64,000 nucleotides of DNA from a virus (lineage: Duplodnaviria > Caudoviricetes). Every line of letters starts with the position of its first letter. Position 1 is the first letter of the stretch. The notes under the pieces are model-generated. The model did not search any database and was not told the origin of the DNA. It saw only the letters and a program-made list of their open reading frames with translations. The DNA is taken from positions 15,817 to 79,816 of the IMG/VR virus record IMGVR_UViG_3300046615_000768; one strand, written 5' to 3'. The translations under genes and the position numbers were made by a program. Below, one piece after another: positions 1 to 64,000 of the stretch.

Positions 1-22
1 TAAAGTAGCGCTTAAATTATGC

Positions 23-50
23 TTGCTTCTACAAGCCCTGCTTGTAAAAT
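23..50 (+). promoter_or_regulatory. pR-like sigma70 promoter with overlapping palindromic operator
   Basis: -35 TTGCTT (23-28), 16-nt spacer, -10 TAAAAT (45-50); inverted repeat TACAAGC-CCT-GCTTGTA (30-46), directly upstream of the Cro-like gene. Confidence 0.6.
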
Positions 51-56
51 GTGTGC

Positions 57-314
57 ATGAAAAAACTTTCCGCACGGATGCTTGCCGCTCGCAGGCGCCG
101 CGAAATCAAGCAGTTCGACCGGGTTGTAGCCGTCGTCGGCTCGAAGTCGGCGATCTCGCGTGCGCTCGGCGTCACGGTCCAGGCGGTGCAGTGGTGGCGT
201 AAAGACGGCGTGCCGCCGAACCGCTGTGCCCAGCTCTACCGCCTCTCGGGCGGTCTGGTGCAGTGCGAGCAGCTGCGTGAAGACTTCGGCCAGCTGCCCA
301 AGGTGGGTGGATGA
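57..314 (+). CDS. Cro/YdaS-like HTH transcriptional regulator
   Basis: GSKSAISRALGVTVQAVQWWRKDGVPPNRC..L..LSGG.V....LR.D pattern; first gene of the early rightward operon. Confidence 0.8.
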   Translation: MKKLSARMLAARRRREIKQFDRVVAVVGSKSAISRALGVTVQAVQWWRKDGVPPNRCAQLYRLSGGLVQCEQLREDFGQLPKVGG

Positions 315-739
315 AGCGCACGACCCCGCTCAAGCGCACGGCCTTCAAGCCCAAGGACCGCAGCTGGAAGCTGACCAACGGCACTCGCTCGCGCGAAAAG
401 GCGCCGCGCAAGAACGCCATGAAGACCAGGCAGCGCGCCGTCACCGTCGAGGAAAAGCGCCTGTGGGATCGCATGGCCAGCGAGATCGGCTGCATCGCCT
501 GCCGCGTGGCCGGCCGCGCCACCAGCGACTACGTCTCCATTCACCACATCGACGGCCGCACGAAGAAGAACTGCCACCAGCTGGTCCTCCCGCTGTGCGC
601 CGGCTGTCACCAGCAGGGCACCGGCACCGATAAGAGCCTGGTCGCCGTCCACCCGAACAAGACGCGTTTCGAGCAGCTGTACGGCACCCAGCTCGAACTG
701 CTCGCCCGTGTCCACACCATTCTCGGAATCGCATCGTGA
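311..739 (+). CDS. Ref/DUF968-like HNH-type zinc-binding nuclease
   Basis: GCIACR...IHHIDG...VLPLCAGCHQ motifs. Confidence 0.65.
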   Translation: MKRTTPLKRTAFKPKDRSWKLTNGTRSREKAPRKNAMKTRQRAVTVEEKRLWDRMASEIGCIACRVAGRATSDYVSIHHIDGRTKKNCHQLVLPLCAGCHQQGTGTDKSLVAVHPNKTRFEQLYGTQLELLARVHTILGIAS

Positions 740-1170
740 TGAGCCGTAAGAAAGCCGCCGAATATTTCGTTGTCGCCTGGGTCAAGGACTGGCGCCTGCG
801 CACCTACTTGAACGTCATCGCCGATGGCGGCCCGCGCATCGAGTGGGATCAGGCGCACACCCTGTTTCCCTGGTTGCCGGACGCAGGCCTGTTCATACGC
901 AACCTCAGCTGCCGCCCGTACCTCGCAGGGGCGAACCGGCCGTTGTCGGACGCACTGTGCGATGCCGGCCCGTCCGCAGCCGACCTGCTCGCGTTCGCAC
1001 CGAAGATCGAGGCCTTCACGTTCAAAACGCATAGCAGTGCCTACGTCGAGCCGGTGCAGAAAGCGGCAGGGCGGGGACGCAAAAAGCTCGCGCTCGCCAA
1101 AACGTTCTTGCCCGAAGCGATGGACCGCGTTGTTCGCCTGAACGGCCACCACTGGAAGGTATGCAAATGA
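736..1170 (+). CDS. Hypothetical protein
   Basis: Coupled to both neighbours by overlaps; typical codon usage. Confidence 0.55.
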   Translation: MMSRKKAAEYFVVAWVKDWRLRTYLNVIADGGPRIEWDQAHTLFPWLPDAGLFIRNLSCRPYLAGANRPLSDALCDAGPSAADLLAFAPKIEAFTFKTHSSAYVEPVQKAAGRGRKKLALAKTFLPEAMDRVVRLNGHHWKVCK

Positions 1171-2135
1171 ACACGACCCTGTACGTCGACGACGAACTGC
1201 AAGCATGGATCGACCCGCTGTCGCCGGACGAGCTGGCCCTCCTGGAAGCGAGCCTGCTCGAAGACGGCTGCCGTGATCCGCTGGTTGTGTGGGGCGGCTA
1301 CCTGCTCGATGGCCACAACCGCTACGCGCTGTGCACGAAACACGGCATCCCGTTCCAGACCGTTGAGAAAACCGGCCTGGTGACGAAGGAAGACGCGATG
1401 CTGTGGATGGTCGACAACCAGCTCGGCAAGCGCAACCTGACCGATTTCGCGCGCGTCGCGCTGGCCCTCAAGGCCAAGCCGCTGATCGAGGCGCGTGCCA
1501 AGGCGCGCATGGTGGCCGGCAAGGCAGACCCTCGTCCCAATTGGGACGAGGGTTCGACCCGTACCGACGACGCGATCGCCAAGGCCGCGCGGGTCGGCCG
1601 CAACACCGTGCGCAAGGTCGAGAAGATCATCGAGAAGGCCGGCGCCGAAGTCATCGCCCAGGTGCGCGCTGGCGAGCTGTCGATCAACGCCGCGGCCAAG
1701 ACGGTCACGCCGCCGAAGCCACCGAAAGCGCCGAAGGCCAAAACCACGGCCGATCCAGCGCCGGAAGTGGCCACGCCGCGCCTGACCCCGGAGCAGGGCG
1801 CCGTCGCCGTCACCGACGTGGAAGCGCTGCGCGCCGAAAATGCCGAGCTGCGCGCGAAGCTGGCCGAGCGTGACGAACAACTGGACGACCTCAAAGAGGA
1901 GTTTGCGAAGACCCTGGCCGACAACGTGATGATGGCCCGTGTGTTCGAGACGAACGACCACGTGAAGGCTGCCCTGATCGAGGTCGAGCGCTACCGCGCC
2001 GTTGCCGAGCAGGCGAACCGCACCCTGGCTGCACGCTCGCACGAATTCATCGAACGCGCGAGCAACGTCGCCCAGTGGAAGCGGCGCGCGGACAAATTCG
2101 AGAAAAAGCTCAAGGCGCTCGGACATGAAGTCTGA
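1161..2135 (+). CDS. ParB-like N-terminal domain protein with HTH and coiled coil
   Basis: LEASLLEDGCRDPLVVW...LLDGHNRY motif, QLGKRNL, HTH-like IAKAARVGRNTV. Confidence 0.75.
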   Translation: MQMNTTLYVDDELQAWIDPLSPDELALLEASLLEDGCRDPLVVWGGYLLDGHNRYALCTKHGIPFQTVEKTGLVTKEDAMLWMVDNQLGKRNLTDFARVALALKAKPLIEARAKARMVAGKADPRPNWDEGSTRTDDAIAKAARVGRNTVRKVEKIIEKAGAEVIAQVRAGELSINAAAKTVTPPKPPKAPKAKTTADPAPEVATPRLTPEQGAVAVTDVEALRAENAELRAKLAERDEQLDDLKEEFAKTLADNVMMARVFETNDHVKAALIEVERYRAVAEQANRTLAARSHEFIERASNVAQWKRRADKFEKKLKALGHEV

Positions 2136-3630
2136 GATCGTCCCTCGCTCCGGGCTCTCGCGCATCACGCCGCGGCCGTTCCAGGTCACGGCGCGCGAGC
2201 AGCTGCGCGAGGGCTTCATGGCCGGGCACCGCTGCCAGATGGTGATGAGCCCGACCGGGTCCGGCAAGACCATCCTGGCGATGTTCCTCATCAACGAAGC
2301 ACTTGAACGCGGTCGCCGTGCGCTTTTCGTGGCCGACCGCCGCACCCTGATCAATCAGACCTCGCAGGTGGCCGACTCGCTCGGACTGTCGCACGGCATC
2401 GTGATGGCCAGCACCCTGCGTTATAACCCGGACGCGCCGTTCCAGATCGCCAGCGCGCAGACCCTGGCCAATCGCCGCTGGCCGCGCGCCGACCTCATCA
2501 TCATCGACGAGGCGCATACCCAGCTGTCCGTCTGGACCGAGTATATCCAGACCTGCGGCGCCGCCGTGATCGGCCTGTCGGCCACGCCGTTCTCGAAAGG
2601 CCTGGGGCGGCTGTTCTCGAACCTGGTCAACGCCACCACCATGGCCGACCTGACCCACTCGGGCGTGCTGGTGCCGATGCGCGTCCTGACGTGCAAGCAG
2701 ATCGACATGAAGGGCGCACCGACTTCCGGCGGCGAATGGACCGACCGGGGCGCGGGCGAGCGCGGCATCAAGATCGTCGGCGACGTGGTGCAGGAGTGGC
2801 TGATGTACGCCGAGGACCGCAAGACCATCGTCTTCGGCGCCACCATCGACCACTGCGAAACGATGTGCCGTGCGTTCGTCGAAGCCGGCGTCATGGCCGC
2901 TGTGTTCACCTCGCACACCACCGAGCAAGAGCGTGCCGCGCTTCTGGCCGAATACGAAAAGCACGACTCCGTCATCCGGGTCCTGATCTCCGTCGAAGCG
3001 CTGGCCAAGGGGTTCGATGTGCCGGACGTTTCGTGCGTCTGCGATGCGAGGCCGCTGCAAAAGTCGCTCTCCACCGCGATCCAGATGTGGGGCCGCGGCC
3101 TGCGTTCGTCGCCCTCCACGGGCAAGACCGACATGCTGCTGCTCGACTTCTCGGGAAACATTGTCCGGTTCAGCAACGACTTCGAGGCGATCTTTCACGA
3201 CGGCCTGGCGTCCCTCGACATGGGCGAAAAGCTCGATCGTGAAGTGCGCAAGGATGCCGAAGGCGACGAGTCGAAAGGATGCCCAGCGTGCGGCTACCAG
3301 CCCTTCTTCAAGCGCTGCATGGCTTGCGGCCACGAACGCCTGCCGACGAACAACATCGTCCCCGAGGCCGGGGAAATGGTCGAGTTCAAGATCGGACGCG
3401 CCACTGTCGGCGACAGTGCCAGTGTGTGGGCGCAGTGCGTGACGCTGATCCGAAACGGCGTCGGTCGACCCGAAACCGCGCCTGGCCGCGCCGCCCACCT
3501 CTACAAGAGCATCACGGGGATCTTCCCGCGCAACCTGCCGGATTACCACGCCGTGCCGGACGTGGCCGTCACCCGTGGCGTGCGCAACAAGCACATCGCC
3601 AACAAGATCGCCTTCAGGAACGCGAAATGA
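2125..3630 (+). CDS. Superfamily II DEAD/DEAH-box helicase with C-terminal zinc ribbon
   Basis: SPTGSGKT Walker A, IIDEAH, LSATP, KGFDVPD, QMWGRGLR, CPACG/CMACG; start trimmed to MKSEIV. Confidence 0.9.
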   Translation: MKSEIVPRSGLSRITPRPFQVTAREQLREGFMAGHRCQMVMSPTGSGKTILAMFLINEALERGRRALFVADRRTLINQTSQVADSLGLSHGIVMASTLRYNPDAPFQIASAQTLANRRWPRADLIIIDEAHTQLSVWTEYIQTCGAAVIGLSATPFSKGLGRLFSNLVNATTMADLTHSGVLVPMRVLTCKQIDMKGAPTSGGEWTDRGAGERGIKIVGDVVQEWLMYAEDRKTIVFGATIDHCETMCRAFVEAGVMAAVFTSHTTEQERAALLAEYEKHDSVIRVLISVEALAKGFDVPDVSCVCDARPLQKSLSTAIQMWGRGLRSSPSTGKTDMLLLDFSGNIVRFSNDFEAIFHDGLASLDMGEKLDREVRKDAEGDESKGCPACGYQPFFKRCMACGHERLPTNNIVPEAGEMVEFKIGRATVGDSASVWAQCVTLIRNGVGRPETAPGRAAHLYKSITGIFPRNLPDYHAVPDVAVTRGVRNKHIANKIAFRNAK

Positions 3631-4490
3631 CCTTCACCCAATTCGCCGCCCTGTACGGCCTGATCCTGCCAGACCTCTACCCGAGCGACAAAATCCGTCG
3701 CTGCGCCACCGAGGCGCACCCGAACCGCAAGGACGGCACCTACCTGTGGGACGGCCAGCGTGGCTGGGTCTGCGACTGGTCCGTCAGCGACGAGTGGCAC
3801 TGGTATGACAACCCGGACGCCAAGGGCTTTACGGACGAGGAAAAGCGCGTATGGGCCGAGCGCAAGCGCGCCCGTGAGAAGGAAGAGATGGAGATGGCCC
3901 GGCGCGCCGCGCACCTGGCCGCCGCGATGCTCAAGCAGTGCAAGCCCGGCGAACACCCCTACCTCGGCTCGAAGAAGCTCGGCCACGTCCAGGGGCTGGT
4001 CAATGACAAGCACGAGCTGATCGTGCCCATGCGCACGATCGACACGAACCACCTGGTGGGCATGCAGACCATCTGGTTCCAGATGGAGGAACGGGCATGG
4101 AAGAAGCAGTTCAGCAAGGGCATGCGCGCCAAAAGTGCCGTGTTCCGCCTCGGGAATCCGCGCGCGCCGGAAACCTGGCTGGTCGAGGGCTATGCCACCG
4201 GCCTGACGGTCGAAATGGCCCTGCGCTCGCTGAACGTCAACGCGTGCGTGCTGATCTGCTTCTCGGCGCACAACCTGACCCACGTGGCCGGCCAGGTCAA
4301 AGGCCGCAAGTTCGCCTTCGCCGACAACGACAAGAGCGGCAAAGGCATCGGGGCCGTCGAGGCGGCGCAGCTGCCGTACTCCATCAGCCCGGTCGAGGGT
4401 GAAGACGCCAACGACTGGTACGTGCGCGCCGGCCTGCTGCCGGTCGCCGCCGAAATCATGCGCGTGCGCCGGGCGGTGCCGACGCCGTAA
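3627..4490 (+). CDS. TOPRIM-domain DNA primase
   Basis: HPYL..K, LIVPM, LVEGYATGL, FADND, DAND motifs; ATGA overlap with the helicase. Confidence 0.85.
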   Translation: MTFTQFAALYGLILPDLYPSDKIRRCATEAHPNRKDGTYLWDGQRGWVCDWSVSDEWHWYDNPDAKGFTDEEKRVWAERKRAREKEEMEMARRAAHLAAAMLKQCKPGEHPYLGSKKLGHVQGLVNDKHELIVPMRTIDTNHLVGMQTIWFQMEERAWKKQFSKGMRAKSAVFRLGNPRAPETWLVEGYATGLTVEMALRSLNVNACVLICFSAHNLTHVAGQVKGRKFAFADNDKSGKGIGAVEAAQLPYSISPVEGEDANDWYVRAGLLPVAAEIMRVRRAVPTP

Positions 4491-4764
4491 CACCAGCAAT
4501 AAGACAGCGCACTGGTCGGATCGGAAGACGGCAGCGGTGCGTAGTGAGGCCCCTACTGTGGGATCTGTTTCTGAAACAGGGGCGATCGGCGGCGAAGACA
4601 GCACCGATGAAACGAAAGGCTGTCACGTCATGCGGCTCCGTCGGAGGGGAAGCGTGTAAAGGCAGGCGTAGGAAGGCTACGTCTGCCCACCATCAGAGGC
4701 AACGGGTTTAGCAGGCGGTAGCACAGAGCTAGAAGGCATGCAGTACCACTAACCAGGGGAACAA

Positions 4765-5388
4765 ATGAACATCGAGATCATCACCATCCTTGACCGCAGC
4801 GGCTCCATGAACAAGCTGCGCAACGACATCATCGGCGGCTACAACGCGTTCCTCGTCGAACAGAAGACGTTGCCAGGCAGTGCGCGCATCACGCTCGTTC
4901 AGTTCAGCGACGAGGTCGAGGAGCTGTATCAGGCCGTGCCGATCCAGCACATCGGCCACCTGACCCTCGGCAGCTACATCACCGCCGGCAGCACGGCCCT
5001 GTACGACGCGATCTGCGAGACGCTGGCCAAGCAGGGCGCGCGCATCGGTGGCGAGTCCTGGGCCGACAAGGTCCTCCTGAACATCATCACCGACGGCGAG
5101 AACAACGCCAGCAAGACGTTTACGCGCGAACAGGCGCTCCAGATGATCAAGCACAAGCAGGACAAGCTGGGCTGGACCGTGATGTACCAGGCAGCGGACG
5201 AGAAGGCGTTCGAGGAAGGCGCCAAGATGGGCATTAACCCGGCCTTCACCAACATCGTCGGCGCCACCTCGGCCGGCATGGCCGAGGCCTACGGCAACAT
5301 CAGCATGGCCACCACGGCCCTGCGCACCGGCGGCAGCCCGTTCGACGCCATCCTGAGCGTCAGCAGCCGGGACGAGAAGACCGCCTGA
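4765..5388 (+). CDS. von Willebrand factor A domain protein
   Basis: MIDAS motif ILDRSGSM, STALYDAI, IITDGENNAS. Confidence 0.85.
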   Translation: MNIEIITILDRSGSMNKLRNDIIGGYNAFLVEQKTLPGSARITLVQFSDEVEELYQAVPIQHIGHLTLGSYITAGSTALYDAICETLAKQGARIGGESWADKVLLNIITDGENNASKTFTREQALQMIKHKQDKLGWTVMYQAADEKAFEEGAKMGINPAFTNIVGATSAGMAEAYGNISMATTALRTGGSPFDAILSVSSRDEKTA

Positions 5389-5813
5389 TGCAGCGCGCGC
5401 CGCGTCCCCAACGTCCCATGCCGCCGGCCGCGCGCCGGATCGGCGTGCCGCGCGAATTTCTGATCGACTTCAACCGGGTCGCTCACTTCTTCGACTGGAC
5501 GCATGCCGAATGCGAGGCCGAGAAGGCGCGCATTCGCGGGGACGCGGCCGCCATGGCCGACGTGCCGCGCCTGGCCCGCGTCGTGCGCGCGCTGGACGTG
5601 GTGGCACGTCACTACGGCTGGACCGACGCCGAGCGCGCCGAGTGGCGTGAGCCGCTGCGCGCCCCTGGCGAGACGCGCGACTACATCGCCACCCTTGGCA
5701 TGGCCTTGCAGCACGGCTACCGCCAGACCCCCGAGAACAACCACATCAGGCTCGCCGCATGGCTGGCCAAGCACGGCTTTGACCCGATCAACACCGAGGA
5801 AACCCCGACATGA
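5388..5813 (+). CDS. Hypothetical protein
   Basis: TGATG overlap with the vWA gene; coupled downstream. Confidence 0.55.
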   Translation: MQRAPRPQRPMPPAARRIGVPREFLIDFNRVAHFFDWTHAECEAEKARIRGDAAAMADVPRLARVVRALDVVARHYGWTDAERAEWREPLRAPGETRDYIATLGMALQHGYRQTPENNHIRLAAWLAKHGFDPINTEETPT

Positions 5814-6208
5814 AGATGCCACCCGCGAATTCGCGCCAGCGCAAGATCACCAACGTGCTCATCACCGGCGTGAGCATCAGCCCGCAGGAAGGGGTCGATC
5901 ACCACGGCATGATGAACCTGACGATCGCCGAGATCGCCAGCTTGTACGTCGACCTGGTGGTGCGCGGCTGCGCGGTGCAGGTGGGTTCGCGCATCAAGGC
6001 GAGCGATGCCCTGCTGGCCAAGTACAAGCTGCTCGACACCCCACCGGAAGACGAGCGCCCGAAGGTGCCACCGCGCACCGTGCCGGCATTCAAGCCGCTG
6101 TCGCCTCAGAACATCGCCTCCTCGCGCGGCATGCGCGAAGGCAGCAACGACATGCGCGAGATCCCGAGCCACTACGGCAACGCGACCCCGCGCAAGGAGG
6201 GCGCGTAA
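5810..6208 (+). CDS. Hypothetical protein
   Basis: ATGA overlap; typical codon usage. Confidence 0.55.
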   Translation: MKMPPANSRQRKITNVLITGVSISPQEGVDHHGMMNLTIAEIASLYVDLVVRGCAVQVGSRIKASDALLAKYKLLDTPPEDERPKVPPRTVPAFKPLSPQNIASSRGMREGSNDMREIPSHYGNATPRKEGA

Positions 6209-6471
6209 TGGCGGTCGTCTTTCTCGAAGATTGGCGCCGTGTCAGGAACGCCTGGCAGCTCGCGCAGGTCCTGTCCGGCGACCCGCAGATCCGCGCGGCC
6301 GCACGCGTCGAGAGCCTGAAACGCCTGACCCGCATCCAGCGTCTGGCCACCGGAGGCACGCCGGGAGAGGGTGCCCCGGAAGACGAGCTGCGACGGGCGC
6401 GCGAACGTGCACGCGAGCAGGCCGAGATCGACGCACGCCGCGCCGCGCGCGCACCCGAGGAGAACGACTGA
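6208..6471 (+). CDS. Hypothetical protein (MAVVFLEDWRR...)
   Basis: AAGGAGG RBS and TAATG overlap; real start lies inside track ORF 5503..6471. Confidence 0.55.
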   Translation: MAVVFLEDWRRVRNAWQLAQVLSGDPQIRAAARVESLKRLTRIQRLATGGTPGEGAPEDELRRARERAREQAEIDARRAARAPEEND

Positions 6472-6812
6472 TGCGAGCCTCGAAATACCGTAACCGCAAG
6501 ACCGAAGTGGACGGCATCACCTTCGACTCGCAGGCCGAGGCGCGCCGCTGGCAGCACCTGAAGGATCTTGAGGCGCGCGGCACGATCACCGACCTGTGCC
6601 GCCAGGTGTCGTTCGAGCTGGTCCCGGCCGTGCGCTTCTTCGGCTCGAAGCGCGCCACGCCGGCGCTGCGTTATATCGCCGACTTCGGCTACACCGACGC
6701 CGACGGCAAGCGCGTCGTCGAGGACGTAAAAGGCGCGCTCACCCGCGTGTACAAGATTAAGAAGCACCTGATGAAGGCGCTCTTCAACATCGACATTCTG
6801 GAGACACGATGA
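6471..6812 (+). CDS. DUF1064-like PD-(D/E)xK endonuclease
   Basis: SKYRNRKTEVDGITFDSQAEARRW..L...YIADF.Y....VVEDVKG..T..Y.IKK.LM. Confidence 0.85.
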   Translation: MRASKYRNRKTEVDGITFDSQAEARRWQHLKDLEARGTITDLCRQVSFELVPAVRFFGSKRATPALRYIADFGYTDADGKRVVEDVKGALTRVYKIKKHLMKALFNIDILETR

Positions 6813-7003
6813 CGCAAATGGAAGCTGATGCCCGCGACGCCCGCCGCTATCGAATGATGCGGCTCCTGTGCTGCGCGAGCGAGGAGAAACAGCGTGAAGT
6901 GCACGCGCTGATCGCGCACCTGGTGGGGAGCCGGGGCCAGCTGGACCCGCAGCGCATCGACCGCGCCATGGACCTCATCCTCAACACCTACAAGCTTGTC
7001 TAA
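6809..7003 (+). CDS. Hypothetical protein
   Basis: ATGA overlap, 64 aa. Confidence 0.55.
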   Translation: MTQMEADARDARRYRMMRLLCCASEEKQREVHALIAHLVGSRGQLDPQRIDRAMDLILNTYKLV

Positions 7004-7012
7004 GGAGTTCCC

Positions 7013-7528
7013 ATGTCCCTGGCTGAACGCTACGCCCGCGCCACCATTTCGGGCAATCTGCGCAACGACGCGCTGCACGTGGGCGCCGACGTGCTGATGG
7101 CCGTCGCTATGTCCTCGAATTTTGGCGCGATGCTCATGCGTGTCAAGTTCGCCAACGACGTGGGCAGCTACCGCGCTCTGCTCGACCAGTGGACGTGGAT
7201 CGTCTCGACCAAGGCGCTGCGCCGCAACTGGCCGCTGCATATTCCGATCGACAAGGTCGCGTTCCTGTCCCTGCACCGCTGGATCTCCTCGGTGTGCCCG
7301 GCGTGCACGGGGCTCAAGCACGTCAAGATTCTGGGCGCGCCGGTGCTGGCCGAGCGTGCTTGCCCTGTGTGCCACGGCACCGGCGAGACGGAACTGCGTT
7401 GCAACCCGGCCATCCGTGACTACGTCCTCGACATGATCGAGGAGCTGGAAGCGGACATGCAGCGCTCCGTGGCACGTGCCCGCAAGAAGCTGCGCAGCGA
7501 CCGCGAAGAGGCCGAAACGAAACTCTAG
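7013..7528 (+). CDS. Q-like late antiterminator/regulator with zinc finger
   Basis: CPACTG...CPVCHGTG; last gene of the early operon before a long noncoding gap; AAGGAG RBS. Confidence 0.55.
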   Translation: MSLAERYARATISGNLRNDALHVGADVLMAVAMSSNFGAMLMRVKFANDVGSYRALLDQWTWIVSTKALRRNWPLHIPIDKVAFLSLHRWISSVCPACTGLKHVKILGAPVLAERACPVCHGTGETELRCNPAIRDYVLDMIEELEADMQRSVARARKKLRSDREEAETKL

Positions 7529-7610
7529 CGCGCGCGCGAAAACACGTTCTGCGCGCAAATTCAATCCCAAAATGGTGCCATGCGTAAACACAACAGCGAC
7601 AAAAGGGGGC

Positions 7611-7640
7611 TTGAGTTGGGCGCGGCCGTTCAAGTATTCT
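7611..7640 (+). promoter_or_regulatory. Candidate late promoter
   Basis: TTGAGT-18 nt-TATTCT downstream of the Q-like gene. Confidence 0.3.
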
Positions 7641-7879
7641 TGCCGCACTGCTGAGCGTATTGGGTTGTAGTGGATGGTTTCTGGCCCTTTCGACTCGCAT
7701 AATTCGGGCGACTACCTGGCAGCGCCGGGTGGGAAGCAACAATCCGTGCAATCGAGGACGGCGCCCACTGCGGCCTTCGCTCGCCCCGAATTTCCAAACA
7801 TTCCAGCAGGGGCGCAAGACCGTAAGACAACACCCCTATATCCGCCCGGTCCCGGGTCGCCTATAGAGAGGAACGCGTC

Positions 7880-8155
7880 ATGAGCGACGTTATGGTCTGC
7901 AAACTGCAACTGCATTCGATTCATCCAGCCGGCACCCTGTGCGCGTCGGACAACTCGCAAATCCCGGCCTCGCGCCTGCGCTTCGGCGCCGTGTGGGAAG
8001 GATCGACCGACGCCCAGCGCACGTCCGAGAACGCCATCTTCGGCCACTGGACGCCTTGCGCTGAGTTCACCGCCACCGTGAAGAACGCTGGCGTGATCGA
8101 ACGGCTCAAGGAAGGCAAGAAGTATTACGTCACCTTCACCGAAGCACCCGATTAA
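7880..8155 (+). CDS. Hypothetical protein
   Basis: GAGGA RBS; 91 aa; followed by a terminator. Confidence 0.65.
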   Translation: MSDVMVCKLQLHSIHPAGTLCASDNSQIPASRLRFGAVWEGSTDAQRTSENAIFGHWTPCAEFTATVKNAGVIERLKEGKKYYVTFTEAPD

Positions 8156-8194
8156 CCATCGTGTCTCGATGCCCCGGACCAACCGGGGCACCTC

Positions 8195-8231
8195 AACCCG
8201 CGCCCGGGAAACTCGGCGCGGGTTTTTTTTT
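8195..8231 (+). terminator. Rho-independent terminator
   Basis: AACCCGCGCC...GCGCGGGTT hairpin followed by a T run. Confidence 0.75.
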
Positions 8232-8259
8232 GACACCTCAACCGACTTGGAGAACTACC

Positions 8260-8826
8260 GTGGAAAAAGCTAACGGCATTGATATGTGCGGCGCGTCCGT
8301 CCAGCGCGGCGCAGGCGCCGGCGAACAGGCGCACGCCGAAGGCAAGTACACGGCGGTATGCCGCGCAGCCGACGGCACGATCAAGTGGACCGACGTGATC
8401 GAAAATCTCGTCACGACCCAAGGCAAGAACGACGCGCTAGACAAGTACCTGGCCGGCGCGGGCTACACCGCTGCCTGGTACATCGGCCTGATCTCGTCGG
8501 CCAGCTACAGCAACATCGTCGCCGCTGACACCATGGCCTCGCATGCGGGCTGGCTCGAAGCCGGTGCCACCAACGCACCGGCCTATTCCGAGGGCACGCG
8601 CCAGGCGCCGACCTTCTCCGCGGCGTCGGGCGGCAGCAAGGCAACCAGCGCGGCCGTCGTCTTCACCATTACCAGCGCAGGCACGACGAAGGGCTGCTTC
8701 CTGGCGAGCAGCAGCGTCAAGGACGGCACCGCGGGCGTGCTGTACTCCGCGGGCCTGTTCTCGCTCGGCGATAAGGTCTTGGGCGCGGGCGACACCCTGT
8801 CCGTCACCTACTCGGCCAGCCTGTAA
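8260..8826 (+). CDS. Virion structural protein (fibre module)
   Basis: GGAG RBS with GTG start; NLVTTQGKN.ALD..L...WYIGL...F..AS.G ... GDTLSVTYSASL pattern of phage tail-associated proteins. Confidence 0.65.
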   Translation: MEKANGIDMCGASVQRGAGAGEQAHAEGKYTAVCRAADGTIKWTDVIENLVTTQGKNDALDKYLAGAGYTAAWYIGLISSASYSNIVAADTMASHAGWLEAGATNAPAYSEGTRQAPTFSAASGGSKATSAAVVFTITSAGTTKGCFLASSSVKDGTAGVLYSAGLFSLGDKVLGAGDTLSVTYSASL

Positions 8827-8846
8827 CCAGGCGATAAGGAGCTGTC

Positions 8847-9320
8847 ATGTGGATTTTCGTTGAAACCGCCCGCATCGAGAACAATTGGGGCCAGTGGTCC
8901 GCGCTCGTCACGTTGAGCAACAACGACACCCCGGAATCGTTCTGGATCAACTTCGCGTCCGAGCCGTCCGTGGCAGAGGCCGACGCTGCCGGCACGCAGA
9001 TGGCCGTGTCAAAGAATCTCGCGGCTGCCGAAGAAGAGTTCGAGGCAGTCGTTGGCTCGCCCTACACGGCTCTTAACCTGCAATGGCAGACGGCTGCGGA
9101 GCTGGCAGCGCGCTTTCGCGCCCGCTACCGCGACGCCACCGGGATCGACGCGGCCAAGCTGGCGTACTGGCTGATCGAACGCGTCATCGCAAACGACCTG
9201 TCCGACGCCCAGATGGAAGACGCCTTCGGGTTGACCGCCACGGAGTACAACAGCGTGGCGGCGCGCATGAGCGCGCTGCACGATAGCTGGGCTAACGTCT
9301 TGGGTGCGCAAGGCGAGTAA
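8847..9320 (+). CDS. Fibre-module protein (possible chaperone)
   Basis: AAGGAG RBS; coupled to the fibre gene. Confidence 0.55.
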   Translation: MWIFVETARIENNWGQWSALVTLSNNDTPESFWINFASEPSVAEADAAGTQMAVSKNLAAAEEEFEAVVGSPYTALNLQWQTAAELAARFRARYRDATGIDAAKLAYWLIERVIANDLSDAQMEDAFGLTATEYNSVAARMSALHDSWANVLGAQGE

Positions 9321-11941
9321 TGGCGTACTCGAACGCGATCTTCTATCTCGATCCTGACCTCGGGAACGATGCCGCACGCACCGCTCTGACGACGGTGACG
9401 GTATCGAACCCGTCGGGCACGATCACGCGATGCAACAAGACGGCCCACGGCCTGGTCACTGGCGCAATCGTGGACCTGACGCTGTTCACCGCATGGCTGA
9501 ACGGCGCATGGAAGATCACGGTCGTCGACGCCGACAATTTCGACCTCGACGGCGCCGTCTGGCAAACGACGGCCGACAACAACGGCACCGTCACCCCTCG
9601 GGGCGGATCGTCCATGGCCGATGCCTGGAAGACGGTGGTCAGCGGCGTCACCGCCGCCCGTCATGCGGACGGCGACACCATCCGTATCAAGGCCAGCCCT
9701 GACCCGACCTCGATGGGGCAGAACGCAACGTGGACGGACGGTACGCAGGGGGTCCAGCGCGCCATTGTCAGTAGCACCAACGCAAGCCCGATCGTCGTCA
9801 CCCTTTCGTCTGCGAACTACACCCTGCTCGCGCCTGTCGTCGGCGACACCGTCATCGTCAACGCCCACAGCACCAACACCAACGCCAACGGCGTGTGGAC
9901 CGTCTCGGCGGTCAATGGCAGCACCTCGATCACGCTGCAAAGCGAACAGGGCGTGAACTCGGTAGGCAACGGTGTGGGCGGGGCGACCGGCACGGTTCGC
10001 AAGATCACCAATGCCGTGGTCCGGCTGACGACGCCGGCGACGAAGAACATCGCCCTGTTCGGCAACCAGGGGCAGAAGCCCAACTGGTCGGCGTCGGCCA
10101 ACGTCACGAACACCGTCATCCAGTCGGACTTCCGGGAGGGTGGCGAGTGCCAGCAGGTCGCCGTCGCGCTCGCTTTCACGACCGGCCTGGCCGCGTACTT
10201 CCCGACCGGCACGCTGGACCTGTCCGGCTACCAGCAGGTAGCGTTCTGGATCAAGCAGACCGCCGGTACGCTCGGCGCTGCCGGAGCCGTCAGCCTCAAG
10301 CTGTGCACGGACGTTGCCGGCGTCACGGGGGTGCATACCCTGAGCGTCCCGGCCATTGTGAACCTGAACCAGTGGACGCCGGTCGTCGTCGACCTCGGCG
10401 CCAACCTGAACGCCGCCATCAAGTCGGTTGCGCTCTACGTAAATACCGACAACGGCGCACAGACCTTCTTGCTCGACAACATCATTGCGTGCAAGGCGTC
10501 GTCGAGCGCGGATTCGCTGACACTGACCTCTCTCATCAGCAAGAAGACCGGCACGGAGCCATGGTGGGGAATCCAGTCGATCAACGACACCCGGATTCTG
10601 CTCGAACACACCGTCAACACGATCCCCGGATCGCCCTCGACCTCACGTGGCTACAGCGGCGTGACGGAAACGGTCCCGCTGTACAAACGGGAAACCACGA
10701 AGCCACCGATGGTTGTTGGCGGTACTTTTTTCATTATCCCGAACAGGGGTGCGAGCGCCTCGGCCTATATCAGCTACTCCGGTGGCTGGAACCGAACCGA
10801 TATGTCGACCCAGACCGGGGAAACGTGGTTTGACGGTCAATGCGGCCTCGGCACGGGCTTTTCGGATAACGGCATCGTCCGCTCCTACCTGAACATCGAC
10901 AAGATCAACTTCGTCCGGTACGCAGTCGGCTTCACGAATTCGGCGGGGGCGTCGTTCGGCCAGCACATCGGGTCGATGTCGGTCATCCACTGTTCATCGT
11001 CCAACATCACCCTCAACGGCTGGCAGACCACGGCAGATAACCTGGTCGGACTTGGTTCGTCCACCAACATCACCATCGGGAGTGGCTGTACGATCGGCAC
11101 GATTTCGCGGGCAGATGCGTCGGCGAGCAGCGGCGTCGCGCTCGGTTCCGGGTCCAGCATCGCCACGGTGGTCCAAGCCAACAACAACGGCTCAAGCGGG
11201 GTTGCAGCGTCGTCGATGACCACCATCGGGGCGATCAACACCGCCAACGGCAACAGCCAGTTTGGTTTGGCGGTAGGCAATAACTGCGTGGTCGGGTACG
11301 TCAACGCGAACAACAACGTGATCGCTAACGTGTCTCTGCAAAGCACTTCGGGCGCAAAAATCCTCGGCGGTACGACTTCAGGGAACACAATCGGCGTATC
11401 GGCGACGACCTCGGGCGTGTCGCTTGTGCGCAATTTCACTGCGAGCGACTCGACGCCCTACGCTGCGGCCAATTCCTTCTCCAACTCGGTGATATGTTGC
11501 GAACGCCTGAACGGCATCGCGGACACGCACCTGATCACGACCGACGGCGGCACCATCATTTCTGCCACCGACCAGCGGAAGACGGCGAGCGGCATTTCGT
11601 GGAAATTCCGCCCAGCGAGCACGAACCGCAACAGCGCCTACCCAATGAGCCTCTCGGTGGCCAAGGTTGCTGTGGCGGCGAACACGTCGCTCGCGGTGCA
11701 GATCAACACGCGGCGTGACAACGTCAACATCAAGGGCCGCATCAGGATCGTCGGTGGCCAGCTCGCCGGGGTGCCCAATGACGTGACGGTCGCATGCGAA
11801 CCGGCCATCAACACCTGGGCGCTGTCGGACACGCTGACGGTCACGCCGACCGAATCCGGCGTCGTCGAAGTCATGTTCGACGTGTGGGACGGCGTCGGCA
11901 CCACGAACAATTTCTGGATCGACGATCTCGTAATCGCATAA
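9320..11941 (+). CDS. Tail fibre/spike with probable carbohydrate-binding and beta-helix regions
   Basis: 873 aa, Thr/Ser/Asn/Gly-rich; repeated NNNGxxGV-type beta-helix rungs in the C-terminal half. Confidence 0.7.
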   Translation: MAYSNAIFYLDPDLGNDAARTALTTVTVSNPSGTITRCNKTAHGLVTGAIVDLTLFTAWLNGAWKITVVDADNFDLDGAVWQTTADNNGTVTPRGGSSMADAWKTVVSGVTAARHADGDTIRIKASPDPTSMGQNATWTDGTQGVQRAIVSSTNASPIVVTLSSANYTLLAPVVGDTVIVNAHSTNTNANGVWTVSAVNGSTSITLQSEQGVNSVGNGVGGATGTVRKITNAVVRLTTPATKNIALFGNQGQKPNWSASANVTNTVIQSDFREGGECQQVAVALAFTTGLAAYFPTGTLDLSGYQQVAFWIKQTAGTLGAAGAVSLKLCTDVAGVTGVHTLSVPAIVNLNQWTPVVVDLGANLNAAIKSVALYVNTDNGAQTFLLDNIIACKASSSADSLTLTSLISKKTGTEPWWGIQSINDTRILLEHTVNTIPGSPSTSRGYSGVTETVPLYKRETTKPPMVVGGTFFIIPNRGASASAYISYSGGWNRTDMSTQTGETWFDGQCGLGTGFSDNGIVRSYLNIDKINFVRYAVGFTNSAGASFGQHIGSMSVIHCSSSNITLNGWQTTADNLVGLGSSTNITIGSGCTIGTISRADASASSGVALGSGSSIATVVQANNNGSSGVAASSMTTIGAINTANGNSQFGLAVGNNCVVGYVNANNNVIANVSLQSTSGAKILGGTTSGNTIGVSATTSGVSLVRNFTASDSTPYAAANSFSNSVICCERLNGIADTHLITTDGGTIISATDQRKTASGISWKFRPASTNRNSAYPMSLSVAKVAVAANTSLAVQINTRRDNVNIKGRIRIVGGQLAGVPNDVTVACEPAINTWALSDTLTVTPTESGVVEVMFDVWDGVGTTNNFWIDDLVIA

Positions 11942-11953
11942 AGGGAGGGACCG

Positions 11954-13849
11954 ATGGCTGCGCCCACCCAAGACACGATTCTCGGCCTCGACCTGGTCTA
12001 TAACGGCCAGCCCTTCGTTCAGCGCGCACGCGGCGATGCCGGCGGCGCCTCGCTCGACACCGTCTTCAACGGCCAGCCCTTCGTGGCGACCGTCACCGGC
12101 TCGACTGGATCGGCGCAGCAGGGCGCCGTCAGCGAAGCGGCCAGTGCTGCCAGTTCGGCCACGGCCACCGTCAGCGCGGCGCGTACCGTCAGCGAGACGG
12201 CAGCGGCCGACGCCACTGCCCAGCGCGTGTTCAGCACCGCCGCGCAGGGCACCGCCGCAGCCGCGGCGTCTTCGGCGCAGGATCGGTTCACCAGCATCGC
12301 AGCAGCCCAGGCCGAAACGGCAGGTGCTGCGGCCACGCAGGGCGCAAGCAGGACGACCGCCGGGGCGCAGGCAGAAGCGGCCAGTGCCGCCACCGCCCAA
12401 GACCGGCGCGTCAGTACCGCAGCGACGACCTCGAACCCGGCCAGTGCCGGGGCAGCGCAGGGCGCACAGGCCCAGGTCGCGGCAAGCGTCTCCGAATCGG
12501 CCACGCCTGGCAGCACGCAGGGAGCGGCAACGAACAAGCCCGCCGCCGTCGGCGAAGCGGGCAATGCAGGCTCCAGCAGCAGCGTCACCGCCGCCCAGCT
12601 GGCGGTACGCACCGAAGCGGCCAGCGCCGGAAATACGCAAGGTGCGTACTTCGCAGGCACGGCCACGACGACCGAGGCGGCCAGCAGTGGCAGCGCACAG
12701 AGCGCGGCGCGCACCCAGGCCGCGTCCACGACCGCCGTCGCCAGCGCAGCCGAACAGGTCAGCGCAACGAGCAGCAGGGGAGCAGCGGTCGCCGAAGCGG
12801 CCAGTGCCACCAGCAGCGAACAGGGCCTGACGGCCAACAACCCGGCGCAGGTCGAATCGGCCAACGCGGCCAGCACCGCCACGGCGATCGTTCGCGCGCT
12901 CGCAGGCCAGACCGAGCAGGCCACCGCCCTCGACGCCCGCAGCAGCACCGCGCGCAGCAGCAGGGGCGTGCTTGAGGCCGCAGCGGCGAGCGACACGCGC
13001 TCCGGGGCCACGGCCACGGCAGCAGCGCGACCGGAATCTGGCAACGCCCAGGCAACAGCCGGGGCCAGCGCACGACGCGATGCGGCCGTCAGCGAAGCGA
13101 CAGCGGCGACCGACGCGGCAGCGGCGCAGCGCACGGCACCGGCGCAGCGGACCGAACCCGCAGCAGCAGGCGCGCAGCAGGCCGCGCTTGCGGCAGGCAA
13201 GGCCACGCAGGCCGACACAGCCCAGGCAGGGGCAGGGCAGGCCGCGCAGGCAGCGCAGCAGGCCTCGACGGTCGAAGCGGCGAACGCACGCGACACCGCG
13301 AACGGCCTGGCCGACGGCACCAAGCAGGTCAGCGAACAGGCCAGCGCGCTCGATGCGGCCACCAGCAGCACGCTCGCAAGGTCGAGCAATGCCGCCATTG
13401 CAGCGGCAAACGACTTCATCGAGGCGATGGTCGCGCGCAGTGCCGAGATCCTCGAAGCGGGCAAGGCCGACACCCTCTTGGGCGCGCACCGCGACGTGTA
13501 CGCTCTGGCGAGCGAGCAGGCCGACGCCGACGCCGAGCAGGATTCATACGGCAAGAACGAAGATGCTCAGTTCGAGCGCGGCAATGCGTTCGACGCCTGC
13601 GACGGCGTCCGCACCCAATACGCCACGGTCGGCGAGGCGGCTGCGCCGGGCGACGTTACCGACGTGGTCGTCGCGGGCAACCTGTCGGCGCATCTGGCGA
13701 TCTACCCAGCATGCGGGGGCGAGCTGGCCGCGCGTGCAGCGCTCCTCCCGCATCGTCCGCTGCACGTCGCCATACACCCGCAGCTCGATGCGAAGCTGGC
13801 CACGCGCCGCGCGCAGATCCCTCAACCTTTACTGGCAGAACCCGCATGA
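11954..13849 (+). CDS. Ala/Thr-rich repetitive virion fibre protein
   Basis: Duplicated LDxVxNGQPFV N-terminal motif, then about 15-aa EAASA repeats; GGAGG RBS. Confidence 0.6.
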   Translation: MAAPTQDTILGLDLVYNGQPFVQRARGDAGGASLDTVFNGQPFVATVTGSTGSAQQGAVSEAASAASSATATVSAARTVSETAAADATAQRVFSTAAQGTAAAAASSAQDRFTSIAAAQAETAGAAATQGASRTTAGAQAEAASAATAQDRRVSTAATTSNPASAGAAQGAQAQVAASVSESATPGSTQGAATNKPAAVGEAGNAGSSSSVTAAQLAVRTEAASAGNTQGAYFAGTATTTEAASSGSAQSAARTQAASTTAVASAAEQVSATSSRGAAVAEAASATSSEQGLTANNPAQVESANAASTATAIVRALAGQTEQATALDARSSTARSSRGVLEAAAASDTRSGATATAAARPESGNAQATAGASARRDAAVSEATAATDAAAAQRTAPAQRTEPAAAGAQQAALAAGKATQADTAQAGAGQAAQAAQQASTVEAANARDTANGLADGTKQVSEQASALDAATSSTLARSSNAAIAAANDFIEAMVARSAEILEAGKADTLLGAHRDVYALASEQADADAEQDSYGKNEDAQFERGNAFDACDGVRTQYATVGEAAAPGDVTDVVVAGNLSAHLAIYPACGGELAARAALLPHRPLHVAIHPQLDAKLATRRAQIPQPLLAEPA

Positions 13850-14169
13850 GCGCTATCTACGAAATCTTCGTGGGCAATGACACGGTGCTCGAAGTGCAGG
13901 GCCTGCGCAGCGATGTGACGGGCGAGCCGATGAACGCGGCCACGCTGGCGGTCACGCTGCTTGATGTCGGCGGGGCAGAGGTGGCGGGCCAGGTATGGCC
14001 GAAGCCGATGGCCTATGTTGGGGGCAGCAAGGGCCTGTACCGGGCGATGCTGCCGGCGACATTGCCCCTGGTGGCCGACGCCCGCTATACGGCGCGCATC
14101 ACGGCCGACGCGGGGCCGGACCTGATCGGGACGTGGAACATGGAGTGCGTGGCGCGGCTGCGCAATTGA
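13846..14169 (+). CDS. Small Ig-like/BppU-like virion protein
   Basis: ATGA overlap; beta-rich, G.YRA.LP..L.L...YTA.ITA pattern. Confidence 0.55.
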   Translation: MSAIYEIFVGNDTVLEVQGLRSDVTGEPMNAATLAVTLLDVGGAEVAGQVWPKPMAYVGGSKGLYRAMLPATLPLVADARYTARITADAGPDLIGTWNMECVARLRN

Positions 14170-14189
14170 AAACCGCCCCGTAGGGCGGT
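14169..14189 (-). terminator. Terminator between convergent operons
   Basis: ACCGCCC-CGTA-GGGCGGT hairpin with TTTT on the minus strand. Confidence 0.5.
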
Positions 14190-14210
14190 GGAGAAGAGAG
14201 CAGGGCAGGG

Positions 14211-14507
14211 CTAGACGATCTCGAACCCGTGTATCTTCCAGGTGATCGCACTGCCGTCGCCGTCGGCGGCGGCGATCTGCGCGTCCTCCTCGTTCGTCGT
14301 GTAGTGGTAGGCGATGAGCGAAACGCTGTTTTCGTCCCGGTCGTGAAACTCTGCCGACGCGCTCCACTCGCAGAGGCTGTCACCGTGCACCGCACCGTTG
14401 TAGCCGACGCGGCCCGTGGGTTCGCAGTTGTGGGATTCGAGTTCGCGGACATTGTCCTCGCCGAAGACTTCCACGGCCTGCTCGCGGGTCAAAGTACCTT
14501 TTTTCAT
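14211..14507 (-). CDS. Hypothetical protein
   Basis: AAGGA RBS before MKKGTL; last gene of the leftward operon. Confidence 0.6.
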   Translation of the reverse strand: MKKGTLTREQAVEVFGEDNVRELESHNCEPTGRVGYNGAVHGDSLCEWSASAEFHDRDENSVSLIAYHYTTNEEDAQIAAADGDGSAITWKIHGFEIV

Positions 14508-14530
14508 GATGTTTTCCTTGAGTGTAAGGG

Positions 14531-14782
14531 TTACGAGGCCCAGCCGCCGATCCCGTCCCACATGCTGTTAAGGTAAAAGCCGACGCTGTTGTCGTTGCCG
14601 ACCAGTGCTTCGGCTTGGTTATGCAGCCGGGTCATGGCGTCGAATCCGCCTACGTGATCGGTGGCGATGCCAATCAGCTCGATGTCGTGCTTGATTTCCT
14701 GGCCACGCGGGCCACGGCGCGCGTCGCTGTCCATCTGGTCCCACTCTTGCGTGAGCTTGACGAGAAGTTCTGGTGTTTTCAT
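14531..14782 (-). CDS. Hypothetical protein
   Basis: AAGGAGA RBS; leftward operon. Confidence 0.6.
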   Translation of the reverse strand: MKTPELLVKLTQEWDQMDSDARRGPRGQEIKHDIELIGIATDHVGGFDAMTRLHNQAEALVGNDNSVGFYLNSMWDGIGGWAS

Positions 14783-14793
14783 GTCGGATCTCC

Positions 14794-15009
14794 TTAACGT
14801 GGGTCGTAGCCAGCTTCGGCCAGGCTGCGAGCGATGGCCTCGATGCCGAGGATCATCATATTGGCGCGGACGCAGCGCTCGTTGTCGCTCAAGTGGGCCT
14901 CGGTGAAATCAAAGAAGGTGTCGAACGTCGAGCGCTTGCAGAACTGCGCGAGCTGCAAGGCGACAGCCGGGTCGAGGGTGACGGTGATGGTGACGGGTCC
15001 TTGGCTCAT
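14794..15009 (-). CDS. Hypothetical protein (MSQGPVTITV...)
   Basis: GGAGG RBS, overlap with the upstream gene. Confidence 0.6.
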   Translation of the reverse strand: MSQGPVTITVTLDPAVALQLAQFCKRSTFDTFFDFTEAHLSDNERCVRANMMILGIEAIARSLAEAGYDPR

Positions 15010-15467
15010 GACCGCCTCCGCGTAGGGGGTACTGGCCGACGCGGGGCCGGCGTGACGCTCCGCGCATTCATCGCCTTTTCCTCGTCCGGGTCCACGAATA
15101 GCTCCCGCGTAATGCACATCATTTGGGCGTACACCCACCGCCACGACATATAGCGGTGCGACCTTTGCAGGGCGCCATGCTCCCTGCACGCCTTCCAGTG
15201 CGCGTCGGCCGCTTCCTGAAACCAGACATACTCGCCTTCGAGATCGAAGACCGGGTCGTTTAGCCAGCCTGCAAGCATCTTCTTGTCCTCATCCGACGCG
15301 TTGTCGGGGATGGCGGGAAACGGCGGGCCGTCGTATGGTTCGGGCTCAGGCTCGTACCAGTCAGGAATTTCGGTCGGGGCGTGCGCAGCGAAATAGTCCA
15401 TCCGGGTGATTTCGGTGGACAGGAATTCCTCATGGGCGTTTGCCAGAGGGAGATCGGTGTCATTCAT
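15006..15467 (-). CDS. Hypothetical protein
   Basis: Leftward operon; RDYFAAHAP-like motif (MDYFAAHAP). Confidence 0.6.
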   Translation of the reverse strand: MNDTDLPLANAHEEFLSTEITRMDYFAAHAPTEIPDWYEPEPEPYDGPPFPAIPDNASDEDKKMLAGWLNDPVFDLEGEYVWFQEAADAHWKACREHGALQRSHRYMSWRWVYAQMMCITRELFVDPDEEKAMNARSVTPAPRRPVPPTRRRS

Positions 15468-15479
15468 TTTGGAGCCTCT

Positions 15480-15932
15480 CTAGTGAAGTTGTGCGCGCAG
15501 CACGGGTTGCTGGTCGATGAAGCGGGGGTCGAACTCCGGGTCCCACGGGAACTTGCCGCTGGCGTCCGGCCAGACCAGCTGGATCGCGGTGTAGTCCTCG
15601 TGCCGGCGCCGGGTAGCAAACATGTACTCGTCGGCTTTGGCGCGCGGGACGGCCACGAACTGCGCGGGCAGGCCGTTCGCCACATCGTCGACGTTGGTGT
15701 CGAGCGGCACCGGGCCCTCTTCCTTCATGCGCAGGCAGATTTGATTGAGGAACGGGTGCGCGATCTGCATGGGCAGGCCGAAGACGATCACGTCCGGCAG
15801 GCCATGCGCGGCCATGCCGACCGTGTAGGCGAATCCGGGAGTGTCCTCGCCAGGGAAAACGCCCTGAATCGCCCAGCCGTAGCGGGCGATCATCGCGTCC
15901 ATTGAAGCGTCTACTTCTTTTCGTGTTTTCAT
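15480..15932 (-). CDS. DUF4262-like protein
   Basis: I..YGWA...V....PGFAYTVG....GLPD.IVFGL ... QLVWPD..G.FPW. Confidence 0.75.
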   Translation of the reverse strand: MKTRKEVDASMDAMIARYGWAIQGVFPGEDTPGFAYTVGMAAHGLPDVIVFGLPMQIAHPFLNQICLRMKEEGPVPLDTNVDDVANGLPAQFVAVPRAKADEYMFATRRRHEDYTAIQLVWPDASGKFPWDPEFDPRFIDQQPVLRAQLH

Positions 15933-16111
15933 CGTTTCTCCTTTGGGTTGGTGTTCTTCGCCTGTTCGGCCTTGTACGCCTTGTACAGCGGGGAACGGTA
16001 GATGGTGGACAGGGCGATGTTCATGCGCCTGGCTGCGGCGTAGGGCGTCATGCCCTCCTCCGCGACCAGTTTCATCGCCTCGACCGTGTCGGCTGATGGT
16101 TTCCCGCTCAT
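15929..16111 (-). CDS. Small HTH DNA-binding protein
   Basis: GMTPYAAARRMNIALSTIYRS; AGGAGG RBS. Confidence 0.7.
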   Translation of the reverse strand: MSGKPSADTVEAMKLVAEEGMTPYAAARRMNIALSTIYRSPLYKAYKAEQAKNTNPKEKR

Positions 16112-16125
16112 GTTCCTCCTTCGTG

Positions 16126-16320
16126 TTAAAACCAACCCTCGTTCGGGTCGGTCAGGTCATAGTGACGCGCGAAGTTGTCCACGAACGCCTCGGGCGTCGA
16201 CGTGACGCCATAGGTTTCGTAGAGTTCTTCGAGCATGGTCGAATCGTCCCAGCACCAACGCTCCTTGGCATAGGCCAGGATGCGCTCCAGTACCGGGTCC
16301 GACGGGTCGGGATGACGCAT
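16126..16320 (-). CDS. Hypothetical protein
   Basis: Tightly packed in the leftward operon. Confidence 0.55.
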   Translation of the reverse strand: MRHPDPSDPVLERILAYAKERWCWDDSTMLEELYETYGVTSTPEAFVDNFARHYDLTDPNEGWF

Positions 16321-16323
16321 GGC

Positions 16324-17043
16324 TCAGCCCTCCGGCATGCGGGCGCGCTTCTGACCGTCGGCCAGCGTCAAGGCGCCACCCAGCTCGTTGTACAGGGCAG
16401 CTTCGTCGAGCTGCAGCTCGAACTTCGCGTGCGCCGATTGCACCGCGTCGTACAAGGCCGGCGCCGCAGCGATCAGGCGCGCATCGGCGTGGTCGATGGC
16501 CTGCAGGCCGGCATCGGCCCGGTTGATCTCTGCGATGTAGCCGTCGCCGTACTTGACGATGGACAGCGAATTCGGGTTGCCGTCGGTCGGCTCGACGTGC
16601 CATGGGCCGTCGGTGAAGCCGGCCACCGGGTGCACGGCAGGCACGGGCGGTTCCAGCAGGTGGTGCGCGGCGACGGTGATGGCTTCGGCGATGCCTTCGC
16701 CGTTCTCGTCACCCTTGCGCACGAAGAAGTCGCGCGTGAGGGTGGCCGCGTACTGGATCATGTCGGCACGTGGTGGCAGTGCGGCGCTCTCGATGACCCA
16801 CTCGCCCAGCCAGAGGCCCATCGGGTTGCTGACCTCGTAATCGAACACACCCGGATAACCTTGGTCGCCGATCGCCTCGTCGGCATAGTCGCGCATGGCC
16901 AGCAGCACGGGAACGCACTCCATAACTGCGTCGACCAGCTCGATTACACCCTGGTCCCACGCCTTGATGACATTCTTGTAGCCCGCGCTCTGCAAGCCTT
17001 CCATCACGAATGCGGCCGTGACAGCCGTATCTGCATGTTGCAT
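16324..17043 (-). CDS. Hypothetical protein
   Basis: AGGAGG RBS; 239 aa, apparently two domains. Confidence 0.65.
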   Translation of the reverse strand: MQHADTAVTAAFVMEGLQSAGYKNVIKAWDQGVIELVDAVMECVPVLLAMRDYADEAIGDQGYPGVFDYEVSNPMGLWLGEWVIESAALPPRADMIQYAATLTRDFFVRKGDENGEGIAEAITVAAHHLLEPPVPAVHPVAGFTDGPWHVEPTDGNPNSLSIVKYGDGYIAEINRADAGLQAIDHADARLIAAAPALYDAVQSAHAKFELQLDEAALYNELGGALTLADGQKRARMPEG

Positions 17044-17116
17044 GGTGCCTCCTGTTGGTTGACCGGGACCATTCCCGCGTGGGCGCTCCGACGCGTGTCG
17101 AAGCGCTGACGCTGGC

Positions 17117-17620
17117 TTAGTCTTTCAATGCGTCGATCTGGTCGCTGCTGATCCAGACACGTGCTGTCACATAGGCGCCCCACGGGTGCACGACATTCCC
17201 GGAAGGATCGACGTTGTCGATTTCGACGAATGCGTCTTCGTTGACCACCACGTTCGGAGGCAGCGGCTGCGCACGCGCAATGTCGCGGACTTCGTCGGCC
17301 TCTGGCAGCGCCCCGTAGTGGGTCAGGCCAGGCACCACGCCGTGATCGCCGTGGAAATGCAGCAGCTCAAGTTCGAGGCGGTTTGCGAACTCGAACACCA
17401 AGGCCAGATCCTGCGGCAGCAGCGCGAGCGGCTCGGGCTGTTCGGCGGTGGGGTAGGGCAGCGACACGAACAGGCCACCACGGCAGACGGCGATGTCGAA
17501 GTACGGCCACCCCGGCAGGGTTTCGTCCTTGCGAACCAGCCGATTGGCCGCTGTTTGCAGCTGACTGATGGTCGATTCGGTCAGGTGGTACAGGCACAGT
17601 TGCAGGTGAGTCTGAATCAA
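17117..17620 (-). CDS. Hypothetical protein
   Basis: GGAG RBS; leftward operon. Confidence 0.55.
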   Translation of the reverse strand: MIQTHLQLCLYHLTESTISQLQTAANRLVRKDETLPGWPYFDIAVCRGGLFVSLPYPTAEQPEPLALLPQDLALVFEFANRLELELLHFHGDHGVVPGLTHYGALPEADEVRDIARAQPLPPNVVVNEDAFVEIDNVDPSGNVVHPWGAYVTARVWISSDQIDALKD

Positions 17621-17690
17621 TTCGTTCTCCGTCGGTTATCGGGGACAGCCCCCGCGTGAGCGCCCGCAAGAAGCAGGCGCTGACACTGGA

Positions 17691-17894
17691 TCAGTCCTCT
17701 TCTTCGAGCTGCGCTTCGACCCACTGCCAGTAGCCGCGCAGGGTCTGTTCCATATCGACGGCCTGACGCCAGTCGGTGCGCCGGTATTGCGGATGCTCGC
17801 CGTTGTCGCGCTCGGTGCTGTACTTCTGGCACAGCTCCTCGGCGGTCAGCAGCCGGTCGGCGCGTGCCAGTTCAGGCGGATAGTGCAGGCTCAT
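17691..17894 (-). CDS. Hypothetical protein (GEHP..R.DW...T..GYW.WV motif)
   Basis: GAGGAG RBS before MSLHYPP. Confidence 0.6.
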   Translation of the reverse strand: MSLHYPPELARADRLLTAEELCQKYSTERDNGEHPQYRRTDWRQAVDMEQTLRGYWQWVEAQLEEED

Positions 17895-17904
17895 GGTGTT
17901 CTCC

Positions 17905-18417
17905 TCAGAGTTGGCCGTGTTCGACGAAAGAGTAGGACTGGCTGGCGGTGACGATGATGTGGTCGAGGATGCGCACGTCGACGAGGGCAAGGGCCTGCGT
18001 CATCGTGCGGGTCAAAAGAAGATCGGCTTCGCTCGGGTCCGGCGTGCCCGACGGATGGTTATGCGCGAGAAGCAAACTGTTCGCGTTATGCCGCAGGGCA
18101 GACTTCACCACTTCCCGAGGGTAGACGCTGGTCTGTGTCAGCGAACCACGGAACATTTCCTCCGTGGCGATCACGCGATTTTTTACGTCCAAGAACAGCA
18201 CGCAGAACACTTCATGGTCGCGGCTCCCGATGGACAGGCGCAGATAGCTACGCGCCGCATCAGGGCTCCCCAGCAGCTCCCCAGGTACGCGCATGCGGCG
18301 TTCGAGGATGGACAGCGCATGCCGGATCGTGGCGTCTTCGCGCTGACGTTTCAGCTCGTCGGGGTCCGGCGCCGCGACATACGCGACCTGGGCTTCGGTT
18401 GCCTTGCTCGTTCTCAT
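17905..18417 (-). CDS. radC: RadC-family JAB/MPN domain protein
   Basis: HEVF..LFLD.KNR.I..E.MF.GS...[12 protein letters not shown]...LAHNHPSG...PS.AD; GGAGG RBS at 18422-18427. Confidence 0.92.
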
Positions 18418-18475
18418 CAAATCCTCCGTTATGGGTGGGTGACAGGGCGCCTGCAGGAGACTACCCCACGTCATC

Positions 18476-18504
18476 ACTATATAGCATGATGCTACATAGC
18501 TCAA
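18476..18504 (-). promoter_or_regulatory. Near-consensus sigma70 promoter of the leftward radC operon with spacer palindrome
   Basis: Minus strand TTGAGC-17 nt-TATAGT; TAGCAT-G-ATGCTA palindrome at 18482-18494. Confidence 0.7.
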
Positions 18505-18544
18505 GGCCTATCTGCGCACGTGCGGACGGCGGAAGGACACACAC

Positions 18545-19213
18545 ATGGACGACACCCCGAAGATGAAGGCCGATTGGGAGGCCATTGAGAAGCAGTACCG
18601 CGCTGGCGTTCTGTCGCTGCGCGAGATCGCACGGCAGCATGGCGTGACCGACGCAGCCATTCGCAAGCGGGCCAAGGTCAATGCGTGGGAGCGTGACCTG
18701 ACGGCGAAGGTGCAGGAGAAGGTACGGCTAGAGCTGGTACGCACAGAGGTACGCACCCCCAACACGCGCGAGCAAGTGCGTACCGAGCGCGAGATCGTCG
18801 ACAGCGCCGCGGCCACCGTCGTCCAGGTGGTGCGCGAACACCGCAAGGACATCAGCAACGGTCGCACGCTTGTATCGCTGCTGGCGTCCCAGCTGCTCGA
18901 CGTGGCTGGCCACCGCGATATCTTCATGGACGCGATCGAGGCCGAAACCGCTGACGACGAATCGGGCGAGCGCCGCGCCAAGATGCTCAAGGCCGTCTCG
19001 CTGCCGGTGCATGCGGCGACGATCCGGGACCTGTCGAACGCGATGAAGAACCTCGTGACGCTGGAGCGGCAGGCGTTCAGCGTCGGCGACGCACCGATCG
19101 AGAAGCCGGAGGAGCCGGCGAGCGCGACCCAGGTCGACGCCGGCTTCGCCGACCTGCGCGCCGCGTTCAACAAGCGCCTGAAAAAAGACGACGATGCCCC
19201 TGCAGCTTCCTGA
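18545..19213 (+). CDS. terS: Terminase small subunit
   Basis: DWEAIE..YRAG..SLREIA..HGVT..AIRKRAK...W.RDL N-terminal HTH; directly precedes terL. Confidence 0.8.
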   Translation: MDDTPKMKADWEAIEKQYRAGVLSLREIARQHGVTDAAIRKRAKVNAWERDLTAKVQEKVRLELVRTEVRTPNTREQVRTEREIVDSAAATVVQVVREHRKDISNGRTLVSLLASQLLDVAGHRDIFMDAIEAETADDESGERRAKMLKAVSLPVHAATIRDLSNAMKNLVTLERQAFSVGDAPIEKPEEPASATQVDAGFADLRAAFNKRLKKDDDAPAAS

Positions 19214-20819
19214 GGAATTCCGCCAGTCCCTGCAAGCGGCACCGTTCGAGGCGGTCGCCGACCTGTGGGAGATCATCGAGCGCACCTATGGCATCGAGGG
19301 CAAGGCCTGGCTCGGGCGCAACGACCGCTATTACCTGTTGATCCGATTGCTGCACCGGCTTGATGCCGTGCACCCGTGGCTGTACGCCCGGTGCCGAGAA
19401 GTGGAGGAGCGCCCAGACGGTCATCTTGACCTCTGGGCGCGATGTTGAGAACACTACAAAAGCACGGTCATTACCTACGCCGGCATCATCCAGGCCTTGA
19501 TCATCGACCCGGAAATCACGGTCGGGATTTTCAGCCACACGAAGCCAGTCGCACGTAAATTCCTGCTGCAGATCAAACAGGAGCTGGAGGCCAACGCGGA
19601 CCTGAAACTGGTCTACCCGGACGTGTTCTACTCGGACCCGCGCAACGAGTCGCCGAAGTGGTCCGAAGAGAAGGGGATCGTCGTCAAGCGGCGCTCAAAT
19701 CCCAAAGAAGCCTCTGTCGAGGCACACGGCCTTGTCGATGGACAGCCCACTGGCGCCCACTTCCTCCTGCGCGTGTATGACGACGTTGTCACCCGCGAGT
19801 CGGTGAGTACCCCGGAGCAGGTGGCCAAGACGACCTCCGCATGGGAGTTGAGCGATAACCTCGGCGCCCGCGGCCCCGACGGCAAGAGCCGCGCATGGCA
19901 CGTGGGCACCCGTTACTCGTTTCAGGACAGCTACCAGTCGATCATCGACCGCGGCGCGCTCATTCCGCGCCTGTACGCAGCCACCGACAACGGTATGCCG
20001 GACGGGAAGCCGATCCTGCTGACGCCCGAGGCCTGGGCCGATCGCAAGCTCAAACAGGGCCCGGCCACCATCGCCGCGCAGATGCTGCAGAACCCTGCAG
20101 CCGGCAACCAGGCGATGTTCAGGAAGGAGTGGCTCAGCTTCATCGACATCAGGCCGGCCACCCTGAACGTCTACATCATGGTCGACCCCGCCCACTCGAA
20201 GAAAAAGGGCAGCGACAACACCGCCATGGCCGTCGTCGGCATCGACTCGGGCGGGAACAAGTACCTGCTCGATGGGTTCAGGCACAAAATGGGCCTGCGC
20301 GAACGCTGGGAGGCCATGCGTGGCCTGCGCAAGGTGTGGATCGCACAGCCAGGCGTGCAAATGGTCAAGGTGGGCTATGAGCGTTACGGCCTTCAAGCCG
20401 ACCTCGAATATTTCGAGGAGCAGATGCAGCGCGAGAAGGATGCCTTCCACATCGACGAGCTGAATTGGGTCAGCGAGGGCGGGCAATCGAAAGACGATCG
20501 CGTGCAAAGGCTCCAGCCGGACTTCATGTCCAAGCGGTTCTACCTGGCCGCGGTGGTGCAGGGCGAGACGGCGAACCAGAAGCGCATCCGCGAGCAGGGC
20601 CAGTCGTTCAGGATCTTCCGGCCGGTCAACCGCAGGGACCACGAGGGCAATATCTACAGCCTGAACAAGGGCTTCCTCGAAGAATATCTGACGTACCCGT
20701 TCAGCGCGAAGAAGGACCTCATTGACGCAGTCTCCCGAGTGTTCGACTTGGAGCCGGTCGCGCCGACCATCATCGACGAACGGGTCCTCGAACCCGAGGT
20801 CTACGATGACGGCATGTAA
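19194..20819 (+). CDS. terL: Terminase large subunit interrupted by an in-frame TGA (19446-19448); recoded gene or pseudogene
   Basis: Track ORFs 19194..19448 and 19497..20819 share one frame: LDLWAR-C-*-EHYKSTVITY (Walker A), VYDDVV (Walker B), MVDPA..DNTA (RNase H nuclease), DLIDAVS. Confidence 0.85.
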
Positions 20820-20855
20820 TAGAATCGGTCGGGACAGGCAACCAACGAGGACAGC

Positions 20856-21083
20856 ATGACCGACCGTGATGTGAAGGGCATTTTCTGTGACAGCGCCTAT
20901 CTCGCGGCCGCGCTGCGCAACATGGCCGACGAAGCACACGCCGATGGCCAGCACGCGGACAACTACCACCTCGAAGAAGCAGCGGACCACATCGAGTGCC
21001 TGTACGCCGATGCCTGCGACATGCAACGCACCATCAAGCGCCTGCGCGCCGAGCTGGCCGCAAAAGAAAAGCGCGCTGCCTGA
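20856..21083 (+). CDS. Hypothetical protein
   Basis: GAGGA RBS; 75 aa. Confidence 0.55.
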   Translation: MTDRDVKGIFCDSAYLAAALRNMADEAHADGQHADNYHLEEAADHIECLYADACDMQRTIKRLRAELAAKEKRAA

Positions 21084-21119
21084 CTGGCCAGCGCGCCTGC
21101 AAGAGGGAGACGAAGCCGG

Positions 21120-21602
21120 CTAGTGCATGCTGCCGTCATGCTTCTCAAGCGTCCGGCTCTGCCGGATCATCTCGGCCTGCTCCTTGCCGATCCGGATCAG
21201 CTCGGCGCCACTGCCAACTGGCCACGGGAACTGCTCCCAATCGGTGGCCGCGGCCTGCAGCTCCGCAAGTGGCGCGTTCTCGATCATGGCCAAGCACTCT
21301 TCAAGGTGCAGGTACTGCTGGTCAGGCTCCATCGGGCGCTGTTCCTGATTGCGCAGCATGTCGAGCGCACAGAGGGCAGCTAGCTGCCAGGCAGCGATAG
21401 CCGCGTCGAGATAGGTACGAAAGCGCATCATCGCCACGGCCTGTGCCGCAGCGACCTTGTCCGGCACGAACGGATTCACACTCGGTTCCGGCGGCAGCAG
21501 CGCCGTCACCACGGCAGCTGCGTCTTTCGCCACTTCGAGCACAGTCGCATCGAGGGCAAGGTGGGCTACGTCCTCTTCGCGCATGTCACGTTGGAAGTTC
21601 AT
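21120..21602 (-). CDS. Hypothetical protein
   Basis: AGGAG RBS; second gene of a small leftward unit. Confidence 0.55.
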   Translation of the reverse strand: MNFQRDMREEDVAHLALDATVLEVAKDAAAVVTALLPPEPSVNPFVPDKVAAAQAVAMMRFRTYLDAAIAAWQLAALCALDMLRNQEQRPMEPDQQYLHLEECLAMIENAPLAELQAAATDWEQFPWPVGSGAELIRIGKEQAEMIRQSRTLEKHDGSMH

Positions 21603-21611
21603 GGCAGTCTC

Positions 21612-21929
21612 CTATGCGTCGACGACATGGTCGGCGAAGTGCTGCTCGATGGCCTCGGTGTCGAGGAACTGCTCGGCCCAGGCCAGCGCCTCGTCACGAT
21701 CCATCGGGATCAGGTCCTCGCTGCCGGTCATGCCGTTGCTGCCGACCGGCTTGGCAAAGCGCGTCATCGGGCCACCTTCGCCGACCAGGAAGAAGCGCCG
21801 CGACTTCGGTGACACGTACAGCGCAGCTTCCCAATCACGAAAGTCGTTGCGCCCCAGGTTCGTCGCGTACTCGCCGACCAGCGTCGCCTTGTCGCTGTCA
21901 TACCGCACGCCATTGATGATCTTCTTCAT
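21612..21929 (-). CDS. Hypothetical protein (MKKIINGVRYD...)
   Basis: GGAGGA RBS; KKII.G..Y.T..A..LY......FF..G.GG pattern. Confidence 0.65.
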   Translation of the reverse strand: MKKIINGVRYDSDKATLVGEYATNLGRNDFRDWEAALYVSPKSRRFFLVGEGGPMTRFAKPVGSNGMTGSEDLIPMDRDEALAWAEQFLDTEAIEQHFADHVVDA

Positions 21930-21972
21930 CGCTTCCTCCGTAGGTTGACGCGGGCACGCACCCGCTAAGTGC

Positions 21973-22001
21973 ATCGTAGTACGCACCCGCAGGGTGCGCA
22001 A
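21973..22001 (-). promoter_or_regulatory. Sigma70 promoter with spacer palindrome
   Basis: Minus strand TTGCGC-17 nt-TACGAT; CGCACCC-GCA-GGGTGCG at 21982-21998. Confidence 0.6.
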
Positions 22002-22027
22002 GGGGAATCACTCAGCCGTGCGCGGCA

Positions 22028-22070
22028 CCCCGACAAGACCCGGCAAGACCCCGACAAGACCCCGGCAAGG
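22028..22070. repeat. Tandem 10-11-nt repeat, 4 copies
   Basis: CCCCGACAAGA CCCGGCAAGA CCCCGACAAGA CCCCGGCAAGG. Confidence 0.8.
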
Positions 22071-22131
22071 CCCGCTGCCTTGACGTTTCATCTGATCCCA
22101 CTACCGCGACCGCACCGAGATCACGCCGCCC

Positions 22132-22181
22132 GGCGCGTCCAGGCGCGTCCAGACGCGTCTTGGCGCGTCTTGGCGCGTCCA
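22132..22181. repeat. Tandem 10-nt repeat, 5 copies
   Basis: GGCGCGTCCA GGCGCGTCCA GACGCGTCTT GGCGCGTCTT GGCGCGTCCA. Confidence 0.85.
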
Positions 22182-22200
22182 GCTGAACGAGGAACACGAC

Positions 22201-22470
22201 ATGAAGCCACTTCAACCCGTACTTCCGGTCCAGCCGGTCAAGTCGGTGCAGCCGGCGCGCACGGTCAAGACCGTCAAGCCGGTCGCCGCGCCGGCCAAGC
22301 CGGCCCCGATCTCGTTGCCCAAGCGCTCGAACATGGCACGGCCACCCGTGGCCAAGACCAAGCGCGTGGTGCCGAGCGTGCCGAGCGGTCGCGGCGTCGT
22401 CCGCACCGACACCCATAACGCCGCCAACCAGGTGCCGGCAGCAGCCAAGCACAAGAAGCGCGGCCTGTAA
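22201..22470 (+). CDS. Small basic Pro/Lys/Val-rich protein
   Basis: GAGGA RBS; low-complexity PVK repeats. Confidence 0.55.
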   Translation: MKPLQPVLPVQPVKSVQPARTVKTVKPVAAPAKPAPISLPKRSNMARPPVAKTKRVVPSVPSGRGVVRTDTHNAANQVPAAAKHKKRGL

Positions 22471-22481
22471 GGAGCTATCAC

Positions 22482-22658
22482 ATGGCAGATCCGACGATCC
22501 CGAGCTTTTCCGAGCAGCTGTGGTCCGAGCAGGTGGGACTTGCAGGCGGCACCAACGAGGACGGCCCCGGCTACGTGTTCTCGTCCGGCCGCACCTTCGT
22601 CAAGACCCCGTATGACCCGCCTGTGCCGGTCCCGCTGCCCGAGGAGCCGACGCCTTGA
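22482..22658 (+). CDS. Hypothetical 58-aa protein (not in track)
   Basis: AAGGAG RBS; MADPTIPSFSEQLW...; stop overlaps the next start. Confidence 0.55.
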   Translation: MADPTIPSFSEQLWSEQVGLAGGTNEDGPGYVFSSGRTFVKTPYDPPVPVPLPEEPTP

Positions 22659-22810
22659 GCGAGCTGCGCGACCTCGCACGCGACGAATACGACGCCCTGC
22701 CCGAGGCGATCCGCTGGAACTACACCTGGGACCAGTACCAGTGGCTGTCCGACGCCGAGAAGGCGCGCCTGATCCAAATCGAGACGGAGCCCGAACAGTA
22801 TGTCGACTAG
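22655..22810 (+). CDS. Hypothetical 51-aa protein (not in track)
   Basis: GAGGAG RBS, TTG start; MSELRDLARDEYDALPEAIRWNYTWDQYQWLSDAEKARL. Confidence 0.55.
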   Translation: MSELRDLARDEYDALPEAIRWNYTWDQYQWLSDAEKARLIQIETEPEQYVD

Positions 22811-23024
22811 CCGTCACCCCAGGTTCGAGAAGCGCATCGAGCCGCGCGTCGTCACCTACCGCCTGACCCGCTACCTGAACGCGGTCCCGTTCGGCATCGA
22901 GCTGTGTGTCGTGCGCGAAGAGTACGAGCTGGGCCGCGCCGTCGTGGCACGGCGCCTGCTGCGGGCCCGCACGAAGCTGCGCCAGATGGCCGCTGCCGTC
23001 GCCACCAACAGGGAGTTCGCATGA
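22800..23024 (+). CDS. Hypothetical protein
   Basis: Overlap-coupled, 74 aa. Confidence 0.5.
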   Translation: MSTSRHPRFEKRIEPRVVTYRLTRYLNAVPFGIELCVVREEYELGRAVVARRLLRARTKLRQMAAAVATNREFA

Positions 23025-23374
23025 CCCGACTACTGAACGGCCTCGACGAGACCGCCATCACCAGCGCGCACGACCACACGCTGGCGAAAGAAATGGCCGA
23101 CGCACTGCTGGACCACTACCCCGGCCACCTGTGGGCGGTATCCGCTGACTCCTCGACGGGCATGTGCGACATCAGGAACCTGCTGTTCAGCGGCGAGTGG
23201 GGCTACCGCCTCAAGATCCCGCTGATCTACAGCGCGTCGGCCTTCAAGCAGGACGTGATCCGCGCCGGTGGCGAGATCCTCGAACGCTTCCGTACCGCGC
23301 GTGGCCGCTTCGATGAGGGCCACTACGCCGGTTTGCAAACCAACTTCGCGGGCGACTTCAAGCCTGACCTCTAA
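23021..23374 (+). CDS. Hypothetical protein preceding the portal
   Basis: GGAG RBS, ATGA overlap; L..HYPGHLWAV motif. Confidence 0.6.
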   Translation: MTRLLNGLDETAITSAHDHTLAKEMADALLDHYPGHLWAVSADSSTGMCDIRNLLFSGEWGYRLKIPLIYSASAFKQDVIRAGGEILERFRTARGRFDEGHYAGLQTNFAGDFKPDL

Positions 23375-26197
23375 ATGACCTCTACCCCCGACTGGCTGAC
23401 ACTGGCGCGCGACGCCTACACTGCCTCGACCGCCTATTTTGATGCGTCGATCCGGCAGCAGATCGAAGCCGATCTGCGCCAGTCGCAAGGGCAGCACCCG
23501 ACCGGCTCGAAGTACCTGTCCGACCGCGGCCGCTCGCGCCTGTTCCGACCCAAGACGCGCGCCACGATCCGCAAGAATGAAGCCCAGGCCGCCGAGGCCT
23601 TCTTCTCGACCACGGACGTGGTGGCGATCTCCCCCGAGAACGACAACGACCCGGTGCAAAAGGCGAGCGCTGCCGTCATGGGCGAGCTGCTGCAGTACAG
23701 GCTCACCAAGAGCATCCCGTGGTTCCTCACCCTCGTCGGTGCCTATCAGGACGCGCAGACCGTCGGCGTCGTGGCCTCGTACCAGTATTGGGAGTACAAC
23801 GAGAAGCGGAAGATCGACCGGCCAGCGATCCGCCTGATCCCTGTGGAGAATTTGCGCTTCGACCCCGGTGCGAACTGGACCGACCCGGTCGGCACCAGCC
23901 CCTACATCGTGGAGCTGATCCCGATGTATTTGGGCGAGGTCCGTCGCCGCATGAACAGCCCCGACCCCAAGACCGGCGAGGCCAAGTGGAAGAACCTGCC
24001 CGACGCCGTCATCCTGACCGCGACGAAGTCCTACGGCGACACGATCCGCATGCAGCGCGAGGGCCAGCGCACCGATTCCAAGTACCAGACGCAGGCCAAC
24101 AATTCGTACAACATCGTCTGGGTGCACAAGAACATCGTCAGCGTCGACGACGAGGACTTTGTCTATTACACGCTGGGCGTCGACCACCTGCTGTCGGACC
24201 CGCGCCCGCTCTCCGAAGTCTACTTCCACGGCAAGCGCCCGTATGTGATCGGTTCCTGCGTGGTCGAGACGCACAAGAACTACCCGTCCGGCGTGCCGCG
24301 CCTGACGCGCGACGTGCAGGCCGAGATCAACGAAGTGGCGAACTCGCGCATCGACAACGTCAAATTGGCGATGAATAAACGCTACTTCGCGCGCAGGAAC
24401 AAACAGGTCGATATCCGCAGCGTCACGCGCAACGTGCCGGGATCAGTGACCCTGATGCAGGACACGGACGATGTGAAGGTCGTCGAATTCAACGACGTGA
24501 CCGGCTCCAGCTACAAGGAGCAGGAGGTGTTGAACCTCGATTTCGACGACATGGCCGGTGCCTTCTCGGGATCGAGCGTACAGAGCAACCGCAAGCTGAA
24601 CGAGACGGTCGGCGGCATGAACCTGCTGTCCACCACGGCCAATCAGGTGTCCGGCTACCAGCTGCGGACCTTCGTGGAGACGTGGGTTGAGCCCGTGCTG
24701 CGCCAGATCGTCATGCTCGAACAGTATTACGAAACGGACGAAACAGTCCTCGGCCTGTGTGGCCAGGCTGCGGGCCTGTTCCAGAAGTTCGGCATCGACC
24801 AGATCACCGACGACATGCTGATGCAAGAGTTCACCTTGAATGTGAATGTTGGCATGGGAGCAACGAATCCGCAGGAACAGGTGCAACAGTTCATCAGCGG
24901 CATGCAGGCACTGCGCGACATTCTCGCCGACGGTTCCCTCATGGGCCTGGGCCTGAAAGTGGACGAAGTCATCACCGAACTGTTCGGCAAGCTTGGCTAC
25001 AAGGATGGCAGTCGCTTCTTCGAGCTGGAACAGCAGGACCCGCAGATCGCGCAGATGCAGCAGACCATCGACCAGCTCAAGGCGGATCTGGAGAAGAAGA
25101 TGCCGCAGGAGCTGCTGGAGGCGACGATCCGCCGCATCGACGCCGAGATCGCGTCCATGGGCGTGCGCGACAAGGTGGGCAACGCCGAAGCGGTCAAGAA
25201 GGGCTCCGAGGCGCAGTTCTCGGCCATGCAGACGGCGGAAGTCATCGCCGCCGTGCCAGCCGTGGCACCGATCGCGGACGAACTGATGAAGGCAGCGGGC
25301 TACGTGGTCCCGACGCCGACCGGCGTCGACCCGAACTTCCCGCAGCCGGCCACGCCGGACGCCGCGCTCGGCATCGAGGCGGTCAAGAACAGGCGCACGG
25401 GCATGGCCTTCATGCCTGGAGCGCCCGGACTGCCGGCGCCGTCGACCACCCTGCAGCCAGCCGCGCCCGCGGACTCGAACACCGGCCAGCGGCAAGGCAT
25501 CGAGACGGTACGCCCCGACAGCATCGCCCAGGCAGCGTTCGCCGACGGTGGACTGGTCCCGGCCCCGGACGAATACCTGACCTCGTACACCGCGCCGCAC
25601 CAGTATTCCGCGCAGCCGGTCCAGCAGGTCGTGCCCCCTTCGGTAATGCAGCAGATGACGCGGGCGATTGACAAGAACGGCGGCGACTTCATCAACGCGA
25701 GCGGCCAGCTCGACAACCTGCACGGCTACAACCTGGCAGCAGCGGGGATCGAGACGAACCTGCCGTACAGCCAGATCAAGGCCGAAGTGAACAACTCGAT
25801 GGTCAAGAGCGCGCTGAGTGAGTCGGCGTTCAACACCGGCAAGATGGGCGGCAGGATGAGCGAGGTCGTTGGCTACGCCGACGGGGGCGTCATCAGCGGC
25901 CCCGGCACCGGCACCTCGGATTCGATTGCCGCCATGGCTGCAGGACAGCCACTGGCCGTCTCGAACGGCGAATACCACGTGCCGGCCGCAGTGGTCGAAG
26001 CGCTCGGCGCCGACTTCTTCGAGCGCCTGATCGAGGACTTCCACACGCCGACCGGCTCGCCAGACCCCGCCATGCCCGTCTCGGGCGAGCCGCTGGCCAT
26101 GGAACCGGGAGATTTCGTGGTCCCGGCTGATGTCGTCGAGGCCTTGGGCCGTGACTTCTTCGACAAGCTCGTCGCCACGTTCGGAGGTGCGCAATGA
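23375..26197 (+). CDS. Portal protein (P22-like) with a long C-terminal extension
   Basis: Position between terL and scaffold; LFRPKTR, QAEINE..N.RIDNV, ETVGG, F.ETW.EP.LR motifs; 940 aa. Confidence 0.85.
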   Translation: MTSTPDWLTLARDAYTASTAYFDASIRQQIEADLRQSQGQHPTGSKYLSDRGRSRLFRPKTRATIRKNEAQAAEAFFSTTDVVAISPENDNDPVQKASAAVMGELLQYRLTKSIPWFLTLVGAYQDAQTVGVVASYQYWEYNEKRKIDRPAIRLIPVENLRFDPGANWTDPVGTSPYIVELIPMYLGEVRRRMNSPDPKTGEAKWKNLPDAVILTATKSYGDTIRMQREGQRTDSKYQTQANNSYNIVWVHKNIVSVDDEDFVYYTLGVDHLLSDPRPLSEVYFHGKRPYVIGSCVVETHKNYPSGVPRLTRDVQAEINEVANSRIDNVKLAMNKRYFARRNKQVDIRSVTRNVPGSVTLMQDTDDVKVVEFNDVTGSSYKEQEVLNLDFDDMAGAFSGSSVQSNRKLNETVGGMNLLSTTANQVSGYQLRTFVETWVEPVLRQIVMLEQYYETDETVLGLCGQAAGLFQKFGIDQITDDMLMQEFTLNVNVGMGATNPQEQVQQFISGMQALRDILADGSLMGLGLKVDEVITELFGKLGYKDGSRFFELEQQDPQIAQMQQTIDQLKADLEKKMPQELLEATIRRIDAEIASMGVRDKVGNAEAVKKGSEAQFSAMQTAEVIAAVPAVAPIADELMKAAGYVVPTPTGVDPNFPQPATPDAALGIEAVKNRRTGMAFMPGAPGLPAPSTTLQPAAPADSNTGQRQGIETVRPDSIAQAAFADGGLVPAPDEYLTSYTAPHQYSAQPVQQVVPPSVMQQMTRAIDKNGGDFINASGQLDNLHGYNLAAAGIETNLPYSQIKAEVNNSMVKSALSESAFNTGKMGGRMSEVVGYADGGVISGPGTGTSDSIAAMAAGQPLAVSNGEYHVPAAVVEALGADFFERLIEDFHTPTGSPDPAMPVSGEPLAMEPGDFVVPADVVEALGRDFFDKLVATFGGAQ

Positions 26198-26487
26198 ATG
26201 ACCAGTTCGAGCCGGCCGAAGTAGGCGAGCTGCTGAAAACCGTCGAACTCGGCCTCGATGTGGCGCAGTTTCTGCGCTCGCCTGTTGGCCAGTACCTGAT
26301 GCAGAAGGCCGACGACGAGCGCGCCGACGCCCTGGCCGACCTCGTCGACGTATCCCCAAGAGACCCCGAAGCGATCCGCGCCCTGCAATCAACCATCAAG
26401 CGCGCCGACAGCATTCAGTTCTGGTTGAAAGACGCAGTACAAGCCGGCATCAACGCCGAAGCACAACTTGACCCCCGTGGAGAGTGA
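26194..26487 (+). CDS. Small head-associated protein
   Basis: ATGA overlap with the portal; FL.SP.G.YL pattern. Confidence 0.6.
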   Translation: MNDQFEPAEVGELLKTVELGLDVAQFLRSPVGQYLMQKADDERADALADLVDVSPRDPEAIRALQSTIKRADSIQFWLKDAVQAGINAEAQLDPRGE

Positions 26488-26763
26488 ATGATCGACCTCG
26501 AATCCCTGATGGACCAGCTGGAAGAAGCCGAAGCACTGCTGTTGGAGCCGCGCGAGTTCTTCGATGAAGCGCTGCTCGGGATTTCCGACAGCGCGCAGGG
26601 GCAGCGGGTGGCCGTCTACGAGATCGGCAAGTGCATCGCGGCCCTGATGAAGGGCTACGAGTGGGACTTCGAGACGGCGCAGGAATGGTTCGAGTTCAAC
26701 ACCATCGGCGCCTACGTCGGTGAGGGGACGCCGCTGTTCCTCGACCTGCTGGTGCGCGACTGA
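26488..26763 (+). CDS. Hypothetical protein
   Basis: A.EWFEFNT.GAYVGE.TP.F motif. Confidence 0.65.
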   Translation: MIDLESLMDQLEEAEALLLEPREFFDEALLGISDSAQGQRVAVYEIGKCIAALMKGYEWDFETAQEWFEFNTIGAYVGEGTPLFLDLLVRD

Positions 26764-26777
26764 ACGGAGTCGCGCCA

Positions 26778-26999
26778 GTGAAGACCATCGTGCACGTGAA
26801 CCAGCACGCAGTGAAGCGTAACGCGAAGGAGGGGACCCGCGACCCGGTCCTCACCGTCAAGACCTACAAATCGAACCAGTACGCGCACCAGGTGGAGATC
26901 GACGGCCCGAGTCGCGTTGTCTACTCGCCCGACAAGCCCCTGTCCTGCGGCGCCCGCGTCTGGATCGAGACGACCAGCCCGGTCCACATCATCGAATAA
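26778..26999 (+). CDS. Hypothetical protein
   Basis: IHVNQH...PVLTVKTYK..Y...VEI.GPS..VY..DKPLSCGARVWIET. Confidence 0.7.
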   Translation: MKTIVHVNQHAVKRNAKEGTRDPVLTVKTYKSNQYAHQVEIDGPSRVVYSPDKPLSCGARVWIETTSPVHIIE

Positions 27000-27025
27000 C
27001 GCACGTCCCACCATCGGGAGCGGCC

Positions 27026-27229
27026 ATGTCACCAGCACTGCAAGGCGTCATGCAAACCCTGCGCGACTTCGCCGCAGATCCGTTCTCGATTGCCTACGTC
27101 TTCGCCACGAAGACCGGCAAGCGAATCCTCGTCTACCCGGAGGAGATCGACGCCCACCCGACCGACGAAGGCCTGCTTGCCTACCTGGGCGAGCGCATCA
27201 AGGCCAAGGACGAGGGCCGTACCGAATAG
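27026..27229 (+). CDS. Hypothetical protein
   Basis: GGAG RBS; 67 aa. Confidence 0.5.
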   Translation: MSPALQGVMQTLRDFAADPFSIAYVFATKTGKRILVYPEEIDAHPTDEGLLAYLGERIKAKDEGRTE

Positions 27230-27308
27230 ATTCAGGCCGCCGTCCTGGTGGCCTTCCTGCCCGCTCGGCGCTCTGTCTGGCGGGCTCTTTTATATCAGGA
27301 GTTTCTAA

Positions 27309-28346
27309 ATGGCAGACAGCGCTATCCAACCGGACGTGCAGGAAGCAGCAGCAACCGTCGTAACCGAAGTACCGAAAACCCCACGCGAGCTGGCTCTTGA
27401 ACAGCTCGAACAGCGTCACCAGCAGCAGATGGCCGAATCGAACGGCTACGAGCTGCCGATGGACGACGACGATCCGGCGCCGGCGCCGCAAGCACAGCCC
27501 GAGAAGGTCGACCAGCTCGCCGCGCAGATGGCCGACCCGGTCGTGACCGAGACGCCGGACCGTGTGCGCATCAAGGTCGACGGCGTCGAAACCGACGTGC
27601 CGCTCGATGAAGTGGTGCGCCAGTACCAGAAGCACAGCAGCGCGGACCGCCGCCTGGCCGAAGCGACGCGCCTCCTGCGCGAAGCCGAAGCCACCCAGGC
27701 ACGGATCGCACAGGAAGCGCAGGAAGCACAGCTGCGCGCGCAGCAGAACCAGCAACAGCCGCAGCAGCAGGCGGCAGCATCGGAAGCAGGAACCGACGCT
27801 CCAGAGACGGAAGCGTCAGGCAAGGAATTCCTCAAGGCCCTCTTCGAGGGTGACGAGGAGAACGCGTTGGCAGCGTTGCAGAAGGTTGTGGGAGGACGGC
27901 AGCAGGCGCAAGCGCCCGCGCCCACCCTCGACATCGACCAGATCGCACAGGCCGTCACGCACCAAGTGCAGCAAAAGCTCGTCGTAGAGAGTGCATTGAC
28001 GCAGAACCAGCAGACGTACCCCGAGTTGTATAGCGATCCCGATATGGAAGCCCTCGCCCTCACCAAGATCCAGCGCCTGCGCGAGCAGACCGGCACCGAT
28101 TTTCTCAGTGCCCTGGACACCGTGAGCCGCGACATGGCAACCAAGTTCGGATGGAGCGCGCATGCAGACCAGGGCCGACAGGCTGATCCTGCACCGACCA
28201 CATCGAACCGAACGGCAAAGCTGGATGCAAAGCGACAGATCGACAACGTCTCGTCGGTCAACACAAAAACCACGAGCAGCGAAGTGCAGCCCGAAAATCC
28301 AAGCGACGTGATCGCGGCGATGAAGGCGGCACGCGCGGGCGCGTGA
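27309..28346 (+). CDS. Capsid scaffolding protein
   Basis: Acidic/Gln-rich coiled coil; IKVDGVE..VPLDEV...YQK motif; directly before the capsid gene. Confidence 0.8.
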   Translation: MADSAIQPDVQEAAATVVTEVPKTPRELALEQLEQRHQQQMAESNGYELPMDDDDPAPAPQAQPEKVDQLAAQMADPVVTETPDRVRIKVDGVETDVPLDEVVRQYQKHSSADRRLAEATRLLREAEATQARIAQEAQEAQLRAQQNQQQPQQQAAASEAGTDAPETEASGKEFLKALFEGDEENALAALQKVVGGRQQAQAPAPTLDIDQIAQAVTHQVQQKLVVESALTQNQQTYPELYSDPDMEALALTKIQRLREQTGTDFLSALDTVSRDMATKFGWSAHADQGRQADPAPTTSNRTAKLDAKRQIDNVSSVNTKTTSSEVQPENPSDVIAAMKAARAGA

Positions 28347-28375
28347 TCCATCTTTCTTACTAGGAGTACACAATC

Positions 28376-30086
28376 ATGGCAGGTCAAGTCTGGCTCACCA
28401 ACAGCCTGGGTAAATGAAAGCTGCCCCGTCGCCGAGCAATCGGTGACTGATAATTGCGTGAATTGACAGGGAACCCCGACCGCGTAAAGGCGAGGGCAAT
28501 CTGCAGCCAAGCGCCGCGCAAGCGGTGAAGGTTCAACGATCATCCCCGAGGGGGGAGTAGGGCCAAGTGGCCCGAAGCGCGCAACGTCCCAAGCGGACGA
28601 TGAAATGATCTGGTCTTGCAGGTAACTGCAAGCTGCCGATGTGGGAATCGGCGGCGCCGGCGTAACGACCCGGCGTGAACTCATCAGGGCTATATGTGGT
28701 CCCCCAACCTCTCCAAAGTGCTGCGCATGGCAGTGCAGCCCCTCACCAAGTTCCGCCAGTTCAGCGACATCAAGGATGCCGCTGTCCAGGGCAAGGGCAT
28801 GGGCGAGGCGTTCCATTAACATACTGGTGGAACTAAAACCGACTCTGATTGACTTCAACCCCCGGCAGCGGGAAAGAAGGGGCAAGCAAGCCGCAAGGCT
28901 GTGCAGCCTGAGAGACTAAGCGAGTTGGCCCCGGCAACGGGGATGCGATAGTCCGAACACGGCATATAACCTGATGAAAGCCGTGAGGTGGCAGAAATGA
29001 CCACCCGCCAGCGTCAACCACGCTGGTCATCAAGTAACAGACTGTGGAACGTTTACAGCGATGTGGCAACGCAAGGCACCACCCTCACCGAGGGCGTCGC
29101 CATGCCGACCACGAACTTCGTGATCACGCAGGGCACGATGACGGTCACGGAACTCGGCAATAGTGTTCCGTACAGCTCCAAGCTGGACGACCTGTCGGAG
29201 CAGCCGGTCAAAGAGATCATCTCGAAGGTGTTGAAAAATGACGCGAAAAAGGCGTTCGACACCGCAGCCGAGGCGCAGTTCCGCCTCACGCCGCTGCGCG
29301 TCGTGCCAACCGGCGGCACCTCCACCAGCTCGGTCACGTTGACCACCAACGGCACCGCCGCTGCGGCCAACAACGTCGCTCTGGGCAAGAACCACGTGAA
29401 GTCGATCGTCGACATCATGAAAGAACGAAACGTGCCGCCGTATCTGCAGGACGACTACATTTCGCTCGCCCACCCGACGACCTTCCGCCAGGTGAAGAAC
29501 GATCTGGAGCAGGTCCACCAGTACGTCGATCAGGGTTTCCAAATGATCCTGAACGGCGAGATCGGCCGATACGAAAGTGTCCGCTTCGTGGAGCAGACCA
29601 ACATCAGCAAGAGGGGCTTCGCATCGGGCGCCTCGAACTGGGCGTATTTTTTTGGGGCCGATACCGTGGCAGAAGGCATCGTTATTCCTGAGGAGATGCG
29701 CGGGATGATCCCAGGCGACTACGGTCGTCAGCGTGGCGTGGCATGGTACTACTTGGGTAAATAACACTGCCCCGTTCTGGCGAAAGCCAGGACTGATAAC
29801 TTCGTGAACTCAGGGGAACTCCCACCCGCACCATGCGGAGGACAATCCTGATCTGAGCCCCGCAAGGGGAAAGAGCAACGACCATCCCGGAAGCGGGAGT
29901 AGGGCCAAGCGGCCCGAAGTGCGAAGCGCCTTCACTGGCGATGATATGGTCTGATCTTGCAGGTAACTGCAAGCTGCCGAGAGGCGGCGCAGGGAGTAGC
30001 GACCCGGCGTGAACATAATGGGTTTCGGTATCGTCCACACCAACCCGCAGCAGTCGCGGATCGTGATGTGGGACTCGACGACCTAA
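28376..30086 (+). CDS. Major capsid protein (resembles N4-gp56 family), spliced: join(28376..28411,28688..28816,29045..29758,30021..30086), 314 aa
   Basis: AGGAG RBS; spliced product MAGQVWLTNSLG|GYMWSPNLSKVLRMAVQPLTKFRQF...GEAFH|WNVYSDV...GEIG.YE.VRFVE...DYGRQRGVAWYYLG|GFGIVH...WDSTT* is one continuous frame. Confidence 0.9.
28412..28687 (+). ncRNA. Group I self-splicing intron 1 (276 nt, IA2-like, no ORF)
   Basis: Exon ends in U, intron ends in G; P1 GGGU/GCCC; P7 GAUCA(28538-42)/UGAUC(28606-10); P7.1/P7.2 hairpins; P9 CUUGCAG-GUAA-CUGCAAG. Confidence 0.9.
28817..29044 (+). ncRNA. Group I self-splicing intron 2 (228 nt, no P7.1/P7.2, no ORF)
   Basis: P1 UUCCAU/GUGGAA(28827-32) with U.G at the splice site; canonical GAGAGACUA...AUAGUCC P7 (28914-18/28949-53); terminal G. 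Confidence 0.9.
29759..30020 (+). ncRNA. Group I self-splicing intron 3 (262 nt, paralogue of intron 1, no ORF)
   Basis: P1 GGGU/GCCC(29769-72); P7 GACCA(29880-84)/UGGUC(29947-51); same P7.2 and P9 as intron 1; terminal G. Confidence 0.9.
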
Positions 30087-30105
30087 CAGTCGTCGGCGTC
30101 ACCTG

Positions 30106-30137
30106 AAAGCCTGTCCCTTCGGGGGCAGGCTTTTTTT
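30106..30137 (+). terminator. Rho-independent terminator after the capsid gene (possibly bidirectional)
   Basis: AAAGCCTGTCCC-TTCG-GGGGCAGGCTTT plus T run. Confidence 0.85.
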
Positions 30138-30154
30138 ACAGCTTCACCAGACAA

Positions 30155-30646
30155 CTAGTGGACCTTCGGATTCGGCTTGGCCGATGCGAAGAGCTTCAGG
30201 ACATCATCCGCAGCGCCGTCACCGAACATGCAATCCTCGGACAACGCCTGGTCCACTTCGCAGTAAGCGTCAAGCGCCTTGCAGGCGCGCGCAAACGATA
30301 AGACGAGCGACCCAGCCATCGAATACGGGTGGGCCACGTCCAGATCAAGCTCACTGCCGGCGAAGTGCATCGCCGTCGCCACCACGTGATGCACCTCGAT
30401 ATACGGGTTCATGTATTGCGAACCAGGAGCGGCACCCTCGTCGGCCACGCGCACGGCGTCCCGGATGACCGCCCTCGCCGCTGAAAAGGCGGAAAGAACA
30501 TCGCGGGTAGCAGCGAGCGTGTCGCCGTCATAGGCCTTTGCGCTCTTGATGCACTCGTGCGCCGCGCTCAATGCCCGCAGCGCGATTGCATCGTTTTCAG
30601 CTTCCGAAAATTGAAGCCATTCCGTTTTTTCCATGTGCCGCTCCAT
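30155..30646 (-). CDS. Hypothetical accessory (moron-like) protein
   Basis: Single antisense gene with less biased codon usage; ends at the capsid terminator. Confidence 0.5.
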   Translation of the reverse strand: MERHMEKTEWLQFSEAENDAIALRALSAAHECIKSAKAYDGDTLAATRDVLSAFSAARAVIRDAVRVADEGAAPGSQYMNPYIEVHHVVATAMHFAGSELDLDVAHPYSMAGSLVLSFARACKALDAYCEVDQALSEDCMFGDGAADDVLKLFASAKPNPKVH

Positions 30647-30710
30647 CAGGTTGGGGAGCGCCGATTCTAGCCGTAGTTGTGACCAAAAGAAACGCTACAA
30701 GGAGATTATT

Positions 30711-30923
30711 TTGACCATCGAGAACAGCACCCTGAACGACAGCCGCGCCCTGCGCGAATCGAACGCCAGCTACAGCGGCGCATCGGGCGACGGCTGCCCC
30801 GACGTGGCGACCCTGAAACGCGGGTTCGCGGAGCTGCCAGATCCGGCCCCGACGTTCACGCCGTTCGCCGAAGCCCTCGACAAGGGCGGCTTCCTGACCC
30901 GGCCCCAGGGCTGGGAACGCTAA
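30711..30923 (+). CDS. Small hypothetical virion-region protein
   Basis: AAGGAG RBS with TTG start inside track ORF 30633..30923. Confidence 0.6.
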   Translation: MTIENSTLNDSRALRESNASYSGASGDGCPDVATLKRGFAELPDPAPTFTPFAEALDKGGFLTRPQGWER

Positions 30924-30962
30924 GCACACACCGTCGTATCCACCCCCACCAAGGAGAACAGC

Positions 30963-31187
30963 ATGTCCGATTCCAACTACAAGCCAGACGACACCGGCTT
31001 CGTGCACGGCGACCGCAAGCCGATGCCTGACCGTGGCACCACCACCGGCATGACCGGCTACAACACCCACGGCGAAGGCATGGGCCTCGGCCAGGACGAC
31101 ACGAACTCGATGGGCTCGATCACCGGCGCGACCGGCAGCGACGCCATGGAGAAGTGCTACGCCACCGACCCGAAAGGCTCGAAATAA
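30963..31187 (+). CDS. Small Gly/Thr/Met-rich protein
   Basis: AAGGAG RBS. Confidence 0.6.
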   Translation: MSDSNYKPDDTGFVHGDRKPMPDRGTTTGMTGYNTHGEGMGLGQDDTNSMGSITGATGSDAMEKCYATDPKGSK

Positions 31188-31438
31188 TGGCGGCGCCGAC
31201 TTTCGACCGAAACCGTCCACACGGCACCGTGTTCGGCGACCCCGAAGGACGCATCTACCACCAGGGCGATCATTTCTTCCGTGGTGACGGCACGCTCTGG
31301 ACCGAGCAGGCCACCGCCCAGCCCGACGCCGACGAACCGGCCAAGCCAGTGTCGACCAAGAAGAAGACAGCCGCCGCGGCCGATCCGGCGCCGGCCGCAG
31401 TCGATGCGCAGCTCGACGCACAGATGGGTGCCGCTTGA
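31187..31438 (+). CDS. Hypothetical protein (MAAPTFDRNRPHG...)
   Basis: TAATG overlap; Y.Q.DH.F..DG motif. Confidence 0.6.
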   Translation: MAAPTFDRNRPHGTVFGDPEGRIYHQGDHFFRGDGTLWTEQATAQPDADEPAKPVSTKKKTAAAADPAPAAVDAQLDAQMGAA

Positions 31439-33072
31439 TCTGGCGCGCCACCGACAGGGAGGGCGAGGAATCCCGAAAATTCAAGTACGAGGTCGTGCAG
31501 TACACGCGCGGCCTCGGCCTTGATCTCGGCTGCGGACCCCACAAGGCTTTCCCGCACATGATCGGCGTGGACAGCAAGAAGGACACCGAGCTGTTCGGCA
31601 TCCAGATGGAGCCCGATAACGTCGTCGACGACGCCTCGAAGCTGCCCATGATCCCGGACGGGAAACTGGACTTCGTGTTCTCCTCGCACCTGCTGGAACA
31701 CATCGAGGACTATCGCGCGGCCCTGGCCGAGTGGTGGCGCGTCATCAAGGCCGGCGGCCACCTGGTGCTGTACCTGCCAGACCGCAACCTGTACCCGAAC
31801 ATTGGACAACCGGGCGCGAACCCGGACCACAAACACGACTTCATCCCCGACGACATCGTCGAAGCCGTCACCAGCCTCGGCACGGGTTACGACCTGATGA
31901 TGAACGAGGTGCGCGACGAGCGCGACGAATACTCCTTCCTGCTGGTGTTCAGGAAGCGCGAGGATGGTTTGTACACCTATCCGTGCGACGACGTAGCAAC
32001 GACGGAAGGCTCGTCGTGGCCGGCCAAGACCGTGTGCGTGTCGCGCTTCGGTGGCTTCGGCGACATGCTCATGATGAGCAATATCCTGCCGCAGCTGAAA
32101 CGCGAGGGCTATCACGTCACCGTCAACACCACGCCCAAGGGCATGAGCATCGTCGAACACGACCCGAACATCGACGCGTTCCTGCTGCAGGACGACAACC
32201 AGGTGCCGAACCACGAGCTGCCGCTGTTCTGGGACGCGATCTCGCGCCGCTACGACAAGTTCATCCAGCTCTCCGAAAGCATCGAAGGCACCTTGCTCGC
32301 CATCCCCGGCCGCGCCAATCACATGTGGCCGCACAAGGTCCGCCACATGGAGTTGAACCGCAACTACCTCGAATGGACTTCGCAGCTGGCCGAGCTGCCT
32401 TACCACTCGGAAGCGAAGTTCTACCCGACCGACCACGAACGCGCCAAGCAGGCCGGCTACCTGGGCGGCATCCGTGCCAACCTCGTGCCGAAAGGCGACG
32501 AAATCCTGATCGGCCAGGCCTCGCCCGACGCCTTCTTCATCATGTGGGCGCTCGCCGGCTCCTCGATGCACAAGTTTTATCCGCACATGGACGCTGTCAT
32601 CGCGCGCGTGCTGATGGAAATGCCGGAAGCCATCGTGATCCTCGCCGGCGACGAGCCGTGCCAGATCCTCGAAGCGGGCTGGGAGCTGGAGCCGCGCGTG
32701 TACCGCATGTCGGGCAAGCAGACCATCCGCGAGACGCTGACGCTGGCGACGATGGTTGACCTGGTTGTCGGTCCCGAGACGGGCGTGCTGAACGCCGTCG
32801 CGTTCGAGGACAACGCCAAGATCGTGCTGATGTCGCACTCGTCCATCGAGAACCTGACCAAGCACTGGACCAACGTGACGAGCCTGTCGGCGCCGTTCGA
32901 CCCGGACAACCGCGTCTGCAACAATCAAAGTTGCCACCGCCTGCACTACGGCTCGGCCTTCTGCGTCGAGGACAAGGACACCGGCGCCTCGGCCTGCCAG
33001 GTGGCGATCCCGCCGCTGTGGGTGTTCAGCTCGATCGAGAACGCCTACCGCGCGTGGAAGGAGGCCAAATGA
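31435..33072 (+). CDS. Class I SAM methyltransferase fused to a GT9-like glycosyltransferase
   Basis: GLDLGCG, DFVFSSHLLEH, W.RV.K.GG.LVLYLPD; then RFGGFGDMLM and DLVVGPETGVLNA. Confidence 0.8.
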   Translation: MIWRATDREGEESRKFKYEVVQYTRGLGLDLGCGPHKAFPHMIGVDSKKDTELFGIQMEPDNVVDDASKLPMIPDGKLDFVFSSHLLEHIEDYRAALAEWWRVIKAGGHLVLYLPDRNLYPNIGQPGANPDHKHDFIPDDIVEAVTSLGTGYDLMMNEVRDERDEYSFLLVFRKREDGLYTYPCDDVATTEGSSWPAKTVCVSRFGGFGDMLMMSNILPQLKREGYHVTVNTTPKGMSIVEHDPNIDAFLLQDDNQVPNHELPLFWDAISRRYDKFIQLSESIEGTLLAIPGRANHMWPHKVRHMELNRNYLEWTSQLAELPYHSEAKFYPTDHERAKQAGYLGGIRANLVPKGDEILIGQASPDAFFIMWALAGSSMHKFYPHMDAVIARVLMEMPEAIVILAGDEPCQILEAGWELEPRVYRMSGKQTIRETLTLATMVDLVVGPETGVLNAVAFEDNAKIVLMSHSSIENLTKHWTNVTSLSAPFDPDNRVCNNQSCHRLHYGSAFCVEDKDTGASACQVAIPPLWVFSSIENAYRAWKEAK

Positions 33073-33500
33073 CCATCATCGCCTACGACGGCCGCACGCT
33101 GGCCACCGACAAGCGCGCAACCCAGGTGGGCTACCCGCTCACCGTGACGAAGCAACGGCGCACCCCGGATGGCATGGCCGCAGCCTCGGGCGACTCGGAA
33201 ATCACCTCTGGCCTGCTGACGTGGGCCGAGAAGGGGAGAAAGTACGAGGACTTCCCGGCAGCGGCCAAGGCCAACAACAACGCGCAGCTGTTCGTCGTCA
33301 CGCACGAAGGCGAAAAGCTGCTGTACTGCGGCCAGCCCGACCCGATCCGTCTCGAAGACCGCTTCCTGGCCTTCGGCAGCGGGCGCGACTACGCGCTCGC
33401 CGCCATGCACCTGGGCCACGACGCCAAGACGGGCGCGCAGGTCGCCTGCGACCTCGATGTTTTCTGCGGCAACGGCATCGACACGATGGAACTGCCGTAA
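33069..33500 (+). CDS. HslV/proteasome-like Ntn-hydrolase
   Basis: M-T-IIAYDG..LA.D N-terminus, FGSG..YALAAM..G, A...D..CG.G; ATGA overlap. Confidence 0.65.
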   Translation: MTIIAYDGRTLATDKRATQVGYPLTVTKQRRTPDGMAAASGDSEITSGLLTWAEKGRKYEDFPAAAKANNNAQLFVVTHEGEKLLYCGQPDPIRLEDRFLAFGSGRDYALAAMHLGHDAKTGAQVACDLDVFCGNGIDTMELP

Positions 33501-33513
33501 CTCTGGAGCGACC

Positions 33514-34176
33514 ATGCAGCTGATCGACCTGATTAACCTGTTCCGCCGCGAGGTGGACGACACCGTTGCGCCCTACCTCTGGTCGGACGAGGAGATCATC
33601 GACTTCGCCAACGACGCCCAGGACGAGGCGTGCCGGCGCGCGCGCCTCCTGATCGACTCGACCACGCCCGAGCTGTGCCAGCTGAACGTCCCGCTGGCCA
33701 ACGAGGGACTGGTCCTGCTCGATGAGCGCACGCTGTTCGTGCGCCACGCGCGCATCGAAGGCGGGCACCGCGCGCTGCAACGCGCGACCGTGCGCGACCT
33801 CGACGCCAAGCACTGGAACTGGCGCGACCACCCGCCGCGCCCGCCCGTGGCCTTCGTAACCGACTACGAGACGGGCAAGCTCTTGCTCTGGCCACGCCCC
33901 GACACCGACGTGACGCTGCGCCTGACGGTCGTGCGCCTGCCGCTGGTACAGATGAACGACGGCCAGGACCGGCCCGAGATCAACCCGCGCCTGCAACGCT
34001 CGCTGCGCTTCTGGATGATGTTTCGCGCCTACAGCAAGCAGGACAGCCAGGCCAACGACCCGAAGAAAGCGGCCGACAGCCTGGTCCTCTTCGAGCAGGA
34101 GTTCGGCAAGAAGTCCTCGGCCATCGACGAGACGTGGATCGAGCGCGAGCAAACCGATGAAGACGGCACCTTTTAA
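33514..34176 (+). CDS. Head-tail adaptor protein
   Basis: L...FR.EVDD...PYLWSDEE...FANDAQ.EACRR; GGAG RBS. Confidence 0.7.
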   Translation: MQLIDLINLFRREVDDTVAPYLWSDEEIIDFANDAQDEACRRARLLIDSTTPELCQLNVPLANEGLVLLDERTLFVRHARIEGGHRALQRATVRDLDAKHWNWRDHPPRPPVAFVTDYETGKLLLWPRPDTDVTLRLTVVRLPLVQMNDGQDRPEINPRLQRSLRFWMMFRAYSKQDSQANDPKKAADSLVLFEQEFGKKSSAIDETWIEREQTDEDGTF

Positions 34177-34189
34177 TCAGGGAGACACC

Positions 34190-34351
34190 ATGTCCGGCTA
34201 CAAATACTGGCAGATCGTGCTGAGCACGAAGGCCTGGCGCGCCATCGACGCCGCCACCGGCATCGACCCGCTGCACGCATTCGGCCGCGGCGCCGTCCTC
34301 GGCGCACTCATCGCCGCTCTGGTCACGCTGGCGGTGTCGTGGCTGATGTAA
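34190..34351 (+). CDS. Small membrane protein
   Basis: C-terminal hydrophobic helix; GGAG RBS. Confidence 0.4.
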   Translation: MSGYKYWQIVLSTKAWRAIDAATGIDPLHAFGRGAVLGALIAALVTLAVSWLM

Positions 34352-35532
34352 GTTTCGGCGCCTTCGCCGGCATCCGCAACACGGTCCCGGCCGAACGGCT
34401 CGAAAGCGCGGACCTGACGGCGGCCGTCAACGTCGATATCGACAACGGCGGGCGTGCGCAGCGCCGCCCAGGCACCGAAATGCGCCTGCCGGGCCCGGCC
34501 CACTCGCTCTGGTCGCAGGGCGAACACTGCCTGTTCGTGCGCGGCGACACGCTGCACCGCCTGCACCTCGACTACGCCATGAGCATCCTCGCCACCGGCC
34601 TGACGCCGGACCTGCCGATGAACTATCAGGAGGTCAACGGGCGCGTCTACTGGTCCAACGGGGTAGAGACCGGCGTCGTCGCCGAGGAGGGAAGCCGCAG
34701 CTGGGGCATCCCCGTGCCCGATCTGCCGGACGTGTCGCCGATCCGGGGCACGCTCTCTGCCGGCCAGTACCAGCTGGCCCTCACTTACCTGCGCAGCGAC
34801 GGGCAGGAATCCGGCACCGGCATGGCCGCGCAGCTGACGCTGGCCGAGGCCGGCGGCGTGCGCGTGCTCTGGGACACCCCGCAAGACCCAACCATCATCG
34901 AAGTGGCCGTCTACATCACCGAACCGAACGGCAAGGTGCTGTACCAGGCCGGGATCGGCGACGTGGGCGACCGCGGCGCCGACATCACCAGCATTCGCCT
35001 GTCCCTGCCGTGCGACACGCAGTGGCTCGACGCCCCGCCCGCCGGCCAGTGCCTGGCATACCACCGTGGCCGCATCCTGATCGCCGTCGGTGCGCACCTG
35101 TTCACCACGACCGCGCTCGGCTACGAGTACGTCGACATGCGCGACTACCTCGCCATCGACGACACCACGATCCGCTTCCTCGCCGGCGTCGAGCACGGCA
35201 TCTACGTCGGCACCGAGAAGAACGTCTACTTCCTCGCGGGCGACCGCCTGGAGGACATGACGATGAAGGTCGCCGTCGAGGGCGCGGCCGTCGCGCGCTC
35301 GGTTGTCTACGCCGACGGCTTCGCCGCCACCGGCAACGCCGCACTGGCCGGCCAGCAGGTCGTGCTGTTCGCGTGCGCGGCCGGTGTCTGCATGGGCACC
35401 GTCGACGGCACGATCGTCAACATCACCGGCGAACGCTACCGCTTCACGAGCGCCCCGACCGGCGCGGCCGCACTGCGCCAGAGCGACGCCCTGAGCATGT
35501 ACATGCTGTTCATGCCCGAAGCGAATCCGTAA
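34339..35532 (+). CDS. Tail stabilisation/nozzle-like beta-propeller protein
   Basis: F.GIRN....L..AVNVDID..G...RRPG N-terminus; beta-rich. Confidence 0.65.
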   Translation: MADVSFGAFAGIRNTVPAERLESADLTAAVNVDIDNGGRAQRRPGTEMRLPGPAHSLWSQGEHCLFVRGDTLHRLHLDYAMSILATGLTPDLPMNYQEVNGRVYWSNGVETGVVAEEGSRSWGIPVPDLPDVSPIRGTLSAGQYQLALTYLRSDGQESGTGMAAQLTLAEAGGVRVLWDTPQDPTIIEVAVYITEPNGKVLYQAGIGDVGDRGADITSIRLSLPCDTQWLDAPPAGQCLAYHRGRILIAVGAHLFTTTALGYEYVDMRDYLAIDDTTIRFLAGVEHGIYVGTEKNVYFLAGDRLEDMTMKVAVEGAAVARSVVYADGFAATGNAALAGQQVVLFACAAGVCMGTVDGTIVNITGERYRFTSAPTGAAALRQSDALSMYMLFMPEANP

Positions 35533-35573
35533 AAAGCCCGTAAAAACCCCGTATTTCCCCGTTGTACCCGATG

Positions 35574-35595
35574 CCCGCGCCTGCGGGTTTTTTTT
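35574..35595 (+). terminator. Rho-independent terminator
   Basis: CCCGC-GCCT-GCGGG plus T8. Confidence 0.65.
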
Positions 35596-35645
35596 CGTCC
35601 GCAGTCTGCCCGCCATGTGCGGGCATTTTCTTTTGGAGAAACACC

Positions 35646-36416
35646 ATGACCTTGCGCATTTCGACCGCCTTGCGGAACCACGTCCTGTCCGGCGGGTCCC
35701 TCAAGGACACCCTCAACGGCGGCAAAATCCTGATCTACTCGGGCGCCCAGCCAGCCACCGCCGACGCGGCCCCGACCGGCACGCTGCTGGCCACGATCAC
35801 CGCCAACTCGCTGGCCCACACGGCAGAAGTACAGGCGACCGGCACGATCACCCTGTCCGGCTCGGCCGGCTCGGTCGATGGTGTCACCGTTGATGGCGTG
35901 TCCATCATCGACACGGCCGTGCCATTCGATACCTCGCTCGCTGTCACCGCTGCCAACCTGGCCGCCGCGATCAACAGCTCGGCGTCGAACCCCGAGTACA
36001 CCGCGAGCGCTGCCGGCGCCGTCGTCACCATCAAGGCCAAGCGCGGCGCGGGCAGCACCGCCAACGGCCTGGTCATCGCCGCCACGCTGACCACCCTGAC
36101 GGCGACCTATGCGGCCCTGTCGGGCGGCGTGAGCGCTGCCAACGGCCTGAAATTCGGTTCCGCTGCCGCCGGCGTGCTGCCAAAGCTGCCGGCGCAGGTC
36201 TGGTCCGGTGCGGCCGTCGCCACCGGCACCGCTGGCTGGTTCCGTTTCGTCGGCGCCGTGGCTGACTCGGGCGCGCTCGACGCCGCCGAGAACGAGATCC
36301 GCCTGGACGGCTCGATCTCGACCTCGGGCGCGCAGCTCAACATGTCGTCGACCACCGTGACGGCGTCGGCTACGCAGACCATCGCCAGCTTCCCGATCAC
36401 GCTGCCGACCTCGTAA
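35646..36416 (+). CDS. Tail-associated structural protein
   Basis: GGAG RBS; ISTALRN..L...I.IYSG.QPA.ADA..TGTLL.TI ... GTAGWFR...RLDGS.STSGAQLN. Confidence 0.7.
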   Translation: MTLRISTALRNHVLSGGSLKDTLNGGKILIYSGAQPATADAAPTGTLLATITANSLAHTAEVQATGTITLSGSAGSVDGVTVDGVSIIDTAVPFDTSLAVTAANLAAAINSSASNPEYTASAAGAVVTIKAKRGAGSTANGLVIAATLTTLTATYAALSGGVSAANGLKFGSAAAGVLPKLPAQVWSGAAVATGTAGWFRFVGAVADSGALDAAENEIRLDGSISTSGAQLNMSSTTVTASATQTIASFPITLPTS

Positions 36417-36468
36417 TCGCCGCACCACCGCACCACCGCAGTAACGGGCAACGACCGGAGACAGGTTC

Positions 36469-39400
36469 ATGACGACTTCCAACAAGTGGCGACTGCTGAT
36501 CACGGCGAACGCTGGCTATTCCGGCCAGCTGTGCATCGGCGACTGGCAGTTGCGCACGACTCCCGGCGTTGCCCGCCCGTTTGTCCAGCAGTCGATGACG
36601 GCTTCTGTGAACGACGGCGGCGCCGCGTCCCTGCTGGGCGCGGCCAGCCTTACCGAACACATCAGCACCTACACCACGGGCGACATGGTCGCCCTGACGC
36701 TGCCATTTAACATCAACGTCGGCGGCCTGGTGACGAACCAGGTCGTCGTCAACAGCTACGGCATGGTCTCGTTCGGCCATGACGGCACCTCCTACGGCTA
36801 CGAAGACTGGCTCGACGAGGGCAATGCGATCCCGTACCCGTTCATCGCGCACGGCATGGGGCAGGGCTATGGCGGCAGCGCCTTCCAGCACCTGTACGCC
36901 GGCGCCGAGAACAGCGGCAGCACCTACCGCATCCGCCTCGAAATGTTCGCCGGCTGGGAGGACCCGGGCGACGGCACCGTCAATACCGTCTGGGAAGTGA
37001 CGTTCGACTCGGCCCAGCCCGACCGCATGCGCATCGACTTCGGCACCAGCGGCTACGCCGCCATTACCGACGGCGGCGGCGTCATGGCGTGCGTCGGCGA
37101 TGGCGTCAACATTGCCCTGGTTGCGCAGTTCCCGAGCGTCGTCAACAAGCAGTACACCCTCATCACCGGCGAGATCCCGGCCGACGGCGTCGTCGCTGCC
37201 TCCTCGGCCGACTCGTTCAACCCGCCAAGCGGCGCGATTGACGGCGTGGACTACACGTCCTGGGTCGCCAACATGACGCCCTCCGTCGGCACGCCCGGCT
37301 GGATCGAATACACCTTCACTTCGCCGCAGACGATCGCCGAATACACCATCGCCGCGCCGTCTTCCTACTACAGCAACCCGCTCGACTCGCTCCCGAAGGA
37401 CTGGACGCTCCAGTATTGGGACGGCAGCGCGTGGCAGGTGCAGGACACGCAAACGAACCAGACCGGCTGGTCCTACGACCAGGTGCGCACCTTCGCGGCC
37501 CTCCCGCCCAGCAACGACGGCGACGTGCTGCTGCCCCTGATGTCGCTCAGCGCGATCATTGCCGCGCCCGACGCCATCATCGGCGACAACATGACGACGC
37601 AGCCGCTGTCGCTCAGCGGCACACTCGCGCGCGCCCACGACGGCCAGGTCAACCTCGGCAATCCCCTGAACCTCGGCCCGCTCTATAACGCCACCCCGTT
37701 CACGCTTGCGGCCGTCGGCGAACGCGGCGCGCTCCTCACTGGCGAAGCGACGTTCGAGGAACTGCTGCTCGAAGGCTCGCTGGAACCGGCGCTGCCCCTG
37801 CCGGGCCTGACGCTGGCCGCCCAAGGCGTCGCCGGCACGGTCGCCACGGCCAGCATCACCCTGTCGTTCCCATCGCTCGAAGCCGTCACCCTCGACCCGA
37901 TCACCCTGTCCGCGCTGGGCGTGGCCGCCACCGGCGTGGCCGGCACCGTCGGCACCGTCGCACTTGGCCTGCCGTACCTCGACGCCGCCGGCACCTTCCT
38001 CACCGGCACGGCCGCCGCGGGCGATGTGCGCGTCGGCCCGTTCGTCGTCGATGCCTCCTTCGGCACCGCCGGCGATATCTCCCTCGCACAGCTGGGTATT
38101 GCCGCCACCGCCGTGACCGGCACCGCAGCCGACGCCTCGATCCTCTTCAACCGCGCGACCCTCGACGCCTCCGGCCTGTCCGACCAGCTGCCAACCGCCG
38201 GCGAAGCGATCCTGCTGCCGCTGGACGCGGCCGGGACCATGCTCGCCGGCCAGATCGGCCAGGGCGCCGCCAACCTGCTCGCGCCGACACTGGCAGCGAT
38301 CGGGCAGGGCGATGCGGTCCTCGACGGCGCGCTCCTGTTCGATCCGCTGCTGCTGGCCGGTTCCGGCCTGGCGGGCCCGGTCGCCAACGGCGCACTGACG
38401 CTCTCGCCGTGGACTGTTGCCGCCACCGGCAGCGCGCCCCTGCCTGACAACAATGGCGCCGGCGCCGCGCTCTTCGGCACCCTGCAAGGCGCGGGCGTCC
38501 TGCTCGCCGGGCGAATCGCCGACGGTGCTGTCACGCTCGCGGCGCCGATCCTGCTGGCAACCCTCGTCGGCGACCAGATTGCCGACGGGGCACTGGCCCT
38601 GCGCGCGCCGAGCCTCGCCGCCACTGCCACCAACAACCCGGCCGGCGTGGCCCCGGGCGAAGCGAGCGGCGCGCTGTCCCTGCCGGATCTGACCCTTGCC
38701 GCGACCGCCACGACCGGCACGCTGGCCAGCGGCGACGGCCTGCTGCCGCGCCTGCAGGTCGACGCCGACCTGCTGGGCGAACGCATCGGCACCGGCGCCG
38801 TCGCTATGTCTGCCCTGCTGGCCGACGCCCGCATGGTCGAATCGGCCGCCGCACCCGCCACCGGCAGCGCAGCTTTCCCCGTCCTGCAAGCTGCGGCCGC
38901 CATGTTCGGCGACACCACGGCCGACGCCAGCCTGCCGCTGCCGCGCCTGGGCGTGTCTGGGACCATGCCGCCCGAACTGATCGGCGCCGCCAACGCAGCC
39001 CTGCCGGTCCTGCTGGTCGACGCGCGCATGATCGAATCGGCCGCCGCGCCTGCCAACGGCGCCGCGAACTGGTCCATCTGGCAGATCGCAGCCACCATGC
39101 ACGGCGGCACCATCGCCGACGGCAACCTGCCGTTGCCGCGCTTCGGCGTGCTTGGGACCATGCCGCCCGAGCTGATCGGCGACGCGAACTTGGCCCTGCC
39201 GGCCCTGCACCTGGCCGGCGCCCTGATCGAGAGCGCCGCCGCACCGGCCGACGCCGGAGCAACCCTGCCGGCCTTCCAGCTGGCCGCGACCCTGGCCGCC
39301 GGCGGCATGGTCGACGGCGCCGCGCTGCTGCGCGCGCCCGTCGTTGCCGCCGAAGCCTACGCCAGCACCGAGGCGAGCGCGGACCTGCGCCTGCCACAGC

Positions 39401-40212
39401 CGGGCCTTGCAGCCTTTGCCACGGCCGACAGTGTGACCCACGGCGCCGTGTCCCTGCGGCAGCTCGAAGCCGACGGCAACCTGACCGCCACCATCGAGGG
39501 CGCGGCGACACTGCGCCAACTCGACCTTGTCGCATTCGGCAACGCTGCCGCCGTCATCCATGGCGACGTGCAGCTGGTGGCGATCGAAACAAGCGCCGCC
39601 GCCGTGCCTGGCAACATCGCCATGGCGTCGATCACGGTCCCGCTGCTGCACGTCGACGCCGACGGCTACCTCGACACGGTCGGCACGGCCACCGTCGCGC
39701 TGCCGCTGTTGGCCATGGAGGGTGTGGGCATCGCCTCCGTGCCGGCGCCCGTGTTCACCGCCGTGGCCGTCAATACGCGCAACCAGGCCGCCACGACCTA
39801 CGAAGGGCTGGGCTTCAACAGCGTCACCAGCTTCAACGGCATGGTCCTGGCCGCCACTGCCGACGGCATCGTGGCCCTTGCCGGCGACACCGACCAGGGC
39901 GCGCCGATCGCGGCGATGCTCGCCTCGGGCGTGACCAGCATGGACAGCGAGCAGATGAAACGCGTCCTGTGCGGCTACGCCGGCTACAGCGCGACGGGCA
40001 ACCTTGAACTGACCCTGATCACCGATACCCACCACGAATACGTCTATGCGCTCGTGCCGGAACAGGTCGGCCAGCTGCACGCCGCGCGCGTGAAGTTCGG
40101 CCGCGGCGTTGAGGGCCGCTACTGGCAGTGGAAGCTGGCCAACAAGGCCGGCGCCCACTTCGCCCTGGACAAGCTGACGCTGGACGTATCCCCCCTGTCG
40201 AGACGTACATGA
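36469..40212 (+). CDS. Long tail fibre-like protein with discoidin (F5/8)-like domain and Ala/Leu repeats
   Basis: WI.Y.F..P.TI..Y.I...PKDW.LQYWDG.AW..D domain; about 20-25-aa ladder repeats; conserved C-terminus. Confidence 0.65.
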   Translation: MTTSNKWRLLITANAGYSGQLCIGDWQLRTTPGVARPFVQQSMTASVNDGGAASLLGAASLTEHISTYTTGDMVALTLPFNINVGGLVTNQVVVNSYGMVSFGHDGTSYGYEDWLDEGNAIPYPFIAHGMGQGYGGSAFQHLYAGAENSGSTYRIRLEMFAGWEDPGDGTVNTVWEVTFDSAQPDRMRIDFGTSGYAAITDGGGVMACVGDGVNIALVAQFPSVVNKQYTLITGEIPADGVVAASSADSFNPPSGAIDGVDYTSWVANMTPSVGTPGWIEYTFTSPQTIAEYTIAAPSSYYSNPLDSLPKDWTLQYWDGSAWQVQDTQTNQTGWSYDQVRTFAALPPSNDGDVLLPLMSLSAIIAAPDAIIGDNMTTQPLSLSGTLARAHDGQVNLGNPLNLGPLYNATPFTLAAVGERGALLTGEATFEELLLEGSLEPALPLPGLTLAAQGVAGTVATASITLSFPSLEAVTLDPITLSALGVAATGVAGTVGTVALGLPYLDAAGTFLTGTAAAGDVRVGPFVVDASFGTAGDISLAQLGIAATAVTGTAADASILFNRATLDASGLSDQLPTAGEAILLPLDAAGTMLAGQIGQGAANLLAPTLAAIGQGDAVLDGALLFDPLLLAGSGLAGPVANGALTLSPWTVAATGSAPLPDNNGAGAALFGTLQGAGVLLAGRIADGAVTLAAPILLATLVGDQIADGALALRAPSLAATATNNPAGVAPGEASGALSLPDLTLAATATTGTLASGDGLLPRLQVDADLLGERIGTGAVAMSALLADARMVESAAAPATGSAAFPVLQAAAAMFGDTTADASLPLPRLGVSGTMPPELIGAANAALPVLLVDARMIESAAAPANGAANWSIWQIAATMHGGTIADGNLPLPRFGVLGTMPPELIGDANLALPALHLAGALIESAAAPADAGATLPAFQLAATLAAGGMVDGAALLRAPVVAAEAYASTEASADLRLPQPGLAAFATADSVTHGAVSLRQLEADGNLTATIEGAATLRQLDLVAFGNAAAVIHGDVQLVAIETSAAAVPGNIAMASITVPLLHVDADGYLDTVGTATVALPLLAMEGVGIASVPAPVFTAVAVNTRNQAATTYEGLGFNSVTSFNGMVLAATADGIVALAGDTDQGAPIAAMLASGVTSMDSEQMKRVLCGYAGYSATGNLELTLITDTHHEYVYALVPEQVGQLHAARVKFGRGVEGRYWQWKLANKAGAHFALDKLTLDVSPLSRRT

Positions 40213-42206
40213 GCGACCGCAACGACGACGACCTGGTCTACAACGAGTCCATCGCCACCGGCCCGGTGCGCATGCAGCTCTACGGCGACGAAGCGCTCGC
40301 CGAGAGCCACATGCGCAACGCCCGCGCTGTGCTGGGCAAGATGAAGACGGCCTATGGCGTCAACGAACGCATGGCAGCCGGCGAACCCGGCGGCTACTTC
40401 CGCACCCAGCGCATCATGGCCGATGGCACCCGCATCGAAGCGTTCACAAACGATGGGCTCGACAGCGTGCGGATCACCGCGCCGGTCAAGCGCGAAGTCG
40501 TCGCGCCCATCCCCGAGCCACAGGGCGAATCGACCGACTTCACCCCGACGCCGGTTGACTTCGAGTACGAGCCCGAGTGGCCCGAGAAGAGCGAGAAGAA
40601 GGGCAAGCCGCCAGTGCTTGAATTCACGCCCTACCTCTGGATCGGCGTGCGCATCGTCTCGGGCAGCGACCCGCTGGAGTCCGACGAGATCAAGTACCCA
40701 CAGAAGTGGGCCCAGCAGCTGCATGTGTGCGTGTGGGAGCCCACGCCGCCGGATGAAGACCCCGTCATCCTCTCGAACCGCAACGACTTCGAGCCGCTCG
40801 TCACGCCCCCGCTCCAGCATCTGGAAGACAAAGAGGTCTATCCGCTCCAGCACTGGAAGCAGTTCATTCCGTCCGACTTCGAGGACCCGCGCAAGGAAGA
40901 ACGCGCCAACCAGGACTTCGACAAGCCGCTGCCGACGGCGATCGCCTACACCGACCGCAAGCTGGTCATGATCCAGCCGGACAACGTCTATGACGTGGAA
41001 ATGCGCGTGCCCAACTACGACCCAAGGCACGACCCGGACGTGAAGTGGGACATCATGTTCATTTCCGACCCGGACAACGACCTGAAGCTGGCCGACACGG
41101 CCGACCCGACCGTCACCATGGAAGCCGACTACAGCGGCGGCGAGTACCTGATCAAGGTCATGTGTGTCGGCCCCGACTGCCACCAGCTCGCTCCGGTCGA
41201 GGTGGAAATCATGATCATCATCGGCAAGGACCACGAAGAGATCCGGGACTCGAAGCGCTTCACGATCCAGGAGCACACGAACTACCGCATGGGCATCATG
41301 CCGCTGGGCTGGTTCAAGGAAAAGCAGCCGGCGCCGGATCACCCGTGCGACGAGTGCAACTACCGCGCCCAGGATTACGGACCCAACCCGCACGCCGACC
41401 ACTGGTGGCAGGGCATGGCCGTGGCCACCGTGCCGCCCATCCAGCGAGAAGTGTCCCAGGAGGAGTATTTCCCGCCCGTCATTTCGTTCAGCAAGGATGG
41501 CGTAGTCGAGTACCCCGAACCAGGCTTCTTCGAGCCGGCCGCCTTCCATGACCGCGCCGCGATCTGCCCCGGTTGCAACATCACCAGCGTGCGCTATTTC
41601 CAGGATGCGTTCCAGACCGCACAGATCTGGTGGGAGATGCAGCCCAACGATGCGTGCGACTACAACACGCACGTCCTCGGCGACTTTTTCGACTCGAAAC
41701 ACTATGTCACGGTCAAAAAGATCAACTACGAAGTCGGCGGCTCGAAGCCCTACGAGACGATGGACGGCTACACCTTCAGCATGCCGGAGGGTGGGGACGC
41801 CGCGCCGATTGTCGACGAATACACGTTCGCGTGGACGGACGGCATTGGCGGCCGCTGCGTCGGCAAGGACCACGACCCCTGGTATGCCGATGTCAACTAT
41901 ACCGAGCTGGGCGAGCTGCTGTTCAACGACACGGTGGCCTTCATCGCCAGGATGGAACAGCATTTCGGTGGTCCGCCGGAACGAACGATGGCCTATTCCA
42001 GCTGGACCATCACAACGGAAACCTACGCGAACGGGGATTCCAGCGGAGAAAGAAAGTCGTACATCAGCCTGGGCGAATTCATCGGCGGGCCGTTCAATGT
42101 GCACAACAACCCGGATGCAAAGGGTTACGACATTTGCAGCAAGAGCGAGCGCTGGACCTGGAGCGTGCTCGACATCGACAACCTCCCTCCAAATCATCAG
42201 AAGTAA
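40209..42206 (+). CDS. Hypothetical tail-associated protein
   Basis: ATGA overlap at 40209; typical codon usage. Confidence 0.6.
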   Translation: MSDRNDDDLVYNESIATGPVRMQLYGDEALAESHMRNARAVLGKMKTAYGVNERMAAGEPGGYFRTQRIMADGTRIEAFTNDGLDSVRITAPVKREVVAPIPEPQGESTDFTPTPVDFEYEPEWPEKSEKKGKPPVLEFTPYLWIGVRIVSGSDPLESDEIKYPQKWAQQLHVCVWEPTPPDEDPVILSNRNDFEPLVTPPLQHLEDKEVYPLQHWKQFIPSDFEDPRKEERANQDFDKPLPTAIAYTDRKLVMIQPDNVYDVEMRVPNYDPRHDPDVKWDIMFISDPDNDLKLADTADPTVTMEADYSGGEYLIKVMCVGPDCHQLAPVEVEIMIIIGKDHEEIRDSKRFTIQEHTNYRMGIMPLGWFKEKQPAPDHPCDECNYRAQDYGPNPHADHWWQGMAVATVPPIQREVSQEEYFPPVISFSKDGVVEYPEPGFFEPAAFHDRAAICPGCNITSVRYFQDAFQTAQIWWEMQPNDACDYNTHVLGDFFDSKHYVTVKKINYEVGGSKPYETMDGYTFSMPEGGDAAPIVDEYTFAWTDGIGGRCVGKDHDPWYADVNYTELGELLFNDTVAFIARMEQHFGGPPERTMAYSSWTITTETYANGDSSGERKSYISLGEFIGGPFNVHNNPDAKGYDICSKSERWTWSVLDIDNLPPNHQK

Positions 42207-42230
42207 TTCACCTTTCTCTCGGAGTTCACT

Positions 42231-45200
42231 ATGGCTGGACGTATCGGCGGCGGTTTTACGCCTGTAGGACCCGTCGCGCCTGCGACGGCGGCCGGCCCGG
42301 CACCCGGAGCCGATCCCGCGCGGCCGGCCGATCCCGCGCGGCCGGCCGATGCCGCGAAGCCGGCCGAACCCGCAACTGCGGTCGACCAGGCGCCCTGGAT
42401 CGAAGGACGTGCCACCGGCGTCGTCGAGGGCTACATGTCCAGCTCGCAGTCGCTGGCAGAGGAGGCTCACCGCGAAGCCATGAGGGCGATCACGGAGCTG
42501 GGCATGTTCCAGGCGAACCTGCCGTTCCTCGGCATGCCGAACATTCCGATCCCGGAGGTGCCGCTCGAACCGCTGGGCCAGGCCCCGGTCGAGCCGGATA
42601 ACCTGGTCGCGGCCTTCCCGAGCGCGCCGACCGCGCCGCAGATCGGCACGCTGCCAGCGATCGAGGTCGGCCCTGCGCCCGAGTTCAACGTCGCCACCCC
42701 GTTCCTGCTCGATATCCCGCTGCCGGACCCGCTCGCCGCCGTCCCGCCGACCGCGCCAGTGCTGACGCCCGTGCCGGTGCCGTCCGCGCTGACCGCCACC
42801 GTCCCGACCGCGCCGACCCTGGCCGACGTGCCCGCACCCGACGCCTTCACCGCCCAGGTGCCCGACAGCCCCGTCATCACCGCCCCGGACATGCCGACGC
42901 CGCTGTCGGCCAACCTGCCGGGCGCACCGAGCCTGTCGCAGCTGCAGGCACCGTCGAACCTGTCCGTCAGCGCGCCGGCCGCACCGCAGATCAACGTCGT
43001 GCCGGTCCCGGGCGCACTCGACGCGACCCTGCCGGCCGCCCCGACGCTGGCCGCGCTCGACGCGCCGTCGCCGCTGGCCAGCACGCTCCCGAGCGCGCCG
43101 CAGCGTAACGTCGTGCCGGTCCCGGGCGCCCTCGCCGCCGAAGCCCCGGGCGCGCTCACGCTCAACGAAGTGCCGGTGCCGGCGCCGCTCACGGCCACCG
43201 CGCCGCAAGCGCCGACCCTGAACGCGATCGTCGTGCCAGATCCACTGGCCGCGACCCTGCCATCCGTTCCAACGCTGTCCGAACTCGTCCAACCGAGTCC
43301 ACTCGACGCCCAGCTGCCAGTCGCCCCGGACCAGACCGCCGTCGCCGTGCCGCAGCCCTTGCAGGCAAGCGCGCCACTCGTGCCAAACCTGGTCGAGCCG
43401 GACCGCCCGGCGCCGCTGGCCGCCGTCCTGCCGCAGGCGCCGCAACTGACGCCGGTGGACGTGCCGGCCGCGTTCGACGCGAGTCTGCCGGGCCTGCCGG
43501 TCCTGAACGACCCGAGCGCACCGAGCCCGCTGGCCATCGACGCGCCGCTGCCGCCGCAGCTGTCGGCGATCGCCGCGCCGTCGTCGCTGGCCGTGAACCT
43601 GCCGGGCGCGCCCGTGCTCGACCAGTTCGCCGTCCCGGCCGCGCTGGCCGTCGACGCCCCGGCCGCTCCCGAGCTGGCCACGATCGCCGCGCCGGCACCG
43701 CTCAACGCCACGCTGCCGGGCGCGCCGACGCTGAGTCAGTTCGCCGTCCCGACGCCGTTCGACACCCCCGCCCCGGTCGCGCCGGAGCTGGCCGTCATCG
43801 CGGTGCCCGGTGCGATCACGACCGCGCTGCCGGACGCGCCGGTCCTCGACCAGTTCGCCGCGCCGGCCGCGCTCGCTCTTGACGCGCCGGTCGCGCCCGA
43901 GCTGGCCACGCCAGCCGTCCCGGCGCCGCTCGACGCCACCGTGCCAGGCGCGCCGACCCTGAGCCAGTTCGCGGTCCCGACGCCTTTTGACACCGCCGCC
44001 CCGGTCGCACCCGAGCTTTCCGTCATCGCCGTACCCGGCGCACTCACGACTGCGCTGCCGGACGCGCCGCTCTTGGCCGAGATCCCGGCGCCGTCGCCGT
44101 TCGACCTGGCCCCGCCCGAAGTGCCGCAGCTGGCGGCGATCGCCGTCCCCGCGCCGCTCGACGCGACCCTGCCGACGGCCCCCGTCGTCAACGAGATCGA
44201 GACCCCGGCGCCGCTCGACGCCGCGCTGCCGGCCGCGCCACAGCTGGCCGATGTCGTCCTGCCGCTCGAACCGGACTTCGTGTTCCCGAGCGTGCCGACC
44301 ATGGCCGGCCTGAACCTGCCGGACGTGCCGATCCTCGACCTGCCGCTCTACAACGACACCCTGCGCGCCGGCCCCGACGCGCCTGACACGAACTTCACCT
44401 GGGCCGAGGTCGAGTACAACACCACGCTGCTCGGCACAATGAACAGCCGCCTGGTCGAACTGGTCAACGGCGCGACCACCGGCCTCGATCCGGTCGTCGA
44501 GCAGGCCATCTGGAACCGCGGGCGCGACCGCCAGGCATTGATCACCCAGCGCGGCGTCGAGGAGGCAACGCGCCTGTTCGCCGGGCGCGGCTTCAAGATC
44601 CCGGGCGGCACGCTGGTGCGCATCGTGCAGCAGGCCGTGCAGGAAGGCATGAACGCCGACAGCGATCTCTCGCGCGACGTGATGATCAAACAGGCCGAAC
44701 TTGAACAGGCGAATTTCCAGTTTGCATTTAACCTGGCAATGCAGCTTGAGTCGCGTTTGATCGAACACTACAATTCTGTGCAGACTCGTTCGCTCGACGC
44801 CGCCAAGTTCACTGTCGCGTCCGCGATCGACCTCTTCAACGCACGCATTTCTCTCTTCCAGGCCGATGTGCAGGCCTTCTCGGCCAAGGCCGAAGTGTTC
44901 AAGACCAGGCTCCAGGCTGCGCTCGCGCAGCTGGATATCTATAAAGCAGAACTGGAAGGGCAGAAACTGATCGGTGAGATCAATTCCCAGGCCGTTGCCG
45001 TGTACACCGCGCAAATCGACGCGGTTAAATCCATGGCCGACGTGTACCGCACCCGTGTGGACGCGGTGAAGGTACGAATTGAGGCCGATGCTTCCAAAGT
45101 GGAAATGTACCGCGCCCAGCTGGCCGGGTTCGAGTCGCAGGTGCGCGCCAAGTCCTCCGAGTACGAGGGCTACGCCACCCGCGTAAAAGCCGAGCTGACG

Positions 45201-48200
45201 AAGGTGGAAATGTTCTCGGCCCAGCTGGCCGGCTACGACAGCCAGGTCAAGGCCAAGTCCTCCGAGTACGAGGGCTACAAACACCAGGTGGACGCGCAGA
45301 ACATCAAGGGCGACCTGTACAAGTCGCAGATGATGGGCTTCGATTCCATGGTGAAAGCCAAAGGCCAGGAATTCGAGAACTACGCCAACCTGTCCAGGAA
45401 CGAACTGAACAAGGTCGAAGCCTACCGGGCCGAGCTGCTCGGCTTCGATTCGGCGGTGAAAGCCAAGGGGCAGGAATACGCCAACTACGAAGCGCAGACG
45501 CGCGCCGAAGGCATCAAGGCCGATCTCTACCGCGCCGACGTGGCCGGCTTCGAGGCGCAGGTGCGGGCGAAGGGGCAGGAGTACGAGAATTACGCCAACC
45601 TGACCCGTGCCGAGCTGAACAAGGTGGAGGCCTTCCGTGCCGAACTGCTCGGGTTCGACTCCCTGGTCAAGGCCAAAGGGCAGGAATACACGAACTACGA
45701 GGCGCAGGCCCGTGCCGAGCTGACCAAGGTCGAGGCCTACCGCGCCGCGGTGTCCGCGTTCGAGGCGCAAGTGCGCGCCAAAGGGCAGGAATACGAGAAC
45801 TTCAACATTCTGTCCAAGACCGAGCTGAACAAGCTCGAAGTCTACCGTGCCGAACTGCTCGGGTACGACTCGGCGGTCAAGGCGAAGGGCCAGGAAGTGG
45901 CGACCTACGAGGCGCAAACCCGCGCCGAGTCCGTCAAGGCCGACCTGTACCGCGCCGACGTGGCCGGCTTCGAGGCGCAGGTCCGTGCGAAGGGCCAGGA
46001 GTACGAGAACTACGCCAACTTGTCGAAAAACGAACTGAACAAGATCGAGGCGTTCCGCGCCGAACTGCTCGGTTTCGATTCGCTGGTCAAGGCCAAGGGC
46101 CAGGAGTACCAGAACTATGAAGCGCAAACGCGCGCCGAGCTGACGAAAGTCGAGGCCTTCCGCGCTGCCGTGGCCGCGTTCGAGGCACAGGTCCGCGCCA
46201 AGGGACAGGAGTACGAGAATTTCAATATCCTGTCCAAGACCGAACTGAACAAGCTGGAGGTCTACCGCGCCGAGCTGCTGGGCGTCGATTCCGTCATCAA
46301 GGCGCACGGCCAGGAAGTGGCGAGCTACGAGGCGCAGACCCGCGCCGAGGGCGTCAAAGCCGACCTGTACCGGGCCGAAGTGGCCGGCTACGAGGCCACC
46401 GTGCGCGCCAAGGGACAGGAATACGAGAATTTTGCGACCCTGTCCAAGAACGAGCTGAACAAGGTCGAGGTGTTCCGCGCCGCGCTGCTCGGGTTCGATT
46501 CGCTCGTGAAAGCGAAAGGGCAGGAGTACCAGAACTACGAGGCGCAGGCGCGCGCCCAGGCCGTCAACGCCGACTTCTACCGGGCCGAGATCGCCGGCTT
46601 CGAGGCGCAGGTCGCGGCCAAGCGCGCCGAGTACGAGCACTACACCCAGCAGGCGACCGTGGACGCCCGCAAGGTCGACCTGTACCGGGCCGAGATTGCC
46701 GGCTTCGAGGCGCAGATCCGCGCCAAGGAATCGGAATACGCCGCCTATAAAGCGCAGGTCGACGCGCAGATGGTCATGGCCGAAATCTACAAGGCCAGCC
46801 TGGCCGGTTTCGACAGCCAGGTGCGCGCGAAGATCGCCGAGTTCGACAATTTTAAAACCCTCTCGCAGGTGCAGCTGAACATCGTCGAGGTCTACAAGGC
46901 CGAGCTGGTGGGTTACGAGGCGCAGGTCAAGGCGAAGGGCCAGGAATACCAGAACTACGAGGCGCAAACGCGGGCCGAAGGCATCAAGGCCGACCTGTTC
47001 CGCGCGGAAGTGGCCGGGTTCGATTCGCAGGTGGGCGCCAAGCGGGCCGAGTACGAAAATTACTCGCAGCAGGTGCGCGCCGAATTGAACAAGGTCGAGG
47101 CCTACCGCGCCATGCTGTCGGGCTTCGAGGCGCAGATCAAGGCCAAGGAGGTCGAGTTCAGCGGTTACGAGGCGCAGAACCGCGCGCAGACGGTCGACGC
47201 CGAGATTTACAAGGCGCAGATCAGCGGCTTCGACGCCGAAGTGCGCGCCAAGTCGGCCGAATACGAGCAGTTCGCCACCCTGTCGAAGACCCAGCTCAAC
47301 GAGATCGAGGTCTACCGCGCCCAGCTGCTCGGGTTCGACTCGCAGGTGAAAGCCAAGGGCCAGGAATACGGCAACTACGAGGCACAGGCACGGGCGGAAG
47401 CGGTCAAGGCCGATATCTACCGGGCCGAAATCGCCGGTTTCGAGGCGCAGGTGAAGGCCAAGAGCGCCGAGTTCGAGAACTTCGCCACCCTGACGCGCGC
47501 CGAGCTGAACAAGATCGAGGCCTTCAAGGCCGAACTGCTCGGTTTCGACAGCCAGGTCCGTGCCAAGGGGCAGGAATACGCGCACTACGAGGTCCAGTAC
47601 AAGGGCGAGGCCCTGAAAGCGGAAGTGTTCCGCAACCAGCTGGCCGGCTTCGAGACGATGGTGCGCGCCAAGGCCGCCGAGTACGAGGCCTACCGCTCGC
47701 GCATCCAGGCCGAACTGTCCAAGATCGAGGTCTACAAGGGCCAGCTGATGGGCTTCGAGGCCCAGGTCAAGGCGAAGGATTCCGAGTTCAGCAACTACGA
47801 ACAGCGCGTGCGCGCCGAACTGGTTCACTCGGAAATCTACCGCAACCAGCTGCTCGGCTTCGATTCTCTGGTCAAGGCCAAGGCGACCGAATACGAGGCC
47901 TACGGCACGCGCGTCAAAGCCGAGGCGATCAAGGTCGACATGTTCGGGCAGGAGGTTGGCGCGTTCAAGTCGCGCACCGACGCCTACGGCATGCTGGTCA
48001 ACGCCAAGCTCGGCCAGGCCAACCTGAACTTCAAGCAGAGCGCGGAATATCCGCTCGAAGTGTTCAAGAGCCAGGTGCAGGGCTACCAGTCCGGCGTGGC
48101 GGCCGAGGCCGAACGATTGCGCGCCAATGCCACGCTCTTCGATACGAGGGTGAAGGCCTACGCCGCGACCGAGAACACGCACAACGAACATACCCGTGCG

Positions 48201-48662
48201 GCCGTCGAGGTGGTCAAGGCCACGTCGGCAGTCTATACGAGCCAGGCGCAGCTCGCCCTGCAGGCCGGGGAGGCGAACCTGAAGATGGCGATGACGGCGG
48301 CCGAGACGGCGCAAGCATCCCTGCGCGCGGCCGGCCAGTTGTCCGGCCAGCTCGCCGCCGCGGCCCTGTCGGCACGCAGCGTTCACGCCTCGATCTCCGC
48401 GTCCGACTCGAACAGCGCCGTCAACAGCGCAAGCAACTCGGCGTCGAACTCGGCAAGCAATTCGAGCGTCAACAGCTCCAGCAACAGCAGCTCGAACAGC
48501 TCGGCGAACGCAGCGACGAACTCGTCCTCGAACAGCAGCAGCAACGCGTCGTCGAACTCGTCGAGCAACAGCTCGTCGAACGCGGGCGTCAACACGGCGA
48601 ACAACTCGTTCTCGCAGAGCTTGACCGACAACATCTCCGACATCACCACTCACCGGGAATAA
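42231..48662 (+). CDS. 2143-aa virion protein with paired repeat arrays
   Basis: GGAG RBS; 27 x 19-aa Pro-rich and 27 x 35-aa helical repeats; Ser/Asn tail. Confidence 0.85.
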   Translation: MAGRIGGGFTPVGPVAPATAAGPAPGADPARPADPARPADAAKPAEPATAVDQAPWIEGRATGVVEGYMSSSQSLAEEAHREAMRAITELGMFQANLPFLGMPNIPIPEVPLEPLGQAPVEPDNLVAAFPSAPTAPQIGTLPAIEVGPAPEFNVATPFLLDIPLPDPLAAVPPTAPVLTPVPVPSALTATVPTAPTLADVPAPDAFTAQVPDSPVITAPDMPTPLSANLPGAPSLSQLQAPSNLSVSAPAAPQINVVPVPGALDATLPAAPTLAALDAPSPLASTLPSAPQRNVVPVPGALAAEAPGALTLNEVPVPAPLTATAPQAPTLNAIVVPDPLAATLPSVPTLSELVQPSPLDAQLPVAPDQTAVAVPQPLQASAPLVPNLVEPDRPAPLAAVLPQAPQLTPVDVPAAFDASLPGLPVLNDPSAPSPLAIDAPLPPQLSAIAAPSSLAVNLPGAPVLDQFAVPAALAVDAPAAPELATIAAPAPLNATLPGAPTLSQFAVPTPFDTPAPVAPELAVIAVPGAITTALPDAPVLDQFAAPAALALDAPVAPELATPAVPAPLDATVPGAPTLSQFAVPTPFDTAAPVAPELSVIAVPGALTTALPDAPLLAEIPAPSPFDLAPPEVPQLAAIAVPAPLDATLPTAPVVNEIETPAPLDAALPAAPQLADVVLPLEPDFVFPSVPTMAGLNLPDVPILDLPLYNDTLRAGPDAPDTNFTWAEVEYNTTLLGTMNSRLVELVNGATTGLDPVVEQAIWNRGRDRQALITQRGVEEATRLFAGRGFKIPGGTLVRIVQQAVQEGMNADSDLSRDVMIKQAELEQANFQFAFNLAMQLESRLIEHYNSVQTRSLDAAKFTVASAIDLFNARISLFQADVQAFSAKAEVFKTRLQAALAQLDIYKAELEGQKLIGEINSQAVAVYTAQIDAVKSMADVYRTRVDAVKVRIEADASKVEMYRAQLAGFESQVRAKSSEYEGYATRVKAELTKVEMFSAQLAGYDSQVKAKSSEYEGYKHQVDAQNIKGDLYKSQMMGFDSMVKAKGQEFENYANLSRNELNKVEAYRAELLGFDSAVKAKGQEYANYEAQTRAEGIKADLYRADVAGFEAQVRAKGQEYENYANLTRAELNKVEAFRAELLGFDSLVKAKGQEYTNYEAQARAELTKVEAYRAAVSAFEAQVRAKGQEYENFNILSKTELNKLEVYRAELLGYDSAVKAKGQEVATYEAQTRAESVKADLYRADVAGFEAQVRAKGQEYENYANLSKNELNKIEAFRAELLGFDSLVKAKGQEYQNYEAQTRAELTKVEAFRAAVAAFEAQVRAKGQEYENFNILSKTELNKLEVYRAELLGVDSVIKAHGQEVASYEAQTRAEGVKADLYRAEVAGYEATVRAKGQEYENFATLSKNELNKVEVFRAALLGFDSLVKAKGQEYQNYEAQARAQAVNADFYRAEIAGFEAQVAAKRAEYEHYTQQATVDARKVDLYRAEIAGFEAQIRAKESEYAAYKAQVDAQMVMAEIYKASLAGFDSQVRAKIAEFDNFKTLSQVQLNIVEVYKAELVGYEAQVKAKGQEYQNYEAQTRAEGIKADLFRAEVAGFDSQVGAKRAEYENYSQQVRAELNKVEAYRAMLSGFEAQIKAKEVEFSGYEAQNRAQTVDAEIYKAQISGFDAEVRAKSAEYEQFATLSKTQLNEIEVYRAQLLGFDSQVKAKGQEYGNYEAQARAEAVKADIYRAEIAGFEAQVKAKSAEFENFATLTRAELNKIEAFKAELLGFDSQVRAKGQEYAHYEVQYKGEALKAEVFRNQLAGFETMVRAKAAEYEAYRSRIQAELSKIEVYKGQLMGFEAQVKAKDSEFSNYEQRVRAELVHSEIYRNQLLGFDSLVKAKATEYEAYGTRVKAEAIKVDMFGQEVGAFKSRTDAYGMLVNAKLGQANLNFKQSAEYPLEVFKSQVQGYQSGVAAEAERLRANATLFDTRVKAYAATENTHNEHTRAAVEVVKATSAVYTSQAQLALQAGEANLKMAMTAAETAQASLRAAGQLSGQLAAAALSARSVHASISASDSNSAVNSASNSASNSASNSSVNSSSNSSSNSSANAATNSSSNSSSNASSNSSSNSSSNAGVNTANNSFSQSLTDNISDITTHRE
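42723..44261 (+). repeat. 27 x 57-nt (19-aa, PxPLxAxLPxAPxLxxxxx) coding repeat
   Basis: Counted by hand, no indels (1539 nt). Confidence 0.9.
45126..47960 (+). repeat. 27 x 105-nt (35-aa, GF(D/E)xxV(K/R)AKxxEY...Yxxxxx) coding repeat
   Basis: Counted by hand, no indels (2835 nt). Confidence 0.9.
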
Positions 48663-48665
48663 ACC

Positions 48666-51332
48666 ATGGGCATTATCGAAGACGAATACAACCGGGCCAA
48701 CGGGCAGGGCCCGGCGCGCAATCCGGGTGTGCCGCTGCGCCCATCGGCGCCGCAGCCAGGCACCCCACCCGCACCGAACCCGACGGCCACGCACCCGCTG
48801 CGCGCCGCCGCGCCGGTGGGCGAGTCACTCGGCCAGACCGTGAACGGCCGCGCAGGCCCGCCGGCTCCGTCGCCGGTGCGCACTGCGATCGAAGGGCAGC
48901 CGGCCCCGAACCTGGGGCAAACCGTCGCCGAGCGCGTCCCGCAAGGCCCGCAGCTGCCACCGGAACAGCATCCATTGCGCACCGGCGCACCGGCCGGCCC
49001 GAACCTGGGGCAGACCGTGGCCGACCGTGCCGCGGGCAGCGTGCGCGCCGCCGCCCAGCAGGCGACTGCTGCACCGGGCAATGTGTTCGACAAGCTCAAC
49101 GCCGCCCAGCTGCGTTATGGCGACGGCACCCTGCCGAACCAGACCCTGGCCGAGACGATCAAGGGCCGTGTCCCGGCGCCGCCTTATAACGGTGCGCCAC
49201 CAGTGGCCGGCGCCCCGCCTGCGACCGCAGCTGCAGGCGGCGTCGGGGCGCCGCCACCAGGCACCCCGCCTGGCACCGCAGGCGGTCCCAGCTTCGCCAG
49301 CCGCGCCGGTAAAGCCATCGGCGACGCCGCGCGTGCGGCCATGCCGCAAGGCTCGGGCGCCGTCCTCGACGGCGGCACCGCGCTCGGCAAGGCGGTCGGC
49401 AGCGTGGCCAAGAAGGCCCTGCCATGGGTCGAGCCGGTGCACGAGGCGATCAACGTGGCGCGCGTGGCAAACGATCCGAAGGCCACCGCCGGCGACGTGG
49501 TCCAGCAGGCCGTCGAAGGCACCGGCCGCTGGGGCAGCACCGTGGGCGGCGCAACGCTCGGCGGCGCCGCCGGCGCATTGGTTGGTGGCCCGGCCGCACC
49601 CGCCACCGCCTTCATCGGTGGCGTGGCCGGTGGTATCGCCGGCTACATGGGTGGCGACGCAGCCGTCAACAAGCTGCGCAGCGTGTTCGGCCTCGGCGAC
49701 AAGAGCCCGATCGAGAAAACCGAGGAGCGCCGCCAGGCCGACGTGCGGGCGCAGGCGAAACTGCCGGCGATCTCGGAACCAGTCGTGCAGCCACCAAAGC
49801 TGCCAGGGGCCGCGCCGGCCACCATCGCGGCCGCCGCACCTGGCGCCGGTCCGGCGCGCACTGCGGCCGATACCCCCCAGCGCGGTGCGCCGACCGTCTC
49901 CCCGATCGCGCAGCAGCTGGCCGCGCTCCAGGCGCAGCAGGACGCCAGCCCGATCGCGCACACGACCATCGGCGGCGCCGGCAGCCAGGTGACTTACAAG
50001 GACGGCAGCATGAGCCCGCTGCTGCCGGGCCAGGCGATCCCGGACGACGTGGCTCAGTTCAACGCCTTGCACCAGCGCATGAACGCGCTGCGCAACGGCA
50101 CGCCGATGCCCGAGGATATGGGGGCACCGGCCGCGGCTGCTGGGCGCACCGTCCAGGCCTCGGCGCCGGCCAACATGCGCCCGGCGCAGCAGATGCTGCA
50201 CGCCGAAGCGGTCAATCAGGGCTACGACCCGATGCGCGCCATGATGATCAGCTCGATCGAGACTGGTGGCAAGTTCGACGCCGCGGCCAAGAACCCGAAA
50301 AGCTCCGCGTTCGGGCTTGTCCAGATGACGAAGGCCAACCGCGACAGCTACGGCCTGAGCCCGGAACAATGGGCCGATCCCGCGGTCCAGGCGCGCACCG
50401 GCATCGACTTCATGAAGAAGACGGACGCACAGCTGACCAATTCGCTCGGGCGCGCACCGACCCCGGCCGAGTCGTACATGGGGCACCTGTTCGGCCCGGC
50501 CGGCGCGACCAGCGTCCTGAGCGCCGACCCGAACCAGAAGATGCTCGACGTGGTGCGCTCGTATGACCCGAAGAACGCCAACGCCATCGTCAACAACAAC
50601 GGCTTCAAAGGCCTGACCGTCGGGCAGGCAGTGAACAAGCTGACCAAGATGACCGACGACCACATGAGCCGGATCAGCGGCGCCGGACAGCAGGGCGGCG
50701 GCCTGCTTGCCGCAGCGGCAACAGGCGTCGTCCCGCAGGTGGAAACCGGCGTGAACAACCCGGTGCACATCATCAAGGGCATGGCCCAAGGCATGGCCGT
50801 CCCGACCGCCTCCGGCTACGTCGAAATGCCGAAGGAGGTCTACGACGCCGCACGCCGCTCCCCGACCGGCTTTGCGCAGAACGGACTCGTGAACAACTAC
50901 CTCGACGGCCTCGCGCAGAACGCCGGTTTCCGCTCCAACCCGGTATCGGCCGAACTGGCCAAGGAAGCGGTGCGCGGCCAGTACCAGAACCAGGGGCAGG
51001 AGATCCAGGGCCGGTACGGGGTGCAGCAGCAGGGAATCTCCGCAGCGGGCCACCTGGCGGCCGCCGAGGTGGCAGCCAACGCCGACCACAACAAGATCAC
51101 CGTCATCGGCGGCGGCGATGCGATCGACCCGGTCACGAAGATGCCGATCAAGCAGCCGCAGCAAGGCGTCTACATGAAGGACGGCGTGCCGACCCCGGTC
51201 GAGCTGCCGAAGGCCAAGCCAAGCGAGCAGGAAGCACACGCGCAGGCGCGCGCTGCGATCGCCGGCAAGGCCAACAAGGACGAGGTCAACGCGCGTCTGG
51301 TGGCCAACGGCTACAAACCACTCCCCAACTAA
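48666..51332 (+). CDS. Internal virion/ejection protein with lytic transglycosylase (SLT-like) domain
   Basis: IETGGKFDAAAKNPKSSAFGLVQM ... Y..H.FG motif (about 50215-50640); Pro-rich N-terminus; glycine-zipper region. Confidence 0.8.
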   Translation: MGIIEDEYNRANGQGPARNPGVPLRPSAPQPGTPPAPNPTATHPLRAAAPVGESLGQTVNGRAGPPAPSPVRTAIEGQPAPNLGQTVAERVPQGPQLPPEQHPLRTGAPAGPNLGQTVADRAAGSVRAAAQQATAAPGNVFDKLNAAQLRYGDGTLPNQTLAETIKGRVPAPPYNGAPPVAGAPPATAAAGGVGAPPPGTPPGTAGGPSFASRAGKAIGDAARAAMPQGSGAVLDGGTALGKAVGSVAKKALPWVEPVHEAINVARVANDPKATAGDVVQQAVEGTGRWGSTVGGATLGGAAGALVGGPAAPATAFIGGVAGGIAGYMGGDAAVNKLRSVFGLGDKSPIEKTEERRQADVRAQAKLPAISEPVVQPPKLPGAAPATIAAAAPGAGPARTAADTPQRGAPTVSPIAQQLAALQAQQDASPIAHTTIGGAGSQVTYKDGSMSPLLPGQAIPDDVAQFNALHQRMNALRNGTPMPEDMGAPAAAAGRTVQASAPANMRPAQQMLHAEAVNQGYDPMRAMMISSIETGGKFDAAAKNPKSSAFGLVQMTKANRDSYGLSPEQWADPAVQARTGIDFMKKTDAQLTNSLGRAPTPAESYMGHLFGPAGATSVLSADPNQKMLDVVRSYDPKNANAIVNNNGFKGLTVGQAVNKLTKMTDDHMSRISGAGQQGGGLLAAAATGVVPQVETGVNNPVHIIKGMAQGMAVPTASGYVEMPKEVYDAARRSPTGFAQNGLVNNYLDGLAQNAGFRSNPVSAELAKEAVRGQYQNQGQEIQGRYGVQQQGISAAGHLAAAEVAANADHNKITVIGGGDAIDPVTKMPIKQPQQGVYMKDGVPTPVELPKAKPSEQEAHAQARAAIAGKANKDEVNARLVANGYKPLPN

Positions 51333-51343
51333 GCGGATAACAC

Positions 51344-54300
51344 ATGAGCATGTTCGACGATCTGGTCCCGGGCAACAAGAAAACCGGCATGTTTGAAGAC
51401 CTTGTGCCGCCCGAGCCAAGCACGGCGAGCCAGGTCGCGCGCCGCATCCCTGACCTCGCCGTCACCGGCGTCAAGGCAGCGATCAGCGTGCCCGAGTCGA
51501 TCGTCGGCCTTGCCGATCTCGTCACCGGCGGCCGTGCAGGCAAGGCCGTCGAAGAGGCCGGTATCGGCTTCAAGCAGACCAAGGAAGGCCTCGACACGCT
51601 CTATTCGGACGCGCAGAAGCAGGCCAACGCCGAAGTGAACGAGGCCAAGGGGTTCGTCCCGACCGTCGGTGCGATGGTGCAAAACCCGTCCACCATCCTG
51701 CACGCCGCCATCGAATCGGTGCCGTCGATGTTCCTCGGCGGCGCGATCGGCCGTGGCGTCATGGCCGCGGCCGGCGCGAAAGCCGGCGCGGTCGCTGGCG
51801 ATGCCCTCGCCGAAGGCGCCGCTGCAGCCGTCCCGCGGATCGGCTCGACTGCCGCCGGTGCCATCGGTGAGGGCGTCGTCGCGGCAGGCCAGAACGCCGA
51901 GCAGATCCGCCAGCAGAACCCGGAGGGCGACCTGTCGCTGCGCCAGGCGGCCATCACCGCGCTGTCGGGCGCAGCCACGGGCGGGCTCAGCCTCGCCGGC
52001 GGTCGCATCGCCAACAAGCTCGGCATCGGCGACGTGGACACCATGATCACGGCCGGTCGCGCCGGCGCCGTCGGTGGCGAAGCCGTTGACGCGGCAGCAC
52101 GTGCTGCGGCCGAGGCTGCAGCCAAGAAGGGCGTGCTGCGCAAGATCGGCGAAGGCGCCGTGTCCGAGGGCGTGTTCGAGGAAATGCCGCAGTCGTACCA
52201 GGAACAGGTTGCGCAGAACCTGGCCACCGACAAGCCGTGGAACGAAGGCGCCGCCGAAGCGGCAGCGCAGGGCATGCTCGCTGGCGGCCTGATGGGCGGC
52301 GGCGGCAACGTGCTCGCCCACCTGGGCGAGAAGAAGGTCCAGACGAGCAATACCGACGACACCGCGCCCGCTGCCCCGCCAGCCGCCGCGCCCGTCGACC
52401 CGGCACCAGCCGGTCCGACGCTTCCCCCGGCCGGACCGATGGAGAAGGCCGCCTCGCTCGTGCCCCAGCCCGAAGGCGGGAACAAGGTCTTCCCGTTCGG
52501 CGACCTCGCCCTGGCGCAGAAGCAGGCCGATTCGCTGAGCCAGTCGACCGGCATGCCGCACGAAGCGGGCGATCATCCCACCGTGCCCGGCCGCTTCGCC
52601 GCGCAGCCAGTGGCGATCCGCGGCAGCGACCCGCTGTTTACGGCAGAAGCCGAACGGCAAGGCCTCGACCCAGCCATCGCCCAGCTGCTGACCCACGGCC
52701 CGCAGGCCCAGGAGCTGGTCAAGGCCGCCATGGAAGCGAACCCCGGCCTCGATCCGCAAGAGTGGCGCGACCCGGCCGTGCGCGCCCAGCTCGGCGCCGC
52801 CTACCTGAAACGCCAGGTCGGCGAACTCGAAAGCGCGCTGGAACGTCCGCCGACCCCGGCCGAGGCGTACATCGCCCAGCAGGTCGGCGTGCCGACGGCC
52901 GCCTCGATGCTCAATACGCCCGAGCCCGAGCGCGCGATCCCCGTCTCGACCCTCATTCCCGACCCTGCGCAGGAAGACCGTCTGGGCCTGACCGGCATGC
53001 CGATCGGCGCGGCCATCGACTTCCTGACCAAGCAGGCCGACCAGCTTCTCTCCACCTTCAAGGAGCAGGGCAATGCAAACCTGGACACCGGAGTTCAAGG
53101 CGCTGGATCAGGAGACGGTGGATCTCGTGCTGGAGCAGGAATGGGTGACAGCGCAGGAAATGCGGCTGTACCTGGCCAACCAGCTGCCGGAACCGGCGCT
53201 GACGCGGCTGCGCTGCCTGCTGCTGCTGGTAACGCTGGAAATGACCCCGGAAACGCCGGTCCAGTAGCCTCGCCGCGCGTCGTCGTCGGCCCGAGCGAAA
53301 CGGGCTTCCAGAACGTCAACGCCCAGCGTCACCGCGACAAGGCCGACGCACTCGGCGTCACCGGCGAGATCGAGCGCCTGTTCGGCGACGGGCTCACCAT
53401 CAACCAGGTCATGGGCCAGCTGCAGGACAAGGTGCCCGACGTGGGGCGGTCCGACCTGCCGAACTTCGTGAACGGCGTCCGGGCCTCCCTCGGCATCCCC
53501 AACCCGATCTCGCCGGAAGGCAAGGGCGCGTTCGACGCCTGGCGCGCGCAATATAAAGAGCGCCTGGCCAACCCGCCGGCGCCGTCGAACGCCGGCGCGG
53601 CCAAGGTCACGCCGGAATTCATCCAGCCGAAGAACGACATCGACCTGGCCGCGCACGACGCCAGCAATTCGCCGCTGAACGACCGCACGCCGGCCACCCC
53701 GGGCCAGCAGGACGCAAACAACTACAAGGTCGGCCGCACCGAGATCCACGGTCTGAAAATCGGCATCGAGAACCCGAAGGGTTCCACCCGCACCGGATTC
53801 GACCCGGACGGCAAGCCGTGGAGCACGCTGATGACGGGCCACTACGGCCGTTTTACGGGCACCAAGGGCGCCGACGGCGACGCCGTGGACACGTTCATTG
53901 GCGACAACCCCGAGAGCAACAAGGTGTTCGTGGTCGACCAGGTCGACCCGAAGACGGGCAAGTTCGACGAACACAAGGTGCTTTTGGGCGCGAACAGTCA
54001 GCAGGAAGCGTCCGAGCTGTACCACGACAACTACGCCCCGGGCTGGAAGGGCGCCGGCGCGATCACCGAAACCACGCCAGAGGTGCTGAAAACCTGGCTG
54101 AAACAGGGCGACACCACGGCGCCATTCGCCAAGGTGGCCGCACCGGCCGCGGCGCCGCAGGGCCCGCTGGAGGTCGCCAAGCCGGCGCCCGAGGAGACGA
54201 CAGCGGCCGCCAGCAAGGTACAGCAGGCGCCGTACTTCGAGGTCGACGGCCGCACCTACAAGGTCAACAGCGGCACGCAGGGCAAAGAGTCCGTCTGGGC

Positions 54301-57300
54301 CAGCCTTGCCTTGCCCGAAGGCGAACAGGCCCCGGCTGGCAACTTCGGACAAGGCCTCTACGAGTTCGTCGAGCGCGACGGCCAAATGTACAAGGTCGAC
54401 CCGATCGGCGACAACCGCAGCCGCCTGACGCCGGTATCGCTGCGCGACGAGCCGATCTCGCTGCAGGCCCAGCCGGCCCCGGCCGCCACCACGGCAGACG
54501 ACAGCCGGAAGCCGCGCGACGCAGCTGTTAGCTATGCGATCTACGAGGCGACCCGGGCGCAGGAAGATCGAAACCGGCCAGCAATGGACGACGAGGACGC
54601 GGACCTCCACCTGGAGGCCATGCAGACCGCCCTCGAACGTGGCAAGTTCAGCTACGATCGCTTCGCCAGCTCCGATCTTGGCCAGCGCATGGATACCGCC
54701 GCGCTCGTCGGCCTGAAACCGTGGCTCGATAGCGACCCGGCCGGCACCCTGCAAGCGCTGCGGGAGCGCATCGCCACACGCGCCAACGCCAACCAGGCGC
54801 AGGGTACAGCCGAGCCGGCCTCCGCTCCGGTGGCCCAGCCGGCACCTACTTCGCCAGCCGAGCGTTGGAAAGGTGCCACCCCGGACGAGCGCGCGACCCA
54901 GCTACGCGATGCCGGCCGCGAGGACGTGGCCGACATTCTCAACAACGACGAGTGGGAAGACCTGCCGCCGCGCACCCAACAGTCGCTGTCGAGTCTTGCG
55001 GCACCACCGCAGCCGACCGCCGCCCCGGCCAGTTCGCTCGCCGACCTGCTGAAAAACGCCACGCGCCGCAGCAACATCAAGGGCATGGAAGGCGAGCAGG
55101 TCGCCGACCCGATCGCCCAGCAGCTGCTCGGCTCGAAGAAGTTCGATGAATTCGAGCGCGCCATTGCCGACAGCGGCCTGCAGCCGACCGGGGTCATCGG
55201 GGCAGGCGCCAGCTCGATCGTGCTCGACATGGGCGACAAGGTGCTGCGCCTGGGTACTGGTCCGAACGTGAATGTGCCGCGCATCGCCGGCGTGATCCAG
55301 CCGATCGACAGCAATGAGATCGGCGACCTGCGTTACCAGGTCATGCCCAAGGCCGACACCAGCAACATCACCGACGAGGATGTCGCCAAGGTGGCAAAGG
55401 GCCTGCGCGAGCAGGGCTACGAATTCACCGACGCCGGCACCGACAATGTCGGCCGCGTGAACGGCAAGCTGACGGTCATCGACCCGGGCGCAGTGCGCGA
55501 GATCCTGCCGCACGACAAGCCACTGGCCCCCGAGGGCTCCACCAGCTATCGCTACAAGGGACCGCTCGGCTACGTGATGATCGGCGCGCAAGACCATGAC
55601 GGCGCCATGAAGGAAGCCGCGCGCAGCCTGGAGAAGCCGCCGACGATCGACAACCTGCAGGTATGGGATGGTGAGCGCTACGTTCCCGTCGACAGCAAGC
55701 CAGCAGGCCCCACCACGCCTGCCGAAACCGCACCGGCCGCGCCGGAAGCCGAGGCTGGCTTCGACTCCGCCAGGTGGAACAAGGAACGCGACGACCGCAT
55801 CAAGGCCTCGAAGGCCGCGGGCAACCAGCATTTGGACGACCTGCCGCCCTACGTCGAGACGATGCGCGGCAAGCCGTTCTACTACGCCCATGACCCGCAG
55901 GAACGCGGCGTCGTGCGAACCGTCGCCAACACCGGCGACGTGGTCGTGCACTGGAATGACGAGTATTCGGCCAAGAAGAACCTGGCCAGCCAGACCAAGG
56001 ACGGCAAGAAGACGGTGTGGCAGTCCACGCTCGCACCGAGCGACCTAAAAGACTACGTGGTCGGCATGCCCAAGGCAGGCGCCACCACGTCCGCGCCGGC
56101 GACCCCGGAAGATCTAGCGGCCGCACGCCGTGCCGCGGCACTGCCCGACGCGCTCGCTGCACTGGAAGACCTGCGCAAGATCTCCGACCAGGCCAAACAG
56201 GCCGACGCCGCACCGGCCGCGGTGCCAGTGGCGCAAGCCCCGGCAACGCCGCGCACGGCCGCGCACGAGTTGACCCGCGAGCAGTATCGCCAAGCCGAAG
56301 ACCGCGGCCAGGACGGCGGCATCGCCGCGGCCAAGATCAAGCTCGACAAGCAGAACGTCCTGTCCCTGATGAAGGACCACAAGGACCAGATCCCGCTGCT
56401 GGGCAAGCTGATGGGCGCCAAGGGCGGGAAGGACCGCAAGAAGATGGCGGCCGACATCGTGCGGCTGCACCAGCTGGCCAAGGAGCTGGCCGGCGAGACC
56501 GAGGACAGCCTGCTCAAGCGCAAGGCCCCCGAGCTGAAAGCGCTGGCCAAGCGGGTCGGCGTGTACGCCGGCGGCAGCAAGGGCGACATGGCCCAAAGCA
56601 TCATCAAGAAGCGCGACGGCGGGCTGAAGACCTACCAGGACCGCCTGCAGGACCTGAAACACCGTGCGGCCGTCCTCAAGGCCGTGCGCGACGGCAAGAC
56701 TGTGCCGGACGCGGTGCTGGCCGACTACCCGAACATTACCGCCTTCGCCTACGAGCGCGGCACCCCGCAATACCAGACCGCGGTCGACCAGCTGGGCCGC
56801 TCCTACGTGCAGCCGCCGTTCGGCAACGTGCCGAATCTGCTGAAAGGCGTGCGCGCCGACGCGGCCGAGCTGACCGACCCGAAGGAAGCGCAGGTCCTGA
56901 ACGATGTCGCCGACGCTGCCGAGCGCCTGCTGGCCCAGCTCAATACCCTGAGCGACCCCACGTCCGATCAAGGACGCCGCGAGACCGGCGCCGAAGAGCG
57001 CGCCTGGCAGTCGACCCCGTTCGCCGATCGCATCCACACGATGCTGCAGCAGTTGCGCGCCGTCGGCGAGCACGGCATGGCCAACGCCATCGAGTCCGGC
57101 ATGCACAGCGACGCCAAGGCCGGCCGCCTGGACGAGGAAATGGTGGCGTTCCGCGAGGGCAAGGCCGGCGAGACGCTGGCCAAGGCCCAGCCGAACCCGG
57201 CCGCCAGCCAGGAGAAGGTGCACGAGTACGACCCGGAGGAAGCGAAACCGCTGCTCTTGATTGCCTGCGGCGAGAAGAAACTCGAAGGCAGGCACAAGGC

Positions 57301-60300
57301 GATCGACCTGTACCAGGGCGGCCTGTTCGACGTGCTGCACAAGCATTTGCGCCCGGGCGCGGTCGACGTGTACATCATTTCGGCCAGGCACGGCCTGATC
57401 CACGCCGACACGATCCTCGACAGCTACGACCAGAAGATGACGCCTGCACGCCAGGCCGAGCTGATGGCCAAGGGCGTCAACGTCGCCGACTTCGAGGGCA
57501 AGAATTTCAGTGAAGTCTTCGTCGCCGGCTCCCAGCTGTACACGCCGGTCGGCAAGGCCTACGCCGAGCAGCTGCGCGCGGCCGGCTTCGTCGGTCCCAA
57601 AGCGCACATCGAGACCACCTCCGGCTACATCGGCCACCACCGTGGCCAGCTGGGCGACTTCCTGCAGCAGCTGGGCGACAAGCAGGAGCCCGCCAAGCCC
57701 CGCGGCAAGGTGTCGGCGCGCGATCGCACCCGCGCCGCCGATCCGTTCCTGGCCCTGCTGGCCGAACGCGGCGTCAAGCTGGGACTGCAGGCCGACCTCG
57801 GCCTGGAGAAGGGAAACAAGGGCAACCGCATGGTGCCCGGCTTCGGCCCGCTCCTGCGCAACAGCGGTCTGAACCTCGATGAGCTGGCAGAGGCCGCGCG
57901 CGACGCCGGCTTTATTACCCAGCAGGACATCGACAACCCACAGGACCCGAGCGGCAGCAAGAAGATCAGCGACCTGATCCGCCGCGTCGTCGTCCAGCGT
58001 GAAGTCATCCCGGCCCTGGCCGACGTGGAGCAGGGCGCCCAGCAGCAGGCCGAGCAGCGCGCCGAGGCTGAACTGCGCACCCAGGCCGACGCCATGGGCA
58101 TCGCGCACGACAACATGTCCGCCGACGAGGTGTACGACGCCGTGCGCGAGCGCCTGGCCGACAACCTCGACGTGCCGCTGGAAGTGTATGATGACATCGC
58201 AGAGGACGCCGATGCGTTGCAGGAACACATCACGGCGGATGAGATCGACCGTGCACTCGATGCCGCTTTCGCCCTCCAACCGCAACAGCAGGAACTGACG
58301 GATGAACAACTCGACCAAATTTTCGGACCTGCAACGCAAGAAGCGCGTCCTCGCCAAGCTCAAGGCGATGACGCCGGCGCGCCGCGTGCAGGTACTGAAA
58401 CTGCTCAAGGCACGGCAGATCCTCAAGCAGCCGAACCCACCGCAAAGCTAACGCCGGACGACCAGGGCGTTCTGCTCTGGCACGGCACCACGATCAAGTT
58501 CCTGCTCGACGGCAAAGAACGCGAAGGTCGTGTTTCCAACAAGTACACGGTCGAGAACCGCCAGAATGGCGACCTGATCCGTGTGCGCTACGAACCCTTC
58601 CAGGGCAAGCGCAACCCGCAGGCTGGCAGCACTGAGATTCCCGAGTCGGCAGTGCTGGGCGTCACCCAAGCCTCACAGTGGGCGCCGGACGCAGCCGACT
58701 TCGCCCTGTCCGGGCAGAGCCTGGACGAGGGTCGCGCCGCGGCCGCCGCCGAAGAAGCGCGCCAGGCCGCCGAAGCGAAAGCTGAACGCGAGGCCGCGCG
58801 CCGCGAAGAAGCCGACAAGGAACGCGGCACCTTCACCCTGACTGGCAGCGACCGCCCAGCCGACGTACTGGCCGCGCAGGGCCAGACCAGCATCTTCGAC
58901 TTGGCCGCCGCGCCGGCCAAGGATGCGCAGGACGACGAACAGGCCGTGCTGGCCCGGCAGGAAGCGAAGATCCTCGCCCGCGAACAGCTGACGATGGACG
59001 ACCTGACGCCAGCCCAGCAGGCGAAGGCGACCGAGGAGGCCCGCGCCCGCCTGCAGCGCGAGCAGCTCGATCTCTCCTCCAGGGTCCATTTCGACGCGCG
59101 CCGCGACATGCCGATGACGCCGGCCAGGGAACAGCAGGCCGCGCGTCTCAAGGAAGTCGAGCGCATGCTCGACACCGGCTCGTTCACCCCATCCAACGGT
59201 GAGATCACGTCCGCGGCCGGCAAGCCGCGCAGCATGAAGTGGGAAGACCTGCCGTACATGCCAGGCCGCTCCATGGTCGGAGCCGACCTGGACCAGCGTT
59301 ACGTCCGCGTCCACGAACTGCTGCTCGATCCGAATCTGGACCCAGCGACCCGTGCCAGGCTCGACGCTGAACGCGAAGCGATGGAGGCACGCGCCTACAC
59401 GTCGCAGGAATGGCAGGCCGAGCTGCGCGAGCAGGCCGCCGAGCGCGTGCGCCTGAAATCCGAGACCGTGCCCAAGGGCGACCTGACGCGCGAGGAGATC
59501 GCGCGCCTGAAAAACCCGGACACGTGGACCAATGGTCTGCCGGCAGGCAATGCCCGCGATCTGGCCATCTTCAACAGCGTGCTGGGCAAGAAGAACACGA
59601 CGTTGCCGACCAGGATCACCCTGGCGGCCCTCAAGGATTACGTCAAGCCGGTGCAGGCAAAAGGTGGCGTCGCTGCCTGGCATTTCTTCGACATGGTGCA
59701 GCGCCGGATCAAGGCGCTCAATGAACGCGACCAGACCAAGTTCGACGCCGAAGTGAAAAAGCGCCTGGCACAGGCCGACGCCCCCGCGCCGGCGATGCGG
59801 ACGCCCGAGGACCTCGCCCCCGGGCGTGCAGTCGCACCGACGAAACTGCCCAAGACGCTGCCTGCGACGACGCTGATCGCAAAGGCAACCGAGCACGTCA
59901 AGGGCGAAGCCGCGTTCCGCCGCTTCGCCGAGGCCCACCTGAACGACCTGGCCAAAGCCGGCTACACCGTCTCCGCCGCCGAGCTGGCCAATGAGCTGGA
60001 CCAGCTGGCCTACGACCTGCTGTCGGCGCCGCACGGCGATTCGCCGGCCAAATTCCAGGAGATCAGCGACGAGGACTATCCGCCGCTGCCCGGCCGCGAG
60101 GACGCCATGCTGGACGATCCGGGGATGGAGCGCCTCTTCAAGCTGTTCCCGGAACCGGGTCCGCTCGTGAGCGCAGCCAAGCAGGCCGCCGGCGAGCGCC
60201 TGACCATGGAACAGGCCCAGGCACGTCTGGAAACCTGGAAGGCCGAAGCCAAGCGCATCGGCCAGTCGGGCAAGAACGCCAAGAAGGTGATCCTGTCGCT

Positions 60301-63300
60301 GTTCGATGCGTCGGGCGTGTGGAGCCAGCCATACGTGGACGCCGGCTACATGGTCGTGCGCTACGACCTGAACCACGGGGACAACCTGGTCGAGAATTTC
60401 CCCATGAACGACATCGTGACGCTGCGTCGGGCCGGCTACGAGATCGCCGGCGTGATCGCGCAGCCGCCGTGCACGTCGTTCTCGAACGCGGGCCGCTGGT
60501 CCTGGCCAAGCCAGCATCAGTCGCCGAGCAAGTATTTCGTCGAGAAGAAGTACGGCGCCTGGGCGACCAAGTATTTCGACACCGCGATCGACGCCGCCGA
60601 CACCCTCGGCATGGTCGCGCAAGCCGTGATCGAAATGGCCGCGCCGACCGAGTTCTACGTGATGGAGAACCCACGCGGGCGCATCGCCGAGCGCCTGCAG
60701 CTGCCGGGCGCGCGCATGGTGATCCAGCCGCACGTCTACGGTAACGCCTACACCAAGGAAACGTTCCTGTACGGTGAGTTCCAGACTGACCTGCCGACGG
60801 CAAACGTATCGCCCAAGGAAGAAGACGGCGGCGAGGGCAGCCGGATCTTCAAGCTGCGCGGCACCGACGCCGAGGAGCACGCGCTGCGCTCGCTCACGCC
60901 GGAAGGTTTTGCCTACGCCTGGTTCATGGCGAACCACGACCGCTCGGCCCTCGCGCCGCGCCAGACGCCGGCCCTGTCGGCAAACCCGGATTACACCGAC
61001 GCGCTGGAGCGAATCCGCACGGACGGCATGCTCGACCGCATCGAGCGCGGCGAGGAAAAGCCGTCCGGCTGGTACGGCGATGTCGACGAGCCGCTGCGCT
61101 TCGAGTCCGGCATGAGCGCGCCGAAGGACTTCGAGGGCGTGTTCGCCAATGACAAGAACGTCGGGATCTCGCTCAAGGATCTGGCCGAAAGCAACCTCAC
61201 GCGCCTGGCCGAAGCGATGGCCCTGACTACCAGGTCGCACCTGTTCGTCGACACCGGCGCCTTCTCCCTGTTCGGGGTCAATGCCAAGGCCAAGGCCTCG
61301 GGCCAGGCCGAGTTCACCGAGTTCGGCGAGGGCGGCAAGGCCCTGAACTTCAACAAGGTCATCGACTTGCACCACGCACTGGCGTCGGCAGTGTCGAAGG
61401 CCGACGACAGCGGCTATACCAACGACCGCATTTTCTGGGTCATGCCCGACGTGGTCGGCAACCAGGCACTCTCGCTGGAACTGGTCAGCAAGTACCGCGC
61501 CGAGATCGTCGGCACCGGCACCATGCGCGCGATCGTGCCGCTGCAGGGCGGCGCTCTCACGCTGACCCAGGCATACGAGAAGATGATGACCAACCTCGGG
61601 TGGGACCCGAAGACGGACGTTTCGCCGATCATCGGCATCCCCTCGAACCCGAAGATCGAAGGGATCTCGAACGAGGCCATCACGGACCTGCTCAAGGCCT
61701 ACGGCGACAACATCGGTGGCATCCATATCCTGGGCGCGGCGACCGAGTCGGCGCTGACCCCGCGGCTGGACGCCATCCGCGCCGCTGGCTACGACGGAAA
61801 CGTCTCGGCCGATGCCTTCACGCTGCGCGGCAAGCTCACGTCCGGCACCGCGCGCGCCGAGGCGTTCCGCAAGATCGCCGGCGACCTGACCCTCAAGGAC
61901 GTGATGCCGGGCAAGCAGCGGGTCGATTACGTCCGCTGGGATTTCATCAGCGATCTGCCTGGCTATATCAGCGCGCTCGAAGCAGGCCGCGAAGTCCTCG
62001 CCGCCGACATGGAATCGACCAAGGTCCCCAAGGACATGAGCTTCACGCCGGACACCAACGGCCAGAATGTGCTCAAGTCGGGCGACACCGTCCTGGCCCG
62101 CCAGCCGGCGGCATGGGGCCGCAACCTCGATCGCCCTGTGCTGGTCAACGAGATCGACCGCGAGATCCGCAGCGCAAAGGCATTCCTCGCCGCGAACCCG
62201 GAACGCTCGCTGCCAGGCTTCGTGTCGCCGGCCATGACCGAGCTGCAGGGCCTGGCCACGGCCGTCAAGCCGAGCGAGCAAGAGGCGGCGCCGGCCGAGA
62301 ATGCGGACGATGCCCGTCGACCAGCATGGAGCGCGCTGGGCGAGCGCGTCGAGCTGCTGCTGCCACGCACGGTCGGCACCAAGGCCCCGAGCGCGGAGGC
62401 TTACCAGCGCGTGGCCGCTGCACTGCAGATCCCGCTGGCCGACGTGAAAGCGGCGCATGCCGTGTACATCGCCGACGACGCCACCGTGCCCGCGCACGAG
62501 GCGCCGGTTCTGGCGGGCAGCAACGGCCAGGACGCGCTGTTCTCGCGCGCCCCGTCGAAGTACGCCCGCGAGAAGATGCCGCTGGACCAGTGGCGCGTGC
62601 TCAAGCGCGACCACAACAACCTGCTGCCGGAAGAGAAGGCCGCATTCGACGCCTTCATCAAGGAACGCCCGGACGGCAAGCGCGTACTGGCCCAGCTGAA
62701 CCTGCACCGCGGCACGCCGTGGGCACGGCAAGCCCTGGAAGGCATCTTCGTGCGCCAGGCCATCCTGACCTACATCAAGGGCCAGGCCCCGGCGTTCCAG
62801 AGCATGATGGAACACCCGTCGGCCGAATCGTTGCGCAGCATCCTCGGCCGCCACGGCTACAAGGGCCTGATGATGCGCCTGGAGGAGACGGGTTACGTGG
62901 GCGAGGCCGAAAAGCCGGTGCACAACGTCTCGTCCTCGTTCATCAACTGCAACCCGTCCGACGACTGCGCCAAATACTGCTACGCCACCGGCGGCCACTA
63001 CACCCGCACGTTCGCCGTCATCAAGGCCGAGCTGGTGACGCTGGCGGTCGAGCATGACCCGGTCGCCGCGGCCAAGGGGACCGCCAAGGACTTCATGCGG
63101 ACCTGGGAATACGAGAACAATAAGGCGCTGCGCCTGTTCGACAAGGGCGACGGCAACGCCGACTGGCTGCCATACATCAAGGCGCTCAACGCCGAAGGCG
63201 TGCGGGTCCAGATTTTCTCGAAGAACCCGGAGTTCCTGCGTCAGGTGCCGGACATGAACCTGCGCCTGCTGTCGATTGACCAGACCAACCTGGGCCTGGC

Positions 63301-64000
63301 CGACGCCAACCCGGACCTGCCTGTTGCGTTCGTGTACGACAAATCGCCCGGCCAGATCGAATTTGTGGCTAAATTGGCCTTGCGGAAGCAATTGGCCGTC
63401 GTGTTGCCGATCCAGCTGGGCAAGCGCGTGCTGACCAAGCCAGAGCTGCGTGAGCTGCAGGCACTCCCGGGCGTGTCGCAGCATATCTGCCCGATCGACG
63501 CCGGCATCCGGCCGCTGGGGACGAACACCGACTCGGACCCGAAGGCGTGGAACTGCACCAAGTGCGATGTGAAGGGCGGGATTGGCTGCTTCTTCGGCGC
63601 CCCGACCACGGCGGTCAAGGCGCAGGCCCTGCGCCCGGCCGACATGACGCCGCAGCAGGTCGTGGCCGCGCGCATCCAGGAACTGACGAGAGAATTCAAT
63701 GAAATCACCGAAGGAATTACTGCACCTGCCGGAACTGCTCGAAATCTGGCCGCAACTGGACCCGATGCAGCAGCACGCCTACAAGGACTACGTGGCGCGG
63801 TTGACCGCCTCATGGGTGAACTACTCGGCCACTTCGTCAGCGGAGAAGAAACAAGAGATGCTCGGGAAGGCGGTGCAGGAGATGAACGAGCGGATCGCGG
63901 CCAGCAAGCGCAACCTGGAAGCGATCGCCGAACCATCCCCATCGCCAAGGCCCGAGACGCCGACGGCAACCCGCTCGCCTCGCGCAGCGGGGTAGAACCG
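51344..64000 (+). CDS. Giant polyvalent (DarB/LPD-like) virion protein, at least 4219 aa, 3'-truncated by the window
   Basis: MSMFDDLVP start; frame read open at every point checked including the last 340 nt; the track lists no closed ORF in this frame; InPase-like, kinase-like, YaaA/DUF6884-like, C5 MTase, TGT-like and gp88-like segments. Confidence 0.85.
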   Translation, partial: MSMFDDLVPGNKKTGMFEDLVPPEPSTASQVARRIPDLAVTGVKAAISVPESIVGLADLVTGGRAGKAVEEAGIGFKQTKEGLDTLYSDAQKQANAEVNEAKGFVPTVGAMVQNPSTILHAAIESVPSMFLGGAIGRGVMAAAGAKAGAVAGDALAEGAAAAVPRIGSTAAGAIGEGVVAAGQNAEQIRQQNPEGDLSLRQAAITALSGAATGGLSLAGGRIANKLGIGDVDTMITAGRAGAVGGEAVDAAARAAAEAAAKKGVLRKIGEGAVSEGVFEEMPQSYQEQVAQNLATDKPWNEGAAEAAAQGMLAGGLMGGGGNVLAHLGEKKVQTSNTDDTAPAAPPAAAPVDPAPAGPTLPPAGPMEKAASLVPQPEGGNKVFPFGDLALAQKQADSLSQSTGMPHEAGDHPTVPGRFAAQPVAIRGSDPLFTAEAERQGLDPAIAQLLTHGPQAQELVKAAMEANPGLDPQEWRDPAVRAQLGAAYLKRQVGELESALERPPTPAEAYIAQQVGVPTAASMLNTPEPERAIPVSTLIPDPAQEDRLGLTGMPIGAAIDFLTKQADQLLSTFKEQGNANLDTGVQGAGSGDGGSRAGAGMGDSAGNAAVPGQPAAGTGADAAALPAAAGNAGNDPGNAGPVASPRVVVGPSETGFQNVNAQRHRDKADALGVTGEIERLFGDGLTINQVMGQLQDKVPDVGRSDLPNFVNGVRASLGIPNPISPEGKGAFDAWRAQYKERLANPPAPSNAGAAKVTPEFIQPKNDIDLAAHDASNSPLNDRTPATPGQQDANNYKVGRTEIHGLKIGIENPKGSTRTGFDPDGKPWSTLMTGHYGRFTGTKGADGDAVDTFIGDNPESNKVFVVDQVDPKTGKFDEHKVLLGANSQQEASELYHDNYAPGWKGAGAITETTPEVLKTWLKQGDTTAPFAKVAAPAAAPQGPLEVAKPAPEETTAAASKVQQAPYFEVDGRTYKVNSGTQGKESVWASLALPEGEQAPAGNFGQGLYEFVERDGQMYKVDPIGDNRSRLTPVSLRDEPISLQAQPAPAATTADDSRKPRDAAVSYAIYEATRAQEDRNRPAMDDEDADLHLEAMQTALERGKFSYDRFASSDLGQRMDTAALVGLKPWLDSDPAGTLQALRERIATRANANQAQGTAEPASAPVAQPAPTSPAERWKGATPDERATQLRDAGREDVADILNNDEWEDLPPRTQQSLSSLAAPPQPTAAPASSLADLLKNATRRSNIKGMEGEQVADPIAQQLLGSKKFDEFERAIADSGLQPTGVIGAGASSIVLDMGDKVLRLGTGPNVNVPRIAGVIQPIDSNEIGDLRYQVMPKADTSNITDEDVAKVAKGLREQGYEFTDAGTDNVGRVNGKLTVIDPGAVREILPHDKPLAPEGSTSYRYKGPLGYVMIGAQDHDGAMKEAARSLEKPPTIDNLQVWDGERYVPVDSKPAGPTTPAETAPAAPEAEAGFDSARWNKERDDRIKASKAAGNQHLDDLPPYVETMRGKPFYYAHDPQERGVVRTVANTGDVVVHWNDEYSAKKNLASQTKDGKKTVWQSTLAPSDLKDYVVGMPKAGATTSAPATPEDLAAARRAAALPDALAALEDLRKISDQAKQADAAPAAVPVAQAPATPRTAAHELTREQYRQAEDRGQDGGIAAAKIKLDKQNVLSLMKDHKDQIPLLGKLMGAKGGKDRKKMAADIVRLHQLAKELAGETEDSLLKRKAPELKALAKRVGVYAGGSKGDMAQSIIKKRDGGLKTYQDRLQDLKHRAAVLKAVRDGKTVPDAVLADYPNITAFAYERGTPQYQTAVDQLGRSYVQPPFGNVPNLLKGVRADAAELTDPKEAQVLNDVADAAERLLAQLNTLSDPTSDQGRRETGAEERAWQSTPFADRIHTMLQQLRAVGEHGMANAIESGMHSDAKAGRLDEEMVAFREGKAGETLAKAQPNPAASQEKVHEYDPEEAKPLLLIACGEKKLEGRHKAIDLYQGGLFDVLHKHLRPGAVDVYIISARHGLIHADTILDSYDQKMTPARQAELMAKGVNVADFEGKNFSEVFVAGSQLYTPVGKAYAEQLRAAGFVGPKAHIETTSGYIGHHRGQLGDFLQQLGDKQEPAKPRGKVSARDRTRAADPFLALLAERGVKLGLQADLGLEKGNKGNRMVPGFGPLLRNSGLNLDELAEAARDAGFITQQDIDNPQDPSGSKKISDLIRRVVVQREVIPALADVEQGAQQQAEQRAEAELRTQADAMGIAHDNMSADEVYDAVRERLADNLDVPLEVYDDIAEDADALQEHITADEIDRALDAAFALQPQQQELTDEQLDQIFGPATQEARPRQAQGDDAGAPRAGTETAQGTADPQAAEPTAKLTPDDQGVLLWHGTTIKFLLDGKEREGRVSNKYTVENRQNGDLIRVRYEPFQGKRNPQAGSTEIPESAVLGVTQASQWAPDAADFALSGQSLDEGRAAAAAEEARQAAEAKAEREAARREEADKERGTFTLTGSDRPADVLAAQGQTSIFDLAAAPAKDAQDDEQAVLARQEAKILAREQLTMDDLTPAQQAKATEEARARLQREQLDLSSRVHFDARRDMPMTPAREQQAARLKEVERMLDTGSFTPSNGEITSAAGKPRSMKWEDLPYMPGRSMVGADLDQRYVRVHELLLDPNLDPATRARLDAEREAMEARAYTSQEWQAELREQAAERVRLKSETVPKGDLTREEIARLKNPDTWTNGLPAGNARDLAIFNSVLGKKNTTLPTRITLAALKDYVKPVQAKGGVAAWHFFDMVQRRIKALNERDQTKFDAEVKKRLAQADAPAPAMRTPEDLAPGRAVAPTKLPKTLPATTLIAKATEHVKGEAAFRRFAEAHLNDLAKAGYTVSAAELANELDQLAYDLLSAPHGDSPAKFQEISDEDYPPLPGREDAMLDDPGMERLFKLFPEPGPLVSAAKQAAGERLTMEQAQARLETWKAEAKRIGQSGKNAKKVILSLFDASGVWSQPYVDAGYMVVRYDLNHGDNLVENFPMNDIVTLRRAGYEIAGVIAQPPCTSFSNAGRWSWPSQHQSPSKYFVEKKYGAWATKYFDTAIDAADTLGMVAQAVIEMAAPTEFYVMENPRGRIAERLQLPGARMVIQPHVYGNAYTKETFLYGEFQTDLPTANVSPKEEDGGEGSRIFKLRGTDAEEHALRSLTPEGFAYAWFMANHDRSALAPRQTPALSANPDYTDALERIRTDGMLDRIERGEEKPSGWYGDVDEPLRFESGMSAPKDFEGVFANDKNVGISLKDLAESNLTRLAEAMALTTRSHLFVDTGAFSLFGVNAKAKASGQAEFTEFGEGGKALNFNKVIDLHHALASAVSKADDSGYTNDRIFWVMPDVVGNQALSLELVSKYRAEIVGTGTMRAIVPLQGGALTLTQAYEKMMTNLGWDPKTDVSPIIGIPSNPKIEGISNEAITDLLKAYGDNIGGIHILGAATESALTPRLDAIRAAGYDGNVSADAFTLRGKLTSGTARAEAFRKIAGDLTLKDVMPGKQRVDYVRWDFISDLPGYISALEAGREVLAADMESTKVPKDMSFTPDTNGQNVLKSGDTVLARQPAAWGRNLDRPVLVNEIDREIRSAKAFLAANPERSLPGFVSPAMTELQGLATAVKPSEQEAAPAENADDARRPAWSALGERVELLLPRTVGTKAPSAEAYQRVAAALQIPLADVKAAHAVYIADDATVPAHEAPVLAGSNGQDALFSRAPSKYAREKMPLDQWRVLKRDHNNLLPEEKAAFDAFIKERPDGKRVLAQLNLHRGTPWARQALEGIFVRQAILTYIKGQAPAFQSMMEHPSAESLRSILGRHGYKGLMMRLEETGYVGEAEKPVHNVSSSFINCNPSDDCAKYCYATGGHYTRTFAVIKAELVTLAVEHDPVAAAKGTAKDFMRTWEYENNKALRLFDKGDGNADWLPYIKALNAEGVRVQIFSKNPEFLRQVPDMNLRLLSIDQTNLGLADANPDLPVAFVYDKSPGQIEFVAKLALRKQLAVVLPIQLGKRVLTKPELRELQALPGVSQHICPIDAGIRPLGTNTDSDPKAWNCTKCDVKGGIGCFFGAPTTAVKAQALRPADMTPQQVVAARIQELTREFNEITEGITAPAGTARNLAATGPDAAARLQGLRGAVDRLMGELLGHFVSGEETRDAREGGAGDERADRGQQAQPGSDRRTIPIAKARDADGNPLASRSGVEP
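53073..53267 (+). CDS. Overprinted ORF in the +1 frame of the giant gene (64 aa)
   Basis: AAGGAG RBS; GC3-rich codons in this frame while the host frame becomes A/T-ending Gly/Ala linker. Confidence 0.55.
   Translation: MQTWTPEFKALDQETVDLVLEQEWVTAQEMRLYLANQLPEPALTRLRCLLLLVTLEMTPETPVQ
58302..58451 (+). CDS. Overprinted basic ORF in the +1 frame (49 aa, not in track)
   Basis: AGGA RBS; MNNSTKFSDLQRKKRVLAKLKAMTPARRVQVLKLLKARQILKQPNPPQS; codon bias shifts to this frame. Confidence 0.5.
   Translation: MNNSTKFSDLQRKKRVLAKLKAMTPARRVQVLKLLKARQILKQPNPPQS
63699..63995 (+). CDS. Overprinted ORF in the +1 frame (98 aa)
   Basis: GC3-rich codons in the +1 frame, A/T-ending codons in the host frame; helical protein-like sequence. 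Confidence 0.55.
   Translation: MKSPKELLHLPELLEIWPQLDPMQQHAYKDYVARLTASWVNYSATSSAEKKQEMLGKAVQEMNERIAASKRNLEAIAEPSPSPRPETPTATRSPRAAG

Follow-up and report, generated by a model that had tools for sequence, protein, structure and literature searches.

In some phages, a giant DarB-like gene makes up about one fifth of the genome. Polyvalent proteins, as described by Iyer et al. (2017, PMC5512222), carry many enzymatic domains, including InPase-PolyVal, and the packaging of a DarB-like giant into the virion has been proved by proteomics only in the Bcep22-like phage JC1 (PMC9144972). DarB of phage P1 depends on small accessory proteins (PMC12810830), and the small Dar proteins Ulx, DdrA, DdrB and Hdf are made and packaged together with the giant protein (PMC12810830, PMC9144972); the authors of these studies know of no homologues of the accessory proteins in phages with DarB-like giants (PMC12810830, PMC9144972). 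Overlapping genes, alternative frames and TnpV are all absent from the text of Iyer et al. (PMC5512222), and we found no report of overlapping genes in the literature on DarB-like genes.

Genes lying entirely within other genes are known from the spanins. Rz1 is embedded in Rz in phage lambda and its relatives (PMC5295617, PMC6139136), and the embedded class occurs also in Bcep22-like phages (PMC9144972). Depending on the phage, spanin genes are embedded, overlapped or separate (PMC5295617, PMC6139136, PMC9144972).

The window analysed here (the whole stretch of 64,000 nucleotides) is the last 64 kb of a 79,816-bp IMG/VR provirus record, and window and record end at the same base; the best dataset match for the window DNA is a rhizosphere metagenome DNA run. 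Judged from its sequence and that of its relatives, the stretch 53073-53267 is very probably a real small gene, translated on its own in the +1 frame of a giant virion-protein gene. Like Rz1 in Rz, this nested gene 1 (product P0002) is a small +1 gene wholly inside a larger gene on the same strand, has its own start, and belongs to a family whose architectures vary. Its product is not related to Rz1 in sequence or function and has neither a lipobox nor a signal peptide; the host is a virion-protein gene of 4,000-7,000 codons, in which a long disordered linker contains the overlap. The arrangement as such is thus already known from Rz1 in Rz: what is new is a further nested family with a free-standing relative and, unlike Rz1/Rz, the sharing of one host gene by three unrelated nested genes (Table 1), which add a layer to the polyvalent proteins of PMC5512222.

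Table 1. Positions in the window of the host gene, the nested genes and associated features
Feature	Positions	Strand	Details
Giant DarB-like / polyvalent virion-protein ORF (host gene, frame 0)	51344..64000	+	one open frame to window end
Putative Shine-Dalgarno motif AAGGAG	53060..53065	+	read from sequence; 7-nt spacer to ATG 53073
Nested gene 1, +1 frame, product P0002	53073..53267	+	64 codons plus TAG (53265-53267)
Gly/Ala/Pro/Asp-rich linker of giant protein, frame 0	53084..53278	+	aa 581-645; GC1/2/3 0.83/0.75/0.38
InPase, PolyVal-type inorganic pyrophosphatase-like domain of host protein	53702..54103	+	Pfam PF18823, E 4.6e-53, aa 787-920
Nested gene 2, +1 frame, product P0003	58302..58451	+	49 codons; pI 12, very basic
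Nested gene 3, +1 frame, product P0004	63699..63995	+	98 codons; predicted helical hairpin

The giant host gene and its three composition dips

The host ORF runs without a stop from its start to the end of the record, over at least 4,218 codons, and its 3' part is cut off by the record end. InPase is the next recognisable domain of the giant protein downstream of nested gene 1, and Pfam also gives a DUF6884 match at aa 1971-2078. Relatives of the giant protein are 5,885-7,157 aa long and contain SNF2 and helicase domains; two of them, the Logan proteins P0008 and P0009, have SNF2, helicase-C, PF18858, PF28553, PF28554 and PF28555. A giant multidomain ORF with PolyVal-type domains is what marks a polyvalent or DarB-like host gene, and by its sequence this one belongs with the DarB-like polyvalent virion-protein genes that PMC5512222 describes and that are seen in Bcep22-like phages (PMC9144972). 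That the giant ORF is in fact several genes was ruled out, as there is no frame-0 stop and GC3 is high on both sides, here and in the related locus L099 (the same as G004).

Over the giant frame as a whole, GC1/2/3 is 0.70/0.47/0.85. When scanned in a 120-nt sliding window, GC3 stays at 0.85-0.95 along the 12.6 kb outside three dips and falls below 0.62 only there (53024-53308, 58214-58498 and 63629-63973). In all three the GC pattern is high/high/low, that of ordinary coding sequence shifted one base, to +1, and within each there is an ATG-initiated ORF in the +1 frame. At the first site, frame 0 over 53069-53263 has GC1/2/3 of about 0.85/0.75/0.33-0.40. Codon-usage log-likelihoods, trained on the rest of the giant ORF, flip over in all three dips. 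In the first, the value for frame 0 drops from +20 to -34 nats per 150 nt and that for the +1 frame climbs from -45 to +19, a level typical of real coding in this gene. Sliding GC3 and codon likelihood therefore agree with the earlier note, which had claimed that the host frame loses its GC3 bias at 53073-53267 while the +1 frame gains normal codon usage, and that the same switch recurs at 58302 and 63699; these two positions fall in the other two dips, and at site 1 the switch to +1 coincides precisely with the ORF.

Nested gene 1 lies entirely inside the giant ORF on the same strand, with (53073-51344) mod 3 = 1. It has a Shine-Dalgarno motif and start codon of its own (AAGGAG-N7-ATG), and its coordinates and sequence agree with the earlier note. 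P0002 is acidic (pI 4.2), and its AF2 model has three predicted helices at moderate confidence (pLDDT 67.6). A scan of 52700-53400 for promoters and terminators found none, so that an own promoter for the nested gene is unsupported.

The length of the ORF does not carry the argument: in such genes 17-22% of 66-codon windows in the +1 frame are open, so that chance could account for an uninterrupted +1 ORF of this length. What is beyond chance at site 1 is the composition switch together with conservation. The frequency of open windows of similar size also fits a very improbable alternative, in which selection has favoured A/T-ending Gly and Ala codons as a brake on the ribosome between domains, with the +1 ORF arising incidentally; GGA, GCT and GGT are indeed rare in this 66% GC genome, and the linker lies at a domain boundary. 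Five other low-complexity linkers of the same giant protein nevertheless keep a GC3 of 0.74-0.91, and selection for a pause predicts no conservation in +1, no Shine-Dalgarno motif, no fixed start and stop and no free-standing homologue, all four of which are seen.

Constraint on the two reading frames at site 1

Scans of viral contigs recovered relatives of site 1 at several distances: the flanks of L002 (the same as G001) are 84% identical to those of the window, those of L095 (G005) 62%, and those of L003 and L097 (G002 and G003) 50-56%. L002 and L095 each have a +1 ORF with the identical ATG, stop and 64-codon length, and their products are 70% and 42% identical to P0002, respectively. The Shine-Dalgarno motif before the nested ATG is identical to the window's in L002 and weaker in L095 (GAAGGGGA). 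The linkers of the window, L002, P0008 and P0009 align end to end without a gap; in L095 the nested ORF is ungapped, and the host frame differs by one residue just past the nested stop. Despite a nucleotide divergence of 33%, the GC3 dip persists at the nested ORF of L095 (0.28-0.33).

Selection on the two frames was compared by a relocation simulation, in which the observed substitutions were placed anew at random while frame 0 was kept open and the number of changes per codon position was preserved. For the three pairs, substitutions read in the +1 frame had BLOSUM z scores of 3.4, 3.1 and 2.5 (P 0.0003, 0.0018 and 0.0065), and those read in frame 0 had z scores of 0.8, 2.2 and -0.1. An intact +1 ORF survived by chance in only 0.13, 0.010 and 0.025 of the trials. 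Frame 0 was no more conservative than random in three of four comparisons; borderline values came from the pair of the window and L095 (z 2.2, P 0.015) and from site 3 (z 2.7). Under a looser null model that does not preserve codon position, the close pair has a P of 0.0012 and the distant pairs have values of 0.11-0.15, with 0.15 for the most distant. Both frames are thus open in the relatives and the inner one is under purifying selection (z 2.5-3.4), frame 0 being open in all nested members. Conservation of the +1 frame in homologues, which the earlier note had proposed as a check, is found in L002 and L095 as the same start, stop and length, with conservative substitutions of the +1 type.

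In L003 and L097 the linker is shorter by 26-29 codons, the +1 stop is gone and the +1 frame reads as Arg/Pro/Ala junk. Since these two have lost the ORF, nested gene 1 is evidently dispensable; the GC3 of the host frame in their linkers has risen to about 0.7, as a relaxed +1 constraint predicts.

These losses bear on a second alternative, which we consider improbable: that the stretch is a fossil or a compensated frameshift, once coding in +1 (within the giant protein or in a neighbouring gene since captured) and now read in frame 0 only, its +1 signal decaying. Such a history agrees with a linker that tolerates any sequence and with the loss of the gene in L003 and L097 without harm. Against it, the ORF, its start, its stop and the conservative character of its changes persist at 33% divergence, where chance survival is 0.01-0.13, and in three lineages GC3 shows no drift from its low level, a rise being seen only together with a disrupted ORF.

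Nested and free-standing members of the P0002 family

A profile built from three sequences (window, L002 and L095) was searched against 1.84 billion representative proteins and returned 11 true matches of 64-76 aa, all full length, with E values from 5e-25 to 7e-4. A twelfth match, P0018, the only long one, is an unrelated repeat protein and was rejected. The family thus has at least 14 sequences, and its alignment reaches down to 25-38% identity. Among the 14 aligned sequences W4, E29, L52, P62 and Q64 are invariant and P6, L11, W24, L38 and L55 nearly so; Trp, Pro and Leu positions are conserved across the members, as is a P-x-Q at the C terminus. Most of them come from short metagenome contigs, several of these from the same studies, and they are not fully independent.

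A nested +1 gene is present behind a Shine-Dalgarno-like motif in nine loci of relatives with readable DNA, representing seven distinct lineages. In seven of the loci (L102, L103, L104, L105, L108, L109 and L110) the small ORF lies in +1 of an ORF that is open across the gene, usually from contig end to contig end (up to 1,468 codons), and the host frame there is a Gly/Ala/Pro/Asp linker. With unchanged spacing, the ATG is preceded by AAGGAGG or GGAGG in L102/L103, L104, L105 and L109/L110, and L108 has a weaker motif, CAGGAGA. The lineages that host the family are several soil and rhizosphere phages, and the nested position follows the N-terminal module of the giant gene.

In L106 and L107, by contrast with these nested forms, the homologue is free-standing: both other frames are closed and it has an ATG of its own, preceded only by the motif GACGAGG. 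Upstream are an open frame of 770 codons, from which gene calling predicts an SLT-domain protein of 740 aa, and then two small genes on the minus strand; downstream is a lysis cassette (a holin-like gene, a lysozyme and a lipoprotein). The arrangement is reminiscent of Bcep22-like phages, where the giant gene is followed by two reverse genes and then by the lysis module (PMC9144972), and the contig of P0017 is similar to L106 and L107 in gene order.

A family of at least 14 sequences that occurs also as a free-standing gene bears out the nested reading of 53073-53267 proposed in the earlier note: the gene appears real because a member stands free elsewhere and because residues are kept while nested. 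A free-standing relative would also fit an origin by read-through capture, as in the fossil account set out above, but the family remains nested at 25-38% identity with a strong Shine-Dalgarno-like motif in most members, and among the 1.84e9 proteins of the profile search there is no in-frame fused form or longer protein with the P0002 sequence, which argues against a frame-shifted former domain. The earlier note had itself named a compensated frameshift in the host gene as the finding that would overturn its reading; a +1 stop 45 nt before the ATG, the Shine-Dalgarno-like motif of the family and the lack of any fused form in that search speak against it. On this sequence evidence a compensated frameshift, a fossil and a rare-codon linker are all unlikely.

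The preferred reading of a nested gene would work as follows. Ribosomes that started at 51344 would read the bases in frame 0 as a featureless Gly/Ala/Pro/Asp spacer (aa ~578-645), in which only openness, rough length and a make-up of small residues appear to matter. Others would initiate inside the gene, at AAGGAG-N7-ATG, and produce an acidic protein of 64 residues, probably of three helices. With a linker that would tolerate almost any sequence, the nested gene would dictate the nucleotides, and this would explain the "wrong" codons in the host frame (GC3 0.36) and the normal ones in +1.

The P0002 family has no name in any database, and by profile search its sequences are distinct from the families of Pfam, PHROGs and PDB. 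Pfam gave no match for P0002; the best PHROGs match had an E value of 0.0036, for one of the 14 members, and the best profile match among PDB sequences 0.93. Fold searches with the models of P0002 and P0004 against PDB and BFVD returned nothing with E <= 0.001, and the ESM Atlas no usable match for either. Searches with P0002 or with the alignment A1 (P0002 and P0007) of phages (tblastn) and of genome, metagenome and viral contigs yielded nothing beyond L002, and no family member was found by tblastn in cultured-phage records with three members as queries (P0002, P0021 and P0016). Searches of genome and metagenome contigs with the host-frame flanks gave no match.

Other nested genes and their possible partnership with the giant protein

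Nested gene 2 recurs in G004 as the same 49-codon ORF, with the same start and stop and 73% identity; the differences fall on +1 codon positions 3/1/2 as 18/4/8, and the +1 BLOSUM P is 0.018. At this site the homology between the giant genes of the window and G004 ends exactly at the nested stop, where the window has an extra segment of 80 residues. Nested gene 3 is kept in L099 with 83% identity, differences of 19/11/9 at +1 positions 3/1/2 and a +1 z of 3.2-3.9. Past this gene the giant frame of L099 runs on, with GC3 again above 0.9, into an HExxH domain. P0004 is modelled by AF2 as a helical hairpin (pLDDT 78). Each of the three +1 ORFs is therefore kept in relatives under selection of the +1 type, in keeping with the earlier claim that the linkers of the polyvalent protein contain real nested genes. 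Paralogy among the three was rejected, there being no pairwise similarity among their products; no called homologues of P0003 or P0004 were found, and by sequence nested genes 2 and 3 belong to families other than that of P0002.

Further nested genes occur in the same host gene family. Additional GC3 dips in G001 and G002 contain +1 ORFs whose products (P0006 and P0005) look TnpV-like. Homologues of these are nested in +1 within the DarB-like genes annotated in Agrobacterium phage Atu_ph08 and Klebsiella phage SopranoGao, as well as in L075 and L076. In G001 a P0002-type and a TnpV-type nested gene share one ORF of 7,157 codons. The TnpV-like gene resembles the P0002 gene in host gene family, +1 frame, linker position, own ATG and lack of annotation, but it precedes the methylase-helicase part and encodes 100-125 aa, whereas the P0002 gene follows the N-terminal module and encodes 64. 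The two families do not match in sequence (hhalign probability 0.2%, A5 vs A6), P0002 has no Pfam match to TnpV (PF14198-like), and P0004 compared with the TnpV-like family gives an hhalign probability of 0.1%.

The annotation of Sinorhizobium phage PBC5 places a TnpV-like sequence in frame, as the C-terminal end of a giant gene that is split. Although this nested sequence is a different one, it lends something to a third alternative, a programmed +1 frameshift within 53028-53072 that would yield a truncated N-terminal product ending in the 64 residues; at site 1 there are 45 nt open in +1 between the previous stop and the ATG. At sites 2 and 3, however, the previous +1 stop is only 3 and 12 nt upstream of the ATG, a properly spaced Shine-Dalgarno-like motif precedes the ATG in family members, and the free-standing form begins at its own ATG, so that a frameshift of this kind seems highly improbable as the source of the P0002 sequence.

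If P0002 is instead made from its own start, it may work with the giant protein, for example as a helper in folding, assembly or packaging. We put this forward tentatively, as a possibility rather than an expectation; it is suggested by the shared mRNA, by the constant position after the N-terminal module and by the small accessory proteins of P1 DarB. The Dar accessory genes, which are not nested, are a functional analogy only. A complex prediction for P0002 with the upstream module (aa 396-578) scored 0.01 and returned "no answer", which counts neither for nor against a partnership. The earlier note went further and suggested that the nested products may act as inhibitors or chaperones of neighbouring enzymatic domains; such a role is conjectural, and no match to a known fold or family pointed to a function. 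It is likewise conceivable, if rather doubtful, that giant genes are two-layer carriers, in which each exchangeable module has an out-of-frame partner in the adjoining linker, drawn from at least four unrelated families and acting as a module-specific helper or restrainer made in cis, with module and partner recombining together; the end of homology at the nested stop of site 2 is cited in connection with such recombination as a unit.

Nested proteins are missing from phage annotation because gene finders forbid a gene inside a gene, and protein libraries include the P0002 family only thanks to short contigs in which the host ORF is interrupted. Hidden partners of this kind, lying inside the giant gene, are candidates for the role of DarB's small helpers in phages with DarB-like giants. 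The case illustrates how a disordered linker can carry a second gene at almost no cost, and how one host gene can accommodate several nested genes of unrelated families. A family with both nested and free-standing forms offers a natural pair for studying how overlaps originate.

GC3 dips with and without a nested gene

Nested gene 1, the +1-frame ORF that encodes P0002, is absent from the lineage of the relatives G002 and G003, in which 26-29 codons are deleted and the stop is gone (L003:3479-3700 and L097:3479-3700). After this loss the third-position GC (GC3) of the host frame is back up to about 0.7, and the lineage therefore serves as a natural control. At the PANPAN... tandem repeat of the relative G001, GC3 is mildly lowered (0.58) and the +1 frame is long and open, yet this frame looks like junk, so that some GC3 dips occur without a gene. 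The antisense ORFs opposite the giant gene of the window are the usual high-GC artefact; both strands are likewise open at locus L100.

Positions of nested genes, antisense ORFs and related features in the window and its relatives
Feature	Locus	Record	Position	Strand
Tandem peptide repeat (PANPAN...) in giant-ORF linker	L083	G001	37275-37490	
Nested +1 gene in 7,157-codon ORF	L114	G001	38098-38292	
Nested +1 gene in 7,157-codon ORF	L113	G001	48589-48867	
Antisense ORF, 770 codons, opposite giant gene		window	56114-58426	-
Antisense ORF, 1,603 codons, opposite giant gene		window	58673-63484	-
gp22, TnpV-like sequence at C-end	L091	Sinorhizobium phage PBC5, NC_003324	26155-32697	
Free-standing P0002 homologue and neighbours	L106		3322-5438	

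TnpV-like sequences

The single giant ORF of G001 holds two mutually unrelated +1 nested genes, one P0002-type and one TnpV-type. The TnpV-like sequence of PBC5 gp22 lies in frame, whereas the same sequence is +1-nested in Atu_ph08 and SopranoGao. The frame downstream of gp22 is open from 270 nt earlier, and the PBC5 record probably contains a frameshift that splits a single giant gene.

Borders and surroundings of the nested genes

In a comparison of the window with the close relative G004, which lacks a giant-protein segment of 80 residues (window 58451-58690), the stop of nested gene 2 is the exact point where homology breaks off, a position that suggests exchange of modules at the borders of nested genes. 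The giant ORF of the same relative (L099:3380-3700) runs past the record end of the window into a zincin-like domain with an HExxH motif (HEVLGH), so that nested gene 3 has a Cys-rich domain on one side and a peptidase domain on the other. Two small minus-strand genes precede the free-standing P0002 homologue, and immediately after it come genes for a holin-like protein, a lysozyme and a spanin-like lipoprotein; this homologue may be linked to lysis.
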